NCBI GenBank assembly: GCA_964434115.1
Contig: CAYSSX010000001.1
Location: 18,197-82,196, forward strand
Source: an uncultured bacterium
Lineage (GTDB): Bacteria > Omnitrophota > Omnitrophia > Omnitrophales > Aquincolibacteriaceae
Length of the DNA stretch: 64,000 nucleotides
Direction: 5' to 3'
Shown here: positions 1-64,000 of the stretch, piece by piece
How the letters are laid out: each line of letters begins with the position of its first letter
How positions within the stretch are numbered: the first letter of the stretch is position 1
Translations under genes and position numbers: made by a program
Notes under the pieces: generated by a model
Told to the model about the DNA's origin: nothing
What the model saw: only the letters and a program-made list of their open reading frames with translations
Database searches by the model: none

Positions 1-4
1 GGGA

Positions 5-460
5 ATGTTCACTCTTTTTGCCTCGGACCGGGGCTTAACCCGGCTTGAATTCCCGGGCGGTTCCGTCAAAACGTCTTTAGCAAAAGCTTCCCCGGATCAA
101 TCCAAGCTGCTGGCCGCGGCCAAGGCCAAGCTTGAAAATTATTTTTCCGGGAAAAAGGAGAATTTTTCAGATTTGAAATATGATCTTGGAGCGCTCACGC
201 AATTCGAGCAAACCGTGCTTTGCCGGCTCGCGCGTTTGAAAAAAACGGAATGCGTGAGTTATTCCGCGCTGGCGGCCCGGGCTGGAAACGCGCGCGCCGC
301 GCGGGCCGTGGGAGGCGCCATGCGGAAGAACCCTCTTCCGGTTTTGATTCCTTGCCACCGCGTTTTTTCAGCCAGCGGGAGGCTGGGAGGGTACTCCAAA
401 GGCCTGGACTGGAAACGGCGGCTCCTCAAGCTTGAAACCCTGGCCATCCCCCCGCGTTGA
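5..460 (+). CDS. ogt: Methylated-DNA--protein-cysteine methyltransferase (O6-alkylguanine repair). It may be N-terminally short because it lies close to the window edge.
   Basis: The translation has the PCHRV active-site motif (IPCHRV) and the C-terminal HTH region of the MGMT/Ogt family. The ATG is at position 5. Confidence 0.85.
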   Translation: MFTLFASDRGLTRLEFPGGSVKTSLAKASPDQSKLLAAAKAKLENYFSGKKENFSDLKYDLGALTQFEQTVLCRLARLKKTECVSYSALAARAGNARAARAVGGAMRKNPLPVLIPCHRVFSASGRLGGYSKGLDWKRRLLKLETLAIPPR

Positions 461-556
461 AATCCTTCTTGGGGCATTTCCTTAAACTGTTATATAATGC
501 GCGTCGATTTTTTAACCTTGAGGCGCTCAGCCTCCCTAAGTCGCTAGGACATTCCT

Positions 557-895
557 TTGCAGCCTAAAAAAATTGCGCTTTTGGCCCGGGATCTGATGGA
601 GGACAAAAAAGGCGAAGAGCCGATTGTTCTCGATATTTCCAAACAGTCTAGCTTCACGCATTTCTTTGTGATCACGCACGGTAATTCCGCGCCGCATGTC
701 AAAGCCATTGCCGATCATCTTTTGGATTCTTTCAAAAAACAGAAGGTCCCCGTCTTTCATAAAGAAGGTCTTGAAGTGGGGGACTGGATCATCCTGGATC
801 TCGGGGCCGTTCTGGTGCACGTGTTCCACCGCGACAAGCGGCTTTTCTACAACCTCGAAAGCCTTTGGGGTGATGCCAAGGAAGTGAAGAAGTAA
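557..895 (+). CDS. rsfS: Ribosomal silencing factor RsfS (Iojap family)
   Basis: It is 112 aa with the Iojap/RsfS pattern (ISKQSSFTHFFVITHGNS...HVKAIADHL). A TATAAT-like element (ttatataat) sits at about 508-516. Confidence 0.85.
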   Translation: MQPKKIALLARDLMEDKKGEEPIVLDISKQSSFTHFFVITHGNSAPHVKAIADHLLDSFKKQKVPVFHKEGLEVGDWIILDLGAVLVHVFHRDKRLFYNLESLWGDAKEVKK

Positions 896-900
896 AACGT

Positions 901-2568
901 ATGGCAAAAGAATTTCTTGAAGCCCTGATCGAAAAAACCCTCCGCAATTACGTCACGGAAAAAAGCCTCGAATTACCGGCAGGCTTTGCGTATGACCTGG
1001 TAGTTACGCGCGACCCCTCCCACGGCGACCTTGCCGTGAATGTGGCCTTTAAACTGGCGGGACTCCTTCGCCAGAAACCCGCCGTGATTGCCCAGGAATT
1101 TTTGCATGCCTTGGAAACTGAAAACGCGAAAACTCCCGGCACGGCGATTGAACGGATGGTCATTGCCGGCGGGGGCTTTGTTAATTTTTACCTTAAAAAG
1201 GCGTCTCTGGGGCAAGTGCTCCTTGAAGCCGTGAAGGCCGGCAAAGATTACGGAACTTCTGAATTTGGCAAGGGCAAGAAAGTTCTTTTGGAATATGTCA
1301 GCGCAAACCCGACCGGGCCTTTAACCATTGCGCACGGCCGCCAGGCCGCCATCGGCGACAGTCTGACACGGATTCTCCGGGCCGCGGGCCATGCGGTAGA
1401 TTCCGAATATTATCTGAATGACGGCGGCCGGCAGATGAACCTTCTCGGCAAAAGCCTGTGGGTCCGTTACTGCCAGGAACTTCAAATTGAAGCCGTGCTT
1501 CCGGAAGACGGGTATCAGGGCGCTTACTTGATTGACATGGCCAAGAAGCTGGTGCTTGAAAAACGGGACTCTCTTTTGAAAGAGCCTGAGGACAAGGCGG
1601 TCGATTTTTGCCGCGAGTACGCCTGCGAAGACATGATGGCCTGCATCCGCAAAGACCTTCACGATTTTCGTGTGGAGTTCGACAGCTATTTTTCCGAGCA
1701 GAACCTTTATAAAAAGAACCATGTTCAGAAGTGCCTGGATTTTCTTCAGGAAAACGGTCATTTGTTTGAACAGGACGGAGCGCTTTGGTTCCGCTCCACG
1801 GCGTTTGGGGATGATAAGGACCGCGTGATCCGCAAGTCGAGCGGGGAATACACCTACCTTGCGCCGGACATTGCCTACCACCGTTATAAATTTGACCGGG
1901 GCTACAACAAGCTCGTGGATTTTCTGGGCCCTGACCATCACGGTTATATTAACCGTATCAAGGCCTCTTGCCAGGCGCTCGGTTATGACGCCTCCCAGGT
2001 TGAGATCCGGATTGTTCAGCTTTCCACGCTCTACCGCAACGGCCAGCCGGTGCGTATGTCCACGCGCGCGGGCGAGTTTGTCACGCTCCGCGAATTGATG
2101 GATGAAGTCGGAATTGACGCGTCGCGTTTCTTTTTTATTATGCGCAAGGTGGAGAGTCATCTTGATTTTGACCTGGACCTGGCCAAACAGAAGTCTCAGG
2201 AAAATCCGGTTTACTATTTACAGTACGCGCATGCGCGTATTTCAAGCATTCTTAAATTCGCGGAGCGTGAAGTCACCACGAAAGTGAATTTGGAGCTGCT
2301 GTCTTCACCCGAGGAAACCAACCTCATTAAATTCATATCGGATTATTCCAAAGCGCTGGTGCAGGCTTCGGAATTTCTGGAGCCTTACCGGCTCGCGGAT
2401 TACCTCCACGACCTGGCTATGTGTTTTCATAAATTCTACTCCGCGCATCGCGTGGTGACAGACGACGCGGAGCTGACCAAGGCGCGCCTTCTTTTATCCG
2501 AGGCCGCGCGCATTGTCCTTCATAACGGCCTCGAACTTCTCGGCATTTCTCAGCCCGAATCCATGTGA
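901..2568 (+). CDS. argS: Arginine--tRNA ligase
   Basis: It is 555 aa with class I ArgS signatures (HGRQAAIGD, KMSTRAGEFVTLREL) and an anticodon-binding domain. Confidence 0.95.
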   Translation: MAKEFLEALIEKTLRNYVTEKSLELPAGFAYDLVVTRDPSHGDLAVNVAFKLAGLLRQKPAVIAQEFLHALETENAKTPGTAIERMVIAGGGFVNFYLKKASLGQVLLEAVKAGKDYGTSEFGKGKKVLLEYVSANPTGPLTIAHGRQAAIGDSLTRILRAAGHAVDSEYYLNDGGRQMNLLGKSLWVRYCQELQIEAVLPEDGYQGAYLIDMAKKLVLEKRDSLLKEPEDKAVDFCREYACEDMMACIRKDLHDFRVEFDSYFSEQNLYKKNHVQKCLDFLQENGHLFEQDGALWFRSTAFGDDKDRVIRKSSGEYTYLAPDIAYHRYKFDRGYNKLVDFLGPDHHGYINRIKASCQALGYDASQVEIRIVQLSTLYRNGQPVRMSTRAGEFVTLRELMDEVGIDASRFFFIMRKVESHLDFDLDLAKQKSQENPVYYLQYAHARISSILKFAEREVTTKVNLELLSSPEETNLIKFISDYSKALVQASEFLEPYRLADYLHDLAMCFHKFYSAHRVVTDDAELTKARLLLSEAARIVLHNGLELLGISQPESM

Positions 2569-3509
2569 AGCCCCGCGTACTTTTTCTCGTAGGCCCGACC
2601 GGAAGCGGTAAAACAGACGCCGCGCTCCAGCTTGCCGGGCTTCTTGACGCTGAAATTATTTCCGCAGACTCCATGCAGGTTTACCGGGGCATGGATATCG
2701 GCACCGCTAAACCGTCATCCGAAGAGCGGCTCCGCGTGCCGCATCACCTCATCGATATCCTGGAACCCACCGAGCCTTTTTCCGTTTACGAGTACCGGGA
2801 GCTTGCGCTTGAAAAAATCCGGGAAATTTCAGGGCGGGGAAAAACGCCCTTGGTTACGGGCGGAACAGGTCTTTATGTGCGCGCCATCCTCGAAGGGCTT
2901 TCCGGTCAGCCTGGCGCTTCTCCGGAAATCCGCGGGCGCCTGGACCTGGAAGTAGAGCGCTCCGGACTGGCGCTTCTTTACGAAAGACTTCAGGGCCTTG
3001 ATCCTGCCGCCGCGGAAAAAATAAAACCTGCGGATCAAAAGAGGATTGTCCGTGCGCTGGAGATTTATGAAATCTCAGGCAAAACACCTTCGGAGTGGTT
3101 TCAATCCAAACAGCCGCTTACGGAATTGGGTTTTGAGTCTCTGGTGATCGGGATGACCTGGCCCCGGGACGTCCTTTACGCGCGGATTGAACAGCGGGTG
3201 GACAGGATGTTTGAAGCAGGTCTCGTAGAAGAAGTCCGGAAGCTTTCGAGACTTGCCTTATCGCATACCGCCCTCCAGGCTGTGGGCTATAAGGAACTCC
3301 TTGAGACCCGTTCTCCTCAGGACGGGCGCTGGACTTCTGAGGCCCTGGAAACCGCCCGCGCCCGGATCAAGCTCAACAGCCGGCACCTGGCCAAACGCCA
3401 AATGACCTGGTTCCGTAAGGAGAAGGGGATTCATTGGATGGAATGCTCCCCGGACACGAACCCCGACTTGATACCCCTTCAGATCGCCAGCCTCTTCAAA
3501 AAGTCCTAA
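2565..3509 (+). CDS. miaA: tRNA dimethylallyltransferase
   Basis: It has a P-loop (GPTGSGKT) and the MiaA fold. Its ATGA start overlaps the argS stop. Confidence 0.95.
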   Translation: MKPRVLFLVGPTGSGKTDAALQLAGLLDAEIISADSMQVYRGMDIGTAKPSSEERLRVPHHLIDILEPTEPFSVYEYRELALEKIREISGRGKTPLVTGGTGLYVRAILEGLSGQPGASPEIRGRLDLEVERSGLALLYERLQGLDPAAAEKIKPADQKRIVRALEIYEISGKTPSEWFQSKQPLTELGFESLVIGMTWPRDVLYARIEQRVDRMFEAGLVEEVRKLSRLALSHTALQAVGYKELLETRSPQDGRWTSEALETARARIKLNSRHLAKRQMTWFRKEKGIHWMECSPDTNPDLIPLQIASLFKKS

Positions 3510-3595
3510 CCCATTACTCCGTATAGACTTCAAGTTCTTAATCTATTTTCTTCCGTGGTTTGCTTTACCCAAAGCAGGGGGCTATACTTAAATCA

Positions 3596-3637
3596 GAGTA
3601 ACAAAAATCACAATCGTAACATGAGAGGTTGTTACTC
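3596..3637 (+). promoter_or_regulatory. A 9-bp perfect inverted repeat GAGTAACAA-N24-TTGTTACTC immediately downstream of a TATACT -10-like element and abutting the start of the HTH-receiver gene, proposed as a candidate auto-operator
   Basis: The repeat was read directly from the sequence. The SD-like gagagg lies inside the spacer. Confidence 0.45.
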
Positions 3638-4303
3638 ATGGCACAGAAGCGAACGGCTTACTCACTTTTCGATTACGCGGAGGTTCGGACCATGGAGCAG
3701 CAAACGAAAAAGCTGTACACCACACATGAAGTGGCAAAACTCCTCGGAGTTACGCCCATCACGGTGATCCGGTGGATTGAGGGCGGCCGTTTCAAGTGCT
3801 ACACCACGGTGGGCGGCCACCGCCGTATTGAGCATGACGAACTGGTCAGGTTTGCTCAGGCTTATAACCTTCCCTGGCAGGGAGACGAAGAACTCGAAAA
3901 GAGAAAAGAATTTATTGTTTTGGCGGTTGATGACGATACGGATGTACTGGAACTTCTCAAGGATATGCTGGAAGGCATTGAGGGGTTGAAGCTGATCGCC
4001 GTGAATAATGGTTTTACCGCGGGCGCGAAGCTGGTCGAAGAAAGACCTAACCTGATCCTTCTGGACTTCAGAATGCCGGAACTGGACGGCTTTGAGTTCT
4101 GCCGCTTCGTGCGTCAGGATCCGCGTTTCAAAGATATTGCGATTCTTGGTGTCACGGGTCTTAAAGGCGCCGAAGAGATGACTCGCATGCACCAGGCCGG
4201 TGTCAACGATGTTTTAAACAAGCCCTTTGCGCTGGATGTTCTGCTTGAAAAAATCGATTCATTCCGCAATCCCCGGGGCGGTAACGGCACAGCAGCCCGC
4301 TGA
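3638..4303 (+). CDS. Response regulator with an N-terminal excisionase/MerR-like HTH (HTH_17) fused to a C-terminal receiver (REC) domain. The start is uncertain: the ORF track begins at 3629 with TTG, and an alternative ATG lies at 3692.
   Basis: The N-terminal segment LYTTHEVAKLLGVTPITVIRWIEGGRF is HTH_17-like. The C-terminal segment FIVLAVDDDTDVLELLKD...LILLDFRMPELDGFEF...ILGVTGLK is a CheY-like receiver with the Asp pocket. SD-like agagg precedes the 3638 ATG, and ggagg precedes 3692. Confidence 0.8.
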   Translation: MAQKRTAYSLFDYAEVRTMEQQTKKLYTTHEVAKLLGVTPITVIRWIEGGRFKCYTTVGGHRRIEHDELVRFAQAYNLPWQGDEELEKRKEFIVLAVDDDTDVLELLKDMLEGIEGLKLIAVNNGFTAGAKLVEERPNLILLDFRMPELDGFEFCRFVRQDPRFKDIAILGVTGLKGAEEMTRMHQAGVNDVLNKPFALDVLLEKIDSFRNPRGGNGTAAR

Positions 4304-4339
4304 GGCCGGTCCCTCCGCTCAAACGGGCAGGCGCCGTTT

Positions 4340-5380
4340 ATGACAGATGCTTTTCCCATTCACTTTTGGGGTAATCTTTTTGCGGGAGCCCTCTACACGC
4401 TTATTTTCTTTTTTGTCCTGAAAGACATGCTTCTTCCCGCCGGTTTTAAAACACCTTTTTCAATTTCCATTTTTCTTATTTTTTCCCTCATCATTCTGGG
4501 GTTTGTCGTCAGCGCTTTTTTTGAAAGTCCCTGGCAGCACCGGAATGCCGAGGCGGTTTGGCTCTTGACCGCGTCACTGCCGGGCTTCTTCTATCTTTTT
4601 CTCGGTTGGCGCAACCATTTCTTTTTCAGCTTCCTTGAAATCAAAACTTCCCGTGACCGTTTCGATAAACTCAAGGAAGAATTCCTGTCTGTGGCGTCGC
4701 ACGAACTCAGAACGCCGCTTTCCGTAATCAACGGTTTTGCGGAAATTCTTGTCCGTGAAAAACTCGGCCCGCTTAATGACGAGCAGAAGCGCCGCGTCCG
4801 GAAAATTCTGATGCAGGGTCAGCGCCTCAACCGGATCATTGATGAGCTGCTGGACTTGTCCCGCATCCGGCGCGGCAAGATCGAATGCCGGAAAGACGTC
4901 TTTGACCTTGTGCCTGTTCTCAAGGCTTGCCTGGACGATCATTTGATTGTCTGCGAGCAGCAGACCCTGGTGCTGCTGGACGAAATTCCCGATGTCCTGC
5001 CGGATGTTATGGGGGATTTGGAACGGGTGACTCAGATTGTGGTCAATCTTCTGAATAATTCCATCAAATACACAGATCCCGGCGGTAAAGTGACTCTTTC
5101 CGCCCGCCATGATAAGGATAATCAGGAAGTGGTGATTCAGGTCGCGGACTCCGGCATCGGCATTGACCCCAAAGACAAAGAAAATGTTTTCCGGGAATTT
5201 TTCCGGGTCCAGCACCCCGGTAAAAAATATTCCGGGAGCGGACTTGGCCTGGCCATCGTTAAGCAGCTGGTTGAAGCCCAGGGCGGCCGGGTTGGGGTCG
5301 AAAGTGAAGGCCTTGGTAAAGGAAGCCTCTTTTACTTCACGGTACCGACAGCCAAAATGTCATCCCCCGGAGAGTCCTGA
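4340..5380 (+). CDS. Membrane-embedded sensor histidine kinase (HisKA + HATPase_c) without an obvious periplasmic sensor domain
   Basis: There are about four N-terminal TM helices. The H-box is ASHELRTPL; the N, G1 and G2 boxes are present (NLLNNSIKYT, DSGIGI, GSGLGLAIV). It is adjacent to the response regulator. Confidence 0.85.
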   Translation: MTDAFPIHFWGNLFAGALYTLIFFFVLKDMLLPAGFKTPFSISIFLIFSLIILGFVVSAFFESPWQHRNAEAVWLLTASLPGFFYLFLGWRNHFFFSFLEIKTSRDRFDKLKEEFLSVASHELRTPLSVINGFAEILVREKLGPLNDEQKRRVRKILMQGQRLNRIIDELLDLSRIRRGKIECRKDVFDLVPVLKACLDDHLIVCEQQTLVLLDEIPDVLPDVMGDLERVTQIVVNLLNNSIKYTDPGGKVTLSARHDKDNQEVVIQVADSGIGIDPKDKENVFREFFRVQHPGKKYSGSGLGLAIVKQLVEAQGGRVGVESEGLGKGSLFYFTVPTAKMSSPGES

Positions 5381-5509
5381 AAGTTTTTCCTCTGTTTTAA
5401 GAAATTTGGTGTTCCTGCCCGCCCTTTTTCGATAAAATACCCGCTTCTCAAACCGTCTTGATCACATTTCATTCTGACCACCTGATTTTTTAAGGGAGAC
5501 TTTAACGTT

Positions 5510-8347
5510 ATGAAAACTGCTGAATCCAATCCCTCAACCGTGGATCTTGCGCTCGCCGGACAAAGCCCTTGGCTTGATTCCATCAGCCGCCAGCTTTTGC
5601 GTTCCGGAGAATTGAAGTCTTTGATTCGCAATGCCAGGATCCTCGGCGTGACCTCCAACCCCACGATTTTCGAAATGGCCATCAGCAAGCCTGGCGGCGG
5701 TTATGAAAAAGACATTCAGAGTCTTGCCCGCAAGGGGGCCTCAACGCTCGCGATTTATGATGCCCTGACGATTTCCGATATTCAGGCGGCCTGTGATCTC
5801 TTCAAGGAAGTTTATTCGGGTTCCAAGGGCGAGCACGGTTTTGTCAGTCTTGAAGTGCGGCCTGATCTTGCCCATGACCAGGAACGCACGGTCGAAGAGG
5901 CTCTTAAACTCGTGAAAGCCGTGAACCGCCCAAACCTTATGATCAAAGTTCCGGCTACTCCCGCCGGCGTTCACGCGTTCCGCGATTTAACGGCGCTCGG
6001 CGTCAATGTGAACGTGACTTTGATTTTCACGCTTCAGCATTACACCGATGTTTTGAACGCGTATCTCGAAGGTCTTGAAGCCCGTAAAGCCAAAGGGCAG
6101 GACCTTTCCAAGGTGCATTCCGTGGCCAGTGTTTTTGTCAGCCGTTTTGATAACACCATTGACGGCCAGCTTTCACGCCTTCAGGAAATGGAATCCGATG
6201 ATGCCGAGCGTAAGGATCTGGAAAGCCTCAAGGGAAAAGCCGCGATCGCGAATTGCAAAGTGATTTATCAGGAATTCCGGAAAGTTCTGGAATCCGAACG
6301 CGTCCGCAAACTGCGCAATGCCGGTGCCACGGTTCAGAAAGTCCTTTGGGGCAGCACAAGTGTGAAAAATCCCAAATACCCGGATCTTCTTTATGTGGAT
6401 ACCCTGGTAGGCCCCGAGACGGTGAACACGATGCCGAGAGTGACGCTGGATGCGCTTCTTGATCACGGCTGTATCCGTCCGGGAACGGTGCTGGAAAATG
6501 CCGCCGGCGCCCGGCAGGTGATTGAGCGGTTGAAAGAGTGGGGGATCGATATTGATGAGACCGGCCAGAAACTTCAGCACGACGGCCTCATTGCTTTTGA
6601 AAATTCTTTTGATTCCCTGATGAAGACCCTGGAAATTGCGCGCGGGTCTTCCAAAAAAATCCCCGCCGTGAAAATTTCCTACACAGTCTCCAAAAAGACG
6701 CTCGCCTCGCTTCCGCTTCCTCAAATGGAGAAAGACCATTTTGTAGAGCGTTTTTATCACAATGATCCCACGATTTGGAAGGAAGACGCGGATCATCAAA
6801 AGGTGATTAAAAACCGCTTGGGGTGGTTGAAGTCGCCGGAGTGGATGCTCGGCCGGCTGTATGAAATTGATGAGCTTCAGGCGCAGGTGAAGAGTGAAGG
6901 CATCAAGGACATTGTTCTGCTGGGTATGGGCGGTTCAAGTCTTGCCCCGGAAGTGCTGAGCCTGATTTGCCGCACGTCTAAGACCCCGCGGTTCTATGTG
7001 CTGGACACAACCGACCCGGCAAGCGTGCTCGGAGTCCTGTCCAAAATTAAAATAAAGACAGCGCTCTTCATTGTTTCAAGCAAATCCGGTTCCACGGTTG
7101 AAACCATGTCGCAGTTTCAGTTTTTTTACGCCCATGCCCTTAAAGCGTATGGAAAAAAGGCGGACGCCGCGGTCTCGGCCGGCCGTCATTTCATCGCGAT
7201 CACGGATGAAGGATCCCGTTTGCAGCAGGAAGGCCATGCGAAACATTTCCGCAAGGTCTTTATCAATCCGTCCAATATCGGCGGCCGTTATTCCGCGCTC
7301 TCGCTTTTTGGGCTTGTTCCGGCCGCGGTCCTTGGAATTCCCGTCAGGAAGATCCTGGAGTCCGCGCTTGCGCTGTACAGCCAGTCTTCCAAAGAATTGA
7401 AGCTGAAAAAGAACGCGCCCTTTTATCTCGGAACGCTCATCGGTGTCCTTGCCCGTGAAGGCCAAGACAAGCTGACGATTCTTTCCTCAAAATCCCTGGC
7501 CTCTTTCGGCGCCTGGCTGGAACAGCTGATTGCCGAAAGCACGGGCAAAGAAGGAAAGGGCGTGGTGCCTGTGGACGGTGAGGCCCTGGGAACTCCTGAA
7601 GTTTACGGAGAGGACCGGGCTTTTCTGGTGCTTCGTCAAAAATCCGAAAAAGATGCGCGCTTTGAATCCCGTGTGAAGGCTCTTAAAAAAGCGGGCTTTC
7701 CCGTGATTGAAGTGGTTTGGCCGGATCCGTTGAGCATTGGCGCGGAGTTTCTGGCCTGGGAAATCGTGACCGTTGTTTCCAGCGCTGTGCTTGGGGTGAA
7801 TCCCTTTGATGAGCCCAATGTTAAGGAAAGCAAGGACAACACGACGCGCATTCTTGCCGAGGCCGAAAAACTGGGTGATATTCCTCAGCTGGTTCCGGTC
7901 ACGAAGATCCGTGACGAGATTGATTTCGCTTCTTTTTTTAAGGGGCTTCGTGAACCCAGTCCGTATGTGGCCTTCCTGGCTTACATTGACCGCACTCCGC
8001 AGACCGCAAAGGTTCTGGCCCGAATCCAGGCGCGGATGCGTGACGGAGTCAAACTTCCGGTTCTGATTGGTTTTGGACCGCGTTACCTTCATTCGATCGG
8101 ACAGCTTTACAAGGGCGGGCCTTCCAAGGGCGGTTTTATTGTTCTTTTGAACCAGGACCCGAAAGACGCGCCAATTCCGCACGCGAAGTTTACTTTCGCG
8201 CAGCTTAAAAAGGCCCAGGGGATCGGGGATGCCCAGGCTGCGGCGGACCGCGAGCGTCCGCTCCTGACTTTGGATCTGGGCCGTGACCTTTTGAAAGGCC
8301 TTGAAACTTTTGACAAGAAGCTTGCTGAGTACTTGAAAAAGAAGTAA
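5510..8347 (+). CDS. Bifunctional transaldolase / glucose-6-phosphate isomerase fusion (945 aa)
   Basis: The N-terminal ~370 aa is transaldolase-like (ILGVTSNPTIF, Schiff-base Lys region). The C-terminal ~550 aa is PGI-like (LLGMGGSSLAPEV, GGRYSALS). RBS aagggag lies upstream. Confidence 0.85.
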   Translation: MKTAESNPSTVDLALAGQSPWLDSISRQLLRSGELKSLIRNARILGVTSNPTIFEMAISKPGGGYEKDIQSLARKGASTLAIYDALTISDIQAACDLFKEVYSGSKGEHGFVSLEVRPDLAHDQERTVEEALKLVKAVNRPNLMIKVPATPAGVHAFRDLTALGVNVNVTLIFTLQHYTDVLNAYLEGLEARKAKGQDLSKVHSVASVFVSRFDNTIDGQLSRLQEMESDDAERKDLESLKGKAAIANCKVIYQEFRKVLESERVRKLRNAGATVQKVLWGSTSVKNPKYPDLLYVDTLVGPETVNTMPRVTLDALLDHGCIRPGTVLENAAGARQVIERLKEWGIDIDETGQKLQHDGLIAFENSFDSLMKTLEIARGSSKKIPAVKISYTVSKKTLASLPLPQMEKDHFVERFYHNDPTIWKEDADHQKVIKNRLGWLKSPEWMLGRLYEIDELQAQVKSEGIKDIVLLGMGGSSLAPEVLSLICRTSKTPRFYVLDTTDPASVLGVLSKIKIKTALFIVSSKSGSTVETMSQFQFFYAHALKAYGKKADAAVSAGRHFIAITDEGSRLQQEGHAKHFRKVFINPSNIGGRYSALSLFGLVPAAVLGIPVRKILESALALYSQSSKELKLKKNAPFYLGTLIGVLAREGQDKLTILSSKSLASFGAWLEQLIAESTGKEGKGVVPVDGEALGTPEVYGEDRAFLVLRQKSEKDARFESRVKALKKAGFPVIEVVWPDPLSIGAEFLAWEIVTVVSSAVLGVNPFDEPNVKESKDNTTRILAEAEKLGDIPQLVPVTKIRDEIDFASFFKGLREPSPYVAFLAYIDRTPQTAKVLARIQARMRDGVKLPVLIGFGPRYLHSIGQLYKGGPSKGGFIVLLNQDPKDAPIPHAKFTFAQLKKAQGIGDAQAAADRERPLLTLDLGRDLLKGLETFDKKLAEYLKKK

Positions 8348-8457
8348 GTGATTCCTGGCAGGAATCCGCGGGTTAACTTTTAGGCGAGAATAGACGAATA
8401 ATGAAGTAATTTTTTACGCCTCTCCTTAACTTTCCCAACAAGGAATTTTCAAATTCT

Positions 8458-9246
8458 ATGCTTCGTAAAAACCAGAAGATCTTGGCCTCTCTTTTCGTGT
8501 GGGTTCTTTTTTTAAACGGCTGCGCTTCTTCCCCGACAACGCCTTCCGCGGTTTCGATGAACTTCCCGAAACCCCTGGGTCCTACGACCGTGTCGCTTCC
8601 CGCGCCCTACACGGCCATGAGAACCTTGACGCATGAAGTCGGGCCCCAGGAAACCCTGTGGCGGATCTCGAAAATGTATAACGTCGGAATTGATGAGCTG
8701 ATGAGGGCCAACAACCTGACGGATGCCTCGGCCATCAATAACGGGCAGAAGCTGATTATTCCCAACACCGCGGGGCCTGTACCCGTGATTCCTCTTTACC
8801 CCACGCGCCGCTGGACCTATATCGTTATCCACCACACGGCCACGGAGTCGGGCAATGCCCGCAGTATCGACGTGCTGCACCATAACCGGGGTTTTTGGAA
8901 CGGCCTTGGGTATCACTTCCTGATTGATAACGGGACTAATTCAAAGCTGGACGGACAGATCGAAGTGGGGCCCCGCTGGGTGAAGCAGGAAGACGGGGCT
9001 CATGCCAACAAGGCGGGGATGAACGAAAAGGGAATCGGGATCTCCCTGGTGGGCAACTATTCGGAAACCTATGTTTCAGAAGCCTCTCTGGACTCCCTGG
9101 TCTTTCTGGTTCATACCCTGATGAATTATTACCGGATTCCGGAAGCTCATGTGATCCGCCACCGGGATGTTCCGGGAAAAAATACCGAATGCCCGGGCAA
9201 TAACTTCCCCTGGGCTGAATTCAAGCGCCGCCTTGCCGCGGCCTGA
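8458..9246 (+). CDS. LysM-domain N-acetylmuramoyl-L-alanine amidase (Amidase_2/PGRP fold), a predicted lipoprotein
   Basis: It has a signal peptide with lipobox FLNGC, a LysM segment (ETLWRISKMYNVGIDELMRANNL) and an Amidase_2 core (YIVIHHTATE...GYHFLID...ECPG). Confidence 0.8.
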   Translation: MLRKNQKILASLFVWVLFLNGCASSPTTPSAVSMNFPKPLGPTTVSLPAPYTAMRTLTHEVGPQETLWRISKMYNVGIDELMRANNLTDASAINNGQKLIIPNTAGPVPVIPLYPTRRWTYIVIHHTATESGNARSIDVLHHNRGFWNGLGYHFLIDNGTNSKLDGQIEVGPRWVKQEDGAHANKAGMNEKGIGISLVGNYSETYVSEASLDSLVFLVHTLMNYYRIPEAHVIRHRDVPGKNTECPGNNFPWAEFKRRLAAA

Positions 9247-9335
9247 TTTCCTCCGCAGGGCTTGAAACTTGGGGCTTAAAGCCTTAAACTGCTGCCTGTT
9301 TGACTCAAAAATCTTCACGAGGACGGGCCTCCTTA

Positions 9336-11006
9336 ATGCTCTTGCAGCTGACCATCCGCAATTACGCGCTGATCGATGAAATCTCGCTTGATTTTGATTC
9401 CGGCCTGAATGTTTTGACCGGTGAAACCGGCGCCGGAAAATCCATTCTTTTGGACGCTCTTCATCTTGTGCTGGGAGAACGCGCCGGCGCGGAAATCCTC
9501 CGCAGTAAAGAAAAACCCTGTTTGATTGAAGCTGCTTTTTCCCTGCCTAAAGGTTTTGTTTTTCCGGAAGAGATGACCAGCTTTTTGGAAGAAGGGGATG
9601 ATACGCTCGTTCTTCGCCGTGAGATTTCCTCCGATGGCCGAAGCCGCAGTTTTATCAACCGCAAAGTCGTGAACTTGTCGGCGTTGAAGGATCTTGGGAC
9701 GCGGCTTGTGGATTTCCACGGCCAGCATGACCAGCAGCAGATTTTTCAGAGCGAGACCCACCGCGAACTTGTGGACCGCCTCGCGGGGCTCGGTGCGGAC
9801 ACCGCGCTTGTCCGGAATTACAAAAAAAATTTTGAGGCGTACCGGCAGCTCACCCGGAAGCGGGATGAAATTCTGGAGGCCGAAGAAGGAAGGCAGAGAA
9901 AAATCGATCTTTTGAAGTATCAGATTGATGAGATTGAACGCGTGGACCCTCAGGAAGACGAGGAGGAGTCGCTTCAGAACGAAAAGATCCGTCTGGCGCA
10001 TGCCCAGAAACTTTCGGATTTGACCGGAGAAATTCTGGAGGCTTTGGACTCCGGAGACACCTCGGCCTCTTCGCGGGTGGGCGGTGTTTTCAGAGGATTT
10101 CAATCGTGGGTCAAGATTGACCCCTCGGCCGAAGCCATGCGGTCCTCCCTTGAAGATGTTCAGATGAATCTGGAAGAGCTGAACCGGCAGATCCGTGATT
10201 ATCAGGAAAGTTTGTCTTTTGATGAAGAACGGCTGGCTGAACTGGAACGCCGCGCGGACGGGATTGAAACGCTGAAGAGAAAGTACGGGGGCACGGTCGC
10301 GAAGGTGCGGGAGTTTCTCGAAACCTCCAAACAGGAGTACGACCAGCTCGTCAATGCGGAGGTCTATCAAAAAGACGCGGAACGCGAGATCGCGAAAATC
10401 CTTCCGGATCTGAAAAAGGCCGCGGCGGAAATCCGGGCGCTTCGTGAAAAGGCGGCGAAAAAACTCCGGGCCGAAGCCGAGGGGGAACTCAAGGACCTTG
10501 GAATGCCCCATGCCCGTTTTGAATGCCGGCTTGAGAGTGTGCCTTTTTCAGAAAGCGGAACGGAAACCGTCGAGTTTTTCTTCACGCCTAATCCCGGGCA
10601 TGAATTGAAGCCGCTCGTCAAAGTGGCCTCCGGCGGCGAGGCCTCGAGGGTTTTGCTGGCCCTGAAACGGGCTTTGGCCAAAGTGGATTCGACGCCCACT
10701 TTAATTTTTGATGAAATTGATTCCAACATCGGCGGACGTCTTGGTGAAGTGGTGGGACGCAAGGTTCGGGAAATCGCCGCGGAGCGCCAGGTGCTTTTAA
10801 TTACGCACCTTCCGCAAATCGCGTCTTTTTCAAACCGCCATTTCAAAGTCATTAAGTCGGTTTCCAAAGGCGAGACCCGGGTCCGCTATGAACTTCTTGA
10901 GGGCGAGGAAAAAGTCCGCGAATTGGCCGAAATGATGAGCGGTCTGAAGGAATCGGATATTGCCCGGACCCACGCGAAAGAAATGCTTAAATCGGCTTCA
11001 AATTGA
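9336..11006 (+). CDS. recN: DNA repair protein RecN. The start is adjusted to the MLLQL Met; the ORF track starts at 9300.
   Basis: It has an SMC-like N-terminus (NVLTGETGAGKSIL), a coiled-coil middle and the C-terminal signature/Walker B region (LIFDEIDSNIGG). Confidence 0.9.
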   Translation: MLLQLTIRNYALIDEISLDFDSGLNVLTGETGAGKSILLDALHLVLGERAGAEILRSKEKPCLIEAAFSLPKGFVFPEEMTSFLEEGDDTLVLRREISSDGRSRSFINRKVVNLSALKDLGTRLVDFHGQHDQQQIFQSETHRELVDRLAGLGADTALVRNYKKNFEAYRQLTRKRDEILEAEEGRQRKIDLLKYQIDEIERVDPQEDEEESLQNEKIRLAHAQKLSDLTGEILEALDSGDTSASSRVGGVFRGFQSWVKIDPSAEAMRSSLEDVQMNLEELNRQIRDYQESLSFDEERLAELERRADGIETLKRKYGGTVAKVREFLETSKQEYDQLVNAEVYQKDAEREIAKILPDLKKAAAEIRALREKAAKKLRAEAEGELKDLGMPHARFECRLESVPFSESGTETVEFFFTPNPGHELKPLVKVASGGEASRVLLALKRALAKVDSTPTLIFDEIDSNIGGRLGEVVGRKVREIAAERQVLLITHLPQIASFSNRHFKVIKSVSKGETRVRYELLEGEEKVRELAEMMSGLKESDIARTHAKEMLKSASN

Positions 11007-11074
11007 CAAACCCTGCTGTTTCAGTCCCGGAAGTTTCATTGCTTTAACCCCCCTCATCGTTTAAGATACGCCCC

Positions 11075-12472
11075 ATGCCAACCCTGGATTCCAAATCTAA
11101 GACAATGCCTGGAAAGAAGCCCGTTTCTGAACATCCCAGCCCAAAGCCCGTGCGCGTGGGCATGCTTTCCTTGGGCTGTGCCAAGACCCTGGTGGACAGC
11201 GAAGTGATTCTGGGGAAGCTCGGCGGCCCTTCTTACACCCTTGTCCCGACCGTTTCTGACTGTGATGTGGCCCTTCTCAACACCTGTGCCTTTATCCAGG
11301 ATGCCCAGAAGGAATCCATTGACCGGATTCTGGAATTGATTCAGCTCAAAAAAGAGAAAAAGGTCAAAGCCGTTGTGGTGATGGGCTGCCTGGTGCAGCG
11401 TTTTCCGGACGAACTTCAGAAAGAGCTCAAAGAAGTGGATGCTTTTATAGGCTCCGGGGAATACGCCAAGATCCCCGAAATTGTCGAGCGCGTTTCCGGC
11501 GGCCGCAAAGTAGTGTCTCTGGGGGCTCCGGGATACCTCGTCACTTCCAATGACGCCCGTGTGGCGCTCACGCCGGACTATTCCCGGTACGTTAAAATTT
11601 CTGAAGGCTGCGATCATGTCTGTACCTTCTGCACGATTCCGACTTTCCGCGGCAAGCACCGCTCCAGAACGATTGAGGATGTTGAAAAGGAAGTCCAGCA
11701 ACTTGCGGCTTCGGGCGCCCGTGAAATTATTTTGACAGGTCAGGATACGACGTTTTTCGGCCGTGATCATTCCGGCGCTTTTCTGCTTCCTGAATTGATC
11801 CGCCGCCTTGACCGCGTGGAAGGTGTGGAGTGGCTCAGGCTTCTTTACGCTTATCCCTCCTGTGTTTCCCAGGAGCTGATGGATGTCATGCGCGACTCCA
11901 AACACATGTGCCATTACCTTGACATGCCGCTCCAGCACGCCAGCGACGCCATGCTGCTGGCCATGCGCCGGGGGATTACCAAGCGCCGGACGCAGGATCT
12001 TCTTAAGCGTTTCCGGGACACCGTTCCCGACCTCGCGATCCGCACGACTTTTATCGTGGGATTTCCCGGAGAAACGGAAAAAGATTTCGAAGAGCTTCTC
12101 GCGTTTATGCGGGAAACCCGTTTTGAACGCGTGGGGATTTTTAAGTATTCCCGTGAAGAAGGTTCTCCCGCGGGCGCAATGGAAGATCAGGTGCCTGAGC
12201 GTGTGAAGCAGGAAAGACTTGATCAGGCCATGCAGGTTCAGCAGGAAGTTTCCCGCGAGTTTCACGCCAAGCAGACGGGCAAAACCCTGCGCGTTCTTGT
12301 GGAAGGCCCCCATGAAAGCCTTCCCAAGGTTTGGGTGGGACGTTCCTACATGGACGCGCCCGAAGTGGATGGCACGGTTCAAATTCATTCTTCCCAATCG
12401 CTTCAACCCGGCCGCTTCTATGATGTCCGGATTACCTCCTCGACGGAATATGACCTCCTGGGCAAAATTTAG
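11075..12472 (+). CDS. rimO: Ribosomal protein S12 methylthiotransferase RimO (radical SAM MTTase with TRAM domain)
   Basis: It has an MTTase N-domain (VGMLSLGCAKTLVDSE), a radical SAM CxxxCxxC motif (CDHVCTFC) and a C-terminal TRAM segment. Confidence 0.9.
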   Translation: MPTLDSKSKTMPGKKPVSEHPSPKPVRVGMLSLGCAKTLVDSEVILGKLGGPSYTLVPTVSDCDVALLNTCAFIQDAQKESIDRILELIQLKKEKKVKAVVVMGCLVQRFPDELQKELKEVDAFIGSGEYAKIPEIVERVSGGRKVVSLGAPGYLVTSNDARVALTPDYSRYVKISEGCDHVCTFCTIPTFRGKHRSRTIEDVEKEVQQLAASGAREIILTGQDTTFFGRDHSGAFLLPELIRRLDRVEGVEWLRLLYAYPSCVSQELMDVMRDSKHMCHYLDMPLQHASDAMLLAMRRGITKRRTQDLLKRFRDTVPDLAIRTTFIVGFPGETEKDFEELLAFMRETRFERVGIFKYSREEGSPAGAMEDQVPERVKQERLDQAMQVQQEVSREFHAKQTGKTLRVLVEGPHESLPKVWVGRSYMDAPEVDGTVQIHSSQSLQPGRFYDVRITSSTEYDLLGKI

Positions 12473-13472
12473 CCAAGATTGTTTTCAATTTCCCAATGTG
12501 ATCAGCCTGGCCCGGCTGGTGCTGGGTTTCTTTCTTCCATTCTTTATTCTGCATCCTTCCCCGTGGGCGCATTTTTTCGCAGCGGTTCTTTTCACGGTGG
12601 GTGCTATCAGTGACCATTGGGACGGCTACTACGCCCGGAAATTAAACCTTGTCAGCGATTTTGGGAAATACATTGATCCGCTGGCGGATAAATTTTTTAT
12701 CCTGGGTCCTTTGGCCGCGTTCGCGCATTTGGGTTTTTACTCCGTGGCCTGGGTGGTTCCGGTGTTTGTCCGTGAGATCATTGTCACGTTCTGCCGCACG
12801 GGATGGCTGATGGAGGAGAAGGCCGTGGGGGCGGAAGCTTTGGGCAAATACAAACTGGGGTTTCAGGTCGCGATTGTTGCGTTTGCCGTTTTGTTTCTTA
12901 ATTTTTCCCATTACGCCTGGCTGAGCTGGCTGGCGCCTCTGATGCAGGGTATGATGATTCTTTGCCTGTGGCTGGGTGTTTTTATGACCTTGCTTTCCGG
13001 GTACACCTTTCTGCTTTCCAACCGCGCCAATAACCTCACGCCGTTTTTCGCAAAATTCACGAGCGCGATGGGGGTGGGACTCATTCCTCTCGCGCCCGGA
13101 ACCTGGGGGAGTGTGGTCGGGGTTCTTCTGGCCCTGCTCGCGCAGGTGCATGGGGTGGTTTATTTTCTGACGTTTGTTTTTCTTTTCTGGGCGGGCTGGT
13201 GGGCGGTTTCCCGGCTTGATCTCAGCAAGGAAAAGGATCCCTCCTATGTGGTCGTGGATGAAACCTGCGGCATGATGCTGGCTTTGGCCGGTGTTCCTCT
13301 TCACTTCTGGAGTGTGGTGCTCGGGTTCGTGCTGTTCCGTTTTTTTGACGTGGTGAAACCTTTCCCGCTCAGGCGGCTTGAGAAACTTCCCGGGTACTGG
13401 GGCATCATGTTTGACGACCTGGGCGCCGGTGTTTACACCTGGATCATTTTGAAAATGATTTGGGGCTGGTGA
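12450..13472 (+). CDS. Fusion of CDP-diacylglycerol--glycerol-3-phosphate 3-phosphatidyltransferase (PgsA-like) with phosphatidylglycerophosphatase A (PgpA-like). The start is inferred at the in-frame ATG about 23 nt before the rimO stop; the ORF track starts at TTG 12219.
   Basis: The N-terminal half has the CDP-alcohol phosphatidyltransferase motif DHWDGYYARKLNLVSDFGKYIDPLADK. The C-terminal half carries PgpA signatures (LIPLAPGTWGSVVG, VVDETCGMMLAL, MFDDLGAGVY). Confidence 0.75.
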   Translation: MTSWAKFSQDCFQFPNVISLARLVLGFFLPFFILHPSPWAHFFAAVLFTVGAISDHWDGYYARKLNLVSDFGKYIDPLADKFFILGPLAAFAHLGFYSVAWVVPVFVREIIVTFCRTGWLMEEKAVGAEALGKYKLGFQVAIVAFAVLFLNFSHYAWLSWLAPLMQGMMILCLWLGVFMTLLSGYTFLLSNRANNLTPFFAKFTSAMGVGLIPLAPGTWGSVVGVLLALLAQVHGVVYFLTFVFLFWAGWWAVSRLDLSKEKDPSYVVVDETCGMMLALAGVPLHFWSVVLGFVLFRFFDVVKPFPLRRLEKLPGYWGIMFDDLGAGVYTWIILKMIWGW

Positions 13473-14737
13473 TGAAAAACCGTTCCCGTCCGCAAGCGGA
13501 AATCCTCACGATCGGCGACGAACTCCTTAAAGGCAGCACCCTGAACTCCAACGCCCGTTTTCTCGGCCGTGAGCTCACAGGCCTCGGTTTCCGTGTGATG
13601 GGGCAGACCTCTTGTCCCGATGATTTGCCCCTGATCTGTGCCCGTCTGGGTGAATGCCTGTCGCGTGCGGAAGTCGTGGTCCTGACCGGCGGCCTCGGTC
13701 CCACACCGGATGATGTGACCCGCGAAGCCCTTGCCGAGTATTTTCAAGTTCCTCTCGAGTTTTCAAAGTCTCAGTACCGTCAGATTGAAAAGTTTTACAA
13801 AACCCGCGGCAAAAAAGTCCCGGGGATTGTCCGCAAAGAAGCGGAGTTTCCAGCTAATGCCGTTCCTCTTGTGAACCGCTACGGGATTGCGCTCGGTTTC
13901 TACATTCCTCTGGTTCGCCAGCTGGTGATTGTTCTTCCCGGGGTTCCCCGTGAGCAGGAGAATATGTTCCGGGATCTGGTCCGTCCTGTCCTGCTGAAGC
14001 GCTACCCGAAAATTTCCGCAAAATATTCCCTGACGATTAAAACCACGGGGCTTTCCGAGCCTGATGTGATGCGCCGTCTCGGAAAAACCTTTTTTCGCGA
14101 TGCTTTTGACTTTGGCATTTATCCCAGCCCCGGGGAGGCCGCGCTTCGGCTGCAGGCGGAGAAAAAAGAGATTGTCCAGCGTTTGCGCACTTTGGCTGAA
14201 AAGCGTCTTGGGCCGCATGTTTATGCCTGGGAGGATCTTTCCTTGTCTGAAGCGATTGGGAAAATTCTTACAAAAAAAAGTCTTACCTTATCTCTTGCGG
14301 AAAGCTGTACCGGGGGGGCCTTGGCCGCGGAAATCACCCAAGCTGCCGGAGCCTCCACTTATTTTCCGGGAGGCGTTGTCACCTACAGTAACGTGTCTAA
14401 AATTCGGGAGCTTGGTGTTTCCCCGGCAGTGCTTTACAAGCATGGCGCTGTTTCTGAAGCGGTCGTCAAAGCCATGGCTTCCGGGGTGCGTAAAAAATTT
14501 GGAGCCAGTCTGGGAATCGGTATTACCGGAATCGCCGGTCCGTCGGGCGGAACCCGTGAAAAAGCGGTGGGAACGGTTTGGATGGCGCTGGCGAGCGCGT
14601 CTTCGGTGAAGGCTTGGCGGTATTCCTTTTCCGGTGAACGCACCCTGGTTCAGGTTAAAAGTGTGCGCAAAGCCTTGGAGCACCTCTGGCATTTTCTTCA
14701 AAAGCCGGAAAAAAAGAAGTCCCCGCGCCGTGCCTGA
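13472..14737 (+). CDS. cinA: Competence/damage-inducible protein CinA (N-terminal MoCF-binding-like domain plus C-terminal CinA/PncC NMN deamidase domain)
   Basis: The N-terminal segment ILTIGDELLKG...VVVLTGGLGPTPDDVT and the C-terminal segment LSLAESCTGGALAAEIT match CinA. The ATG overlaps the upstream stop (TGATG). Confidence 0.85.
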   Translation: MKNRSRPQAEILTIGDELLKGSTLNSNARFLGRELTGLGFRVMGQTSCPDDLPLICARLGECLSRAEVVVLTGGLGPTPDDVTREALAEYFQVPLEFSKSQYRQIEKFYKTRGKKVPGIVRKEAEFPANAVPLVNRYGIALGFYIPLVRQLVIVLPGVPREQENMFRDLVRPVLLKRYPKISAKYSLTIKTTGLSEPDVMRRLGKTFFRDAFDFGIYPSPGEAALRLQAEKKEIVQRLRTLAEKRLGPHVYAWEDLSLSEAIGKILTKKSLTLSLAESCTGGALAAEITQAAGASTYFPGGVVTYSNVSKIRELGVSPAVLYKHGAVSEAVVKAMASGVRKKFGASLGIGITGIAGPSGGTREKAVGTVWMALASASSVKAWRYSFSGERTLVQVKSVRKALEHLWHFLQKPEKKKSPRRA

Positions 14738-15296
14738 TTCCCGCGAAAAACGGGTTTTTCTTGGCCTGCCGCTGCCCGGCCCGCTTAAAGCCGCTGCCGA
14801 AGTTTTTATCCGCCGTACCTCTCCCAAGTTTTCAAGCACGAAATGGTCTGACCCTGAGGGTTTGCATATCACCCTGCATTTTTTTGGGCTTGTTTCTCCG
14901 GAACGTTTGAGCGTGATCCGGAGCGCGGCTTCACAAACGGCTTCCCGGGCGCGCCCCTTTGAACTCGGACTTGAAGGGTTGGGTTTTTTTCCGAAAGCCG
15001 ATCATCCGAACATTCTCTGGGCTGCTCCGGCGGGGGATCTTTTGTTTTTGAAAGATTTGCAGGCGGATTTATGTGCCAGGCTCAGGGCTGAAGGTTTTAC
15101 TGTGGAGGACCGCCCCTTTCATCCGCATGTGACTTTGGGGCGCATCAAGGGCGCGCGGCAATCCCAACCCTTACCGCAGGAATGGACCTTTCCTAAAACT
15201 CCTGCCGTGCGAATTTCTGAAATGGCTTTGTTTGAAAGTGTTTCAACCCCTGCGGGTTCCCGTTATGAAATCCTCGAAAAATTTCCATTCGCCTAA
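14731..15296 (+). CDS. thpR: RNA 2',3'-cyclic phosphodiesterase / 2'-5' RNA ligase (LigT/ThpR family). A GTG start is inferred that overlaps the cinA stop.
   Basis: Two HxTL motifs (HITLHF and HVTLGR) are present in a 2H phosphoesterase arrangement. There is no in-frame ATG before the conserved core. Confidence 0.7.
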
Positions 15297-15951
15297 AAAA
15301 AGAAACATCCAACCGGCCCAGCTTCAATCGGTTTACCGGGCGCTCCGGAAAAGATTCGGACACCAGAGCTGGTGGCCGGGAGAAACTCCCTTTGAAGTCA
15401 TGGTCGGAGCCATCCTGACTCAGAACACGGCCTGGACAAATGTTGAAAAGGCGATTTTGAATTTAAAACAGGCGGAGGCATTAACGCCGCAGTCCATGAG
15501 GAAACTTTCTGCGGCAGAGCTGTCCCAGCTGATCCGTCCGGCCGGCTATTTCAATGTCAAAGCCCAGAGGCTTCACCACTTTCTTGATTTTCTTTTTTCC
15601 GAATATGACGGCCGTCTAGAAAAGATGTTCCTGGAAAAAGGGGAAACGCTCCGGAAAAAGCTTTTGGCCGTGAAGGGGATTGGTCCGGAAACCGCGGATT
15701 CCATGCTGCTTTATGCGGCTCAGAAGCCTTTTTTTGTGATCGATGCCTATACACGGAGAATTTTTTCACGCCATGGTTTAGCCCCTTTGAAGGATGACTA
15801 TCACCAGTGGCAAAAGCTCTTTACGGGAGCCCTTCCGAGAAGCCGCCCTCTTTTTAACGATTATCATGCCCAGATCGTTCAATTAGCCAAAAAGCACTGC
15901 AAAGCCAGTCAGATGCTTTGCGATGGCTGCCCCCTTCAGACCTTCTACTAG
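15265..15951 (+). CDS. Endonuclease III-related HhH-GPD base-excision DNA glycosylase family protein
   Basis: It has an HhH-GPD core (VGAILTQNTAWTNVEKA...LAVKGIGPETADSMLLYA) and a C-terminal Cys cluster (HCKASQMLCDGC). The start is ambiguous (15232 or 15265). Confidence 0.75.
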   Translation: MKSSKNFHSPKKRNIQPAQLQSVYRALRKRFGHQSWWPGETPFEVMVGAILTQNTAWTNVEKAILNLKQAEALTPQSMRKLSAAELSQLIRPAGYFNVKAQRLHHFLDFLFSEYDGRLEKMFLEKGETLRKKLLAVKGIGPETADSMLLYAAQKPFFVIDAYTRRIFSRHGLAPLKDDYHQWQKLFTGALPRSRPLFNDYHAQIVQLAKKHCKASQMLCDGCPLQTFY

Positions 15952-16122
15952 CCGTAATGTTTAACCCTAATGTTTATAATGACTTATGGATAACTATCGA
16001 AATTCAATGCTGTCATTAATTATCAAGAACACCCTTAACCTAACAATTAATGTATAAAAAGTAACAAAAATATCGCCCCATCCATTGTCAACAAATCAAT
16101 CGGGGGCTATACTTTTTAACGT

Positions 16123-16596
16123 ATGGAAGAGAAGCCCAAAAAGAGATTAGGAGAGATCCTGATTGAAGACGGTCTTTTGTCCCCCGAGGGACTGCAGGAA
16201 GCGCTTGCCCATCAGAAAAAAGAGGGCGGGTTGATTGGCCAGATCCTGATCCAGCTTGGGCATATGACCGAAGAGGACTTGATCAGCGCTCTTGGCAGGC
16301 AGCTTCGAATGCCCTATTTGCCGCTGAATCAGTATGCCGTGAACATTGAAGGCGCGCGGGTGCTGGAGGGGGACTATTGCCGGAAGAATATGCTTCTGGT
16401 TTTTGATGCGGATGACAAGCGGGTTTTTCTCGCGGTCAGCGATCCGCTGAATACGCAGGCCCTTGAAGAGGTCCGCGCGAAGCTCAACCTTAAGCCGCAG
16501 GTTTTTCTTTCAACGCCGTCAGAAATTTTAAACATGCTGGACCTTGTTTTTGCCCGCGACAACACGTCGCCCTCACTTAAGAAAAAAGCAGGCTGA
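16123..16596 (+). CDS. Stand-alone MshEN / T2SSE_N (GspII) domain protein, a predicted c-di-GMP-binding protein
   Basis: It is 157 aa and consists only of the N-terminal domain found in GspE/PilB/MshE ATPases. It carries the 24-residue MshEN c-di-GMP motif RLGxxLIxxGLLxxxxLxxALxxQ (RLGEILIEDGLLSPEGLQEALAHQ, nt ~16144-16215). Confidence 0.75.
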   Translation: MEEKPKKRLGEILIEDGLLSPEGLQEALAHQKKEGGLIGQILIQLGHMTEEDLISALGRQLRMPYLPLNQYAVNIEGARVLEGDYCRKNMLLVFDADDKRVFLAVSDPLNTQALEEVRAKLNLKPQVFLSTPSEILNMLDLVFARDNTSPSLKKKAG

Positions 16597-16597
16597 T

Positions 16598-18349
16598 ATG
16601 GCTTCCAGAGACAGTCATTTTGCGGACCTCCAAAAAATCCTGCTCAATGAAAATGTGCTTTCTGCCACGGATATGCATGAAGCCCTCCGCGAGCAGTCGG
16701 AAACGCATGAACCGCTGATTGAAATTTTGATCCGTTTGGGAAAATGCGATGAGAAAAAACTGGTGCAGGTTTTAAGCCACGAATTTGGTTTTACGGCGGT
16801 CAACCCGGCGGTTTTCGCAGTCGAACCCGCGGTGATCTCGCTGGTTCCCAAAAAACTCGCGGAAAAGTACACGGCCCTTCCGATTTCACTTTTTGAAAAA
16901 ACACTCACCATTGCCTTTGCCAATCCCATGAACTTTCAGGCCACTGACGAATTGCACGCGGTGACAGGCTACCGCGTCAAGCCCGCCATTGCGCAGGCGA
17001 AGGTGCTTAAAAAATATATCCAAAAATATTACTCTGAAACCGGATCCGCGAACGCTGCGCAGCCTGCTCCCCAGGTGGATTACAACCAGGAAATGGATGA
17101 TATCGTCAAGGCGATTGAAGACGAGCATTCGGAGGTGGAGCTTCAGACCTCGGATTTGATGAAGGTGGCTTTTGAAACGCCGGTCATCAAACTGGTAAAC
17201 CGGCTTTTGATTGAGGGGATTAAGCGGCGTGCCAGTGACATTTTTATTGAACCCTGGGAAAATCATGTGCGGGTGCGCGCCCGCGTGGACGGGCTTTTGG
17301 AAGAAGTGGTCAGGCCGCCTAAATCGCTTGCGTCCGCGATTGTCTCGCGCATTAAAGTCATGAGCGATTTGGACATTGCCGAGCACCGCATTCCCCAGGA
17401 CGGGCGATTCAAGGTCAAAGCCGAAAAACGGCAGGTGGATATGCGTGTTTCCGTTCTGCCGACTACTTTCGGAGAAAAGGTGTGTCTTCGTATTTTGGAC
17501 ACCACGGCGCAGAGCCATGATATTTCAAAGCTTGGGTTTAATGAACGCGAACAGCAGATTATCCGTGACTCCTCGCGCAAACCGCACGGCATGATGCTTG
17601 TCACCGGTCCGACCGGAAGCGGTAAAACCACCACGCTGTATTCCGTGCTCAAATACCTGGATGCCCCGGATGTGAATATTACGACCGTCGAAGATCCGGT
17701 GGAATACCAGCTCCCCGGGATCAATCAGGTGAATGTGAAGGACGGGGTGGGGCTTACGTTTCCGGCTTCCCTGCGTTCTATTCTCCGCCAGGACCCGGAC
17801 ATTATTCTCATCGGTGAAATCCGTGATAATGAAACGCTTGATATCGCGGTCAAGGCCGCGCTGACCGGGCACCTTGTGCTCAGCACCCTGCACACCAATG
17901 ACGCAGCCAGCTCGATCACGCGTATGGCCAACATGGGGCTTGAACCTTTTCTGATTGCCTCGACCGTGATCATGATTTCCGCGCAGCGCCTGCTCCGGCG
18001 GTTGTGTTCCAAATGCCGCAGTCCTTATGACGTGGAGGTTTCCGTGCTCCGCGATTTGGGCGCCGACACCTCCCGCACGACGTTTTATAAACCCAAGGGC
18101 TGCCCGAGCTGCCGCGGAACCGGTTACACGGGCCGCACGGTGATCACGGAACTTCTCGAAATGGAGCCGCCGATTTTGGAACTCATTATGAAAGGCGCGA
18201 CTTCGGAAGCGATTAAAGTGAAAGCCCGCGAACTGGGCATGACGACGCTGCGTGAATGCGCGCTGCGCAAAGCCGCGGACGGGGACACCTCTCTGGAAGA
18301 GGTTTACCGGGTTACGGCCGAGGATTCCGGGAAAGGGGGCGAGGAATGA
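16598..18349 (+). CDS. pilB: Type IV pilus assembly ATPase PilB / GspE-family (paralog 1)
   Basis: It has an N-terminal GspII-like domain, Walker A (GPTGSGKTTTL), Asp and His boxes, and a tetracysteine motif (CSKCRS...CPSCRGTG). The start is immediately after the upstream stop. Confidence 0.9.
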   Translation: MASRDSHFADLQKILLNENVLSATDMHEALREQSETHEPLIEILIRLGKCDEKKLVQVLSHEFGFTAVNPAVFAVEPAVISLVPKKLAEKYTALPISLFEKTLTIAFANPMNFQATDELHAVTGYRVKPAIAQAKVLKKYIQKYYSETGSANAAQPAPQVDYNQEMDDIVKAIEDEHSEVELQTSDLMKVAFETPVIKLVNRLLIEGIKRRASDIFIEPWENHVRVRARVDGLLEEVVRPPKSLASAIVSRIKVMSDLDIAEHRIPQDGRFKVKAEKRQVDMRVSVLPTTFGEKVCLRILDTTAQSHDISKLGFNEREQQIIRDSSRKPHGMMLVTGPTGSGKTTTLYSVLKYLDAPDVNITTVEDPVEYQLPGINQVNVKDGVGLTFPASLRSILRQDPDIILIGEIRDNETLDIAVKAALTGHLVLSTLHTNDAASSITRMANMGLEPFLIASTVIMISAQRLLRRLCSKCRSPYDVEVSVLRDLGADTSRTTFYKPKGCPSCRGTGYTGRTVITELLEMEPPILELIMKGATSEAIKVKARELGMTTLRECALRKAADGDTSLEEVYRVTAEDSGKGGEE

Positions 18350-20067
18350 TCGCGGCTTTTTCAAAAGATCAGATCGCCGAGAAATTAGTACAGACCGGGC
18401 GGGTAACCGCGGAACAGATCCGTGAACTGGCCCCGCAGGCGCTGAAAGAAAAGAAAACCGTTTTTCAGCTTCTCGTGGAACGCGACATTGTGAAAGATGA
18501 TGAAATGATGGAGTTCCTGGGATCCGAGCTGGGCATCCCGACCTTGAACCTCCCGGTTTTTAAAGTTACGAAAGACGTTTTGAAGATGGTTCCGCCCAAA
18601 GTCGCGGACCGGTATCAGGTGCTTCCGCTGGCCCGTATCAAGTATCTCCTGACCGTGGCCACAAGCAATCCCTTTGACCTTCTGATGAGGGATGACCTCA
18701 AGGGACTCACGCGCTGCGATGTCGAACTTGTGCTGGCCACGCCCAAAATGATTGCGCACGCGCTCGACCTGTACTATTCCGAAGGCACGAACCTGGATGA
18801 AATCATTGAAGGGATTGACGAAGACGCGCTGGAAGTGATCCGGGAAGAAAAGACCGACGACAAAGGCGGGGGCGCCGCCGCGGCGGGCAAGGGGGTTGAC
18901 GATGCCCCGGTGGTCCGCATGGTGAATCTGATTCTGGACGGGGCGCTCAGGTCCCGCGCTTCGGACATTCATTTTGAACCCTATGAAAAAGAATTCCGGG
19001 TAAGGTACCGCATTGACGGCGCGCTCCGGGAATCCTTTTCCCACACGCGCGACCTTTACCCCTCGCTGGTGGCGCGCGTGAAAATTATTTCCTCTTTAGA
19101 CATTACGGAAAAGCGGGTGCCTCAGGACGGACGTTTCCGTGTGCGGATGACCGGCAAAGAAGTCGACTTCCGCGTCTCGGTCCTGCCGACGTATTACGGA
19201 GAAAAAATCGTGCTGCGTGTTCTGGATAAAGCCGGACTCAAATCGGGGCTGGATAAATTGGGTTTTACCGAGAAGCCCACTTCGATCATTGGGGAGGCCA
19301 TCAAACATCCTTACGGCATGATGCTGATCACGGGGCCTACGGGAAGCGGTAAATCCACTTCTTTGTATACGATTATGGGCACGCTCAATACTCCGGACCG
19401 GAATATTATGACGATTGAAGATCCGGTGGAGTATCAGGTTGAAGGGATCACGCAGACCCAGGTGTTGTCCGAAGTGGGGCTGACTTTTGCCAGCGGCCTG
19501 AGATCGCTTCTGCGTCAAAGTCCTGACATTGTGCTGGTCGGCGAAATCCGCGACGGAGAGACCGCGGACATTGCCGTGAAAGCCGCTTTGACCGGTCACC
19601 TTGTTTTCAGCACGCTTCACACGAACAGCGCTGCCGGTGCGGTGACGCGTTTGATTGATATGGGAGTGGAACCTTTTTTGATTGCCTCATCGCTGGTGTG
19701 TGTTGCGGCCCAGCGTCTCATGAAACGGGTTTGCCAATTCTGCAAGGCCCCGTATCAGGTCCCTGCGGATGTCCTCAGGCGCTGCAAAATTGACGCGAAA
19801 GAAATTGAGGGTGTCACGGCCTACAAAGGCACGGGCTGCGCCAAATGCAATCAATCCGGTTATTACGGACGGCTCGGGACGATTGAAGTGATGAAAGTGG
19901 ACAGTGAGATCAGAAGTTTGATCATTGCCCGGAAATCAAGCAATGTCATTCATGAAACTGCCGTTAAAAAAGGAATGGAAACACTTTTTGAAAACGCCTT
20001 CGGGCTTTTTAAACAGGGGGTCACGACGCTGGAAGAGGTCCTGCGCGTGACGGCCTCGGACAGGTGA
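18346..20067 (+). CDS. Second PilB / GspE-family secretion ATPase (paralog 2), translationally coupled by an ATGA overlap
   Basis: It has an N-terminal GspII-like domain, Walker A (GPTGSGKSTSL) and a tetracysteine motif (CQFCKA...CAKCNQSG). It is about 45-50% identical to paralog 1 across the ATPase core. Confidence 0.9.
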   Translation: MIAAFSKDQIAEKLVQTGRVTAEQIRELAPQALKEKKTVFQLLVERDIVKDDEMMEFLGSELGIPTLNLPVFKVTKDVLKMVPPKVADRYQVLPLARIKYLLTVATSNPFDLLMRDDLKGLTRCDVELVLATPKMIAHALDLYYSEGTNLDEIIEGIDEDALEVIREEKTDDKGGGAAAAGKGVDDAPVVRMVNLILDGALRSRASDIHFEPYEKEFRVRYRIDGALRESFSHTRDLYPSLVARVKIISSLDITEKRVPQDGRFRVRMTGKEVDFRVSVLPTYYGEKIVLRVLDKAGLKSGLDKLGFTEKPTSIIGEAIKHPYGMMLITGPTGSGKSTSLYTIMGTLNTPDRNIMTIEDPVEYQVEGITQTQVLSEVGLTFASGLRSLLRQSPDIVLVGEIRDGETADIAVKAALTGHLVFSTLHTNSAAGAVTRLIDMGVEPFLIASSLVCVAAQRLMKRVCQFCKAPYQVPADVLRRCKIDAKEIEGVTAYKGTGCAKCNQSGYYGRLGTIEVMKVDSEIRSLIIARKSSNVIHETAVKKGMETLFENAFGLFKQGVTTLEEVLRVTASDR

Positions 20068-20073
20068 TGACTT

Positions 20074-21300
20074 ATGCCAGCGTTTGAATATCTCGTCAAG
20101 GACAAGACCGGGAAGGACCAGACCGGGGTTCAGGAGGCGCCTGATGTAGGAACATTGATCGGCACCCTCCGCTCGCAGGGGTTCATTATCGTCCGGGTGA
20201 CGCAGATCAAAGAGTCCAAGGTCTTCAGCCTGAGTAAGGGGCCGGCCAAGAAAAAAGGCAAAAGCGGCGGGGTCAAACTGGATGACCTTGTGGTGTTTTC
20301 AAGGCAGATGGCCACCTTGGTGTCCGCAGGTATTCCGTTGATTCAGGCTTTGGACATTCTTTCCGAGCAGGTGGAGAAAGAAAGTTTCAAAGTCATCCTT
20401 AAAGAGATGCACCAGGATGTGCAAAGCGGAAAAAGCTTTTCCGAGTCCATGCAGAAACACACCAAGGTTTTTTCCGTCCTGTTTATCAACATGGTTCGGG
20501 CCGGGGAATCGAGCGGAAGCCTGGAGGAAATCCTCGACCGTGTTGCCAATTATTTTGAAAAAACCAGCGCGCTGCAGAAAAAAGTCAAATCGGCCATGAT
20601 GTATCCGATCTCCGTGACTTCGATCGCGTTTCTCATTACTTTCGGCATGATGACTTTTGTGATTCCGAAATTCGCGGAAATTTTTGAAGGCTTGAACGCG
20701 AAGCTTCCCACCATCACCCAAACCCTGATTGATGTCAGCCGTTTTATGGCGGCTAACTGGGTGCTTGTGTTAGGGGGGATCGGGGGAGCGATTTTTGGAT
20801 GGCTTCAGTTCATTAAAACACCTCCCGGCCGGCTGGCCTGGGATTCTTTCTCCATCAAGATGCCGGTTTTTGGCCCCTTGCTTCTAAAAGTCGCGGTCAG
20901 TAAATTTTCCCGAACGCTTGCGACCCTGGTTCGAAGCGGCGTTCCGATTCTCCAGTCTCTTGAAATCGTGGCGCAGACTTCCGGTAACCGGCGCTTGGAA
21001 ATTGTCATTACCTCCCTCATGGAATCGGTTAAAAAGGGGGAAACGATTTCCAGTCAGCTCATCAAAAGCGATGTTTTTCCTCAAATGGTGGTCCGTATGA
21101 TCGCGGTCGGTGAGGAAACCGGTGAAATGGAAGAAATGCTGATGAAAATCGCGGACTTCTATGACACCCAGGTAGACGCGGCTGTGGACGGTTTGACTTC
21201 CCTTATTGAACCTTTGATTATCGTCTTCCTGGGGGTTGTCATCGGCGGTATTGTCATCGCCCTGTTTCTTCCGATTCTTACCATTACCCAGCATATTTAA
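20074..21300 (+). CDS. pilC: Type IV pilus platform protein PilC (GspF family)
   Basis: It has two T2SSF repeats with TM helices (SKGPAKKKGKSGGVKLDDLVVFSRQMATLVSAGIPL...). It is 408 aa. Confidence 0.9.
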   Translation: MPAFEYLVKDKTGKDQTGVQEAPDVGTLIGTLRSQGFIIVRVTQIKESKVFSLSKGPAKKKGKSGGVKLDDLVVFSRQMATLVSAGIPLIQALDILSEQVEKESFKVILKEMHQDVQSGKSFSESMQKHTKVFSVLFINMVRAGESSGSLEEILDRVANYFEKTSALQKKVKSAMMYPISVTSIAFLITFGMMTFVIPKFAEIFEGLNAKLPTITQTLIDVSRFMAANWVLVLGGIGGAIFGWLQFIKTPPGRLAWDSFSIKMPVFGPLLLKVAVSKFSRTLATLVRSGVPILQSLEIVAQTSGNRRLEIVITSLMESVKKGETISSQLIKSDVFPQMVVRMIAVGEETGEMEEMLMKIADFYDTQVDAAVDGLTSLIEPLIIVFLGVVIGGIVIALFLPILTITQHI

Positions 21301-21577
21301 TAGAGAGGGTGTCGCCCGGATAGGTGCTTCCCTTGGTTTTTCGAGCCAAAAAGTCACACAGGGAGTAAAGGCTAAAATATATTTTTCTGTCCCTTTTGTC
21401 AGTTTTTAAGACGTCTCCGGGCTGTAGGCAAGGCGGTATAAGGGATTCGAGTTTTTAAACCCCCTAAAAAATGTATAGGATTAAAATGTATTATAGTTTT
21501 GTGAGAATTTGCCGAAACCAGTTTTGGGTGGTTATACTACTTGTAGTCGCGATGAAATTCTAATGGAGGTGTTAGCG

Positions 21578-22069
21578 ATGTTGAATCAAATCAGAAAGAA
21601 TCAAAAAGGTTTTACGCTCGTTGAAATCATGATTGTAGTTGCGATTATTGGTTTACTTGCCGCGATTGCAATTCCTAACCTGCTGCGCGCCAGAATGAAC
21701 GCAAACGAAGGTGCTATGAAGACCGACCTTCGCGCATTCAGCTCTGCGAATGAAAGCTTTCGCGCAGCCCAGAACCCCCCGCAGTATGCGGCGAACGTTG
21801 CAGCTTTGACCGGTGCGACGCCCCCGTATATTGATGCTTCATGGGGTGCTGCAGGCGGTAAGCATGGCTTTACGCTCGCGTACGCTGGCGGTGGTGCCGG
21901 TAACGCGAACACGTTCTCCATGCTTTCCACCCCGACGGTTGCCAACCAGACGGCTACCAATACCTATTGCGTGGACCAGACGGGTGTTATCGTCGGTTCC
22001 GTGAACGGTGCTGGTGCTCCTGCTGGCGCTGCGACGGGCTGCACGGGTGGTACGGCAATCGCTGGTTAA
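21578..22069 (+). CDS. pilA: Type IVa major pilin (PilA-like prepilin). The start is adjusted to the ATG after the ggagg RBS; the ORF track starts at 21509.
   Basis: It has a class III signal MLNQIRKNQKG|FTLVEIMIVVAIIGLLAAIAIP with Glu5. A C-terminal Cys pair (YCVDQ...TGCTGG) suggests a disulfide loop. The C-terminal third is Gly/Ala/Thr-rich. Confidence 0.85.
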   Translation: MLNQIRKNQKGFTLVEIMIVVAIIGLLAAIAIPNLLRARMNANEGAMKTDLRAFSSANESFRAAQNPPQYAANVAALTGATPPYIDASWGAAGGKHGFTLAYAGGGAGNANTFSMLSTPTVANQTATNTYCVDQTGVIVGSVNGAGAPAGAATGCTGGTAIAG

Positions 22070-22092
22070 GAGCCTTTCGCTTTTGTTTTCAG

Positions 22093-22127
22093 CCCACTCC
22101 GCAGCAATGCGGGGTGGGTTTTTTTTT
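22093..22127 (+). terminator. Rho-independent terminator downstream of the pilin gene
   Basis: CCCACTCCGCA-gcaa-TGCGGGGTGGG forms an 11-bp stem with one U-G wobble. Nine T residues follow. Confidence 0.8.
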
Positions 22128-22176
22128 GAAACCCGCAGGCTAAGCCTTCTTCACGATAAGCCGATAAATACATCCT

Positions 22177-23301
22177 ATGAAAATCTCAGTGCCTTCATTT
22201 GACCTTCAGAAAATCAAAGCCATGATTCCGCAAAAATATCTTCCAGCCGCTTTGCTGGCAGGGCTTTCTCCCAAAGCCGCGCCGAAGGTCACGGGACCGG
22301 TCCGTGTTTTGGCTTGTGATTACGGTGCTTCCAAAATCATTCTCCTTGAAGCCGTCAAAGACGGCGGAAAAATCACGCTGGAGCGTTTTGACCTCATGCC
22401 CCGTTCTGAAGAGCCGGGGAAAGCCGCGGCCCTCATTAAGGAAACAATCCAGAAAGGTTACGGATCGACCCGGGTCAGGGTGTCCGTGAAAGGCCAGAGC
22501 GTCATCGTCCGCTTTGTCCAGTTTCCGAAAATGAAAACCGAAGACCTTCGCAGCGCGATTAACTACGAGGCCGAGAACTACATTCCTTTTAAACTCGATG
22601 AAGTGATCCTCGATTTTTATGTTCTGGAAGAATCCGCTCCCGGGGCGAACGGCGGGGAAATGATGAATGTCCTCCTCATTGCCGTGAAAAAGGAAGAGAT
22701 CTACCCCTTGATCAAGGATTTTCAGGACGCGGAGCTGCAGGTGGAGCTGATCGACATTGACACCCTCGCGGCGATCAATGCCCTGGAGTTTTTGTACCCC
22801 GAAGAATTCAAAAGTTCGGTGGCCCTCATGGACCTTGGAAAAGAGGTTTCAAGCCTGAGCGTGATCCGGGACGGTAAGCCGCGTTTTATCCGGGACATTT
22901 CCTTTGGCGGTATTGATATTCAAAAGCGTCTGCGCCGCAAGCTGGGGCTTAGCCTCGCGGACGCTGAAAAAATCATCGGTCATCTGGACGAAATTTCACC
23001 CGAAGCGCTTCAAGTTCTTAAGGAAGGCTATGAAACCTTGTGCACGGACCTTAAAGTGACCCTCGATTATTACCAGGGGCAGACCCCGGATGGAAAACCT
23101 GTTGAGAAGTTCTTTTTGGCCGGGGGATCGGCGAATCCGAAATGGATGGTTGAAACCTTCAACGCGCATCTCGGGGTTCCGGTGCAGGCCATTGAAGTTC
23201 TCTCAAGAGTTGAATTGGCGCCTGCGATCGATAAGGCTTTGCTGGAAAAGAACCAGAGGCTGCTCGCGGTGGCCCTTGGGCTTTGTCTGAGGCACCCATG
23301 A
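22177..23301 (+). CDS. pilM: Type IV pilus assembly protein PilM (actin-like ATPase fold)
   Basis: It is 374 aa and shows the PilM pattern (VSVKGQSVIVRFVQFPKM...NYEAENYIPF). Confidence 0.9.
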   Translation: MKISVPSFDLQKIKAMIPQKYLPAALLAGLSPKAAPKVTGPVRVLACDYGASKIILLEAVKDGGKITLERFDLMPRSEEPGKAAALIKETIQKGYGSTRVRVSVKGQSVIVRFVQFPKMKTEDLRSAINYEAENYIPFKLDEVILDFYVLEESAPGANGGEMMNVLLIAVKKEEIYPLIKDFQDAELQVELIDIDTLAAINALEFLYPEEFKSSVALMDLGKEVSSLSVIRDGKPRFIRDISFGGIDIQKRLRRKLGLSLADAEKIIGHLDEISPEALQVLKEGYETLCTDLKVTLDYYQGQTPDGKPVEKFFLAGGSANPKWMVETFNAHLGVPVQAIEVLSRVELAPAIDKALLEKNQRLLAVALGLCLRHP

Positions 23302-23879
23302 TTGAGATCAATCTGCTTCCTGAAGAATTCCGGATTAAAGAGAAGGTCCCTCAAAAAGAAGTGCCGGTAGTTAAGATTGCTCTCGGGGCCGTGGTTTTCT
23401 TTGTGCTTCTCAGCATCCTGTTTTATTTCGATTATCTGGGCGCCAAGAACAAGCTTAAGAAAGTCGATGCGCAGTGGAAGCTTGTGCAGCCGCAATCCAA
23501 GACATTGAATGACCTTCAGTCTGAAGTAGAGAATATTTTAAAAACAGAGCGGGATTTTCTTCAGCGCTTTGTGGCTGCAGAGCTGCCTTTGACCAGTGTT
23601 CTTCAATGGCTTTCGGATGCGCTTCCCGAAAATGCCTGGCTGACCAGTGTCCGGCTTGAAAACAACCCGGAAAAACACAGTCTGGTGGTCCGGGGGCTTT
23701 GCCTGCCTTCCAAGAGTCAGTCAAGCATTGAGTTCATTGAAAGTTATCTGCATATCCTGAAAGAGAAGATGCCTGAAACACGGCTTTCCTTGACCACGGC
23801 CCGGCAGGTCCAGGAGCAGGTCGAGGTCACGCAGTTTACGGCCATTTTTGACTGGCCGTCAGCGGGAGGAAAAAAATGA
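23298..23879 (+). CDS. pilN: Type IV pilus assembly protein PilN
   Basis: It begins MIEINLLPEEF, has a single TM helix and a periplasmic coiled-coil. The ATGA start overlaps the pilM stop. Confidence 0.85.
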   Translation: MIEINLLPEEFRIKEKVPQKEVPVVKIALGAVVFFVLLSILFYFDYLGAKNKLKKVDAQWKLVQPQSKTLNDLQSEVENILKTERDFLQRFVAAELPLTSVLQWLSDALPENAWLTSVRLENNPEKHSLVVRGLCLPSKSQSSIEFIESYLHILKEKMPETRLSLTTARQVQEQVEVTQFTAIFDWPSAGGKK

Positions 23880-24481
23880 AGCCGATTAATCAAATGACCA
23901 CCGCGGATCTTCTTGAGCTGGCGCAGAAGATCGATAAAAAGACCTGGATCAAAATCGGTATCGGTTCCGCTGTGGCGCTTATCTTTATCATTTTCATCGT
24001 TTGGCCCGCATGGTTTGAAGGGGCCAAGGTGAAAGGCGAGATTGCCTCGATTGAGAATCAGATTGTCAGGCTTCAAACCCTGAAGCGCAATGAAAAGACC
24101 TGGCTGCAAAATAAAGCGGAGTACAGCCAGTACATCCAGGACGTAAAGGCCCGGCTTTTTTTCCCGGGAGAGGCCTCGCTGCTTTTAGGCAAGATTGCCA
24201 AACTCGCGGATGAAAGCAAGGTTTCGATTATTGCATCCACTCCGAGGGATGCCCAGGCGAATTTCCCCAAGCCGTATGACGCCAGTTTTAAAGCAGACCT
24301 CTACGACTTCACGGTGGAGGGGGGCTATCACGAAATGGCCGCCTTTATCAGCCACATTGAAAACTACCCGCAGATCCTGAGGGTGGAACTTTTTCAATTG
24401 AGTCCTAACGAAGAGAACGCGGCAAAGCACCTTGCGGAGATCACCCTTTCCGCGGTTTCCAAAAAAGAGGGCGTGAAATGA
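23876..24481 (+). CDS. pilO: Type IV pilus assembly protein PilO
   Basis: It has a single TM helix (IGIGSAVALIFIIFIVW), a coiled-coil and a PilO C-domain. It is translationally coupled to its neighbours. Confidence 0.85.
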   Translation: MKPINQMTTADLLELAQKIDKKTWIKIGIGSAVALIFIIFIVWPAWFEGAKVKGEIASIENQIVRLQTLKRNEKTWLQNKAEYSQYIQDVKARLFFPGEASLLLGKIAKLADESKVSIIASTPRDAQANFPKPYDASFKADLYDFTVEGGYHEMAAFISHIENYPQILRVELFQLSPNEENAAKHLAEITLSAVSKKEGVK

Positions 24482-24903
24482 AGATTCTTCTTCAAAAATC
24501 CCAAGAGAAGCCGATCTTTACTGTGGAACGGGCGCGTACCTGGTTTAAGATTCTGGGGATGCTAGTGATTTTGATCAATCTTACTTTTCAGCTAGCATTC
24601 GCAGAAAAAATTCAGTATGATAGCGCCGCTAAACGGGATCCGATGATTCCGCTGATAGGACCCAACGGCCTGATTGCTCAAAAAGCCATGAGGTCTGACT
24701 TCAATATCGAGGGCATCATTCTCGATCCTAAAGGCGGTTCGGTGGTCGTGATCAACGGGGAAGTTTACAAAGCCGGTGATCAGATCAATGAAGCTACGGT
24801 AGTTCAGATCCTTCAGGACCGAATTCTTCTCTCTCAGGACGATGAAGAAAAGACCGTTTGGCTGAGAGAAGAAATCATTAAAAAGGAAACACCCAAAGGA
24901 TGA
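24478..24903 (+). CDS. pilP: Type IV pilus assembly protein PilP-like
   Basis: It has a signal-anchor helix followed by a PilP-like beta domain (RDPMIPL...GIILDPKGGSVVVINGEVYKAGDQI). It sits between pilO and pilQ. Confidence 0.7.
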   Translation: MKILLQKSQEKPIFTVERARTWFKILGMLVILINLTFQLAFAEKIQYDSAAKRDPMIPLIGPNGLIAQKAMRSDFNIEGIILDPKGGSVVVINGEVYKAGDQINEATVVQILQDRILLSQDDEEKTVWLREEIIKKETPKG

Positions 24904-26516
24904 TTTTAAGGTTGCCTCGCTTGGCCTTTTTTAAGCCCCTGGTACTCCCGCTTTTTTCCCTACTCTTTCTGATGCCTTCTGCCTTTGCTCAGCAGCCCGC
25001 GCCTAAAACTGACACGGCTTCAGTTCCCGCGGATGCCTCGCCGTTAACGCCGGTTTCAGACGATGCCAAGAACAATGTCACGCTTGATTTTAAAGAAGCG
25101 GATATCAACACCGTGCTTCGGGTCATGAGCCTGAAAAGCGGCATGAACATTGTGGCTGGACCTGAAGTGCAGGGGAATGTGACCATACGTCTTGAGAATG
25201 TCCATTGGCAGAAGGCGCTTGATGTTCTTCTTCGTACTTATGGCTACGTTTATGAACGCGATGAAAACGTTATCCGCGTGACCACCCGTGATAACCTGGC
25301 GCAGGAACCCTTAGTGACCAAGACCTTTGTTTTGAATTATTCCAAAGCTACGGAAATTCAGGACGCCGTGAAAGACATGCTCACGGAACGCGGGAGAATC
25401 AAGATCGCGGAGCGCGTGAACATGCTCGTGGTGACGGATATTCCGACCAATCTTTACCGCATTGAAGAAGTGGTGGCCAAGCTGGACAAAATTACGGCCC
25501 AGGCCTATATCGATTCCAAGATCGTCAAGACGGCCATGGGTGAGACGGAGAATTTGGGCATTGACTGGAATCTTGATGCAAGAGCTACAGGGTCTTCCAG
25601 GCCGACAACCTTTCCTTTTTCAGACAGCGGACAGGGTGAAAATATCAGCCCTGCATTGCGTCAGTTTTTCCCTTTTGTGAATACCGACCCAGGTACGGCC
25701 GTTGTGAATCCTGGTGACAACAGAAGTTTTCCGGCACCTAAGATCACGGCCACAGGCACATACAGCTACGGCACCCTTGATTTCTCTAGATTCAGTTCAA
25801 TTCTACAGATGCTGCAGTCCCGAACGAACACAAAGGTTGTCTCAAATCCCAGAATTGTGGTTCTCAACAACAATACCGCTGAAATCCAGGTGGGTGTGGA
25901 TTTCCCGATTCCGAAATATGAACGTAATGAAAATACCGGGGTTTTGACGGTCAGCGGCCTTGATTACCGCAAAATCGGCGTTATCCTGGGTGTGACTCCG
26001 CACATCAATTCCGCGGAAGAGATTCTTGTCGAGCTGAAGCCTGAAGTCAGCTCACAGGGCGCCACCATTGATTATGACGATTTGCAGGCAGTATCCTTCA
26101 ATATCACAAAAGCAGTAACGCAAGTTTTGATTCGCAGCGGTGAAACCATTGCGATTGGCGGTTTGTTAACAGATGCAGCTGGAAACGCAGAAAATAAAGT
26201 CCCTTATTTGTCAGAAATACCCCTTGTAGGAAAACTATTCAGATCAAAAAGACAAACAGCAGGAGATTCGAACAGTAAAGCAGAAACACTTTTTTTCATT
26301 ACGGTGACCATGGTGGATACGGAAGGTCAGCCAACGGGTAAAGAGGCGGAAAAAATAAGAAAAAAAATCGGCCAAGATAAAGCCGCACAGGCGTCCGAAG
26401 AAGACGCTGCCGCTCAGCCCGTGAAAAAAGACGAGACGACACAGACGCCCGAGACGGACCCGGCACAAAGCCCGGCCTCTCCGGAAAGTCAAGACACTCA
26501 ACCGGCAGCAGCTTGA
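24900..26516 (+). CDS. pilQ: Type IV pilus secretin PilQ
   Basis: It has a signal peptide, secretin N domains and the secretin C-domain (IPLVGKLFRSKRQT). There is an extra ~75-aa acidic low-complexity C-terminal tail. Confidence 0.9.
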   Translation: MILRLPRLAFFKPLVLPLFSLLFLMPSAFAQQPAPKTDTASVPADASPLTPVSDDAKNNVTLDFKEADINTVLRVMSLKSGMNIVAGPEVQGNVTIRLENVHWQKALDVLLRTYGYVYERDENVIRVTTRDNLAQEPLVTKTFVLNYSKATEIQDAVKDMLTERGRIKIAERVNMLVVTDIPTNLYRIEEVVAKLDKITAQAYIDSKIVKTAMGETENLGIDWNLDARATGSSRPTTFPFSDSGQGENISPALRQFFPFVNTDPGTAVVNPGDNRSFPAPKITATGTYSYGTLDFSRFSSILQMLQSRTNTKVVSNPRIVVLNNNTAEIQVGVDFPIPKYERNENTGVLTVSGLDYRKIGVILGVTPHINSAEEILVELKPEVSSQGATIDYDDLQAVSFNITKAVTQVLIRSGETIAIGGLLTDAAGNAENKVPYLSEIPLVGKLFRSKRQTAGDSNSKAETLFFITVTMVDTEGQPTGKEAEKIRKKIGQDKAAQASEEDAAAQPVKKDETTQTPETDPAQSPASPESQDTQPAAA

Positions 26517-26558
26517 GAAACCCCCTTTCATGAAGCAGACAACTGACATTCAGAAATG

Positions 26559-26596
26559 GAAACTCCAGCCCGCAGACCGCAGTTTCGTCCTTTTTT
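26559..26596 (+). terminator. Possible weak intrinsic terminator after pilQ
   Basis: GGAAACT and AGTTTCG form a 6-bp stem around a 16-nt loop. GTCC and a T6 run follow. Confidence 0.3.
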
Positions 26597-26793
26597 CAGC
26601 CTGACCCGCCTCCGCACTTCCGCCTGACCGCAGACTTGCTGGTTTGCATACGCAAACGCAAGTTGTTCCGGAATCAACAGCCCGCAGTTTTGGTTAAAAT
26701 GCGTCTTGTTATTTGCCGGTCTTATGCGCGGTCGCCCTTCGCAAAGCCCTCTTCCTTCACGGGAACGGCAGCAATAGAAAGGAATAAACAGCA

Positions 26794-28356
26794 ATGAAAC
26801 GTGAAATTCTTATCAGTCTTGAGGCCGGCGAAAAACGTGTCGCGATCCTTGAAGAAGACCATCTCGAAGAACTCTATATGGAACGTGCCGAAGTCACCGG
26901 CATGTTCGGCAACATCTATAAGGGCCGCGTGAAAACGGTCATTCCCGGTATTGGGGCAGCCTTTGTGGACCTCGGTACTAAAAAGGACGGGTTTCTTTAC
27001 GTTGCCGATGCCACGGGAAGTCCTATGGATCTGGACCTTGAAGGGGAAGCCGCGAGCCCTGTGCCCGAGGCTGACGGGGAAGGCGAGGGGGACGAAGAGC
27101 CTCATGCGGCCGCCCCGCGCCGCCATCACCGGCACCGCGAAAAGCTTAAATCCATTGATGAGGTCTTAAAAGTCGGGCAGGAAGTCATTGTGCAGGTTGT
27201 GAAGGAAGCGATCCGCACCAAGGGACCCCGCCTGACCACGCACTTTTCCATTCCGGCCCGCTACCTGGTCATGATGCCGGGCGAATCCAAGGTTGGGATC
27301 TCCCGCAAGATCGAGGACCGCAAAGAGCGCGACAAGATCAAGGCCATCTTTGAAAATATGGAAATTCCCAAGGGTGTCGGATTTATTGTCCGTACCGCGG
27401 GAGAAGGTAAAAGCGAAAATGAATTCAGCCGCGACATCCGCTACCTAACGCGTCTTTGGAAAAAAATCCATACCTCCATGCAGTATAAGAAGGCGCCGGC
27501 GCTTATCCATCAGGAGCTTGACCTTGTTGAACGCGTGATCCGCGACCACTTGACGGATGAAACCGACAAAATCGTGGTGGACCATAAAGACCTTCTTCAC
27601 AAGGTGAAGCGCTTTCTTGGAATCTATCTGCCCGGTCAAAATGTGGAAGTCGAGCTTTACCAGGCCGAGGTGCCTCTTTTCGAAAAGTATAAAGTGGAAA
27701 AGGAAATTGAACGCACCTTCCAGAAAAATGTCTTTCTGAAATCCGGCGGGCATCTTGTGATCGAGCAGACGGAGAGTCTTGTCGCGATCGACGTTAACAC
27801 CGGAAAATTCACCGGTACGAAAAATCTGGAAGAAACGGTGTACCGCACCAACATGGAAGCCGCTTGGGAAGTCGCGCGCCAGCTTAGACTCCGCGACATG
27901 GGCGGCATCATCATTATCGATTTTATCGATATGGAGAAGCATGAGCACCGGCGCAATCTCCTGAAAGTGTTCAAAGAAGCCGTCCGGCCCGACCGCGCGA
28001 AAATCAACATTCTCCCGATGTCGGAGCTTGGGCTTGTGGAAATGACTCGCCAGAGAATTAAGGGTTCCCTGGAGAGTGCCGTGCACAAGACATGTCCTTA
28101 CTGCGAAGGGAAGGGCATTGTGAAGTCGCCGACCACCATGGCGATTCAGACGATCCGCGAACTTCGTAAATCCCTGATTAACACGCCGGGACGGATGATT
28201 AACGCCTATGTTCATCCGAGTGTTTCCGAGCGTCTTCTCAATCAGGAGAAACGCGCGCTTCAGCAGTTAGAGAAAAATACACGGAGCCGGATTTTCGTGT
28301 TTTCGGATCCCTCGCTCCATGTGGAAGACATTAACCTGACGTTCATTCAATCCTGA
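26794..28356 (+). CDS. rng: Ribonuclease G/E family endoribonuclease (Rng-like, 520 aa) with an acidic insert after the S1 domain
   Basis: The S1 domain (GNIYKGRVKTVIPGIGAAFVDLG) and the RNase E/G catalytic core (DFIDM) are present, with a small Zn-link-like CPYCEGKG. A 277-bp 5' region lies upstream. Confidence 0.85.
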   Translation: MKREILISLEAGEKRVAILEEDHLEELYMERAEVTGMFGNIYKGRVKTVIPGIGAAFVDLGTKKDGFLYVADATGSPMDLDLEGEAASPVPEADGEGEGDEEPHAAAPRRHHRHREKLKSIDEVLKVGQEVIVQVVKEAIRTKGPRLTTHFSIPARYLVMMPGESKVGISRKIEDRKERDKIKAIFENMEIPKGVGFIVRTAGEGKSENEFSRDIRYLTRLWKKIHTSMQYKKAPALIHQELDLVERVIRDHLTDETDKIVVDHKDLLHKVKRFLGIYLPGQNVEVELYQAEVPLFEKYKVEKEIERTFQKNVFLKSGGHLVIEQTESLVAIDVNTGKFTGTKNLEETVYRTNMEAAWEVARQLRLRDMGGIIIIDFIDMEKHEHRRNLLKVFKEAVRPDRAKINILPMSELGLVEMTRQRIKGSLESAVHKTCPYCEGKGIVKSPTTMAIQTIRELRKSLINTPGRMINAYVHPSVSERLLNQEKRALQQLEKNTRSRIFVFSDPSLHVEDINLTFIQS

Positions 28357-28369
28357 TTCAAGGAGCGGT

Positions 28370-29428
28370 GTGAATATTCTGATCACGGTACTGCTTCTTT
28401 TGACGCTGGCCATGCTGGGGGTGCTCCTTACGGTCCTCCTGCGCAAGCCGGCGGAAAAACCCCGTGAAGCGGAACCGGTTCTGCCTCTTCTTGTCGAGTT
28501 TCAAAAAGAGCTGGCATCCCTCAAGGGCGCTTTGAAAGACCAAAGCCTTGAGTTGTCGAGGCAGGTTCAGGATCAATTCAAGCAGAACCAGGTTTTTCTC
28601 CAGGAAACCCACCGCGGTTACACCCAGGCCGTGGGAACGATTCAGCACCGGCTGGGAGAACTTCAGCAGGCCACGCAATCCATGGTCACCATTGGCCGCG
28701 ATATTGCTTCGCTTCAGGACATCCTTCGTTCGCCCAAACTCCGGGGCGGGCTGGGGGAGCTTCTTCTCGCGGAACTGCTGAGGCAGATCCTTCCCGAAGA
28801 ACATTACTCCCTGCAGTATTCTTTTCAGAGCGGGCAAAAGGTCGATGCCGTGATCCGCCTTGGCGACGGCCTTATTCCCGTGGACGCGAAATTTCCTCTC
28901 GAGAATTTCCGGCGCATCCAGGAAGCCGAAGGCGAGGAGGCGCAGAAAGCCGCGAAAAAGGTTTTTCTTTCGGATGTCAAAAAGCACGTGGATTCTATTG
29001 CCTCAAAATACATTCTTCCGGCTGAAGGCACCTTTGAATTCGCTTTGATGTACATTCCGGCGGAAAACGTTTACTACGAAACCATTCTTAAAGATGACAA
29101 CCAGACCGAGAGCCTGGGGCAGTACGCTTTGGCCCGCAAAGTGGTGCCTGTTTCGCCGAACAGTTTTTACGCCTACCTTCAGGCGATTGTGCGCGGGCTG
29201 AAGGGGCTGCGTATTGAGAAATCAGCGCAGGAAATTCTCCGCAGTCTCGGCCAGCTGGAAACGGATTTTTCAAAATGCCTCGAAGATTTTGAAAAGGTCG
29301 GAACGCATTTATCCAACGCGCATTCGGCGTACGAAAAAACCGGAAAACGCTTTGAGAAAATTCACGGCAAGCTTTCAGCTATTGAGAAACACGACGCGCC
29401 CCCGGGACTGCTTCCCGGGCTGGAATGA
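28370..29428 (+). CDS. rmuC: DNA recombination protein RmuC
   Basis: It has an N-terminal TM helix, a coiled-coil and the RmuC C-domain (FALMYIPAENVYYE). Confidence 0.85.
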   Translation: MNILITVLLLLTLAMLGVLLTVLLRKPAEKPREAEPVLPLLVEFQKELASLKGALKDQSLELSRQVQDQFKQNQVFLQETHRGYTQAVGTIQHRLGELQQATQSMVTIGRDIASLQDILRSPKLRGGLGELLLAELLRQILPEEHYSLQYSFQSGQKVDAVIRLGDGLIPVDAKFPLENFRRIQEAEGEEAQKAAKKVFLSDVKKHVDSIASKYILPAEGTFEFALMYIPAENVYYETILKDDNQTESLGQYALARKVVPVSPNSFYAYLQAIVRGLKGLRIEKSAQEILRSLGQLETDFSKCLEDFEKVGTHLSNAHSAYEKTGKRFEKIHGKLSAIEKHDAPPGLLPGLE

Positions 29429-29444
29429 AGACGGAGTTTGAGTT

Positions 29445-30038
29445 TTGGGCCTCTTCGATAAACTAAAAAAGTTTCTCTTCGGTCCTTTTAAGCCTTCCCG
29501 GAAAAAACGCAGCAAAAAAAAGCGCTCCAAGCGCCGCGCCTCTTCACCGGTCCGCAAAAAAAGCGGGACCTCCACGAAAACGGTCCGGAAAGCCCCCTCT
29601 CAAAAGCCGCGGACACCCAGGCCATTGCCGAAGAAAAAACTTCTTGCTGGTAAAACTCTAAAGCCTGCCCTGAAACCCGTGGTTTTGAAGAAAACCAGCA
29701 AGGGTTCAGCGTCTAAACCGGCCCTTAAAAAGACCGCCCCAAAAGCCGGAAAAATTTTAAAATCCGTTCCTGAATCGCCGGGCATTTATCTGGGTGCAAT
29801 TACTCATTACTTTGCCAAAGTTCAGGCTGCCGTAATTCCGCTTGAAGAAACCCTTAAGGTAGGGGATAAAATAGTCATTCACAACGCTGCGGGTCCGCTT
29901 TTCAAGCAGCCGGTCAAGTCCATCCAGATCAACCGTATTCCGATTGATGAGGGACGGCCGGGCGAGGAAGTGGGGCTTGAAGTGCTGAAACACGTCAGTG
30001 TCGGGGACAAAGTTTACCGTCTTAAAGCCAGCCGTTAA
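29445..30038 (+). CDS. Hypothetical protein with a Lys/Ala/Pro-rich histone-H1-like N-terminal tail and a C-terminal EF-Tu domain-2-like beta-barrel
   Basis: The N-terminal ~110 aa is low-complexity basic (KKRSKKKRSKRR...KPALKKTAPKAGK). The C-terminal segment VGDKIVIH...IDEGRPGEEVGLEV...VGDKVY resembles the translation-protein beta-barrel (compare EF-Tu D2 LDEGRAGENVGVLL). Confidence 0.5.
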   Translation: MGLFDKLKKFLFGPFKPSRKKRSKKKRSKRRASSPVRKKSGTSTKTVRKAPSQKPRTPRPLPKKKLLAGKTLKPALKPVVLKKTSKGSASKPALKKTAPKAGKILKSVPESPGIYLGAITHYFAKVQAAVIPLEETLKVGDKIVIHNAAGPLFKQPVKSIQINRIPIDEGRPGEEVGLEVLKHVSVGDKVYRLKASR

Positions 30039-30050
30039 CGGGAGGTTTTT

Positions 30051-30371
30051 ATGGCCAAGGAATTCATCAGGATATACCGTGAACTGGATCTTGAAGAAGT
30101 GGCCAAGCATCTTCTGATTATGGGGGATTTAAGCGGGGACTGCGCCTCCTGCCGCTGTCTTGGAATTGATTACTATTCCGCCGGAACCTGTCCGGAATGC
30201 GGAGTTCCCTTTAAGTACGTGACCAGCCGCAGGCTAGAGGCCAACCCCGGCGAGCGGTTCCAGCTCGCGCGCCGCATGCGGGACAAACGCCCGGACCTGA
30301 CGTTCATCGATTACACGGATTATCAAAAGCTGATGGGCCAGAAAAAAGCCCGCGATTTTTTTGGATCGTAA
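30051..30371 (+). CDS. Small hypothetical protein with a zinc-ribbon-like Cys motif
   Basis: It is 106 aa with CASCRC...CPEC. RBS gggagg lies upstream. Confidence 0.5.
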   Translation: MAKEFIRIYRELDLEEVAKHLLIMGDLSGDCASCRCLGIDYYSAGTCPECGVPFKYVTSRRLEANPGERFQLARRMRDKRPDLTFIDYTDYQKLMGQKKARDFFGS

Positions 30372-30449
30372 AACCCGGGGCAGCCGGAAGGCTCGTCCCT
30401 CAACCCAATCCCTCCCCGAATTTTGTATAACTATTTTCAAGGAGGCGTT

Positions 30450-30947
30450 ATGAAAAAGTTTTTTGCAGTTTTGTTTTTGGGAATGTCTGTTTTTTTACAG
30501 CGCGCAGAAGCGACCACAGGAGTGGTTGAAGAAGACGGCCGTAAAGTCGGAACCTGGGTGGAAAATGACGGCCAGGACCGTAAGGAAAAGATCAAAGTCA
30601 AAAAACCCGAAGAAAGCGAAGCTCCTGCTCTGACCGGGGCGGCAGTTCCTCTTGAGAGTGAGTTAACAAGAGAGGAAGCTGCTTTGGAAATGGGGAAGCG
30701 GCAGAACTGGGGCATTGTGAAGGGCATGACGCGGGAAAAAGTCGAAGAGGCTGCGGCTTTGCGGGGGTTCAGGCATGAGAATGAGCATACCGAAACCATC
30801 ATGGATTCCTTCGGAGCGCCGCGGGGTTTTTTAGTGTATGAGTACCGCTTTAAGACCGAGCATTTTGAGCATCTGAAAAAAGTTTATTTTGAACCCACGA
30901 ATATGCTCGTGGCTCAGATTTTGGAAACCCAGGAACCCCGGCCCTAA
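30450..30947 (+). CDS. Secreted hypothetical protein
   Basis: It has a signal peptide (MKKFFAVLFLGMSVFLQRAEA) and no recognisable domain. Confidence 0.5.
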   Translation: MKKFFAVLFLGMSVFLQRAEATTGVVEEDGRKVGTWVENDGQDRKEKIKVKKPEESEAPALTGAAVPLESELTREEAALEMGKRQNWGIVKGMTREKVEEAAALRGFRHENEHTETIMDSFGAPRGFLVYEYRFKTEHFEHLKKVYFEPTNMLVAQILETQEPRP

Positions 30948-30953
30948 AAAACG

Positions 30954-32282
30954 ATGATGCTTTCCGAGAAACCTCTTTTCCGTATTGCGGTGTCGATCGC
31001 GGAGCGTTTGAAGCTTCACGGCCACACGGCGTATTTTGCCGGGGGCTGTGTCCGTGACTTTTTGATGGGGCGGGAGCCCGAGGATGTGGATATTGCCACA
31101 TCCGCGGTCCCTGACGAGATTGAAAAGATTTTTCCGCATACGGTTCCGGTCGGAAAACAATTCGGGGTTATTCTGGTGATGGAAGGGGAGCTGCCTTTTG
31201 AAGTTGCGACTTTCCGCACCGAAGGCGGTTACCAGGACGGCCGGCATCCGACTCAAGTCAGCTTTACCGGCCCTGAGGAAGATGCCTCCCGCCGCGATTT
31301 TACCGTGAACGGAATTTTTTATGATCCGCATTCCGGAAAGGTCATTGATTTTGTGGGTGGGGAAGCGGATCTCAAGCTCAAGACCCTCCGGGCGATCGGT
31401 GATCCGGAAAAGAGATTTGAAGAAGACAAACTCAGGCTGATGCGGGCCGTGCGTTTTGCTTCTTCGCTCGGTTTTGAAATCGAAGATAAAACCTGGGCTG
31501 CTTTGTGCCGGAAAGCCTCCGAAATTGTTTGCGTGAGTCCGGAGCGGATCCGTGAAGAGCTGGTTAAAATGCTGACCCGCCCCGGCGCGGCAAGGGGATT
31601 TCAGCTTCTTTCCGAATGCGGGCTGATGAAGGTCATTCTGCCTGAAATCGAAGCCATGAAAGGGGTTGCCCAGCCGCCGGAATTTCACCCCGAAGGGGAT
31701 GTTTTTGTACACACGAAGCTGCTCCTTGAAAAACTCAAGGACCCCACGGCGACGCTTGCGCTGGCCGCGCTTTTTCATGATGTGGCCAAACCCCGGACTT
31801 ATTCGGTGGATGAAAACGGCAGGATCCGTTTTAACCAGCACGCTCCGCTGGGTGCGAGAATGACCCGCGAGATCATGAAGAGACTCCGGTTTTCGAATGA
31901 TGAAATTGACAAGGTTTCTTCTTCGGTGGAGCATCACATGACGTTTAAAGATGCTCCGAAAATGAGAGAGGGGAAACTGAAGCTCTTTATTTCGCGCCCG
32001 AATTTCAGCGAAGAGCTTGAGCTTCACAGGATTGACTGTCTTTCGGCCTCCGGGAACCTTGAAAATTACGAGTTTATCCGCAGGAAGCTGGAAAGTTATG
32101 CCAGCGAACCTTTGCGCCCGAAACCGATTCTGACGGGACACGATTTGATTGCGCTGGGTGCTAAACCAGGGCCAGAGATGAAGCTCGTTCTTGACGAGGC
32201 CTATGAGCTTCAGCTTGAAAAGAAGCTGACAAGCCGGGAGGAGGCCCTTCAATGGGCCAAAACCCGGGTGGGGAATCCCTAA
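30954..32282 (+). CDS. cca: CCA-adding tRNA nucleotidyltransferase with an HD domain
   Basis: It has the Pol-beta nucleotidyltransferase head (GGCVRD...DVDIAT), the tRNA NT motif RRDFTVNG and an HD domain (LFHDVAKP). Confidence 0.85.
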   Translation: MMLSEKPLFRIAVSIAERLKLHGHTAYFAGGCVRDFLMGREPEDVDIATSAVPDEIEKIFPHTVPVGKQFGVILVMEGELPFEVATFRTEGGYQDGRHPTQVSFTGPEEDASRRDFTVNGIFYDPHSGKVIDFVGGEADLKLKTLRAIGDPEKRFEEDKLRLMRAVRFASSLGFEIEDKTWAALCRKASEIVCVSPERIREELVKMLTRPGAARGFQLLSECGLMKVILPEIEAMKGVAQPPEFHPEGDVFVHTKLLLEKLKDPTATLALAALFHDVAKPRTYSVDENGRIRFNQHAPLGARMTREIMKRLRFSNDEIDKVSSSVEHHMTFKDAPKMREGKLKLFISRPNFSEELELHRIDCLSASGNLENYEFIRRKLESYASEPLRPKPILTGHDLIALGAKPGPEMKLVLDEAYELQLEKKLTSREEALQWAKTRVGNP

Positions 32283-32336
32283 AGCTTTCGCCGGATTGAC
32301 CCGATCAAACAGAGTGTTCACCATTAAGGAGGCTTT

Positions 32337-32759
32337 ATGCGGAAATCATGGTTATGGCTGGCAATTCTGCCGCTTTTTATCGCTACGGGTTGTTCCAGGG
32401 TCCAAAAGGTTTCAGCCCTTGAAGGGAAAGGTTTTGAAGCCCCGTATGTTTCACTCGGGACGCTGGTGGTCCAGGAAAACGTGAAGGATTTGTGGGATTT
32501 AGAAGCCCGGAAGGTGATTAAGGAAGCCGGGACGCTTTCTCTGGCCGATACCGCCACCCGGGAAGCGATCTATAAAAAGGCCCTTGCCGAGCGTCTGGAA
32601 AAAACAGCCCAGCAGAAATACGGCGCTCACGCGGTCATCCATCTTGAGTATTGGCCCGACCCTTCAGGGAAGACTTTTCCGGACGGCCTTTTGCATGCCC
32701 GCGGAGAGATGATCCGCTATGAGGAGTTTGCTCAAAGTCCTTCCACTGCAGTGAAGTGA
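32337..32759 (+). CDS. Hypothetical lipoprotein
   Basis: It has a signal peptide with lipobox (LFIATGC) and no recognisable domain. Confidence 0.55.
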   Translation: MRKSWLWLAILPLFIATGCSRVQKVSALEGKGFEAPYVSLGTLVVQENVKDLWDLEARKVIKEAGTLSLADTATREAIYKKALAERLEKTAQQKYGAHAVIHLEYWPDPSGKTFPDGLLHARGEMIRYEEFAQSPSTAVK

Positions 32760-33301
32760 TGAAAATTCTGACGGAAGAAAAAAATTCCAGAATGCTGCCG
32801 CACCGCCTCCTGACAGGGGCCGCGCTTTTGGGGGCTTTGTCTTTTTCATTTCTTCCGCCCGTTTTTGCTGAACGCGTTTCCGCCATTGAAAAAGAGGCGG
32901 TCCTTCGCCTTGAAAGCGGGGGGCGTGTTTTTCTGGCCGGTCTTGATCTTCCCGAAGAGTCCATTCCTCTTTTGAGCATCCTCTTAAGCGGAAAAGACGT
33001 GGAAATCTCAGGGGATCAGAAAAACACAGCGCCCGAAGCCGGACTTCCGGCGCCTTCTTATCTGTATGTCAAAACCTCGGAAATTGAGCTCCCTTTCGCG
33101 AATGCGGTGCCGGCCACTGAAAAAAAAGTGATGATCAATGAACTGCTTGTGGCGATCGGTGCCGCGCGCGTGAAAACCGAACTTGAGTTTGATCACAAGC
33201 AGGACTTTATCCTGCTGGAGGAAAAGGCCCGCGTGGCTGGTCAGGGCCTTTGGTCTTATGCAGAACCCGCTCCATCACCCCCGGTTTCTGGAACCACCTG
33301 A
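32756..33301 (+). CDS. Secreted thermonuclease (SNase-like) family protein
   Basis: It has a signal peptide and a C-terminal SNc-like end (LLVAIGAARV...ARVAGQGLWS). The start may be 32792. Confidence 0.5.
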   Translation: MMKILTEEKNSRMLPHRLLTGAALLGALSFSFLPPVFAERVSAIEKEAVLRLESGGRVFLAGLDLPEESIPLLSILLSGKDVEISGDQKNTAPEAGLPAPSYLYVKTSEIELPFANAVPATEKKVMINELLVAIGAARVKTELEFDHKQDFILLEEKARVAGQGLWSYAEPAPSPPVSGTT

Positions 33302-33323
33302 TTTTTTTTCTGGGGATTCCCTT

Positions 33324-34679
33324 TTGAAAAAATGGCTCCTAAATTTCTGCCTCTTCTGCTTGGCCGGTATTTTATTTTTCTGGGGCGCCTGGACGTTAGG
33401 CGCGCCTTGGACAGTTTCCCGTCTTGAAAACTATGCCCAGCAGCTTCCCTGGGAATTTCAATTCAAGACCTGCCGTGTTAAGCCGGGATGGCCGCCCCGT
33501 ATTTTTTTTGAAGACCTTGCAGTGCGCGCCCCTCAGAGCCAGGAATTGCTTTTAAAAGCGCCTTTGCTTATTGTGACTCCGTCGTGGAAAAGCCTGGCCG
33601 CGGGAGACTGGGTCTTTGAAAAAATGTCTTTTGAAAAACCCGATGTTTATTTTCTGAAAAACTCCGGCGCTTCCTGGAACTGGCAGACGTCCCAAAGTCA
33701 TTTTGACAGGCCCAAAGTTAAAAGCCTTGAAATCCTGCTGGGAACGGTGCATTTCAAATACGGTGAAAAGCGCGGTGAGTTTGACCTTCTTTTGCGGGAC
33801 ATGAACCTGCTCGCCTCCTTGCGGCCGGAAGAAGGCCTTTTTGATTTTGATGCCTTTGGGTTTTTAAAAGCAGACCGGGAAAAAAGCTTCACGCTCAGCG
33901 CGAGTTATTCCCGAGGGAGTGACGAACTCCAGGGGACGTTGAGCCTGGACAGTGAGAAGTGGATGCTGGAGGGGGTCGTGCTTTCACCCTTTAGGGCACC
34001 GTCCTTTGAAGGCAAGCTTGACGCGGCCGGGATTGGGCTTGGGGACCTTTTAAAGGCCTGGGGTATGGCCAAGCCGCTTGTGGATGGAGAGGCTGTTTTT
34101 GAGGGCGAGGGACGTATTCAGGGAGTACTCCCCAAAGAAGCTCCGGGGGCGCTGATTCTTCAGGGCGGTCTGGATGTGAGGCAGGGACGTTTTCTGACTT
34201 TAAACCCGCTTTTGCAGGCGATCCGGGGCGCTCTTCAAAAGTCAAAGGATGAAGTGGATCCCGCGGAACTTGAACAAAGTGACTACCCTTATTTGTTTGT
34301 GGAAGGGAGCCTGCCCTTTGAGTTTTTTCAAGCCAGCCCGGACGTGACGCAAGGCCGGCTTTTCTTGAAAGAAATTCTCGTGAAGCACACCGATTATGTT
34401 TTAGAGGCTGAAGGCAGTTATGGTTTTGAGAGTACGGAAATGGATTTTCGGGGCAAGCTTGTTCTTCTCGAACCTGTAAGCGCTTTTCTTTCGGAAAAAT
34501 ACCCGGGGTTAACGCTTTTTTTGAACCCCCAGAAGAGGCTTGTTTTTCCGGTGGTTTACCGGGGGCTTGCCGCAGACCCTGTTTTTAAATTTGATGAAGA
34601 GATGATGAAAAATCAACTGGGTGAAGGCTCTGCCGCCGTGAGCGAGCCGAGCCCGCCCGCGGCTCCGGCCGCAGCCTAG
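33324..34679 (+). CDS. AsmA-like outer-membrane biogenesis family protein. A TTG start is inferred; the ORF track starts at 33183, overlapping the upstream gene.
   Basis: It has an N-terminal TM anchor (LLNFCLFCLAGILFFW) followed by a long periplasmic beta-rich region typical of the AsmA/TamB-like family. There is no in-frame ATG near the TM. Confidence 0.5.
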   Translation: MKKWLLNFCLFCLAGILFFWGAWTLGAPWTVSRLENYAQQLPWEFQFKTCRVKPGWPPRIFFEDLAVRAPQSQELLLKAPLLIVTPSWKSLAAGDWVFEKMSFEKPDVYFLKNSGASWNWQTSQSHFDRPKVKSLEILLGTVHFKYGEKRGEFDLLLRDMNLLASLRPEEGLFDFDAFGFLKADREKSFTLSASYSRGSDELQGTLSLDSEKWMLEGVVLSPFRAPSFEGKLDAAGIGLGDLLKAWGMAKPLVDGEAVFEGEGRIQGVLPKEAPGALILQGGLDVRQGRFLTLNPLLQAIRGALQKSKDEVDPAELEQSDYPYLFVEGSLPFEFFQASPDVTQGRLFLKEILVKHTDYVLEAEGSYGFESTEMDFRGKLVLLEPVSAFLSEKYPGLTLFLNPQKRLVFPVVYRGLAADPVFKFDEEMMKNQLGEGSAAVSEPSPPAAPAAA

Positions 34680-34687
34680 GAGGATTT

Positions 34688-35233
34688 ATGCCGCAATCCG
34701 TTTTGACTGTGACTGGAAAAGACCAGCCCGGAATTATTGCCCGTATCACGGGGCTCTTGTTTCGCTGCGGGGCCAATCTTGAAGACATCAGCATGACCAT
34801 TCTTGAAAACCAGCTTGCCATGGTCATGATTGTGGATGTTAAAAACAAGTCGGGAGAGGGCCTGATCCGGAAAGCCTTTGCCAAGCTTTCGGGTTCCGGG
34901 CTGTCGGTGACTTACAGGCCGCTTATTTCCCAAAGCCGTGCCGCGGTCAAGCACGCGAAAGGGAGCCGGACTTATATTCTGACCGCGGCCGGGGGCGACC
35001 GGACGGGAATTGTTTTTAAAATCAGCCGTTTTTTTGCCGGGCACCGCCTGAATATTACGGACCTCAACTCAAAAATTTTGCCGCAGGCCTCAGGCGGTCT
35101 TTACGTTCTGATTCTTGAAGTGGATGTCCCGCGCGGTTTTTCCCAGAAGAAAATTGAAAAGGGGATCGCCGCACTCCGCAAGGAACTTCTGATTGATATT
35201 CAATGGCGGCCCGTGGAGTCGCTGGAGTTGTAA
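34688..35233 (+). CDS. Tandem ACT-domain protein (GcvR/UPF0237-like regulatory protein)
   Basis: It has two ACT repeats (VLTVTGKDQPGIIARITG and YILTAAGGDRTGIVFKISR). Confidence 0.75.
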   Translation: MPQSVLTVTGKDQPGIIARITGLLFRCGANLEDISMTILENQLAMVMIVDVKNKSGEGLIRKAFAKLSGSGLSVTYRPLISQSRAAVKHAKGSRTYILTAAGGDRTGIVFKISRFFAGHRLNITDLNSKILPQASGGLYVLILEVDVPRGFSQKKIEKGIAALRKELLIDIQWRPVESLEL

Positions 35234-35751
35234 TGCTGAAGCCTGCCCGCATCAGCCTTTTTCCGGAATCTGTGCTCCGTGCCCCGTGCGAACGGGTCAA
35301 AAAATTCGACTCTGAACTCTTGCATTGGGTCGACCTTCTCGATGTGACCATGCGTGCGCAGAAGCACGGGATTGGGATCGCGGCTCCCCAGATCGGTATC
35401 GCAAAGAGGGTCGCGATTGTGGATGTTTCAACGCGTGTGCCCGGGGCCAAACGGCATGTTCTTGTGAATCCTGAAATTATCGAACATGGAGGCGTTCGTT
35501 TGAGCCGGGAAGGGTGCATGAGCCTTCCGGATTATACAGCCGACCTTCGCCGTTATGACTGGGTCCGCCTGCGGTGGCAGGATGAAGAGGGTCGTTTCCA
35601 TGAGCAAAAATTTGAAGGGATTGAAGCGGTCTGCGTTCAGCACGAAGTCGACCATCTGAAGGGGGTGCTGTTTTTAGACCGCGTGGCCTGCCTTAAAACC
35701 GATATGTATCCCCGAGCTGTAAAGCCCCGTAAAAGCCGTTCTGCCTCATAG
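35233..35751 (+). CDS. def: Peptide deformylase
   Basis: It has the motifs GIGIAAPQIG, EGCMSLP and QHEVDHLKG. Its start overlaps the upstream stop (TAATG). Confidence 0.9.
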   Translation: MLKPARISLFPESVLRAPCERVKKFDSELLHWVDLLDVTMRAQKHGIGIAAPQIGIAKRVAIVDVSTRVPGAKRHVLVNPEIIEHGGVRLSREGCMSLPDYTADLRRYDWVRLRWQDEEGRFHEQKFEGIEAVCVQHEVDHLKGVLFLDRVACLKTDMYPRAVKPRKSRSAS

Positions 35752-36146
35752 ACTGTCCGGGACGAAACCTACCCGTACGGTTAAGACCCCCAAAAAATAT
35801 TTAAAAAATGAGCCTCCCGATTTGCAAATTTGAAAATCAGGTGTTACGCTTACGCCATTCTTCGCACGGGTGATGAAAATAAACACCCTCAAAAGCCTGA
35901 AATTAGTGCCTCCAAGTTATTGAAATTAAAAGACTTGTGGTGACAATAAAAACAGCGTCTAAAATAATAGACAAATTTTCAGGCGAGGCTTACAAAGCGA
36001 TGTTCAGTAGGATAAACAAATTCTCAAGCACCTACTAGCAGAATGAAACACTCGGACGCAGCTGTTAATAGCTTTTTAAGAGTTTAGAGTTGGCACGATT
36101 CATGTACAATACTAGACTCTCCCGGACATAGTCAGACATTGCGAGA
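35752..36146. promoter_or_regulatory. A ~400-bp AT-rich intergenic region marking the 5' boundary of the EPS locus. It contains the inverted repeat ACTCTC-N22-GAGAGT (~36113-36146) just upstream of the HTH gene.
   Basis: GC content is visibly lower than in the flanks. It contains a TGGCAC hexamer (~36088), but the -12 element is not matched. No tRNA-like T-loop motif is present. Confidence 0.5.
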
Positions 36147-36407
36147 GTGTTCAGGCGGGAAATACAGAATATGGGACAGGGAGGACCGAACTTGAAAGAA
36201 GTTAACCTTAACGAAAAAGAGATGGGGCGCTTCACCATCACCGAGGTCGCTGAAAAAATCGGTGTGACGACCAAGACCATCATCCGCTGGGAAAAGGCTG
36301 GAAAAATCAAACGCCCCAAACGCGATTGGAAGGGGTGGCGTGTTTATTTGCAGGAAGATCTGGACGCCCTCGAGCGCTTGGTCAATTCCGTCTATGAGAT
36401 GGAATAG
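36147..36407 (+). CDS. Small excisionase/MerR-like HTH (HTH_17) DNA-binding protein. The start is uncertain; the core begins at Met 36222.
   Basis: The segment FTITEVAEKIGVTTKTIIRWEKAGKI is closely related to the HTH of the receiver-fused regulator at 3638. Confidence 0.65.
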   Translation: MFRREIQNMGQGGPNLKEVNLNEKEMGRFTITEVAEKIGVTTKTIIRWEKAGKIKRPKRDWKGWRVYLQEDLDALERLVNSVYEME

Positions 36408-36408
36408 T

Positions 36409-37428
36409 ATGAAAAAAATTGAAAGAGAGGAATTGGCTTACATGAAATTTTTCAAAAAATGCCGTACTTACTTTTGCACCCTGATGGTACTCGTGATTGG
36501 AACACAGCAAGCTTCCGCTGATCCGCTCGTTTATCGCGGGAATGACCGTCCGGACCTTCAACAGTCCCCGAACACGATGGACGGAAATTCGGGAATGGTT
36601 CCGGTGAACTACTCCACGAATTACGATACCCAGTACAGCCCCTACGCGAGCTTTATGCAGTCTCCTTACCCTCAGGGCTATGCCCGGGGCGGAGCGCAGC
36701 AGGCCTATTCCGGAGGAATGCCGCCTGCCGGCAGTGATCCTTATTCTGCCAATGAAGTTTCTCCGTACTCCAAATATTCCCCGTATATGGAAATCATCGG
36801 GGAAGGTTCTAATTACACCCTGGGCGTTGATGACGTGGTGACGATTGTGGTCCGTGATCAGCCGGATTTTTCAGGCCGTTTTGTGGTCGACCCCTTCGGG
36901 AACATTCAATACAACTTCTTAGGGGACATTAAAGCGGAAGGCCGCACCAAGGAAGAAATCAAGGCCGAGATCACCGAGAAACTTAAAGAGTATGTCCGCT
37001 TCCCGGACACGGCTGTGATGGTGTCGGAATACCGCAGCAAAAACGTTTATGTGTTCGGGTTTGTCAATCGTCCCGGCAAGTACGCGATGAAAGGCAACCA
37101 GATCACGGTGAAAGAAGCGATTGTGGCCGCCGGACTTCCCCGTATGGATGGTTCGCTGGACCGCGTTTATGTGATCCGTCCTTCCGAATTCCGGGATGAG
37201 GCGAAGGCCGCGAAAAAGAAAGTTAATCTTAAGAAGCTGATTGAAAAGGGTGACTCTGCCGAAGACTTCATGCTTCAGCCCGGCGATACCCTGATCGTTC
37301 ATCAGCGCTACTTTGATAAGTTCGTCAATGCGTTCTCCCGTCTTGTCGGCCCGATGTTCCAGGCCGCTGCCGTATATGAACTTGGCTTTGGCAGCAAAGA
37401 CGGCGGATTTATCAGCAAGGGTAAATAA
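36409..37428 (+). CDS. Polysaccharide export outer-membrane protein (Wza-like; Poly_export + SLBB)
   Basis: It has a signal peptide (MKFFKKCRTYFCTLMVLVIGTQQASA), a Poly_export core (LGVDDVVTIVVRDQPDFSGRFVVDPFGNI) and SLBB domains. A Tyr/Pro/Ser-rich insert precedes the core. The alternative start is 36442. Confidence 0.85.
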   Translation: MKKIEREELAYMKFFKKCRTYFCTLMVLVIGTQQASADPLVYRGNDRPDLQQSPNTMDGNSGMVPVNYSTNYDTQYSPYASFMQSPYPQGYARGGAQQAYSGGMPPAGSDPYSANEVSPYSKYSPYMEIIGEGSNYTLGVDDVVTIVVRDQPDFSGRFVVDPFGNIQYNFLGDIKAEGRTKEEIKAEITEKLKEYVRFPDTAVMVSEYRSKNVYVFGFVNRPGKYAMKGNQITVKEAIVAAGLPRMDGSLDRVYVIRPSEFRDEAKAAKKKVNLKKLIEKGDSAEDFMLQPGDTLIVHQRYFDKFVNAFSRLVGPMFQAAAVYELGFGSKDGGFISKGK

Positions 37429-37584
37429 ATGACGAAAGAAAAATTTTTAAAGGCTGTCCAGAATGCGTGGTGCCGTTACCTTCGGGTTTCTAACTGCGGA
37501 TTTCTTTTTATCCCGCTGATCATTGCCGGCGGAAGACTGGTCGCCCGGATTATTATGAATACCTGGGACATGCTGGAAAGCTGA
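37429..37584 (+). CDS. Possible small ORF (51 aa, hydrophobic core) between the wza-like and wzz-like genes. Its TAAATG start overlaps the wza stop.
   Basis: The translation is MTKEKFLKAVQNAWCRYLRVSNCGFLFIPLIIAGGRLVARIIMNTWDMLES. It is below the ORF-track cutoff, and no homology could be assessed. Confidence 0.25.
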   Translation: MTKEKFLKAVQNAWCRYLRVSNCGFLFIPLIIAGGRLVARIIMNTWDMLES

Positions 37585-37670
37585 TCCCTAAGGTTTGCAG
37601 AGCGCAAACCCAAGGGTTTGCTGGAAGGCAGACCCGAGCAGGACAATTTCATTAAGGAGAGCTTGACCTC

Positions 37671-38885
37671 ATGAACATTAATTCTGTCACACAATCGCTT
37701 AGGCTTCGCGAGTACTACTACATGCTCCTTCGCCACAAGCTTGTGCTGTTTTTGTCGACGATCTTGTGCCTTACGGCGTCGGTTGTGATTGCTTTTTCGA
37801 TGCCGAAGGTTTACCGAGCGGAAATGGTGCTTATGACCGAAGGGGACAATATCCTGAGTCCTTTGGTCAGCGGCCTTGCCATTACGCCGTCGGCCCAAGC
37901 GCGTATGCGAACCTTGCGTGAGCAGATGCTTTCCTGGCCGCGTTTGACGCTCATGGCTGAAAAAATGGGACTCGATAAGCAGATCAAGAACCCGCTTCAG
38001 TATGAAAGCATGATCGGCGGGCTCCGCAACAGCATTTCTTTGAAGCTTCGCGGCAACGGTATTATTTCAGTGGGTTTCGAAGGCAGTGATCCTAAAAAGG
38101 CCCAGGAAATCACTAAGGTCCTCGGCGACATTATCACGGAAGGAACCATCACTTCCGCGAACCTTGAAGCCAACAGCGCGATTCAGTTTTTGGAAGAGCA
38201 GCTGGATGAATACCGTAAAAAACTGGAGCTTTCGGAAAACAAACTCCGCGAATTTCAGGAACTCTACAATTACACGCTTCCGGTCGCGACGCGCATGAAC
38301 GAACAGCTGGTGGCCCTCAAGCTTGAACTCAACAGCCTGTTGATTGATAACACGGAAAAGCACCCGAGGGTTCAGCACACGCGTCAGCTGATTGAGCAGC
38401 TTGAACAGCAGCGCAACAAGCAAATGCTGGCCGCAAAAGAAGCCGGTTTCGATATCAATAATACGGATTACGCGCAGTTGATCTCCAGCGCGCCTCTTCA
38501 GGAACAGATGCTGGCCAAGCTCAAGCGTGACTACAGCGTCAACGCCGAGCTTTATCAGAAACTCCTTCAGCGCCTTGAAACAGCCCGTCTTTCGCAAACG
38601 CTTGAAGCCAAAGACAAGGGGCTTAATTTTAAAGTTCTTGAACCCGCGCGCCTTCCGCTGAAACCCGCGAAGCCCAACAAGCCGCTCATTATGCTGGCCG
38701 GTTTGGCCTGCGGCCTTGGCTTAGGCGTCGTACTTGTGTGGGTCATTGAACTGGCAAACAACTCGATCCGCAACGTGGAAGAAGCCAGACGTCTTCTGGA
38801 TTTCCCGATCTTCGGAGCTATTTCGACGATTAAAGTCGAAGAACTCATGCTCGGAGAAAGAATGAGGGCCGAAGCGGGTGTATAA
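37671..38885 (+). CDS. Polysaccharide chain-length determinant / co-polymerase (Wzz/PCP family, GumC/EpsA-like) without a fused kinase domain
   Basis: It has an N-terminal TM helix and Wzz motif (LLRHKLVLFLSTILCLTASVVIAFSMPKVYRAEMVL), a long coiled-coil periplasmic region and a C-terminal TM helix. Confidence 0.85.
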   Translation: MNINSVTQSLRLREYYYMLLRHKLVLFLSTILCLTASVVIAFSMPKVYRAEMVLMTEGDNILSPLVSGLAITPSAQARMRTLREQMLSWPRLTLMAEKMGLDKQIKNPLQYESMIGGLRNSISLKLRGNGIISVGFEGSDPKKAQEITKVLGDIITEGTITSANLEANSAIQFLEEQLDEYRKKLELSENKLREFQELYNYTLPVATRMNEQLVALKLELNSLLIDNTEKHPRVQHTRQLIEQLEQQRNKQMLAAKEAGFDINNTDYAQLISSAPLQEQMLAKLKRDYSVNAELYQKLLQRLETARLSQTLEAKDKGLNFKVLEPARLPLKPAKPNKPLIMLAGLACGLGLGVVLVWVIELANNSIRNVEEARRLLDFPIFGAISTIKVEELMLGERMRAEAGV

Positions 38886-39720
38886 CGTTTTCTACGGTTT
38901 CAGCGAAGAACCTTTCTCCATTACGCCGGACTCGTCCTTCTTCTACCCGTCCGAACAGCACCGCACCGCTTTGGACGCTTTGACCTACGCGGTTCGTCAG
39001 CGCAAGGGGTTTGTGGTGGTGACCGGTCCCATTGGTTCCGGTAAAACAACGGTGGTCAGAACCCTTCTGAAACGCCTCGACCACAAACACCGCACAGCCG
39101 TGATCACCAACAGCAATCTCAGCCCTAAGGGCGTCATTATGATGCTGCTGGAGGATTTGGGGGTCAGCTACAAGGACGGATCCAAAGAGCGCCTTCTGAT
39201 TCAGCTTAATCAGTACCTTGTGCGGCAGGTGATGGAAGGCTACAACGTGGTGCTGGTCGTGGATGAAGCGCAGAACCTGAGCCCGCTTTGCCTTGAGGAA
39301 CTCCGGATGCTTTCCAATCTTGAAACCGAAAAAGAAAAGCTGATTCAGATTGTTTTGATCGGCCAGCCGGAACTCCGCAAAAAACTTGAGATGAACCGTT
39401 TGGAACAGCTGACGCAGCGCGTGGCTGTGCATTACCACCTCGTGCCTCTGAATTATGAGGAAACGCGGAATTACATTCTGCACCGTTTGAAGACTGTGCA
39501 GAAAGAAGGCTACGATTTATCCACACTTTTTACCGAAGGCGCGATCGAAGCGGTTTACGATTACGCGCAGGGTGTGCCCCGGAAGATCAATGTGCTTTGC
39601 GATCATTCGCTTTTGACGGGGTTTGTGCGGGAGTCCCACATTATTACGCGGGACCTCGTTGAAGAATCCATTCTCGAGATTCGATTCCAAGGAGAGAAAA
39701 CTTATGAGCAAATTCAGTGA
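38878..39720 (+). CDS. ExeA-like AAA ATPase of the kind associated with PEP-CTERM/exosortase-type EPS loci
   Basis: Walker A is VVTGPIGSGKTT and Walker B is VVLVVDEAQNL. It is about 280 aa and sits between the chain-length determinant and the BY-kinase. Confidence 0.8.
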   Translation: MYNVFYGFSEEPFSITPDSSFFYPSEQHRTALDALTYAVRQRKGFVVVTGPIGSGKTTVVRTLLKRLDHKHRTAVITNSNLSPKGVIMMLLEDLGVSYKDGSKERLLIQLNQYLVRQVMEGYNVVLVVDEAQNLSPLCLEELRMLSNLETEKEKLIQIVLIGQPELRKKLEMNRLEQLTQRVAVHYHLVPLNYEETRNYILHRLKTVQKEGYDLSTLFTEGAIEAVYDYAQGVPRKINVLCDHSLLTGFVRESHIITRDLVEESILEIRFQGEKTYEQIQ

Positions 39721-40678
39721 AGCTTTAGGCAAAATCCAGGAGCAGGGCCGCAGGCCCGAGCCTCGCCGGGAAAAGCCTGTTAAAGAAGTTCCGGCTTACC
39801 GGGGCGCCGAAGCAGGGGCGAGCCGTCTGCCTGCCTGGGATACCGGGATTAAAACCTTGAAGAACACCAAGCCGGAAGCGACGATTGTCACCAACCGTTT
39901 TCCGAATTCCCTGATCACGGAACAGTACCGCATGCTCCGCACCAGCCTCAAGGCCCAGTGCGTGAAGGACGGTGTTCAGGTGATCATGGTTTCAAGCTCC
40001 CTTCACAGCGAAGGAAAGAGCGTGACCGCCACCAACCTTGCAATGTCGCTTGCCGAGGATGAAAATCTCAAGGTCTGTCTTATTGACGCGGACCTTCGTA
40101 AGGGCAAGATCCACGACTATCTGGGTTTTGGAAAAGACCAGAAAGGCCTGTCGCATCTTTTGGAAGAAAATCTGAGCCCGAAAGAAGTGCTGGTCCGCAG
40201 CCTCTGTCCGAACCTTTGCGTGATTCCAAGGGGCTATATTCCCAAGAACCCCTCCAGTGTGATCGGGTCTGAACGTTTTCGTATCCTGCTCGCGGAACTG
40301 CGCACGATGTTCGATTATATCGTCGTGGACGCGCCGCCGATTATGTCGGTCGCGGATCCGGGCATTATTGCCCGTGATGTGGACGGTGTTTTGTTTATCA
40401 TTCAGATCGGACGCACGCCCAAGACCATGATCGCGCACTCGAACATGCTTTTTAAGCAGGCGGGCGCGAGAATGCTGGGTTATGTCCTGACCAATGTCGA
40501 ATATCAGAATTCCGAGTACCGCTACTACAACAACTATTATGAAGCGTACGAGGAAAACACCCCGAAGTTTAAAGACCGGGCGAAGTTCCACCTGAAACGC
40601 GTGGGGATGAGCCTTGAACAGAATGAAAGCCGTTTCAACCGTTGGTGGCACAAGGCGGTTCTGAAGCGCGAACAGTAA
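39704..40678 (+). CDS. Stand-alone protein-tyrosine autokinase (BY-kinase, CpsD/CapB-like) with a C-terminal Tyr cluster
   Basis: It has Walker A (SSLHSEGKS), A' (LIDADLRKG), B (DYIVVDAPP) and a C-terminal YQNSEYRYYNNYYEAYEE cluster. Confidence 0.85.
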   Translation: MSKFSEALGKIQEQGRRPEPRREKPVKEVPAYRGAEAGASRLPAWDTGIKTLKNTKPEATIVTNRFPNSLITEQYRMLRTSLKAQCVKDGVQVIMVSSSLHSEGKSVTATNLAMSLAEDENLKVCLIDADLRKGKIHDYLGFGKDQKGLSHLLEENLSPKEVLVRSLCPNLCVIPRGYIPKNPSSVIGSERFRILLAELRTMFDYIVVDAPPIMSVADPGIIARDVDGVLFIIQIGRTPKTMIAHSNMLFKQAGARMLGYVLTNVEYQNSEYRYYNNYYEAYEENTPKFKDRAKFHLKRVGMSLEQNESRFNRWWHKAVLKREQ

Positions 40679-40734
40679 CAATCCCATTACCGAACAAATC
40701 CCATTCAATTTTAAGGAAGGAAGAAACAACTTTT

Positions 40735-41685
40735 ATGGCTAAGTATTTAGTGACAGGCGGTGCAGGTTTTATCGGCTCCAATCTTGTGGATGAACTTTTG
40801 AAACGCAATCATACCGTGAGGATTATTGATAACCTCACGACCGGATACGCGCACAACATCCCGAAGGGCGTTGAGCTTGTGAAGGCGGATATCCGTGACA
40901 AGGCCAAAGTCCGCAAAGCGGTAAAAGGCATGAACGGCGTTTTCCATTTCGCGGCAAGCCGCGCGGTGCTCCGTTCGGTCGATAATCCGGTTGAAACCGA
41001 TGAGATTAATGTCGGAGGCACGCTCAACCTTTTGGTTGCGGCCCGCGATGCCGGCGTGAAACGTTTTGTGTTTTCTTCGTCTTCGTCAGTTTACGGGGAG
41101 ACCAAGGAACCCGTGCTGAATGAAACGCATCTTCCCGCCCCTTGCTCGCCGTACGCGGCCACCAAGATTATGGGGGAGTATTACCTGAGTATTTTCTCGA
41201 AACTCTACGGTCTTGAAACCGTATCGCTCCGATATTTCAACGTGTTTGGACCGCGTCAAAACCCCGAATCCAAGTATTCGGCCGTGATTCCGATTTTTAT
41301 CGACGCGCTCTTGAAAGAAAAGTCCCCTGAAATTCATTGGGACGGCAAACAGTCCCGCGACTTTTCCTATGTGGACAACGTGGTGCTCGGCAATATCCTG
41401 GCCATGACGACCCCGAAGGCGGACGGCGGCGTGTTTAACATTGCCTGTCACGAAGAGTTTTCGATTCTTGACATGTACCACGAACTGCAGCGCATCCTGA
41501 ATAAAAAGCATGTGAAGCCGATCTTTAAACCAAAAAGAGCAGGTGATATCCGCCGCACTTTGGCCGATATTACGAGAGCTAAAAAAGTCCTGAATTTCAA
41601 AGTGCAGACGCGCTTTATTGACGGCCTTGAAAAGACCGTGGACTGGTTTTTAAAGTCGGACGTTCTGAACAAAAAGAAAAAGTAA
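40735..41685 (+). CDS. NAD-dependent nucleotide-sugar epimerase (UDP-GlcNAc/UDP-Glc 4-epimerase family, WbpP/TviC-like)
   Basis: It has the Rossmann motif GGAGFIGS and the SDR catalytic YxxxK (SPYAATK). Confidence 0.85.
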   Translation: MAKYLVTGGAGFIGSNLVDELLKRNHTVRIIDNLTTGYAHNIPKGVELVKADIRDKAKVRKAVKGMNGVFHFAASRAVLRSVDNPVETDEINVGGTLNLLVAARDAGVKRFVFSSSSSVYGETKEPVLNETHLPAPCSPYAATKIMGEYYLSIFSKLYGLETVSLRYFNVFGPRQNPESKYSAVIPIFIDALLKEKSPEIHWDGKQSRDFSYVDNVVLGNILAMTTPKADGGVFNIACHEEFSILDMYHELQRILNKKHVKPIFKPKRAGDIRRTLADITRAKKVLNFKVQTRFIDGLEKTVDWFLKSDVLNKKKK

Positions 41686-41692
41686 ATTCGCG

Positions 41693-41716
41693 GGGACAGG
41701 CCGTAAGGCCTGTCCC
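41693..41716 (+). terminator. Stem-loop (10-bp GC-rich stem, GTAA loop) after the epimerase gene, a possible intrinsic terminator with a weak U-tract
   Basis: The element is GGGACAGGCC-gtaa-GGCCTGTCCC, followed by tctctgaactacttacttatatttt. Confidence 0.4.
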
Positions 41717-41757
41717 GTCTCTGAACTACTTACTTATATTTTGACAGGAGTTTTTTT

Positions 41758-43596
41758 ATGTGTGGAATTGTCGGATATGTGGGGCAGGAAAAAGTGGACA
41801 CGGTACTGCTCAACGCCTTGTCCCGTCTTGAATACCGCGGTTATGATTCCGCCGGCATCGCGACGCTTGATAAGGGCTTGATTTCCATTTTGAAAGAATC
41901 GGGAAAACTTTCCAACCTCCGCCGGCTGGTGGCGGAAAACCCTGTTTCCGGGCATATGGGCATTGGCCACACGCGCTGGGCCACGCACGGGGAACCGACA
42001 CAGCGTAACGCCCACCCTCACGCGGACGTCACGAACTCCGTGGCGCTTGTTCACAACGGGATTATTGAAAACCACGCTGAACTCAAACTCCACCTGATGG
42101 AAGCCGGCTATGTCTTTCAGTCAGATACTGACACGGAAGTCCTGGTCAAGCTTATCGAGAAGTACCACTTGAAGCAGGAGCACCCGCTTGAAGAAGCTGT
42201 GCGCCTTGCGATCGGCGAAATTGAAGGGACTTATGCGTTCTGTGTGATGAGTGCCCGCGAAAAAGGCAAGTTTATCGCCGCGCGTAAAGGCAGCCCTCTT
42301 GTGGTCGGGCTTGGTAAGGGCGAGAATTTTATCGCTTCCGACGCGCCCGCCTTGATTGATTACACCCGCGACGTCATTTTTATGGAAGACGACCAAATGG
42401 TGATTTTGACGCAGGACAAAGTCCGCGTGACCACGATGGCCGGAGTGGAAGTGACGCCGGTCATTACTAAAATCGACTGGGACTCCAAAGCTGCCAGCAA
42501 GGAAGGTTTTGATCACTTCATGCTGAAAGAAATTGAAGAACAGCCGAAGGTGATCGACCGCATTATTAAAACCCGCTTTGAACAGGGCGTGGATAAAAAT
42601 ATTTTCGACATTCTCCGCTTTGACGAGGACGTTTTAAAAAACACGGAACGCCTCATCATTCAGGCCTGCGGCACTTCCTGGCACGCGGCCTTGACCGGGA
42701 AGTTTCTTTTTGAAACCCTTTCCGGCATCCCGACCGAAGTGGATGTGTCTTCCGAATTCCGCTACCGCCAGCTCGCTTCCCAGAAAAATACCCAGGTTCT
42801 TTCCATCACGCAGTCCGGTGAGACGATTGATACCCTGATGGGGCTTCGCCAGGGGAAAGAAAAAAACTTTAAGACCCTTGCGGTTTGTAACGTGCTTGGA
42901 AGTACGATTGCCCGTGAGTCGGACGGCGTGATTTTTACGCATGCCGGCCCTGAAATCGGCGTGGCCTCTACCAAGGCGTACACGGCGCAGATCGCGGTTC
43001 TTTTTGCGCTCAGCCTTTACTGGGGCAAGATCCGGAACGCGATTGAGCCTAAAAGATACGAAGCCTTGATTGAAGAATTCCGCAGGATTCCGGAAAAGAT
43101 GCAGGCCGTGATCGCCCAGAAAGACAAGATCCGCCAGGTTGCGCAGAAATTCTACGAAGCCCGCGATTTTCTTTTTCTCGGCCGCGGCGTGAATTACCCC
43201 AATGCCTTTGAAGGCGCGCTCAAGATCAAGGAAATCGCCTATATTCACGCGACCGGGCATCCGGCGGGTGAAATGAAACACGGGCCGATCGCGCTCATTG
43301 ATGAAAAAATGCCGGTGGTCTGCATTGTCACCGAATCCGCGGTTTACGAGAAGATGGTTTCCAATATTCAGGAAGTGAAGGCCCGGAAAGGCCGCGTGGT
43401 TGCCATTGCCACGGAAGGCGATCATAAAGTGAAACAGTATGCCGAAGAGGTGCTTTATGTACCGCGCTGCGACGAATACCTTTCGCCTTTGTTAACGGTC
43501 TTGCCGCTTCAGTACCTGGCTTATTATGTTGCCGTGCTCCGCGGGACAGACGTGGATCAGCCGCGCAATCTGGCCAAAAGCGTCACGGTAGAATAA
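41758..43596 (+). CDS. glmS: Glutamine--fructose-6-phosphate aminotransferase
   Basis: It begins MCGIVGYVG (Ntn Cys) and has two SIS domains. It is 612 aa. Confidence 0.95.
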   Translation: MCGIVGYVGQEKVDTVLLNALSRLEYRGYDSAGIATLDKGLISILKESGKLSNLRRLVAENPVSGHMGIGHTRWATHGEPTQRNAHPHADVTNSVALVHNGIIENHAELKLHLMEAGYVFQSDTDTEVLVKLIEKYHLKQEHPLEEAVRLAIGEIEGTYAFCVMSAREKGKFIAARKGSPLVVGLGKGENFIASDAPALIDYTRDVIFMEDDQMVILTQDKVRVTTMAGVEVTPVITKIDWDSKAASKEGFDHFMLKEIEEQPKVIDRIIKTRFEQGVDKNIFDILRFDEDVLKNTERLIIQACGTSWHAALTGKFLFETLSGIPTEVDVSSEFRYRQLASQKNTQVLSITQSGETIDTLMGLRQGKEKNFKTLAVCNVLGSTIARESDGVIFTHAGPEIGVASTKAYTAQIAVLFALSLYWGKIRNAIEPKRYEALIEEFRRIPEKMQAVIAQKDKIRQVAQKFYEARDFLFLGRGVNYPNAFEGALKIKEIAYIHATGHPAGEMKHGPIALIDEKMPVVCIVTESAVYEKMVSNIQEVKARKGRVVAIATEGDHKVKQYAEEVLYVPRCDEYLSPLLTVLPLQYLAYYVAVLRGTDVDQPRNLAKSVTVE

Positions 43597-43725
43597 AGAG
43601 ATTTTTGGGGGCAGGGCATGACCTTGACCCCTTGAGGTATCAGTCTTGCACCTGCCATTACTTTGAGACGGCGGATGGCGGTGTGTTGTCAGTTTTGTTT
43701 TCATTTTTAGAAAGGAACCAAACAG

Positions 43726-45045
43726 ATGTCTAACACAACGGCGGTAACCCAAATGAGTCTTGATGAAAAGTTGAAAACCAAAACCCTTCGTGCGGGAATC
43801 ATTGGTCTTGGCTATGTCGGTCTTCCCTTGGCTGTGGAATTTGCCAAAGCGGGCATTGAGGTGGTCGGTATTGATGTGGACACACGGAAAGTGGAGGCTC
43901 TCAACAAGGGGGAGTCGTACATTCTGGATGTTCCGACCAAGGAAGTCGAAGAGCTCGTGAAAGCCAAGAAGCTTTCCGGGACCACCGATTTCAGCGTGAT
44001 CAAGACGCTGGATACCGTGAATATCTGCGTTCCGACGCCGCTCCGCAAATCCAAAGATCCGGACATGACCTATATCGTCGCCGCGACCGAACAGATTGCC
44101 AAGTATGTGCACGCCGGCATGCTGGTGATTCTTGAAAGCACCACTTACCCTGGAACCACCGAAGAGGTCATTCAGCCCATGCTTGAAGCCAAAGGGCTTA
44201 AAGTGGGCAAAGATTTTTATCTCGCCTTTTCGCCGGAACGCGTGGATCCGGGCAATGCGAAATACGGAACCCGCAACATTCCGAAGGTTGTCGGGGGCGT
44301 CACGAAAGACTGCACCCGTCTTGCCGGCGATTTTTATGCCCTTGCCATTGACCACGTGCACCGCGTTTCGTCACCCAAAGCGGCGGAGATGGTCAAGCTG
44401 CTTGAAAATACCTTCCGCAGCGTGAATATCGGCCTGATCAACGAGCTTTGCCAGATGAGCGCAAAGCTTGGCGTGGATGTTTGGGAAATTGTGGACGCCG
44501 CGGCAACGAAGCCTTTTGGTTTTATGCCGTTCTATCCCGGCCCCGGACTCGGCGGCCACTGCATTCCGATTGATCCGCATTATCTGGCCTGGACTGCGCG
44601 CAGCCACGGTTTCGCGCCGCGTTTCATTGAACTTGCCAGCGAAATTAACGCCCAGATGCCGGAATTTGTCGTGCGCAAGGCCCAGGAAATCCTGAACCAG
44701 CGGGGCAAGGCTGTGAAGGGCGCCAAGGTCCACCTTCTCGGAGTCACGTACAAGAAAAACGTTACGGATTGCCGCGAGACGCCGGCTGTGGAAGTGGTGG
44801 AGCTTTTGGAAAAAATGGGTGCCGTGGTCTCCTACTCGGACCCGTACGCTCCGGTTTTCCCGGTTCATCACACCACCTACAAATCCGTGGACGCGAAGGA
44901 AGCTTCGCTTAAATCCGATATTGCAATTCTTTTGACGGACCACGACAAATTTGACCGCAAGGCTTTAGCGGAACAGTTTCCCGTGATTTTGGACACTCGC
45001 AATGCTTTTAAAGGAATTCATTCTGAAAGGATCATCCAGCTTTAG
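43726..45045 (+). CDS. Nucleotide-sugar dehydrogenase (UDP-N-acetyl-D-glucosamine/mannosamine 6-dehydrogenase family, WbpA/TviB/WecC-like)
   Basis: It has an N-terminal NAD-binding motif (GIIGLGYVGLPLA) and the central and C-terminal UDPG_MGDP_dh domains. Confidence 0.85.
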   Translation: MSNTTAVTQMSLDEKLKTKTLRAGIIGLGYVGLPLAVEFAKAGIEVVGIDVDTRKVEALNKGESYILDVPTKEVEELVKAKKLSGTTDFSVIKTLDTVNICVPTPLRKSKDPDMTYIVAATEQIAKYVHAGMLVILESTTYPGTTEEVIQPMLEAKGLKVGKDFYLAFSPERVDPGNAKYGTRNIPKVVGGVTKDCTRLAGDFYALAIDHVHRVSSPKAAEMVKLLENTFRSVNIGLINELCQMSAKLGVDVWEIVDAAATKPFGFMPFYPGPGLGGHCIPIDPHYLAWTARSHGFAPRFIELASEINAQMPEFVVRKAQEILNQRGKAVKGAKVHLLGVTYKKNVTDCRETPAVEVVELLEKMGAVVSYSDPYAPVFPVHHTTYKSVDAKEASLKSDIAILLTDHDKFDRKALAEQFPVILDTRNAFKGIHSERIIQL

Positions 45046-45060
45046 GATGAGACAGGTGGC

Positions 45061-45918
45061 TTGATGAAAACCGCAGACGTGAAGACAAGTTCCATTTCCG
45101 AATACCTTTTGAAAAGCGGGGCCGTGACGCTTCTTTTCACCGCGGCCGGTCTCATTGCCTGCGCGCAGGCCCTGACGTTTCTTTTTGCCGGAGCGGATTT
45201 TTCTTCCGCGCTTGAGAATCTCCGGATGAAAAACGCGGTGTCCCAGTGGTTTACAAGTATTGTGTTTTCACTGTCTGCGTTTCTGGCCTGGGGAATCTCG
45301 AACGCCGCGGTCAACCGGGCAGACAAGAGAACCTGGCAGGGAACCGCCCTTTTTCTCGCGCTGCTTTCCGCCTGCGAAGTGGTTTCTCTTCGTGAATTTT
45401 TCGGCTGGTCGTACTTCCTGACTTCGACTGTCTCAACGCTGTCGGCGTGGTGGGGAGCGCTTGCCGTGATTTCCGTATTAAGTCTGTGGGGCGGTTACGG
45501 TCTGTACAAGGCCCTGACGGATTCTCCGAGAGCTGTTCAAACGCTGATTTTTGGAACGCTTCTTTACACGGCCGGCGCGCTCGGCGATGCTTTTGTGATC
45601 GTGATGGCCGCGGCCCGGCCTGAAGCCGGTATTTTCTGGCCTTTCCAGCTTGTGATGAACGGGGCTTTCAAAATGCTTGGAACCTCGGTTTTTCTGGCCG
45701 GCCTTATGCTTCATGAGGAATATTTGCACACGCAGATCCGCCGTGTTTTGAGCGGGCGCCACCCCGGCGGTCTTCCGGCCATTAAGTCAGAATCCGCCTC
45801 CTGGGCGCTTCGCATGATCGGCACCCCGACGCGTGATGAGATTTTGATGCAGGAAGAAACGGTGCGCGCCGCACAGCGCAGCCGCGATGAAAAACAGGGG
45901 ATAAAGGCAGGCGAATAA
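45061..45918 (+). CDS. Hypothetical polytopic membrane protein
   Basis: It has about 7 predicted TM helices and no recognisable motif. Confidence 0.5.
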   Translation: MMKTADVKTSSISEYLLKSGAVTLLFTAAGLIACAQALTFLFAGADFSSALENLRMKNAVSQWFTSIVFSLSAFLAWGISNAAVNRADKRTWQGTALFLALLSACEVVSLREFFGWSYFLTSTVSTLSAWWGALAVISVLSLWGGYGLYKALTDSPRAVQTLIFGTLLYTAGALGDAFVIVMAAARPEAGIFWPFQLVMNGAFKMLGTSVFLAGLMLHEEYLHTQIRRVLSGRHPGGLPAIKSESASWALRMIGTPTRDEILMQEETVRAAQRSRDEKQGIKAGE

Positions 45919-45919
45919 G

Positions 45920-46561
45920 ATGTCGCTGCCTGTCCTTCATTCTTTTGCCGGCTACGGCGTCCGCCGGCTGGCCTGCAAAGAAAAACTTCCCGAAAAGACA
46001 GCCTTGCTGCTGACGGTTTATTTTGTTTTTCTTGCGAACCTTCCTGATTTAGATTTCCTTCCCGGTGTCTTAACCGGAAGCGCTGCGGCTTTTCACCGCG
46101 GTTTCAGCCACAGTTTTGCGGCCGCGGTTCTATGCGCTTTGGCCGGTGCTTACGCCTGGAAAGTTTGGGGCAAGCGGCCTTTCCGGGGAATGTTCTTTGC
46201 TTCTTTTTTGTCCTATGCCTCACACCTTGTCCTTGACCTTCTTGGCAAGGCGCCGAAAGGCCTTGAACTGTTCTGGCCCTTTCTGTCACGCCGCGTTTAC
46301 GGTCCGCTGACGGATTTCTCGATTGACCTGAGCACGCACCCTCTTGAACGGGCCTCGGATTTCGGCAGTTTTTTTTCAGCGCTTACCGAGCGTTCCCTCC
46401 TGGAAGCTTTTTTCTTTGAAATGAGCGTGGTTTTTCTGGCCTGGTGTTTTTGGACTATTTTCAAGCCCGCGGAAGCGGAGCGGCGGGCGCACGCGGAAGT
46501 GGTTTTTTTGCGCGGAGCCTTGACCGCGATGTGCATGACGGTCTGTATTCTTTTGAAATAG
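45920..46561 (+). CDS. Membrane-bound metal-dependent hydrolase family protein (YdjM/DUF457-like)
   Basis: TM helices are interspersed with His-containing motifs (FHRGFSHSF, SHLVLDLLG). Confidence 0.55.
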   Translation: MSLPVLHSFAGYGVRRLACKEKLPEKTALLLTVYFVFLANLPDLDFLPGVLTGSAAAFHRGFSHSFAAAVLCALAGAYAWKVWGKRPFRGMFFASFLSYASHLVLDLLGKAPKGLELFWPFLSRRVYGPLTDFSIDLSTHPLERASDFGSFFSALTERSLLEAFFFEMSVVFLAWCFWTIFKPAEAERRAHAEVVFLRGALTAMCMTVCILLK

Positions 46562-46642
46562 ACCTTGGGCCGGGATTTTCCCGGCGCCGGGAAAATTGAA
46601 TCGTTTGTCCGAAGGGAATAAGGAAAAGCTTAAGGAGCGGGC

Positions 46643-47614
46643 ATGATTTGCCGGATTTGCGGGACGGCGGACGAACATAAGACTTATACGGTCCAGGAAA
46701 TGATGTTCGGGACCCGGGAAAAGTTCACCTATTTTCAATGTCTTTTCTGCGGGTGCCTGCAAATTTCCGAGTACCCCTCGGACATGGCCGCTTATTACCC
46801 GAAGGATTACTATTCTTATTCGCAGCGTTTGCCCGCGGTGCGGGCTTTAAAAAGCGGCATCCAGGATTTTTTGCGAAGAAAGAGAAACGAATCCCGTATC
46901 CGGGGAAAAGGGCTTTTGGGAAAGCTGCTGCTTCGGTGGAAACCCTTTGATGAGATTCCCGAAGAATGGATTTTAAAACTGAAGCTTCCCTTTGACGCCG
47001 CGATTCTTGATGTGGGCTGCGGAAACGGGGTGAGGCTGCTGAGTCTTAACCAGTTGGGTTATCAAAATCTGGCCGGAGTGGACCCCTTTATTCCGGAGAC
47101 GTGCCGGTATCCGAACGGAGTGGTGGTTCACAAAAAAGAGCTGGGTCAAATGGAAGGTCAGTTTGACCTGATCATGTTTCACCATTCCTTTGAGCACATG
47201 CAGAACCAGCTTGCTATTCTCAAACAGGCCTGCGCCCTTCTTAAGAAAAACGGGGTCTGCCTGGTGCGTATTCCAACGGCAAGCAGTTACGCGTGGGAAC
47301 ATTATGGCGTCCATTGGGTGAGTCTGGATGCGCCGCGGCACTATTACCTGCATTCCCATGAAAGCATCAGGTTTCTTTCATCGGAAGCCGGTTTTTCTTT
47401 GACGGAAATCAGTTCAGATTCCACAGACTTTCAGTTTTACGGAAGCGAGCAGTATCTGAAAAATATTCCGCTGGCAGCTCCGGAGTCTTATTGGGTGCAT
47501 CCGGAAAAATCTATTTTCACGGCCGGGGAAGTTGACGCGTTTAAAAGACGGGCCTGGCGCCTCAATGCTTTGGGAAGAGGCGATACGATTCAAGTTTTTA
47601 TGCGGAAAGAGTGA
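46643..47614 (+). CDS. Class I SAM-dependent methyltransferase with an N-terminal CxxC...CxxC zinc ribbon
   Basis: It has CRICG...CLFCGC and SAM motif I (LDVGCGNGVRL). Confidence 0.75.
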   Translation: MICRICGTADEHKTYTVQEMMFGTREKFTYFQCLFCGCLQISEYPSDMAAYYPKDYYSYSQRLPAVRALKSGIQDFLRRKRNESRIRGKGLLGKLLLRWKPFDEIPEEWILKLKLPFDAAILDVGCGNGVRLLSLNQLGYQNLAGVDPFIPETCRYPNGVVVHKKELGQMEGQFDLIMFHHSFEHMQNQLAILKQACALLKKNGVCLVRIPTASSYAWEHYGVHWVSLDAPRHYYLHSHESIRFLSSEAGFSLTEISSDSTDFQFYGSEQYLKNIPLAAPESYWVHPEKSIFTAGEVDAFKRRAWRLNALGRGDTIQVFMRKE

Positions 47615-47663
47615 GATTTTTTAGTAAAAATCCAAGGGCACCCAAAGGAGCTTTGATCACTCG

Positions 47664-48671
47664 ATGAATAAAATCATACCGGTGTTGACATTGATTGATG
47701 TAGAGCCTGATCTCCGCCTTGTGGATCCGGGTCATCGAGCCCCTTGGGAAGGGTATGAGAAGACCCATGAGTTTTTTTCCGCCCTTCGTGCCGAGCTCAC
47801 GGAGCGTACCGGCCGTGAAGTTCATTACGCCTGGTTTTACCGCATGGATCCGCAAATTGAAGAAGCTTACGGTTCCGCGGAATGGATTGTTGAAAATTAT
47901 CCGCAGGTCACGGAAGAAATCCTCTGGCAGGGAGATGATGCGGGGCTCCATACGCACGCCTGGCGCTGGAACCCGAAGACCCGGAGCTGGTTTACGGACC
48001 ACGCGGATCAAGCCTGGGTCGATCATTGCCTGCGCTTGTCCTTTGAGTCTTTCCGCAAGGCCTTTGGCAGGAATTGCGAAATCTTCCGTTTCGGCGACCG
48101 CTGGATGAATCAAAAAACCTTTGAGCTCGCGGAAAAACTCGGGGCGGTTTGCGACCTGACCCTTGAGCCGGGGCAGCCTGAGACAACGGGCATGATTCCC
48201 GGGGAAAAGGTCACAGGGCATTACCCCGACTACACCCATGTCCCTCACGCTGTTTACCGGCCTTCGCGCGGGGATTTTTTGAAGCCTGGGCTCTTTGACG
48301 CCGAGGGGGGGCTGAGAGTGATGCCTTTGAGCACCGGCTTTGTTTCCTACCAGTTTGGACGTCTGGAACGTCTTTACAGGAAGTTCGCCACCCCGCAAAT
48401 GCTCAAACCTTTTTGTGTGACCTTGAAGTGGGGCCTGCCGCCGGTACATTTCCGCGAGGTTCTTGAACAAGCCCTGAGCCACGATGAGCCCGGGTATGTG
48501 ACGCTTCTGGTCCGCTCCGATGAGGCCGGTGATCCGGTGAAGGCTGAGTGTATGGCGGAAAACCGTGAAATCCTTTTCGCCTTTGCCGAAAAGTACCCGT
48601 TTGTTTTTATGCATCCGACCGAAGCTCTTGCCGCACTCGACTCGCCCTTTTGTCAGGAGACAGTCCTGTGA
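47664..48671 (+). CDS. Hypothetical protein, possibly a divergent polysaccharide-modifying enzyme
   Basis: It is 335 aa and His/Asp-rich (GLHTHAWRW, DHADQAWVDH). It does not match a family I recognise. Confidence 0.4.
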   Translation: MNKIIPVLTLIDVEPDLRLVDPGHRAPWEGYEKTHEFFSALRAELTERTGREVHYAWFYRMDPQIEEAYGSAEWIVENYPQVTEEILWQGDDAGLHTHAWRWNPKTRSWFTDHADQAWVDHCLRLSFESFRKAFGRNCEIFRFGDRWMNQKTFELAEKLGAVCDLTLEPGQPETTGMIPGEKVTGHYPDYTHVPHAVYRPSRGDFLKPGLFDAEGGLRVMPLSTGFVSYQFGRLERLYRKFATPQMLKPFCVTLKWGLPPVHFREVLEQALSHDEPGYVTLLVRSDEAGDPVKAECMAENREILFAFAEKYPFVFMHPTEALAALDSPFCQETVL

Positions 48672-49318
48672 GCGTCCCTGGTTTTTTTAAGAAACCGTTT
48701 TTAAGCCTGCTGGACCGCTGGGGTGTCCGCGTGGAGACGCGCGCCCCGGAAATGCGCCGCCGTTTTAAACGCTTTGGCCGTTCCTGGATTCATGAACCTC
48801 TCGGCCTTTTTAAAAACCCCCAGTACATGAGCATTGGCAGCGGGGTTTGTATTGAAGCGAACGTGACGGTCGAGGCTGAAGATTATTACCCGTTGTCCAA
48901 CCAGCGCTTTTCTCCGGTTTTTGAAATCGGGGACGGAACCCACATCCGCAGCTACTCGAGCTTCTACTGTTCGAATTCCATTAAAATCGGAAAAAACGTT
49001 CTGATCGGGCGGTATGCGATGGTGACAGACCTCAGCCATTCTTACGACGATGTTGGTAAACCGGTCAATGCCCAGCCGATCACGGAAGGCGGGTGGGTGG
49101 TGATTGAAGACGAGTGCTTTATCGGGCACGGCGCCATGATTCTCCGCAATGTCAGGATTGGAAAACATGCCATTGTGGGGGCCGGTGCCGTGGTCACAAG
49201 GGACGTTCCGCCTTACACCGTGGTCGCGGGTAATCCCGCGGCCGTGCTTTGCCAATACGACGAAAATTCCCGGGAGTGGAAAAGACTCCACCGCGGTTCC
49301 GCAGCCGCAGTTTCTTAA
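48650..49318 (+). CDS. Hexapeptide-repeat (LbH) sugar O-acetyltransferase
   Basis: It has hexapeptide repeats (IGKNVLIGRYAMV..., IGHGAMILRNVRIGKHAIVGAGAVV) and a C-terminal VVAGNPAAV. Confidence 0.8.
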   Translation: MSGDSPVSVPGFFKKPFLSLLDRWGVRVETRAPEMRRRFKRFGRSWIHEPLGLFKNPQYMSIGSGVCIEANVTVEAEDYYPLSNQRFSPVFEIGDGTHIRSYSSFYCSNSIKIGKNVLIGRYAMVTDLSHSYDDVGKPVNAQPITEGGWVVIEDECFIGHGAMILRNVRIGKHAIVGAGAVVTRDVPPYTVVAGNPAAVLCQYDENSREWKRLHRGSAAAVS

Positions 49319-49329
49319 ACAGGAGATTT

Positions 49330-50802
49330 ATGACTTCGCTGAAACACAAAACCGTATCCGGATTTACCTGGCAGATTATCCTGCAAGTGACGACCAAGGC
49401 GATTTCGGTCGGAACCTTTGCCGTGCTCGCGCGCATTCTTCCGCCGTCTGCTTTCGGTTTGTTTGCCCTGGCCTTTGTGGCCATTGACGGGCTTTCCCTT
49501 TTCAAGACCTTTGGCATTGACGCCGGCCTGATTCAGCGCAAAGACGCCAACGACGCGGTCAAAAGCACGGCCTTTTTTATGGTTCAGATCTCCAGCGCCT
49601 CGGTGTTTCTTCTCTGTTTTATTTTGGCGCCGTTTGCGGGCGAGTTTTTCCATAACCCCGAGGCCGCTTCCGTGATTCGTGCCTTGGGCATTATTTTTGT
49701 GTGCAATGGCTTTGGAAAGATCCCTTCGGCGCTTCTCACCAAGGAAATGCGGTTCCGGCTGATTTCAATCATTCAGCTTGTGGGCGGCATCGTGAACTCC
49801 GTCTGCGCCATCAGCTTTGCTTTGATTTCTCCGAGCGTCTGGAGCCTGGTGCTCGCGTACCTGGCCAAAACCCTGGTGATGGACGGCCTCAGCTGGTATC
49901 ACTCCAAGTTCCGGCTCCGGTTTGTTTTTGACCGGAAGATCGCCAGTGAGTTTTTTAATTTCGGAAGCATTTTAATGATGGGCGGAATATTTACGTACCT
50001 GACCGAGAACCTCAACAACCTCGCTGTGGGCCGCCTGCTGGGCACCACTTTGGTGGGGTATATGGCGCTGGCCAACAATGTCGCCAGTTTTATCAACACC
50101 CATTTTACCTACCTGATTCTGCGCGTTCTTTTTCCCGCGTATGCCACGCTTCAGGATGACAAGTTTGAGCTCAAGCGCGTTTACCTGAAGATCCTGAAAT
50201 TCATCTCCATGTTTACCGTTCCGTTCTGTGTGGCGCTGATGGTGCTGGCCAAGGAACTTGTGCTGACCCTTTACGGGGAAAAATGGCTGATCATTGTGCC
50301 GATTGCCCAGGTTGCCGCCGCGATCCAGCTTTTTGCCTCGATTTTGAGCGGGGCGGGGCCGGTTTACCTGGCCTGCGGCCGTCCGAAATACGGCCTTCAC
50401 CTTGCCATTCTGGGGCTTGTGATCCGTATTCCGCTGGTGATCGTGATGACGAAATTGTGGGGGCTGATGGGGACCGTGCTTTCCGACCTTTTTGTGAATA
50501 TGATTCTCGCGCCGCTCAGTATTCTCATGGTCCGCCGCACAATCCCTTTTACCTGGGGGGAATTTTACAAAGCCCTGTCGCCTTCAATCCTGTGCACGGC
50601 CGTGATGGCGGGTTTTATCCTGATCTTTAAATTTTCCGTCCACCTCCCGTTCATGTCTTTTATGGCGAACCTTCCCTTTGTTCAGCTTTTGACGGCGACA
50701 GTGATCGGGTGCGCGGCTTACGGTGCAGCCGTGTTTGTTCTGGATCAGCCCGCGGTGCAGGAACTGAAGGGGCTTATCAAAAAGCCCGCGAAACTTGTTT
50801 GA
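49330..50802 (+). CDS. Wzx-type polysaccharide flippase (MOP superfamily)
   Basis: It has about 12-14 TM helices in a PST-family pattern. The start is adjusted to MTSLKHK; the ORF track starts at 49249. Confidence 0.85.
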   Translation: MTSLKHKTVSGFTWQIILQVTTKAISVGTFAVLARILPPSAFGLFALAFVAIDGLSLFKTFGIDAGLIQRKDANDAVKSTAFFMVQISSASVFLLCFILAPFAGEFFHNPEAASVIRALGIIFVCNGFGKIPSALLTKEMRFRLISIIQLVGGIVNSVCAISFALISPSVWSLVLAYLAKTLVMDGLSWYHSKFRLRFVFDRKIASEFFNFGSILMMGGIFTYLTENLNNLAVGRLLGTTLVGYMALANNVASFINTHFTYLILRVLFPAYATLQDDKFELKRVYLKILKFISMFTVPFCVALMVLAKELVLTLYGEKWLIIVPIAQVAAAIQLFASILSGAGPVYLACGRPKYGLHLAILGLVIRIPLVIVMTKLWGLMGTVLSDLFVNMILAPLSILMVRRTIPFTWGEFYKALSPSILCTAVMAGFILIFKFSVHLPFMSFMANLPFVQLLTATVIGCAAYGAAVFVLDQPAVQELKGLIKKPAKLV

Positions 50803-50858
50803 TTGAAACGCAGTTAAAACCGTGTTTCGAAGAAAATCCGATTTAAGAGGACGCAGGA

Positions 50859-51626
50859 ATGGAGTTAATTAAAGAAAAAGCTGTCGAAGCCTATCAGAAA
50901 ATCTGGCTGGGGACGATGGACGGTATTTATGATCACCACCAATACCGCAACATCGTTCTGCATGAACAGAAGGCGGTTTATTATTTTATTCCCAAAGTGG
51001 CGTGCTCGACTTTGAAGAAAGTGTTTGCCAAGGCCCTGGGAATTTACGAAGAAGGCCGGGATGTTCAGTACCTCAACTACCCGACGATGCCGCATTGGAA
51101 GCTGAAGCGCCACCGGGATTACTTTAAGTTCTGCTTTGTCCGCAACCCGTGGGACCGGCTTGTTTCGGCGTATTCCAATAAAATCTCCCAAGACCCCGGA
51201 CAAAATGACGCTGTTTTTGAAAACGGTGTTCCCCGGATCTGGAAAAAATTCGGTGTTTTTTATCCAGGGATGGATTTCGCTTCATTTGCCGCGGCGGTGG
51301 CCCGGATTCCTGATTCCGAGGCCGAAGCGCACTTCCGGTCGCAGTCGGCATTTTTCAAAAATGCCTCTGGGGATATCCCGATGGATTTTGTCGGACGCTT
51401 TGAAAATCTGGACGAGGATTTCCGTCTACTGTGTCAAAAAATCGGTCTCGAAGAGGCCGGGCTTGAACACAGGAACCGTTCGCGGCGGAAGGCCTATCAG
51501 AGTTACTACGATGACAAAACGCGGCGCCTGGTTGAGGAACGTTATCAGGAAGACATCCGCCGTTTCGGGTATTCTTTTGGAAATGTGCAGCCCGTTTTTG
51601 GACGCCTTGGCAAGGTTCTCCAGTAA
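50859..51626 (+). CDS. Carbohydrate sulfotransferase (Sulfotransfer_2 family)
   Basis: It has a 5'-PSB-like motif (IPKVACSTLKKVF) and a 3'-PB-like motif (VRNPWDRLVSAY) characteristic of PAPS-dependent sulfotransferases. Confidence 0.8.
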   Translation: MELIKEKAVEAYQKIWLGTMDGIYDHHQYRNIVLHEQKAVYYFIPKVACSTLKKVFAKALGIYEEGRDVQYLNYPTMPHWKLKRHRDYFKFCFVRNPWDRLVSAYSNKISQDPGQNDAVFENGVPRIWKKFGVFYPGMDFASFAAAVARIPDSEAEAHFRSQSAFFKNASGDIPMDFVGRFENLDEDFRLLCQKIGLEEAGLEHRNRSRRKAYQSYYDDKTRRLVEERYQEDIRRFGYSFGNVQPVFGRLGKVLQ

Positions 51627-51644
51627 AGATTCTTTTGAAGGTGA

Positions 51645-52643
51645 GTGTTTTTTATGAGAGTCAGTGTTGTGATTCCGACCTACAACCGCCCGCAGTTCGT
51701 GGAGCGGGCGGTAAAGAGCGTGCTTGGACAGACTTTTTCGGATTATGAGATTCTCGTGGTCCAGAACGGGCCTCAGGATGTTTCCCGCTCCGTAAGCGAA
51801 AGTTTTATGAAAGCCGGGGCTCCTGTCCGGCACATTTACAGCCCGAAACCCTGCGCGGTCAGCGCCCGTAACCTGGGAGCGAGCGAGGCCCAGGGGGATT
51901 TGATCGCTTTTCTGGACGATGACGATGAATGGTTCCCCGAAAAGCTGGAAAAGCAGGTGCTTTTTTTGGACGAGCATCCGGACATGGCTTTGGCCGCGTG
52001 CCGGGTGCAGATTGAGGATGCTCGCGGGCTTGTCCTTCAAAAGGAAAACACTCCTTTTTACGGCGAAGTGACCTTTCGCAAACTCTTGACCCAGGGCTGT
52101 GTGATCCACTCGTTTTCGTCCGTTGTGATCCGAAGGGAAGCGTTTCATCGCGCCGGAGGCCTGAACGCGGCTTACCGCAGCTCCAATGATTATGATTTTT
52201 ATTTCCGGCTGGCCATGACGGACCGCCTGTGGCTTATGCCCGGTGTCCTCGTGCATTATCATTTTCACGAGGGCAGTCTGACCCAGGACCTGGTGATGAA
52301 ATTTGACGAAAATATGGCGGTTCTGCGCTCGCTTGAAAAATGTCCGGTTGAGAAATACGGCGTGGGGCGGAAGCTGCTCAGAATGCTTACGATTAAACGT
52401 TCCCTGATGTATTGCAACCGCGGGTTGGATGAGTATGAGGCCGGGCGTTTTGCCGCTGCGGGACATTTCTTGTCAGCCGCCCTTAAACGCGATCCTTGCG
52501 TGGGAACTAAAATCCGCTGGGGCAAAAGAAACCCGTTCTGGAAGCGCTGGATTCGCCCGTACGCGTATTTGGCCTTATCTTTTCTGAAGAGTTTCCGCCG
52601 CGATCTGTTACTGCCGAAAGGGACTTCGCATGCCTCTGCCTGA
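51645..52643 (+). CDS. Glycosyltransferase family 2
   Basis: It has the motifs VVIPTYNR and FLDDDDEW (DxD). Confidence 0.85.
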   Translation: MFFMRVSVVIPTYNRPQFVERAVKSVLGQTFSDYEILVVQNGPQDVSRSVSESFMKAGAPVRHIYSPKPCAVSARNLGASEAQGDLIAFLDDDDEWFPEKLEKQVLFLDEHPDMALAACRVQIEDARGLVLQKENTPFYGEVTFRKLLTQGCVIHSFSSVVIRREAFHRAGGLNAAYRSSNDYDFYFRLAMTDRLWLMPGVLVHYHFHEGSLTQDLVMKFDENMAVLRSLEKCPVEKYGVGRKLLRMLTIKRSLMYCNRGLDEYEAGRFAAAGHFLSAALKRDPCVGTKIRWGKRNPFWKRWIRPYAYLALSFLKSFRRDLLLPKGTSHASA

Positions 52644-53940
52644 CCGTGGAAAACTCAGGATCGGTTACTTTCTCTACGGCAAGGGCCTGGGCGGCAACGG
52701 GCGCTATGTGGAAAGCCTGCTGGAGCGGCTGGATACCCGGAAGCACGAGGTCACCGTCTATCTTTATTGCCCGGAAGGGGAAGACCGTGAAAAATTTGTG
52801 AAACTCGCGGAGTCTCTGAATGTCCGTATTTGTCCTTTTAATTCCGAGGGGCTTCCCGCGGTTGAAACGCGGGAACCTAAAACCGCTCCTCAGACCGGGC
52901 ACGCTGCGGCTTCTTCCGGCGCTAAACCCGGCAAAGAGACTTTGCAGGAAAGTTTCCGCATCTGGATTTATTACCTGAAGGCGGTCTGGAAGCTCCGGAA
53001 TTTTTTCCGTGCGGAGAAACTGGATGTCCTGCATTTGAGCCTTGGGACTTTTCCCACTCTGCTTCACGTCGTCAACGGGGCCTTGCTTTCCGGAACACGC
53101 GCGGTGCCCATGATCATTCATATTCTTGAAATTCAGCGCGACCCCCGGGCCATTGACCGTTTTCTGATGAACCGCGTGATCCGGGCGCGCAATCCGGTGA
53201 TTGCGCTTTCCAACACCATGAAAAAAGAACTGCTCTCGCGCTTTGGTTTTCAGTCCAGCCGTGTTTCTCCGGTTTATAACGGGGTGGATCCCGATGCCTA
53301 CGGCTACGGCCGCGTGCCTTCCTTGAACAAGCAGGCGCTTGGCCTTCAAAGCTCTGAAAAGGCCGTGCTGGTGCCTGCCCGCTTTCACCCGGTGAAAGGG
53401 CATGACGTTCTTTTCAAAGCCATTGCCCAAAACCGTGAAGCCCTGAGAAACCACGTGTTCCTGCTTGCCGGCGAAGGTCCGCTTGAGGACGCGCTCAAAC
53501 AGCAGGCCCGGGATCTTGGGATTTCGGACAGGGTCCGCTTCATCGGCTTCCGTAACGACATTCCTTCGCTTCTGACGCTTTGCGATTTCACCGTGCTTCC
53601 TTCCTATAATGAAGGTTTTCCTTTTGTGCTTCTGGAATCCATGGCCACCGGAAAGCCTGTGATTGGAACTGATGTCGGGGCCGTATGCGAGATGATCTAC
53701 GAAGGCAAAAACGGTTTTATGGTCAAGGCCGGTGATGTGGACGGCCTGTCCAAGGCTTTGCTTCACATGGTTTCCGCCCCTGAGGACGAGAGGCTGGAAA
53801 TGGGGGCTTGGGGCGCGGGGCTTATCCGCGACCGCTTCTCACTGCAGCTGATGATTGAGAATACGTTTGCCCATTACAGCGTGCCGGTCTCCGAATTATT
53901 GCGCAAGCAAGAGCCTGCTTTAACGGGAGTGAAGTCCTGA
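52630..53940 (+). CDS. Glycosyltransferase family 4 (GT-B)
   Basis: It has the C-terminal motif EGFPFVLLESMATGKPVIGTDVGA. Confidence 0.85.
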   Translation: MPLPDRGKLRIGYFLYGKGLGGNGRYVESLLERLDTRKHEVTVYLYCPEGEDREKFVKLAESLNVRICPFNSEGLPAVETREPKTAPQTGHAAASSGAKPGKETLQESFRIWIYYLKAVWKLRNFFRAEKLDVLHLSLGTFPTLLHVVNGALLSGTRAVPMIIHILEIQRDPRAIDRFLMNRVIRARNPVIALSNTMKKELLSRFGFQSSRVSPVYNGVDPDAYGYGRVPSLNKQALGLQSSEKAVLVPARFHPVKGHDVLFKAIAQNREALRNHVFLLAGEGPLEDALKQQARDLGISDRVRFIGFRNDIPSLLTLCDFTVLPSYNEGFPFVLLESMATGKPVIGTDVGAVCEMIYEGKNGFMVKAGDVDGLSKALLHMVSAPEDERLEMGAWGAGLIRDRFSLQLMIENTFAHYSVPVSELLRKQEPALTGVKS

Positions 53941-54905
53941 TGTTCAGTCTTATTCTTTGCACTTACAACCGCGCGGAAAGCCTTGCCGAGACCCTGCAGT
54001 CTATTAACACCCAGGTTGTGCCGCAGGACTTCCGCGGCGAGATTCTTGTGGTGGACAACAATTCCAAAGACCGGACGCGCCAGGCGGTCGAGGTTTTCGC
54101 GGGCATGAGCCAATGGCCGGTCCGCTATATTTTTGAAAGCAAGCAGGGTTTGTCGCACGCCCGCAACGCGGGGATTGAGGCCGCGCGGGGGGACGTGATC
54201 GGTTTTCTCGATGACGATGTGATTGTGGAACCGGGCTGGCTGGCGGCTATGGATGCTTTATTCCGGGAAACGGATGCCGCGATGGCGGGCGGAAAAATTC
54301 TCCGCCGCTGGGACTGCAAGCCCCCGGATTGGTATACGGAAGAAATCGGAGGGCCGTTGATCGGCCAGGATTACGGACCGAAGCGGAAAAAGGATTTTCA
54401 AAAAGGGCAGTACCTTATCGGCGCGAGCATGGCTTTCCGGAAATCGATTTTTGAAAAGACCGGACTATTCAGCGTGGAGCTGGGCCGCAAGGGGAATTCC
54501 CTGATCGGCGGCGAAGACAAAGACATTTTTGAGCGCGTGAGCGCGGCGGGCGGCGTTATTTATTATGAACCCGCGGCCGTGATTCAGCACCGGGTGGAGC
54601 AGGAGCGCCTGACCAAAGAATATATGCGCCGGTGGTTTTACGCGATCGGCCAGACAGCCGGGCATCAGATGGAGCGGAAAACCTCCGCGGTTCTGACCGG
54701 CGCGCCGCTTTGGGTCTGGGGTGACTTTGCCGCGGCCCTTCTGCGATATCTCCGGGTTCGTGTTTTCTTCCGCAGCCCGGACTCTGAAAAATTTGCCAGT
54801 GAAGTCTCCCTCCGCTATAACGCAGGCGTTCTGAGGGAATGTTTGATCCATTGGATTCCGTATTCGGGGATCCAAAATTTATGCGTGTTCCGGGAGAAAA
54901 AATGA
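53940..54905 (+). CDS. Glycosyltransferase family 2
   Basis: It has the motifs LILCTYNRAESL and FLDDDV. It is paralogous to the gene at 55856. Confidence 0.85.
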   Translation: MFSLILCTYNRAESLAETLQSINTQVVPQDFRGEILVVDNNSKDRTRQAVEVFAGMSQWPVRYIFESKQGLSHARNAGIEAARGDVIGFLDDDVIVEPGWLAAMDALFRETDAAMAGGKILRRWDCKPPDWYTEEIGGPLIGQDYGPKRKKDFQKGQYLIGASMAFRKSIFEKTGLFSVELGRKGNSLIGGEDKDIFERVSAAGGVIYYEPAAVIQHRVEQERLTKEYMRRWFYAIGQTAGHQMERKTSAVLTGAPLWVWGDFAAALLRYLRVRVFFRSPDSEKFASEVSLRYNAGVLRECLIHWIPYSGIQNLCVFREKK

Positions 54906-55855
54906 AAATCCCCCTTGTGACGGTTGTGATCCCGACTTACAACCGCCGTCATTTAATTGAAGAGGCGCTGGACAGTGTTTTTGCCCAGACCTTTACCGAC
55001 TACGAAGTGGTGCTTGTGGACGACGGTTCTACGGACGGCACGGAGGCACTCGTCAAAAAAAAATACGGCACGCGCCTCAGGTATGTCCGGCAGGAAAACC
55101 AGGGGATTTCCGGCGCCCGCAACACGGGGATCGCCAATGCCTCCGGAAAATACGTGGCGTTTCTCGATTCTGACGACAAATGGCTGCCTGAGAAACTCGC
55201 GCGGCAGGTTGCCTTTATGGAAGCGCACCCGGAAACCGGACTTCTTTCCACCAAGCTGGCGCGGTATGAACTGGGCGGAGACAAAGAGAAAGTGGAAATC
55301 TGTCCCGTGGATTTCCCAAGGAATTTCCAGGACTTGCTGACCGGCAAAAATAATGTTCCGACCACCACGACCCTGGTGCGCCGTGAATGCTTTGAAAAGG
55401 CGGGTCTTTTTGACCGTGAACTTCCGGTGGCTGAAGACTGGGATTTGTGGCTGCGCATTGCCGAGCATTACGGTTTGGCTTGTCTGGATGAAATTCTTGC
55501 CGAGCACCGGGACCATTCGCAGAAAACCACTCAGAACCTTGCAAAAACCTACGAAGGCTATTGGCGGTTTTATGCCAAGACCGCTGAACTGTATGCGGAC
55601 AAGATCCCCAACCTCGCTGAAGTCCGGCGCCGCGGCCAGTCCTTCCGCTACCTTCTGGGGATTCACCTGATGCGCGGCGGGCATTACGGGGCGAGTTTGT
55701 CACACCTTTGCGCAGTGCTGGCCGCGGACCCCGCGGTGGGCCTTTACTTTGCCCAGGGGGAAGCGAGTCCGTTCAAAAAAACCGTTTCTGTCATGAAACC
55801 TTACGGGGCCTGTCTTGCGGCTCTGGTGATGCCCCTTTGGAAAAGGAGTTCCTGA
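54902..55855 (+). CDS. Glycosyltransferase family 2
   Basis: It has the motifs VVIPTYNRRHLI and FLDSDD. Its ATGA start overlaps the upstream stop. Confidence 0.85.
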   Translation: MKIPLVTVVIPTYNRRHLIEEALDSVFAQTFTDYEVVLVDDGSTDGTEALVKKKYGTRLRYVRQENQGISGARNTGIANASGKYVAFLDSDDKWLPEKLARQVAFMEAHPETGLLSTKLARYELGGDKEKVEICPVDFPRNFQDLLTGKNNVPTTTTLVRRECFEKAGLFDRELPVAEDWDLWLRIAEHYGLACLDEILAEHRDHSQKTTQNLAKTYEGYWRFYAKTAELYADKIPNLAEVRRRGQSFRYLLGIHLMRGGHYGASLSHLCAVLAADPAVGLYFAQGEASPFKKTVSVMKPYGACLAALVMPLWKRSS

Positions 55856-56776
55856 ATGATCAGTGTCATTATCTGCACCTACAACCGGGCGGAAAGCCTC
55901 AAAGAAACTTTGGATGCGCTTGCAAAGTTAACCGCGCCGTCACCCGGTTTTGAAGTGATTGTGGTGAACAACAACAGCAGCGACGCAACACCGGAAGTGG
56001 TGAAGGCCGCGGCCGAGGGGGCTTCGTTTCCCGTCAAGTATGTGTTTGAACCCAAGCAGGGATTGTCTCATGCGCGTAACTCGGGCATTGAAGAAGCCCG
56101 CGGCGAATTTCTGGTTTTTACGGACGATGACATTATTCCCGAAAAACAGTGGCTTTCTTCCATCCGCGACGGTTTTATGCTGTTTGAAGCGGATGTTGTG
56201 AGCGGGCCTTTGCAGGCTTTATGGTTTGCTCAGCCCCCGGCCTGGTATCAGAACCCCGGGGTTCGCAAGTCTTTGAGCGGGCTTCTGGGGGAACTTGATT
56301 TAGGACCCCGCCCGCTGATTGCTGAAAGCCTTGAGCACGGGTTTATGTTTGGGGCCAATATGGCGTTCCGGAAGAGCTTTTTTTCTGACGTGGGTGTTTT
56401 CCGGACCGATCTCGGGGTTTCCGGAAAAAAACACGGACTCGGTGAAGACACGGAAATTCTTGAAAGAGGTTTCCGGGCCGGCAAGAAATTTGTTTATATT
56501 CCCGGGGCGAAGGTTGGGCATAAAGTCCGTCCTGAAATGCTGACGCCGGCGTACATCCGGCACTGGAAGTACCAAAAGGGTCTTTCCGTGACCCGCAGCT
56601 CTGTAAAGCCCTTTCGATTTCCTCCGTTCTGGCTGTTGAAGGAATGCGCGGGGCACGCGTTTTCGAGTCTCGTATGGCGCTTCCGGGGCCGCGTATCCGA
56701 AGCACTAAACCGAGAGCTGTCCTTCTGGATTCAGGCCGGGCAGATCAGCGGTTATTTTCAGAATGAATTTAAGTGA
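55856..56776 (+). CDS. Glycosyltransferase family 2
   Basis: It has the motifs VIICTYNRAESL, KQGLSHARNSGIEEARGE and FTDDD. Confidence 0.85.
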   Translation: MISVIICTYNRAESLKETLDALAKLTAPSPGFEVIVVNNNSSDATPEVVKAAAEGASFPVKYVFEPKQGLSHARNSGIEEARGEFLVFTDDDIIPEKQWLSSIRDGFMLFEADVVSGPLQALWFAQPPAWYQNPGVRKSLSGLLGELDLGPRPLIAESLEHGFMFGANMAFRKSFFSDVGVFRTDLGVSGKKHGLGEDTEILERGFRAGKKFVYIPGAKVGHKVRPEMLTPAYIRHWKYQKGLSVTRSSVKPFRFPPFWLLKECAGHAFSSLVWRFRGRVSEALNRELSFWIQAGQISGYFQNEFK

Positions 56777-56789
56777 GACTGCGGAACCC

Positions 56790-57782
56790 ATGAAACCTGC
56801 CCCTGATGTAACGCTGATTATTGCGACGTGGAACCGGGTGAACGATCTCCGCGAAACCCTGCGGCAGGTTTCCCTCCAGGACACCAAGGGCACTTTCACG
56901 TTTCAAGTGATTGTGGCGGACAACAATTCCTCGGATGATACACGTTTGGCTGTTGAAAGCTTTCAGCCGGCCTACCCGGTACCGCTTCACTATGTGTTTG
57001 AAAAAAAACAGGGGAAATCGTTTGCCCTGAATACGGCGCTTCGAAGCACACCCTCTCCTTATATTGCTTTCACGGATGATGATTGTTTTATGGGGCCGGA
57101 TTGGCTGCTGGGAATCTGGCGGACGTTTCAGGAGTTTGACGCGGATGGCGTCGGAGGACCGGTTTACGCGGTGTGGAAAGGGGAACGGCCGGATTGGTTC
57201 GGTGACGATCTCGCGCGGCAAGTGGGCACGGTCGATCACGGGGACAAGGCGCATGTGCTGACCACGCATTTGGAATCTTTCATCGGGCCCAACTGCGCGT
57301 ACCGCCGGAAAGTCTTTGAAAAAATCGGAGGCTATGACACCGAGCGCCTTGGGAACTCTGAAGACGTGGATCTTTTTATCAGGGCCTTTAAAGCCGGCTT
57401 CAAGCTGGTGTATCAGCCCGCGGTCCGGGTGGGCAACAAAATCGAGTTTTCTCCGGACATGAGAAAGACCCTTAAAAAGCGGTTTTGGAGACAGGGGCGG
57501 GCGATCGCTTACGGGGTTCAGGAAGAAGGCCCGAAAAAACGCACGCTTTGCCGGGTTCCGCTGTGGATGGTCCGGTACGTGATTGAGCTGCACTTTGAGG
57601 CGCTCGCCGCCAGGCTCCGCGGAGACCGCGTAAAAGCCGCCTGGCATTGGCTGCGCCGCTATTTTTATCTGGGCGCCATTTATTACTGTTTTGAAGACTG
57701 GCGGCTTAACCGTGTCACGGATCACGGGAGGCCTGAAATTCCGGTGTATCAAGCAAAGCCTCAAAGCGGAGTGCGCGCATGA
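56790..57782 (+). CDS. Glycosyltransferase family 2
   Basis: It has the motifs LIIATWNRVNDL and FTDDD. The start is adjusted to MKPAPD. Confidence 0.8.
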   Translation: MKPAPDVTLIIATWNRVNDLRETLRQVSLQDTKGTFTFQVIVADNNSSDDTRLAVESFQPAYPVPLHYVFEKKQGKSFALNTALRSTPSPYIAFTDDDCFMGPDWLLGIWRTFQEFDADGVGGPVYAVWKGERPDWFGDDLARQVGTVDHGDKAHVLTTHLESFIGPNCAYRRKVFEKIGGYDTERLGNSEDVDLFIRAFKAGFKLVYQPAVRVGNKIEFSPDMRKTLKKRFWRQGRAIAYGVQEEGPKKRTLCRVPLWMVRYVIELHFEALAARLRGDRVKAAWHWLRRYFYLGAIYYCFEDWRLNRVTDHGRPEIPVYQAKPQSGVRA

Positions 57783-58909
57783 AGCCGCTCCGCATCGGTC
57801 TGGATGCCCGGCCGCTTTACTCGCCGGCCATGAAAGGGATTGGGGTTTATCTTCAGAACCTTTTGAATGAAATGCTCCGTCTTGAGCCTTCCGCGGAATT
57901 CTTTCTTTATTATGATTCACGCCAGAAAACCTTGAACCGCAAGCCGGACTCCGCGAAAGTCACGGAACGCCCGGTTCAAATCGGCACCGGCGACCGGTTT
58001 TACTTCTGGGAGCAATGGGCCTTTCCGCGCGCGCTGGAACGCGACCGGATTTCACTCCTTCATTCTCCCGCGAACACGCTTCCCCTGGGTTTTAAGGGGC
58101 CGAAGGTGGTCACGGTCCACGACACGACCATTCAGGAGCGCGAGGACAAAACCCGCATCGACATGTTTTATTACAATTTTTTTCAGCCCTTTGCGGTCAG
58201 GCGCGCGGACCGCGTGCTGACGGTCTCCGAATTTTCCAAAACCAACATTGAAAAAAGACTTGGCGTGCGTGAAAGCAAAATCCGCGTGATTCCTAACGGC
58301 ATCAGCCCCGCGTTCCGGCTTTTGGCGGATGAGAAAATGGTGGAAGAGGTCAAGGCCCGTTTGGGCATCCGGGGCCGTTACATTTTTAACGCGGGCGGCG
58401 AGAGTCCCTGGAAGAATGTGGCGCGTCTTATTGAGGCCTACAGCGCGCTGGATTGCCCGGAAGAATTGGTGATTACCGGGGTGCGCAGTGAAAAGGTCCG
58501 CGCCGGGCATCTTGAAAAGATAAAAGAGCTGGGTTTGAAAGACCGTGTCCACCTGCTCACCTATGTTTCGGAGCAGGATTTGATCGCGCTTTACAACGGT
58601 GCCTCGGTTTTTATTTACCCGTCCCTGCTTGAGGGGTTCGGGTTTCCTCCGCTTGAGGCCATGGCCTGCGGGGTTCCTGTCGCGGCTTCAAACGCGGCCT
58701 CTATTCCGGAAGTCACGGGCGCCGCGGCTTTGTCGTTTGATGGAAACCGCACCGCGGACATCGCGGGCGCTCTTCGGCGTTTACTGACCGATGAAGAACT
58801 CCGGGCCGATCTCCGGAAACGCGGGTTTGAACGGGTGCGGCGTTTTACCTGGGAGCAGAACGCGCGCGAGACCCTGAAAGTTTACCGGGAAGTTTTGAAT
58901 GCCCAATAA
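57779..58909 (+). CDS. Glycosyltransferase family 4
   Basis: It has the motif EGFGFPPLEAMACGVPV. Confidence 0.85.
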   Translation: MKPLRIGLDARPLYSPAMKGIGVYLQNLLNEMLRLEPSAEFFLYYDSRQKTLNRKPDSAKVTERPVQIGTGDRFYFWEQWAFPRALERDRISLLHSPANTLPLGFKGPKVVTVHDTTIQEREDKTRIDMFYYNFFQPFAVRRADRVLTVSEFSKTNIEKRLGVRESKIRVIPNGISPAFRLLADEKMVEEVKARLGIRGRYIFNAGGESPWKNVARLIEAYSALDCPEELVITGVRSEKVRAGHLEKIKELGLKDRVHLLTYVSEQDLIALYNGASVFIYPSLLEGFGFPPLEAMACGVPVAASNAASIPEVTGAAALSFDGNRTADIAGALRRLLTDEELRADLRKRGFERVRRFTWEQNARETLKVYREVLNAQ

Positions 58910-60080
58910 TTTCACGCAGGTTTTGATCGCGGAGTCGGGGAGCGGGTATGGCGGCACGGCCAAATACCTTGCAGACCTGCTGCCCGTGCTCAAGGAAAAA
59001 GGGATTTCGGCGCGGGTGTTGTCTTACGGGATGGGGCCCTTTTTGAAACGCCTGAAAGACAGCGGCTGGCCTTTTGAATACAAACCGGAATGGAAGTTTC
59101 CAGCGGGCGGGGAAAAGACGGAGCGCTGGGGGTTGCCCGGGCTTTTGATTGCGGGCGGGTTTCAGATGCTGACCCAGGTGCCTGGGATTACGCGCTGGCT
59201 AAGGGAAAATGAAATCGGCCTGGTGCATTTGAATAATGAAATCCTGACTCACCTTCCGCTTCTCTATGCGGCCAAACGGGCGGGGTGCCGGGTGGTCTGC
59301 CATTTGCACGGCTGGCGGGAAATGACCCGCCTTGAACGCCTCGCGGTGAAGCACGTGGACACCTTTGTCTGTATCTCGCATACCGGCGCGGATTATTTTT
59401 CGAAACAGCTGGGCCGCGGCGTGGTGCCTGCTCCGAATGGCATTGTGATCGGCCCTGAATACCAGGCTCTGCCGGCCAAACGCCGGGGGGTACGGGAAAA
59501 GTGGAAAATAGCCGAAAATGAGATTCTGGTCAGCCTTATCGGCCGGGTGATTTCCTGGAAGGGGCAGGATGTTTTTCTGAAGGCCCTTTCGCTCGCGTCA
59601 CGTGAGGCCCCGGGCTTGCGCGGATTGATTTTAGGCAAGGACACATCCCCGGGCGAAAAAGAATGGAAACGCCTTCAGGAACTGGCCCGCGAACTTGGGG
59701 TTCATGAGCGTGTGGTTTTTCTGCCGTGGCTGGAGGACGTGGCTTCGGCCTACGCGGCTTCTGACATTGTGGTGCATGCCTCAGTGAAGCCGGAGCCTTT
59801 TGGCCTGGTGATCCTTGAGGCCATGGCCGCGGGACGGCCCGTGATTGCAACGCGTGCCGGCGGCGTGGTGGATATTGTGGAGGACGGGGTGTCGGGTCTT
59901 TTGATCGAGCCTGGAAGCGCGGAAGCCCTGGCCGGGGCCCTTCTGAAAATCGTCCGCGATCCTGAGTTTGCTGCCCGGATTTCCGCGGCCGGTGAAGCCC
60001 GGGTGCGTGAAGTTTTTACCATGGAAAAAAACGCGGCGATTATCGCGGGTGTTTACGAACAACTTTTGTCCCGGAATTAA
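58899..60080 (+). CDS. Glycosyltransferase family 4
   Basis: It has the motif EPFGLVILEAMAAGRPVIATRAGG. Confidence 0.85.
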   Translation: MPNNFTQVLIAESGSGYGGTAKYLADLLPVLKEKGISARVLSYGMGPFLKRLKDSGWPFEYKPEWKFPAGGEKTERWGLPGLLIAGGFQMLTQVPGITRWLRENEIGLVHLNNEILTHLPLLYAAKRAGCRVVCHLHGWREMTRLERLAVKHVDTFVCISHTGADYFSKQLGRGVVPAPNGIVIGPEYQALPAKRRGVREKWKIAENEILVSLIGRVISWKGQDVFLKALSLASREAPGLRGLILGKDTSPGEKEWKRLQELARELGVHERVVFLPWLEDVASAYAASDIVVHASVKPEPFGLVILEAMAAGRPVIATRAGGVVDIVEDGVSGLLIEPGSAEALAGALLKIVRDPEFAARISAAGEARVREVFTMEKNAAIIAGVYEQLLSRN

Positions 60081-60095
60081 AGAAGGGGATTTGCT

Positions 60096-61658
60096 GTGAT
60101 GGATGAAAATGAAAAACCGGTAGAACCCGCGGAAGCGTCCAAAAGCGCCAAGGACTATATCTGGATGTCGCTGGCCGTGGCCTTTCTGGCGTTTATTGTC
60201 ATCAAGGACGTTAATATTCCCAAGGTGGTGATCGCGGCTTTGACCGTGGTGTCGGGCATTACGCTCCTTGTGCAGGGCATGAAAAAGCCTGAAATCGTCA
60301 CTTACGCGCTAGTGGCTTATCTGCCGTTCAGCAAAAAACTGGCCGGGGATTTCGGAGGGCTGGCCACGGCCTTCAACTTCACCAACATTCTTTTGATTTT
60401 CATTATCTATGTGTGGATGACGAGCAAGCACGAACCGGGCGAACGAAAGTGGCTGCCCACGAGTCTTAATATCCCGATTTATATTTTTACCCTGATGGGG
60501 ATTGTGTCAGTCTTCCGCGGGACCTACGCGGACGGCGGGCAGATCCACCACGCCCTCATTGAATACAAACGCTGGATCACCCCGATCTTCCTGTATTTCC
60601 TTGTGCTGAACACCGTGAAGGACCGTTTGATGGTCCGCAACGTGGCCTTGATTATTATGATTGTGACCACGGTGGTCGCCTGCATGGCCATTTACGATTA
60701 CATTGATCAGGGGGAAATGGGAAGCCTTGAAAAGTCGCGCATCGGCGGCATTGCCGACCAGCCCAACATGTTGGCCGCTTTTTTCTGCTACTACATGTTT
60801 TTGTATCTGGCTTTTTTCTACAACAATCTGGGCAAGGCCAAATACTGGATGCTGCTGATTCCATTTGCGCTTTGTTTTCGCGGTATCATGGTTTGCTTTT
60901 CACGCGGAGGCTACCTGGCCTTTGCACTGGGGGTTTACGCCACCACCTTTTTCCGAAGTAAATTCTTCTTCGCACTTCTCCTGGGGTTGTCTTTCATTAT
61001 TTATATGAACCCCGCGCTTTTGCCCGCCGGGGTCCGCTACCGCATGGGGCAGACCTTTGTTTCAAACGGAGCGGACACCAGTTACATTGATAAAACGCTG
61101 GACGACGCCGAGGCCAATCTTGAAACCAGCTCGAAACGCCGCGTGGATGTCTGGAAAGCCTCGATGAAGATGATCAAGGAAAACCCGGTTTTCGGAATCG
61201 GTTACCGGCTTTTCGAAAGTCAAATTGCCTATTACTGGGACGGCGGCACCATGGATGCCCACAACACCTACATTATTATCGCTGCCGAGATGGGGATTCC
61301 CGCGCTCGTGGCCTTTATCATGATCATTCTGCTTGTCCTCTTTGAAAGTTACATGCTCTACGTGGGGACGCAGGACGCTTTTGCGAAATCACTGGCACTG
61401 GGTTTTATCGGCGGCTTGTTCGGACTTCTCTTGAGCAACATGTTCGGTTCGCGCCTGGATGCCCAGGAAGTGTCCAGCTATTTCTGGATTCTCGCCGCGC
61501 TTGTTTACCGGCTTCGCTACATTGACCGCCGCGAACTGGGGGATCAGGACATCGGGCTGTTCGGCCCAAGGACCCCGCGGGTTGTGGAAGGGCCGGTGTC
61601 TGCGGATAAACCCAAGAAAAAGCGCAACACGCTTGATGCGTGCTGGGGAGAACCCTGA
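60096..61658 (+). CDS. Wzy-type polysaccharide polymerase / O-antigen ligase family membrane protein
   Basis: It has about 11 TM helices and a Wzy_C-like region (AHNTYIIIAAEMGIPALVAF). Confidence 0.8.
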   Translation: MMDENEKPVEPAEASKSAKDYIWMSLAVAFLAFIVIKDVNIPKVVIAALTVVSGITLLVQGMKKPEIVTYALVAYLPFSKKLAGDFGGLATAFNFTNILLIFIIYVWMTSKHEPGERKWLPTSLNIPIYIFTLMGIVSVFRGTYADGGQIHHALIEYKRWITPIFLYFLVLNTVKDRLMVRNVALIIMIVTTVVACMAIYDYIDQGEMGSLEKSRIGGIADQPNMLAAFFCYYMFLYLAFFYNNLGKAKYWMLLIPFALCFRGIMVCFSRGGYLAFALGVYATTFFRSKFFFALLLGLSFIIYMNPALLPAGVRYRMGQTFVSNGADTSYIDKTLDDAEANLETSSKRRVDVWKASMKMIKENPVFGIGYRLFESQIAYYWDGGTMDAHNTYIIIAAEMGIPALVAFIMIILLVLFESYMLYVGTQDAFAKSLALGFIGGLFGLLLSNMFGSRLDAQEVSSYFWILAALVYRLRYIDRRELGDQDIGLFGPRTPRVVEGPVSADKPKKKRNTLDACWGEP

Positions 61659-61661
61659 CGC

Positions 61662-62771
61662 ATGGCAGCCGTGAAGGTGGCTCATGTGATCTGGTCGCTG
61701 GGTCTTGGCGGAGCGGAGCAGGTGGTGCTCGGCCTTGTCCGTAATTTTGACCGCAGCCGTTATGAGCCGATGGTGGTTTGCCTGGATGACAAAGGCCGTT
61801 TTGCGGCTCCGGCCGAAGAAGCGGGAGTGAAGGTTTTGGCGCTTGAAAAAAAACGCGGCTTTGACCTTGGCCTTCCTTTCCGCCTGGCCCGTCTTTTCCG
61901 GGAAGAGGGGGTGGGGCTAGTGCACACGCATCTTTTCAACGGGCATCTCTGGGGCCGTTTGGCCGCTTTGATCGCAGGGCTCCCCGTCATTTCAACCGAA
62001 CACGGCATGGACGCCTGGCGAAGCCCTCTGCACCACGGGCTTGATGCGGTGCTGACCTTAAAAAACGCGCGGGTCGTGTTTGTGTCCGATGAGGCCCGGA
62101 AGTTTTACCGCGCCCGTGTTCCTGCGGGGGCGGGCAAAGACCGGGTCTTGTTTAACGGGATTGAAACCGGACGCTTTGAAGGCCGCGATTCACGTCCGCG
62201 CATCCGCTCGGAATTCGGTTTTGCGGCGTGGGACCGCGTGATTGCGACCGCCGGCCGTTTTGTGCCGGAAAAAAGGCATGATGTTTTTCTCGCGGTGATC
62301 CAGAAGCTCAGGGATCAGGGGCTTGCCGTCAAAGCGCTTTTGATCGGCGACGGGCCTCTTAAAGAAAGCGTTGAAAAAAAAACGGCGGAACTGGCGCTGC
62401 AAGACGTAGTGCTCTTTGCGGGGGTGCGGCAGGATTTACCGGATCTCTACCCGGCCATGGATCTTTTTCTGCTGACCTCTGACCGGGAAGGCCTGCCCAT
62501 CACGATTCTTGAGGCCATGGCCGCGGGAACACCCGTGGTTTCAACCGATGTCGGCGGTATTCACGCCTGCATTCAGGACGGTGTTTCGGGGCGTCTGGTG
62601 CCGGCGGGGGATGTGGACGCGCTGGCCCGGGCCGTTTCCGAAACCCTGGCGGACTCTGAAAAAACAGCGAAGTCGGTCCACGAAGCAAAACAAACGGTGC
62701 GCGGGCAGTTTTCCGTGCAGTCCATGGTCAACCAGTATCAAAGTCTTTATGACGAGGTTTTGAGGGCGTGA
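61662..62771 (+). CDS. Glycosyltransferase family 4
   Basis: It has the motif EGLPITILEAMAAGTPVVSTDVGG. Confidence 0.85.
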   Translation: MAAVKVAHVIWSLGLGGAEQVVLGLVRNFDRSRYEPMVVCLDDKGRFAAPAEEAGVKVLALEKKRGFDLGLPFRLARLFREEGVGLVHTHLFNGHLWGRLAALIAGLPVISTEHGMDAWRSPLHHGLDAVLTLKNARVVFVSDEARKFYRARVPAGAGKDRVLFNGIETGRFEGRDSRPRIRSEFGFAAWDRVIATAGRFVPEKRHDVFLAVIQKLRDQGLAVKALLIGDGPLKESVEKKTAELALQDVVLFAGVRQDLPDLYPAMDLFLLTSDREGLPITILEAMAAGTPVVSTDVGGIHACIQDGVSGRLVPAGDVDALARAVSETLADSEKTAKSVHEAKQTVRGQFSVQSMVNQYQSLYDEVLRA

Positions 62772-63964
62772 AAAAAATTGCCTTTATCGTTTCCAAATTT
62801 CCGAGTTATGACGAGGCCTTTCTCCTGCGTGAGCTTTACGCGCTTTCCCAGAAAAGGGATTCCGTCATTTTTTCCCTGCGCGGCGCCAAGGACCCGATTA
62901 TTCATGATCAGGCCCGGGAGCTTCTCAGCCGGACGCTTTACCTGCCGTTTCTTTTTTCTTTCAAGCTCCTCTGGGTCAACTTGAAATGGAAGGTCACAAA
63001 ACCGGGGAAATATTTCCCGGCCTTCTTCAAGGTCATTAAGGGCAATTTGAAAAGCCCGCAGTTTCTGATCCGCAGCCTTGTTTTTTTCCCAAAAAGCGTC
63101 CTGTTCGCGGATTGGGCATTGAAAAACGAAGTGGGGCATATGCACGCTTACTGGGCCACGTACCCCGCGACCGTGGCCTTTATTGTCAACGAATTGACAG
63201 GCATCTCTTACAGTTTCATGGGGCACGCGCACGACATTTATCTCGACACCACGTTCCTCGCTGAGAAAATGAGCCGCGCCACGTTTATCAGCACGTGCAC
63301 GACTTCCAATAAGGAACACCTTCATAAAACCGCGCCGTCTTACCCTCAGGAACAGATCCGCATTATTCATCACGGCCTGGACCTCAAACAATTTGAAGCG
63401 GTCATTGAGAAGAAGAATGAAACCTATGAAATCCTCTCCGTGGGAACGCTTCAGTATTACAAAGGGTTCAATTACCTGCTGGAGTCTTTGGCGCTTTTGA
63501 AAAAGCGGGGCCTTAAGTTTCACTGCACGATTGTGGGCGGGGGACCGGAAGAAAAGAATCTGAAAGAACAGCGTTCTCGGCTCGGCCTTGAAGCCGAGGT
63601 GACCATGACCGGGCCGCTCAAACAGAATGAAGTGATTCCGCATTATAAAAAAGCGGATGTTTCGGTCTTGATGGCGCAGTCGGAATGGCACTGGGGCATT
63701 CCCAATGTTTTGATTGAATCCCTGGCCGCGCGGACCGCGGTCATCACCACGCGTTTTGGTTCGGTGGAGGAATTGATCCAGCATGAAAAGACCGGACTCA
63801 TTGTGACGGCCAAAGACCCGGTGTCGCTCGCGGATGCCCTGGAACGCTACGCCCGGGACCCGGAGCTCAGGCGGACACACGTGGAGGCGGGCAATGCCTT
63901 GGTCCGCCGCGAATTTACTTTGGAACAGAATGTTCAGGAATACCTGGAAAGGTTTTCAGTATGA
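62768..63964 (+). CDS. Glycosyltransferase family 4 (WcaL-like)
   Basis: It has an N-terminal FPSYDEAFLLRE segment and a C-terminal GT-B domain. Confidence 0.8.
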   Translation: MKKIAFIVSKFPSYDEAFLLRELYALSQKRDSVIFSLRGAKDPIIHDQARELLSRTLYLPFLFSFKLLWVNLKWKVTKPGKYFPAFFKVIKGNLKSPQFLIRSLVFFPKSVLFADWALKNEVGHMHAYWATYPATVAFIVNELTGISYSFMGHAHDIYLDTTFLAEKMSRATFISTCTTSNKEHLHKTAPSYPQEQIRIIHHGLDLKQFEAVIEKKNETYEILSVGTLQYYKGFNYLLESLALLKKRGLKFHCTIVGGGPEEKNLKEQRSRLGLEAEVTMTGPLKQNEVIPHYKKADVSVLMAQSEWHWGIPNVLIESLAARTAVITTRFGSVEELIQHEKTGLIVTAKDPVSLADALERYARDPELRRTHVEAGNALVRREFTLEQNVQEYLERFSV

Positions 63965-64000
63965 GTCTGCGTGCGCTGACGCGGACGGCCGCGAAAGCCG

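Follow-up and report, generated by a model that had tools for sequence, protein, structure and literature searches.

The first pilus gene of a type IVa pilus cluster from an uncultured Omnitrophota bacterium (positions 16,123 to 16,596, forward strand, ATG start) encodes a 157-aa protein that, judged from its sequence, is one complete MshEN domain and nothing further. We consider this protein, with a probability of roughly 0.6, to be a dedicated free receptor for c-di-GMP, acting in trans on the two-motor type IVa pilus of these bacteria. To our knowledge, only two or three receptor domains for c-di-GMP are widespread, and MshEN is among them. Hereafter, the window is the whole stretch of 64 kb that was analysed, and positions are counted from its first letter.

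An earlier note on this DNA had claimed that the gene encodes an MshEN domain only, and had proposed comparisons with profile HMMs and with V. cholerae MshE; the open reading frame, Pfam, NCBIfam and the V. cholerae protein all agree with that claim. Residues 8 to 60 match the NCBIfam model NF053729 ('c-di-GMP_motif') over all 53 model positions (63.4 bits; cutoff 38), residues 61 to 145 match Pfam MshEN, PF05157 (54.2 bits; cutoff 23.1), and V. cholerae MshEN (5HTL) aligns to the protein with an E value of 1e-15. The best sequence match in the PDB is Thermus PilF, with four matching stretches. In the AlphaFold (AF2) model (pLDDT 87.9), helices at residues 9-15, 21-34, 38-44 and 50-61 precede a sheet of three strands (91-96, 100-105 and 124-129) with accompanying helices, reproducing the two-subdomain architecture of MshEN, with an N-terminal four-helix bundle and a C-terminal alpha/beta, T2SSE_N1-like subdomain (MshEN_C; residues 61-145, positions 16,303 to 16,557, forward strand). 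The top Foldseek match of this model was the c-di-GMP-bound V. cholerae MshEN, 5HTL (E 4e-11, TM 0.67-0.74), with PilF GSPII-B also among the top structural matches. Residue D107, in MshEN_C, is the equivalent of VcMshE D108 and, together with P108, is invariant among the close family of free MshEN proteins.

The predicted c-di-GMP-binding site spans 53 residues (positions 16,144 to 16,302, forward strand; NF053729 positions 1-53) and comprises motif I, RLGEILIEDGLLSPEGLQEALAHQ (residues 8-31, nt 16,144-16,215), a spacer of five residues, KKEGG, and motif II, LIGQILIQLGHMTEEDLISALGRQ (residues 37-60, nt 16,231-16,302). The complete 24-residue motif described in the earlier note was recovered at residues 8-31, and to it we add the spacer and the second motif, which the note had omitted. 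Within the family, G10, Q31, G39 and Q60 are invariant. The tandem 24+5+24 pattern, (R/K/L)LGxxhhxxGhhxxxxLxxxLxxQ, is matched at 21 of the 22 key positions; its first position follows the published MshEN consensus as widened to (R/K/L)LG... (PMC11731258). Compared with the reference contacts of VcMshE (R9, L10, G11, L25, L29, Q32, L39, G40, L54, L58, Q61 and D108), the window protein has R8, L9, G10, L24, L28, Q31, I38, G39, L53, L57, Q60 and D107, and it thus shares with the V. cholerae MshE N-domain (5HTL) the two-subdomain fold, the tandem motif, the Gly/Leu/Gln contacts and the D108 equivalent.

The position of VcMshE R38 is occupied by L37, as in the high-affinity GSPII-B of PilF, whose motif II likewise starts with Leu; this residue, L196, stacks on guanine, and its change from Leu to Arg weakened binding 4-fold (PMC11731258). 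Across the family of free MshEN proteins, Leu opens motif II in 90%, and motif I is opened in 52% by Gln, a residue outside the tested R/K/L set, the window protein having Arg there. Binding by VcMshE was not detectable with the change G11L (Wang 2016, PMC5013675 supplement), and Leu-to-Ala changes caused a more than 10-fold loss (Wang 2016, PMC5013675). From the conservation of the contact residues and the fold, the four-helix bundle would take one c-di-GMP molecule through its two tandem 24-residue motifs. Since MshEN can also bind cGAMP (PMC5013675), c-di-GMP is the probable rather than the certain ligand of the free protein.

The earlier note had suggested surveying genomes for stand-alone MshEN genes upstream of pilB. 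Among related Omnitrophota, all of the 79 loci recovered contained such a gene, in the order MshEN-ATPase1-ATPase2-PilC-pilin-PilMNOPQ. The free proteins of these loci are 144 to 171 aa long, apart from one of 105 aa, and the 173 stand-alone homologues of the window protein all measure 141 to 171 aa. The gap between the MshEN and ATPase1 genes has a median of 3 nt (78 loci), the relative frames of the two genes are split 31/25/22 over the same 78 loci, so that all three occur, and TAA, TGA and TAG are all used as MshEN stop codons. A frameshift, pseudogene or recoding of pilB was rejected because the 78 loci differ freely in gap, frame and stop codon. None of the 79 loci contained a fused MshEN-ATPase form, and multiple MshEN domains in a single polypeptide were not found there.

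In a reciprocal scan, the free gene was present at all four close ATPase1 relatives having upstream DNA, and it was found at 0 of about 15 unrelated PilB/GspE loci. The split layout had been called uncommon, which holds across bacteria and fails for the related Omnitrophota clusters recovered, every one of which has it. For the survey outside Omnitrophota, a search of 1.84 billion proteins returned many single-MshEN proteins of 131-180 aa, nearly all on short contigs, one of which is a partial GspE. A literature search found no paper with a free MshEN heading a pilus cluster together with two PilB-like ATPases.

The predicted site appears to be under selection in the free proteins. The Gly in third place and the Gln in last place (position 24) of each motif, namely G10, Q31, G39 and Q60, are all intact in 78 of the 79 free proteins, which average 20.1 of the 22 key positions; mean column identity over the N-terminal 80 residues is 60% for the free proteins, 43% for ATPase1 and 29% for ATPase2. 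The near-invariance of the contact residues across about 30-90% sequence divergence would be hard to explain without a ligand. The occurrence of the split layout in 79 of 79 clusters suggests that these tiny uncultured bacteria probably sense c-di-GMP by means of a separate protein.

All the pilus genes of the window lie on the forward strand. The free MshEN gene is followed, 1 nt past its stop codon, by the gene for PilB-like ATPase 1 (583 aa; 16,598 to 18,349; T2SSE, 461.6 bits) and then by that for PilB-like ATPase 2 (573 aa; 18,346 to 20,067; T2SSE, 455 bits), whose true start, at 18,346, is an ATG overlapping the ATPase1 stop (ATGA). Next come the PilC platform protein (20,074 to 21,300; Pfam T2SSF, 230.8 bits, two repeats), a type IV pilin (21,509 to 22,069; Pfam N_methyl at residues 29-55), whose real start probably lies downstream of the longest-ORF start, PilM (22,177 to 23,301; Pfam PilM_2, 158 bits), PilN (23,283 to 23,879; a weak Pfam match), PilO (23,876 to 24,481; 24 bits in Pfam, barely over the cutoff of 22), a PilP-like gene assigned by position only (24,478 to 24,903) and the PilQ secretin (24,900 to 26,516; Pfam Secretin, Secretin_N, STN and GspD N0). 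The abutting and overlapping genes suggest translational coupling, by which the free MshEN would be made together with both PilB-type extension ATPases and in matched amounts.

Upstream of the cluster, a promoter-like site, TTGTCA-17-TATACT (16,085 to 16,113, forward strand; 10 of 12 consensus positions), sits in a 171-nt AT-rich gap after a HhH-GPD gene; as shuffled sequences would yield 1.2 such sites and two were counted, this evidence is weak. The end of the site and the MshEN ATG are 9 nt apart, which would leave a very short leader or none. An Rfam scan of 15,850-16,250 gave no match at E<=1, and thus no upstream c-di-GMP riboswitch or RNA element, and a scan of the whole window returned nothing at gathering score.

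Both ATPases have intact Walker A and B, Asp box, His box and Cys4 zinc motifs, and both score slightly under the cutoff of the PilB equivalog TIGR02538 (652.6 bits for ATPase1 and 640.5 for ATPase2; cutoff 675.65). Each starts with an MshEN fold whose site is degenerate. With the register set by gapless profile-profile alignment (hhalign), and in free-MshEN numbering, ATPase1 carries the changes R8>D, G10>Q, G17>N, G39>I and Q60>E, and ATPase2 the changes G10>A, Q31>A, G39>F, G46>D and Q60>E. The key positions retained are 14 of 22 in ATPase1 and 13 of 22 in ATPase2, the N-domain of the latter being more degenerate, and neither window ATPase has the full set of four Gly/Gln residues by which c-di-GMP competence was judged. 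The two ATPase motif strings quoted in the earlier note are present in these proteins, that of ATPase2 one residue out of register and degenerate either way.

The same motifs had been described as clearly degenerate, which is correct for the key residues and too strong when judged by NF053729, since this model scores ATPase1 at about its cutoff (40.1 bits for the isolated N-terminus and 35.8 for the full-length protein; cutoff 38); it did not match the window ATPase2. NF053729 is still matched at E<=0.01 by 64 of 70 ATPase1 and 45 of 64 ATPase2 N-termini and cannot separate binders from non-binders, so the key residues were used instead. The set of four Gly/Gln residues is complete in 0 of 70 ATPase1 and 0 of 64 ATPase2 proteins, so that the difference from the free proteins extends over the phylum. 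Together with the published mutants, these Gly and Gln losses suggest that binding has been lost, and both ATPases, which keep the MshEN fold, probably sense no c-di-GMP themselves. Some residual c-di-GMP binding by the ATPases is possible, because the HMM score of ATPase1 is about at the cutoff and a few of its orthologues (loci L031 and L051) retain 20-21 of the 22 key positions. The free domain is about 31% identical to each ATPase N-domain, and the two ATPase N-domains are 37% identical to each other.

Once liganded, the free domain would act in trans on the motor or the platform, licensing or tuning pilus extension, and the contact may be made with an ATPase N-domain or with PilM through the MshEN_C subdomain. 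In an exploratory analysis of rate covariation, a weak method, the partner suggested for free MshEN was the N-domain of ATPase2 rather than the adjacent ATPase1. PilM is an equally plausible partner, with structural precedent in 2BH1 and 4PHT. These two structures, the EpsE-N1/EpsL and GspE/GspL complexes, are Foldseek matches that cover residues of the C-subdomain, and MshEN_C is the fold by which GspE binds the cytoplasmic domain of GspL, a homologue of PilM. A free copy could thus occupy or bridge that docking site, on a platform that must serve both extension ATPases and, in other clades, PilT as well. The protein might then be a platform decoy or adaptor that targets PilM (or PilC) and not the ATPases, producing a c-di-GMP-dependent choice of PilB paralogue or PilT. 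We regard this as unlikely, although not negligible: the MshEN-PilM partial rate correlation of 0.36 in the close clade is gone in the distant clades (-0.01), and the tight translational coupling is with ATPase1 rather than PilM.

The location of ATPase1 only 1-3 nt away also fits a free protein that was once the leading domain of an ancestral (MshEN)2-ATPase and, after detachment, became a fixed subunit of ATPase1, with nothing acting in trans. Proteins of the types (MshEN)2-, (MshEN)3- and (MshEN)4-T2SSE exist, in which only some domains bind ligand (PMC5013675 Supplementary Table 4; PMC11731258), the models being the clostridial (MshEN)2-T2SSE and Thermus PilF, with its three GSPII domains, the same PilF that is the best PDB sequence match of free MshEN. 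In T. thermophilus PilF, GSPII-B binds c-di-GMP with a KD of 6 nM and GSPII-A does not (PMC11731258). PilF thus resembles the Omnitrophota cluster in having more than one MshEN per motor, only some of them ligand-competent, but it holds three GSPII/MshEN domains in one chain with a single ATPase, whereas here a free domain, predicted to be competent, accompanies two ATPase paralogues. An identity of about 31% to both ATPase N-domains argues against a recent fission product of ATPase1, and the separation is fixed in 79 of 79 loci, in three frames and with the fused form absent there. We consider a fixed subunit of this kind improbable, and the explanation concerns origin and stoichiometry, being compatible with a free receptor of c-di-GMP.

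In distant clades, GGDEF-domain and PilT-like genes lie directly upstream of the cluster at 39 of the 40 loci with enough upstream DNA, the GGDEF protein being a HAMP-GAF-GGDEF membrane protein and the PilT-like one a retraction ATPase. The presence of these genes in most other clades ties the module to c-di-GMP signalling. Canonical GGDEF signatures occur in 9 of 42 cluster-linked proteins and A/SGDEF in 4; since most signatures are degenerate, the protein is often not a cyclase. In the window's clade neither a GGDEF nor a PilT gene adjoins the cluster, and tblastn of the window with the cluster-linked cyclase and PilT of locus L036 matched only the two PilB-like genes. A screen for motifs across every ORF of the 64-kb window showed no GGDEF, and its EAL-like and HD-GYP-like flags fell through; no GGDEF, EAL or PilZ candidate survived this rough screen, about half of the window ORFs being scanned against Pfam/NCBIfam. 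Two other candidates were rejected: an EPS tyrosine kinase (39,623 to 40,678), tried as a second c-di-GMP protein, is without the MshEN_N segment of EpsG-type kinases, and a 'RVGGDEF' regex match at locus L031, taken as a GGDEF protein, is actually MreB.

A clade with no cyclase near the cluster, and cluster-linked GGDEF domains that elsewhere are mostly degenerate, would also be expected if the fold had been kept and c-di-GMP sensing lost, the protein being a structural or assembly factor of the motor or, given that MshEN can bind cGAMP (PMC5013675), a binder of another cyclic dinucleotide, e.g. 3'3'-cGAMP. This seems to us very improbable, since it is exactly the nucleotide-contact residues that are near-invariant across the free MshEN family, and since Omnitrophota encode GGDEF and PilZ proteins (bioRxiv 10.1101/2023.11.21.568195). 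An annotation artefact, namely a chance ORF or a pilB that is truncated or carries a frameshift, as the small size, the similarity to the PilB N-terminus and the 'PilB' label given to some members by JGI might hint, is refuted by the 173 homologues of 141-171 aa, the synteny in 79 of 79 loci, the independent stops, the three frame relations and the complete N-domains that the downstream ATPases have of their own.

The free receptor that we favour has parts in common with several known systems. MshEN is likewise tied to the type IV pilus extension motor in MshE and in PilB of M. xanthus, PilB2 of C. perfringens and PilB of Chloracidobacterium; however, MshE and the c-di-GMP-binding PilBs have MshEN fused to the ATPase that is regulated, whereas here it is a separate polypeptide beside ATPases whose own copies of the domain are probably ligand-blind. 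ATPase-less MshEN receptors that bind c-di-GMP have been described, namely PA3740 of P. aeruginosa (MshEN-xT2SSE_N1) and cce_1044 of Cyanothece ((MshEN_N)2) (Wang 2016, PMC5013675); their architectures differ, they are not reported to head a pilus operon, and paired ligand-blind ATPases have not been described for them.

Sensing in trans has a precedent, functional only, in the FimX-PilZ-PilB system of X. citri and Pseudomonas. In X. citri, a c-di-GMP-blind PilB N-domain receives the signal in trans via small docking proteins (PMC8389850), and the FimX-PilZ-PilB structure 7LKM was among the fold matches of the free MshEN model. The receptor in that system is FimX, with its degenerate EAL domain, and a PilZ-fold protein serves as the bridging adaptor, whereas here the receptor would be MshEN itself; no PilZ, EAL or FimX homologue was found among the cluster genes. 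As in the Omnitrophota cluster, two extension ATPases (PilB and TfpB) serve one pilus in A. baylyi, where the small protein CpiA targets one of them (PMC11656802). Unlike the free MshEN, a conserved core gene, CpiA is an unrelated, strain-specific inhibitor without nucleotide sensing.

It is conceivable, and we put this forward tentatively, as more doubtful than the receptor function itself, that a free, probably high-affinity MshEN gates or picks between the two extension ATPases according to the level of c-di-GMP, in many clades with an often-dead HAMP-GAF-GGDEF protein and PilT, as a self-contained host-attachment module of ultra-small predatory or parasitic bacteria. How ligand binding by the PilB N-domain is converted into motor behaviour is not yet clear (reviewed in PMC11656802), and, if the free protein is the receptor, a separate 17-kDa sensor and ligand-blind motors would allow the sensing and motor steps to be studied apart. 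MshEN would also be shown to be able to work as a stand-alone adaptor, like single-domain PilZ proteins. In practical terms, the annotation of free MshEN genes, now labelled 'hypothetical' or 'PilB', is corrected. The arrangement would parallel FimX-PilZ-PilB with different parts, sensing being permanently separated from the pilus motor, and the type IVa pili of Omnitrophota, which are thought to mediate host attachment (PMC10066038), would gain a further level of regulation.

The ORF at 16123-16596 (+ strand, ATG start) encodes a 157-aa protein for which profile and structure matches identified a single MshEN domain and no other part. Its residues 8-60 match the NCBIfam profile NF053729 'c-di-GMP_motif' over the full length of the model (63.4 bits; cutoff, 38 bits), and residues 61-145 match the Pfam MshEN family PF05157. 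The N-terminal half comprises the motif RLGEILIEDGLLSPEGLQEALAHQ (motif I), the spacer KKEGG and the motif LIGQILIQLGHMTEEDLISALGRQ (motif II), the same 24+5+24 layout as in Vibrio cholerae MshE, whose c-di-GMP site is defined by two 24-residue motifs and a 5-residue spacer (PMC5013675). The protein aligned with the c-di-GMP-bound MshEN domain of V. cholerae MshE (5HTL) with an E value of 1e-15, placing D107 opposite the ligand-contacting D108. An AlphaFold model built from 85 homologues (pLDDT 87.9) predicts a four-helix bundle that leads into an alpha/beta subdomain; its top structural match was also 5HTL (E 4e-11), followed by Thermus thermophilus PilF GSPII-B with c-di-GMP, the X. citri PilB-N/PilZ complex and XpsE-N. 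These profile, alignment and structure matches are far beyond chance and confirm the stand-alone MshEN domain with a complete c-di-GMP motif described in the earlier note, whose sequence reading was essentially right; the finding is real. Family membership is full on every sequence and structural criterion, and binding of c-di-GMP is predicted from sequence and modelled fold, with a probability of about 0.8.

The gene is followed by two PilB-like ATPase genes, ATPase1 (16598-18349, +), starting 1 nt after the MshEN stop codon, and ATPase2 (start at 18346, +), whose start codon shares an ATGA with the stop of ATPase1. Both scored just below the TIGR02538 equivalog cutoff of 675.65 bits (652.6 and 640.5, respectively), and Pfam detects an MshEN fold in each of them as well (61.5 and 68.8 bits). 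These tandem PilB-type paralogues (16598-20067 in the window) keep the same order throughout Omnitrophota (loci L002-L079), and both retain Walker A and B, the Asp and His boxes and the Cys4 zinc motif phylum-wide, indicating that two extension-type motors, predicted to be competent, are a conserved feature.

The earlier note had considered the motifs of the ATPase N-domains degenerate, and this held at the key residues. Of the 22 positions scored as key in the tandem motif, free MshEN (n=79) keeps a mean of 20.1, ATPase1 (n=70) 14.7 and ATPase2 (n=64) 14.1; Gly-3 and Gln-24 of both motifs were kept in 78/79 free proteins, but in 0/70 and 0/64 of the ATPases. Within the window, ATPase1 (14/22) carries R>D, G>Q and G>N in motif I and G>I and Q>E in motif II, and ATPase2 (13/22) carries G>A and Q>A in motif I and G>F, G>D and Q>E in motif II; gapless profile-profile alignments fixed the register of both. 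In V. cholerae MshE, G11L makes binding undetectable and single Leu-to-Ala changes cause a >10-fold loss, and several MshEN domains that naturally carry changes of this kind are demonstrated non-binders (PMC5013675). From these residue losses, we infer that the ATPases probably do not sense the nucleotide themselves. Two ATPase1 orthologues nevertheless keep 20-21 of the 22 positions, and NF053729 does not separate the groups, since 64/70 ATPase1 and 45/64 ATPase2 N-termini still match (E<=0.01), and the isolated N-terminus of the window's ATPase1 scores 40.1 bits against the cutoff of 38. A further caveat is that motif I opens with Gln, outside the (R/K/L)LG... consensus, in half of the free proteins, the window's protein excepted. 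Motif II of the free family opens with Leu in 90% of members, as in PilF GSPII-B, where this residue stacks on guanine and binding drops 4-fold when Arg replaces it; in print, the consensus is now given as (R/K/L)LG... (PMC11731258).

A protein search with free MshEN returned 173 homologues; all 120 among the matches listed were 141-171 aa long, and those with a named source were almost all from Candidatus Omnitrophota MAGs, where they bear the label 'hypothetical' or 'PilB'. We then surveyed 80 loci, scanning one genome per species, and 79 contained a stand-alone MshEN gene of 144-171 aa, with one exception of 105 aa; in the 80th, from Clostridium tagluense, the domain is fused to PilB in the ordinary way. 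Nearly all 79 came from Omnitrophota MAGs, although the source given for some was just 'uncultured bacterium' or 'Planctomycetia', and for one 'Candidatus Eisenbacteria'. As far as each contig extends, the gene directly precedes ATPase1, ATPase2, PilC, pilin(s) and PilMNOPQ in 79/79. In a reciprocal scan of metagenome contigs with ATPase1 as query, the free gene was present in 4/4 close ATPase1 relatives with upstream DNA, and in none of ~15 unrelated PilB/GspE loci. The split layout, previously considered uncommon, is therefore so with respect to unrelated PilB/GspE loci, but it is far more general than one window suggests, occurring in every related Omnitrophota cluster recovered.

An origin of the free gene by frameshift, pseudogenization or recoding is excluded, because all relative reading frames with ATPase1 (31/25/22) and all three stop codons (TAA, TGA and TAG) are used, and the distance to the ATPase1 start also varies (median 3 nt, interquartile range 1-15). 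Nor was free MshEN recently split off from ATPase1: it shows ~31% identity to either ATPase N-domain, as compared with 37% between these two, indicating that it is an old, separate lineage.

Upstream of the window's gene are the housekeeping genes for a MiaB-like protein, CinA, LigT and an HhH-GPD repair protein, the last separated from it by a 171-nt AT-rich gap. The sole promoter-like site before the gene, in itself weak evidence, is TTGTCA-17-TATACT and ends 9 nt before the ATG, and no Shine-Dalgarno was visible in 16085-16123; the mRNA may therefore be leaderless or near-leaderless for this first gene. Rfam searches found no riboswitch or other element at the locus, and no family, including tRNA, rRNA and riboswitch models, at gathering score across positions 1-64000. 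Downstream of ATPase2 follow PilC, pilin, PilM, PilN, PilO, a PilP-like gene and secretin.

Omnitrophota in general encode GGDEF and PilZ proteins (bioRxiv 10.1101/2023.11.21.568195). In the more distant clades (L031-L079), 39/40 loci with enough upstream DNA contain a GGDEF-domain gene and a PilT-like gene (~354 aa) immediately upstream of free MshEN, as at L036:1589-4094, within 1-3 kb; the GGDEF protein is HAMP-GAF-GGDEF (~470 aa) or HAMP-GGDEF (~298 aa). The signature was canonical in only 9 of 42 cluster-linked proteins, A/SGDEF in four, GGDDF in two and otherwise degenerate, so that in many lineages the predicted product is a GGDEF-fold protein, not a cyclase. In Candidatus Kappaea frigidicola (L058:4954-8979), a 1341-aa ORF with a GGDEF-like N-terminus lies between pilT and free MshEN. 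Neither gene accompanies the cluster in L001-L030, the clade of the window, where the upstream housekeeping synteny is conserved instead; a motif screen of the ORFs and tblastn showed no GGDEF, EAL, HD-GYP or PilT gene within the 64-kb window.

Invariant synteny and tight coupling make it probable, slightly less so than ligand binding, that free MshEN is functionally part of the pilus machine. It would bind c-di-GMP and relay the signal through protein contact, and the ATPases would themselves be blind to the nucleotide. Gene adjacency favours ATPase1 as the candidate partner, and by analogy the EpsE-N1/EpsL and PilB-N/PilZ structures allow an ATPase N-domain or PilM. In an exploratory analysis of rate covariation (L002-L079; shared background distance removed, two clades analysed separately), MshEN covaried most strongly with the ATPase2 N-domain (partial r 0.53 and 0.33), ahead of PilM (0.36 and -0.01) and ATPase1-N (0.24 and -0.11); this pairwise-distance correlation in both clades is only a hint of ATPase2 as possible partner.

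Elsewhere, the window contains an XrtA/PEP-CTERM-type exopolysaccharide locus (36340-41685) with a Wza-like exporter, a chain-length determinant (TIGR03007), a PEP-CTERM-associated ATPase (TIGR03015), an epimerase and a tyrosine autokinase without the MshEN_N segment known from EpsG-type kinases. Downstream, at ~52-64 kb, ORFs resemble glycosyltransferases by their starts alone. A 945-aa ORF (5510-8347) fuses transaldolase (Pfam TAL_FSA) and phosphoglucose isomerase (PGI). The ORFs at 29445-30038 (+, 197 aa) and 30831-32324 (-, 497 aa) had no Pfam match, the latter being among the few long minus-strand ORFs in an otherwise almost entirely plus-strand window.

That a signalling domain also occurs on its own is a familiar theme. 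The architectures given by Wang et al. comprise fusions of MshEN to T2SSE ATPases (1-4 copies), glycosyltransferases, REC, HD-GYP and others, with two ATPase-less forms, PA3740 and cce_1044, and no plain free MshEN heading a pilus operon beside ligand-blind motors (PMC5013675); the architecture predicted here thus differs from known ones. Such a protein is absent from a 2024 review of PilB cofactors (PMC11656802), and an Omnitrophota survey reports T4aP clusters, but neither their ATPases nor c-di-GMP (PMC10066038). The nearest functional analogue is FimX-PilZ-PilB, in which separate proteins convey the signal to a PilB N-domain that does not itself bind c-di-GMP (PMC8389850). Structurally, the closest parallel is Thermus PilF, where binding is confined to some of its several MshEN domains (PMC11731258). 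The two-extension-motor type IVa pilus of Omnitrophota is reminiscent of the PilB/TfpB pair of A. baylyi, and the finding would gain interest if the free sensor does arbitrate between the two motors.

Follow-up and report, generated by a model that had tools for sequence, protein, structure and literature searches.

A PF03567 sulfotransferase gene in the Wzx/Wzy polysaccharide locus of an uncultured member of the Omnitrophota, and the sulfated surface polymer that it probably implies

Do bacteria of the phylum Omnitrophota sulfate the polysaccharides that they export? The question is raised by a gene lying among polysaccharide assembly genes in a stretch of 64,000 nt from an uncultured Omnitrophota bacterium known from a MAG and also represented in SRA run SRR16481187 (the stretch is here called the window; assembly GCA_964434115.1, contig CAYSSX010000001.1; coordinates are window positions). 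It is likely that this gene encodes a PAPS-using Sulfotransfer_2 enzyme that sulfates the repeat unit of a Wzx/Wzy cluster, leading to a sulfated capsule or exopolysaccharide. Because a well-supported sulfotransferase gene lies in the middle of the cluster, the bacterium probably produces a slime or capsule that bears sulfate; the terms "highly anionic" and "heparin-like", applied to the polymer in the original prediction for this DNA, are speculation.

The original prediction had placed a sulfotransferase carrying the motifs IPKVACST and RNPWDRLVSAY at 50859-51626. Both motifs are present and the ORF is exact; a separate gene call, made on a Logan contig, placed its boundaries identically. 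Scoring against the Pfam PF03567 profile, which had been put forward as a check, gave 94.1 bits (E = 2e-26) against a gathering cutoff of 22, with protein residues 32-239 aligned to positions 4-252 of the 252 in the profile; no NCBIfam model matched. Hallmarks of PF03567 are a 5'-phosphosulfate-binding (PSB) lysine in a strand-loop-helix and a PxxRxxS 3'-phosphate motif with a helix serine (PMC11625862). Among 50 homologs, K46 and A48 of the PSB loop are invariant and P45, V47 and C49 are at least 90% conserved, while in the 3'-phosphate-binding (PB) motif R95, N96, P97 and W98 are invariant and D99, R100, S103 and Y105 at least 90% conserved. D152, H158 and Q162 are invariant in the same set, and H158 is a candidate catalytic base. 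As judged from its sequence, the ORF is a PF03567 member with intact PAPS-binding signatures. It is preceded by a Shine-Dalgarno sequence (AAGAGGA) 7 nt before the start. No hydrophobic segment or signal peptide was found in the protein (maximal 19-residue Kyte-Doolittle mean 1.04), which is predicted to be soluble and cytoplasmic. Its GC3 (0.57, compared with 0.62-0.68 in neighbours) is the same as that of the nearby methyltransferase gene, so its composition is not distinctive; recent horizontal gain was considered and rejected, the composition being barely below that of the neighbours.

Structural comparison points in the same direction as the profile match. The AF2 model (pLDDT 89.8, pTM 0.85) was compared with the PDB by Foldseek, and the top 50 matches were all PAPS-dependent sulfotransferases; similarity to these solved enzymes is distant (best E = 0.011, TM 0.3-0.4). 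As modelled, the protein has the sulfotransferase alpha/beta fold class with its PAPS-binding core. Sequence searches of the PDB (phmmer with the protein, hmmsearch with a 50-sequence profile) gave no meaningful match, HS2ST and HS6ST included, and FIH was set aside as appearing through chance matches only (E >= 0.045). The full-length HMM match, the PSB lysine, PxxRxxS and the fold class are shared with the animal PF03567 enzymes (CHST/HNK-1ST, HS2ST, HS6ST). In contrast to animal Golgi carbohydrate sulfotransferases of the CHST/HS2ST type, the window enzyme is minimal (255 aa), soluble and devoid of a type-II membrane anchor; it would act as the animal enzymes do, but it does not belong among them. 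Since no biochemically characterised bacterial PF03567 enzyme was found in the searchable literature, both donor and acceptor are extrapolated from the animal enzymes.

The genomic context is that of surface polysaccharide synthesis. A co-directional Wzx/Wzy cluster begins at 36340 and continues past the end of the window at 64 kb (Table 1), and Wzx, Wzy, a PCP with BY-kinase and an OPX were all found in it. The sulfotransferase had been described as lying between Wzx and the glycosyltransferases, which is accurate: Wzx is directly upstream (gap of 56 nt) and a GT2 directly downstream (gap of 18-27 nt). A promoter and terminator scan gave nothing convincing between wzx, the sulfotransferase gene and the GT2 gene, an Rfam scan of the window detected no RNA families, and co-transcription of the sulfotransferase gene with the polysaccharide cluster is proposed from this arrangement. 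No Bac_transf or Glycos_transf_4 match, expected of a priming phosphoglycosyl transferase of the WbaP/WecA type, was obtained among the scanned ORFs of the window; as the cluster runs past 64000, the priming gene may lie beyond. The glmS and methyltransferase genes of the original prediction were both recovered. A UDP-HexNAc dehydrogenase and a 4-epimerase had also been named, and here the enzyme families hold, whereas the exact labels are best matches far below the equivalog cutoffs. The dehydrogenase is closest to UDP-ManNAc/UDP-GlcNAc dehydrogenases (UDP-ManNAc dehydrogenase 278/260, TviB 242 bits, below cutoffs), and the epimerase to the TviC-type UDP-HexNAcA 4-epimerase (231 against a cutoff of 760), followed by GalE (190 against 262). 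Similarly, the predicted O-acetyltransferase corresponds to a hexapeptide acyltransferase, but a generic one (best NCBIfam matches WbbJ and NeuD/PglB/VioB, all under cutoffs), so that the O- label exceeds the Hexapep and NCBIfam evidence. The membrane protein that follows the dehydrogenase had no Pfam, NCBIfam or PDB match.

Table 1. Features of the polysaccharide cluster and of its sulfotransferase (window positions; bit scores are given against model cutoffs where available)
Feature	Position	Strand	Evidence
Wza-like OPX	36340-37428	+	Pfam Poly_export plus SLBB; best NCBIfam TIGR03027, 101 vs cutoff 180
Wzz/GNVR PCP	37671-38885	+	Pfam; best NCBIfam TIGR03007, 272.8 vs cutoff 278.85
AAA_22 ATPase	38878-39720	+	Pfam; best NCBIfam TIGR03015, 310.1 vs cutoff 324.5
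BY-kinase	39623-40678	+	TIGR01007, 153 vs 108, passes; XrtA-type TIGR03018, 134.8 vs 230.65
NAD-dependent sugar epimerase	40642-41685	+	Epimerase, 217 bits
GlmS (glutamine--fructose-6-phosphate aminotransferase)	41758-43596	+	GATase_6/7 plus two SIS domains
NDP-sugar 6-dehydrogenase	43726-45045	+	UDPG_MGDP_dh N, central and C domains; generic TIGR03026, 434 bits, passes
Multi-pass membrane protein, several hydrophobic segments	45061-45918	+	Ortholog in relative, 48% identical
YdjM-family membrane protein	45920-46561	+	PF04307, 71.1 bits; kept in syntenic module
SAM-dependent methyltransferase	46643-47614	+	Methyltransf_23, 81.6 bits
CE4/NodB-fold deacetylase-like protein, no signal peptide	47664-48671	+	AF2 pLDDT 92.8; Foldseek
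Hexapeptide-repeat acyltransferase	48668-49318	+	Hexapep, 56 bits
Wzx (MOP-family) flippase	49330-50802	+	Polysacc_synt_3, 249.6 bits; NF007773, 238.5 bits; start from Logan-contig gene call
Sulfotransfer_2 (PF03567) sulfotransferase, 255 aa	50859-51626	+	ATG start; ORF call
PSB loop IPKVACST, residues 44-51	50988-51011	+	Matches family PSB signature
PSB lysine K46	50994-50996	+	Invariant, 50 homologs
PB motif RNPWDRLVSAY, residues 95-105	51141-51173	+	Fits PxxRxxS (P97, R100, S103)
H158 in D152..H158-F-R-S-Q162 block	51330-51332	+	Invariant histidine
Glycosyltransferase array, five GT2 and five GT4	51654-63964	+	Pfam; first GT2 start from Logan-contig gene call
Wzy_C-family polymerase	60096-61658	+	Wzy_C, 71.6 bits

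As PAPS is confined to the cytoplasm and the enzyme lacks an export signal, sulfation of the lipid-linked repeat unit is most likely. In the proposed scheme, about 10 glycosyltransferases would build the repeat unit on undecaprenyl diphosphate, and the sulfotransferase would O-sulfate one of its sugars during assembly, with neighbouring enzymes methylating, acylating and possibly de-N-acetylating it. The decorated unit would then be flipped by Wzx and polymerised by Wzy, and the polymer exported by the PCP/BY-kinase/Wza machinery, giving a sulfated capsule or exopolysaccharide with uronic acid and amino sugar. From the gene and its setting we infer PAPS use by this enzyme, a glycan acceptor, sulfation before flipping and a sulfated product.

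The same module was found in a related organism, comprising the dehydrogenase, the membrane protein, YdjM, the CE4-like protein, the acyltransferase, the sulfotransferase, Wzx, the methyltransferase and glycosyltransferases. Identity is 57% for the sulfotransferase and 91% for the dehydrogenase (64-91% for flanking genes), and the sulfotransferase keeps its position in the cluster despite local changes in gene order. That such an ortholog has been maintained speaks for purifying selection acting on a functional enzyme. The nearest homologs (46-57% identical) likewise lie within glycosyltransferase clusters, the best match among GTDB species representatives being 46% identical. At least 557 species-representative genomes from many phyla encode relatives of the enzyme, and sulfotransferases borne by polysaccharide clusters have been published (PMC8205485; PMC11641403; PMC7356697), so the rarity that had been attributed to sulfated bacterial exopolysaccharides is too strong a claim at the level of genes. 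When the genes that flank homologs were sorted by family (149 genes from 80 genomes), GT2 (13), Sulfotransfer_3 (10), Sulfotransfer_1 (8) and GT4 (6) were the most frequent. Homologs on Gloeothece and Sinorhizobium replicons are also located in polysaccharide clusters. Several homologs carry the JGI label "chondroitin 4-sulfotransferase 11".

It is unlikely that an active PAPS-dependent enzyme serves not a released exopolysaccharide but another envelope glycoconjugate, such as O-antigen-like LPS, a tightly bound capsule or the glycan of a PEP-CTERM protein. O-antigen ligases also belong to the Wzy_C family (PF04932), the known rhizobial cases are sulfated LPS and capsule (PMC11625862), and the S. 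meliloti homolog adjoins KpsF and an ABC exporter. Moreover, the OPX, chain-length determinant and ATPase of the window score best with models of XrtA/PEP-CTERM exopolysaccharide loci, and the kinase also matches TIGR03018. All these XrtA models nevertheless remain below their equivalog cutoffs, and only the generic TIGR01007 passes. Among the scanned ORFs of the window there was also no exosortase, PEP-CTERM protein, EpsI-type amidotransferase or FemAB. A Wza-type OPX with a PCP and a separate BY-kinase, on the other hand, is the classic set for capsule or exopolysaccharide, two products that sequence does not tell apart, rather than for the O-antigen route.

The supply of PAPS bears on a further, improbable reading, according to which the enzyme is effectively non-functional here, through lack of donor or loss of activity, and the polymer is unsulfated. 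Neither sat, cysD/N, cysC nor cysQ was found within the 64-kb window by a Pfam scan of ORFs of at least 150 aa, and a further search for CysC, by tblastn with a CysC probe and by scanning for the P-loop motif, was negative by both routes. Omnitrophota are often reduced and partner-dependent, and nothing usable on PAPS synthesis or sulfate assimilation in the phylum was found in the literature. One study regards co-located PAPS genes as a hallmark of clusters for sulfated polysaccharides (PMC11641403). Against this, 75 of 80 homolog loci likewise have no sulfate-activation genes within 10 kb, on which basis such genes sit elsewhere in the genome in most bacteria. An APS kinase or Sat-CysC fusion, verified by Pfam, lies within 10 kb of the homolog in the other 5 loci, compared with a chance expectation of 0.2-0.65 loci for one kinase gene per genome, rising to at most 1.3 if a 2-Mb genome has two copies; APS kinase is thus enriched near PF03567 homologs, an indirect sign of PAPS-dependent sulfuryl transfer. 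Every family-invariant residue is intact in the window enzyme, its ORF is complete and preceded by a good RBS, and its ortholog is kept in the relative, all of which speaks for activity.

It is very improbable that the acceptor of the cluster sulfotransferase is not the polysaccharide but a protein, a glycolipid or some small molecule. In favour of such an acceptor, one family member adjoins a PKS gene and a Sulfotransfer_1/3 gene, another lies on a phage-like contig, most of the 149 flanking genes are miscellaneous (138 Pfam families), and enzymes for Nod factors and mycobacterial glycolipids are among the bacterial sulfotransferases already known (PMC11625862). The window gene, however, is closely packed with wzx on one side and a GT2 gene on the other in a co-directional array, its position is kept in the relative, and its nearest homologs have the same kind of surroundings.

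Sulfation of an exported polysaccharide thus remains the preferred reading, and it finds precedents. Synechan, encoded by the xss cluster on pSYSM of Synechocystis PCC 6803, has been shown experimentally to be a sulfated exopolysaccharide (PMC8205485), and its cluster has been transferred to a host supplied with PAPS (PMC13125312). Its locus resembles that of the window in being Wzx/Wzy-dependent, in its 8-10 glycosyltransferases, PCP and embedded sulfotransferase gene(s), and in carrying genes related to the exosortase system. It differs in having two sulfotransferases compared with one here, where the OPX is inside the cluster; XssQRS regulators were not seen in the window cluster. XssA and XssE belong to Sulfotransfer_3 and Sulfotransfer_1 (PF13469 and PF00685), not to PF03567, and orthology with them was rejected, as tblastn of the window sulfotransferase gave no match to pSYSM, which was in the searched collection, and hhalign (probabilities of 21.6% and 0.2%) was limited to the 3'-PB motif. 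Sulfated-capsule loci of marine Gammaproteobacteria (Vibrio sp. KMM 8419) also carry sulfotransferase genes within a surface-polysaccharide locus, one beside wzx (PMC11641403). The marine loci have their own second copies of cysDN/cysC and export through an ABC transporter, unlike the window. In the sense of that study, the window locus has a sulfotransferase inside an assembly and export cluster, and within 64 kb it has no PAPS genes in or near the cluster.

A putative sulfated-GAG cluster has been described in Pontiella sulfatireligans, an anaerobe with affinity to the PVC group, whose polymer is reported to be mainly N-sulfated (PMC7356697). GT2 and GT4 enzymes, a TuaB/Wzx-type flippase, a methyltransferase and a sulfotransferase are shared with the window, whereas the Pontiella sulfotransferases are PF13469 rather than PF03567, and the links from its genes to the product are putative. 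In Mesorhizobium loti, KpsS is presented as a capsule sulfotransferase with experimental support (Townsend & Keating 2008, cited in PMC11625862), and a Mesorhizobium genome encodes a homolog 40% identical to the window sulfotransferase; KpsS as a characterised relative of the window enzyme is a lead only. Altogether, the locus is a plausible further example of a kind of system that is already known, though seldom tested.

If the polymer is sulfated, sulfated surface polysaccharides would extend to the Omnitrophota, a phylum whose very small and possibly partner-dependent members are widespread but uncultured, and a compact, soluble 255-aa PF03567 enzyme would join the few candidates for polysaccharide sulfotransferases in bacteria. 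For biotechnology, it would be one more candidate part with a predicted activity. The results at the family level are more broadly useful than the single locus: the number of species with relatives, their usual proximity to glycosyltransferases and other sulfotransferases and the enrichment of APS kinase suggest that bacterial glycan sulfation is far commoner than one would gather from published statements such as "cyanobacteria only" or "six genera".

A different chemistry could be envisaged from a gene 2.2 kb upstream of the sulfotransferase, both genes being kept in the relative. Its product had no Pfam or NCBIfam match, and Foldseek found 41 PDB matches at E <= 1e-3, headed by the polysaccharide deacetylase 3rxz (2.7e-8) and ArnD (4.2e-8), with D12, E14, H96 and H98 invariant. 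On the basis of this modelled fold, such a CE4-like deacetylase could expose free amines. It is highly improbable that the CE4-fold deacetylase, the acyltransferase and the PF03567 enzyme form a trio that modifies a HexNAc or HexNAc-uronic acid at its amino group, by de-N-acetylation and then N-sulfation on some lipid-linked units. If so, the trio would be a split, cytoplasmic bacterial analogue of the animal NDST step, Omnitrophota would make a heparan-like N-sulfated polymer, and a producer would be identified for the sulfated material, resembling glycosaminoglycans, that has been reported from anaerobic granules. None of the 80 other sulfotransferase loci has a CE4-like homolog, and a general NDST-like coupling of deacetylase and sulfotransferase was rejected on that count. 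The CE4-like family also occurs in glycan clusters devoid of any sulfotransferase. It has at least 487 homologs, annotated as "hypothetical"; the gene in the window, absent from the original prediction, had previously been left unannotated.

A sulfotransferase of the Sulfotransfer_2 family (PF03567) is encoded in an EPS-type polysaccharide cluster, as the original prediction proposed, and its open reading frame, motifs, profile match and neighbours bear this out. That core interpretation is sound, and the polymer is presumably sulfated. The source is an uncultured Omnitrophota bacterium, as the closest named relatives of the ArgS encoded in the window, at 61-65% identity, come from Candidatus Omnitrophota/Omnitrophica MAGs. 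A separate gene call, made on a short public contig whose encoded protein is identical, gives the same gene boundaries. The profile check suggested alongside the prediction is passed (Pfam, 94.1 bits; gathering cutoff 22; E = 2e-26; profile positions 4-252 of 252), and no NCBIfam model matches. The two motifs cited in its favor, IPKVACST and RNPWDRLVSAY, are found at residues 44-51 and 95-105. Hallmarks of PF03567 are a lysine in the 5'-phosphosulfate-binding loop and a PxxRxxS 3'-phosphate-binding motif (2024 review, PMC11625862), which correspond here to K46 and to P97, R100 and S103. Across an alignment of 50 homologs (35-58% identity), K46, A48, R95, N96, P97, W98, D152, H158 and Q162 are invariant, and P45, V47, C49, D99, R100, S103 and Y105 show at least 90% conservation. 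Of the invariant residues, H158 could serve as the catalytic base.

The AlphaFold model of the protein is confident (pLDDT 89.8, pTM 0.85). When it was compared with the PDB using Foldseek, the best 50 matches were all PAPS-dependent sulfotransferases (SULTs, plant SOTs, HS6ST, HS3ST and NDST, the animal N-deacetylase/N-sulfotransferase), each match being weak (best E = 0.011, TM 0.3-0.4), and sequence searches of the PDB gave no match. The modeled fold is thus of the sulfotransferase class, but without a close structure. A Shine-Dalgarno site (AAGAGGA) 7 nt 5' of the start, the lack of any hydrophobic segment and a composition similar to that of neighboring genes point to a native, soluble, cytoplasmic enzyme, whereas Golgi members of PF03567 are membrane-anchored.

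From position 36340 to the end of the window, every gene lies on the + strand with short gaps (see table), and the cluster extends past the window end.

Genes of the polysaccharide cluster, in window coordinates
Feature	Position	Strand	Basis or remark
Wza-like export protein (OPX), Wzz/GNVR chain-length determinant, AAA_22 ATPase, BY-kinase	36340-40678	+	Pfam
NAD-dependent epimerase, GlmS, NDP-sugar dehydrogenase	40642-45045	+	Pfam
Multi-pass membrane protein, YdjM, Methyltransf_23 methyltransferase	45061-47614	+	
ORF without Pfam match (CE4-like)	47664-48671	+	
Hexapeptide acyltransferase, Wzx, sulfotransferase	48668-51626	+	
Sulfotransferase ORF	50859-51626	+	ATG start, 255 aa
Five GT2 and five GT4 glycosyltransferases, Wzy_C polymerase among them	51654-63964	+	Pfam

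NCBIfam models sharpen these labels without fixing substrates. For the dehydrogenase, only the generic TIGR03026 scores above cutoff, its best scores being for UDP-ManNAc and UDP-GlcNAc (TviB) dehydrogenases, below cutoffs, and the epimerase scores best, far under cutoff, with TviC. The dehydrogenase, epimerase and acyltransferase families assigned earlier hold, but the labels "UDP-HexNAc" and "4-epimerase" are best-hit guesses, and the predicted acyltransferase could be O- or N-specific. Best scores for the OPX, chain-length determinant and AAA_22 ATPase are for XrtA/PEP-CTERM-system models, all below equivalog cutoffs, narrowly in some cases and by a wide margin in others (TIGR03007, 272.8 against 278.85; TIGR03015, 310.1 against 324.5), and the BY-kinase passes only the generic TIGR01007, with an XrtA-type model also matching below its equivalog cutoff. 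These export genes may represent a divergent Omnitrophota version of the XrtA/PEP-CTERM system. Neither an exosortase nor a priming phosphoglycosyl transferase was seen within the window, beyond which the cluster continues. A related organism (loci L082 and L091) shares two membrane proteins, a multi-pass protein with no database match (45061-45918, +) and a YdjM-family protein (45920-46561, +), alongside the dehydrogenase, CE4-like protein, acyltransferase, sulfotransferase and Wzx.

The exact sulfotransferase is on record in two contigs, one from NCBI (517,562 bp) and the other from Logan, and its nearest non-identical relative is 57% identical. That relative lies in the same module, ordered as dehydrogenase, membrane protein, YdjM, CE4-like protein, unknown protein, acyltransferase, sulfotransferase, Wzx, methyltransferase and GT2/GT4, whose orthologs share 48-91% identity and differ in order only locally, which argues that the sulfotransferase is stably retained in clusters of this type. 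A 46% identical relative sits mid-cluster among GT2, GT4, epimerase and methyltransferase genes, and homologs on replicons of Gloeothece PCC 7822 and Sinorhizobium meliloti are likewise surrounded by polysaccharide genes. Among 149 genes adjoining homologs in 80 genomes, the commonest Pfam families are GT2 (13), Sulfotransfer_3 (10), Sulfotransfer_1 (8), GT4 (6) and Sulfotransfer_4 (3), along with methyltransferases. A protein collection yielded 1,245 matches at E <= 1e-3, and at least 557 relatives were confirmed among species-representative genomes, from Planctomycetota, Gammaproteobacteria, Acidobacteriota, Cyanobacteria, Rhizobia, Roseobacters, Verrucomicrobiota, Chloroflexota and further groups; a second Omnitrophota MAG is represented as well. 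With published cases also existing, the description of such systems as rare was overstated at the gene level. Some homologs have other surroundings. On a 60-kb Logan contig (SRR33785027), a 45% identical Sulfotransfer_2 homolog (10001-10663 of locus L084) is surrounded by dozens of small ORFs on the same strand, along with an N6/N4 DNA methylase, HU, RNase HII and patatin, and the contig resembles the genome of a phage. Jumbo phages also carry distant homologs, and such homologs are annotated in Stenotrophomonas phage DLP6, in Ralstonia phage phiRSL1 and in uncultured phages of 460-480 kb. In NCBI GCA_973804135.1, the neighbors of a 42% homolog are a Sulfotransfer_1/3 gene, PhyH, an aldo-keto reductase and a large CurL-like PKS (8409-10738 and 17905-20738 of locus L093), so some members of the family may act on polyketide or lipid products, not glycans.

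Co-location of PAPS genes with sulfated-polysaccharide clusters has been described as a hallmark by the authors of a Vibrio study (PMC11641403), one that the 64-kb window does not display. Pfam scans of its larger + strand ORFs found no sat, cysD/N, cysC or cysQ, and for CysC a tblastn search and a P-loop motif scan were both negative. This absence weighs little, since 75 of 80 loci with sulfotransferase homologs likewise carry no PAPS-synthesis genes within 10 kb; nothing usable on PAPS synthesis in Omnitrophota was found in the literature. A Pfam-verified APS kinase lies within 10 kb in the other five loci, against a chance expectation of about 0.2-0.65 loci with one kinase gene per genome, or up to 1.3 if a 2-Mb genome held two copies. 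This proximity is the best available, if indirect, support for use of PAPS by the family. Two of the five kinases, in two Chloroflexota genomes, are Sat-CysC fusions with PUA_2, ATP-sulfurylase and APS kinase domains that adjoin the homolog (10806-12530 of locus L049; 12744-14474 of locus L060), that of L049 directly 3' of it. Judged by gene content, these pairs appear to be self-contained sulfation modules, suitable as expression targets.

Because PAPS is found in the cytoplasm and the soluble enzyme carries no export signal, sulfation on the cytoplasmic side is the most economical model. We infer PAPS as the donor, a glycan acceptor, the timing of transfer and a sulfated product. One residue of an undecaprenyl-diphosphate-linked repeat unit would be O-sulfated at the inner membrane face, the same unit also being methylated, acylated and perhaps de-N-acetylated; Wzx would then flip the decorated unit, Wzy polymerize it, and the PCP, BY-kinase and OPX export the product, a flip-polymerize-export scheme proposed for synechan (PMC8205485).

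N-sulfation was considered as an alternative on account of the CE4-like neighbor. This 335-aa protein has no Pfam or NCBIfam match and no signal peptide, and its family (at least 487 homologs) consists entirely of "hypothetical" proteins without a Pfam domain. Its very confident model (pLDDT 92.8) gave 41 PDB matches at E <= 1e-3, to CE4/NodB-type deacetylases, led by a mycobacterial polysaccharide deacetylase (2.7e-8) and Salmonella ArnD (4.2e-8), with HP0310, PuuE, PdaC and chitin deacetylase ranking next. D12, E14, H96 and H98 are invariant in the family and are consistent with an Asp-His-His metal site. It is very improbable that this CE4-fold deacetylase and the sulfotransferase jointly N-sulfate an amino sugar as a split bacterial analogue of NDST, since none of 80 other sulfotransferase loci holds a CE4-like homolog. 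Members of the family also occur in glycan clusters, of both Wzx and ABC type, without any sulfotransferase, and it looks like a polysaccharide-modification family outside current profile libraries.

In architecture, the closest characterized counterpart of the locus is the synechan (xss) cluster on pSYSM of Synechocystis PCC 6803. Although the two loci would work alike, the sulfotransferase is not an xss ortholog: XssA and XssE are Sulfotransfer_3/Sulfotransfer_1 proteins, tblastn against pSYSM gave no match, and profile alignment with them is limited to the 3'-phosphate-binding motif. An xss gene annotated as "cyanoexosortase A system-associated protein" (22553-22993 of pSYSM) parallels the XrtA-like export genes in the window, which hints that exosortase systems and sulfated EPS are more widely linked. 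Other published cases include the sulfated capsules of Vibrio and Cobetia, and Pontiella (PMC7356697). PF03567 genes in cyanobacterial EPS clusters have already been reported (Maeda et al., PMC8205485), and no biochemically characterized bacterial PF03567 polysaccharide sulfotransferase was found in the searchable literature.

Besides housekeeping genes, the first 36 kb of the window include a type IV pilus/T2SS-like cluster. A stand-alone 157-aa MshEN-domain ORF precedes two tandem MshEN-domain T2SSE/PilB-type ATPases of 601 and 603 aa (16123-21297, +), with a T2SSF platform protein, PilM and a secretin (24900-26513) located 3'. MshEN domains are c-di-GMP receptors, so this pilus or secretion system may be c-di-GMP-controlled. 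A fused transaldolase/phosphoglucose isomerase of 945 aa, with TAL_FSA and PGI domains, is encoded at 5510-8347 (+).
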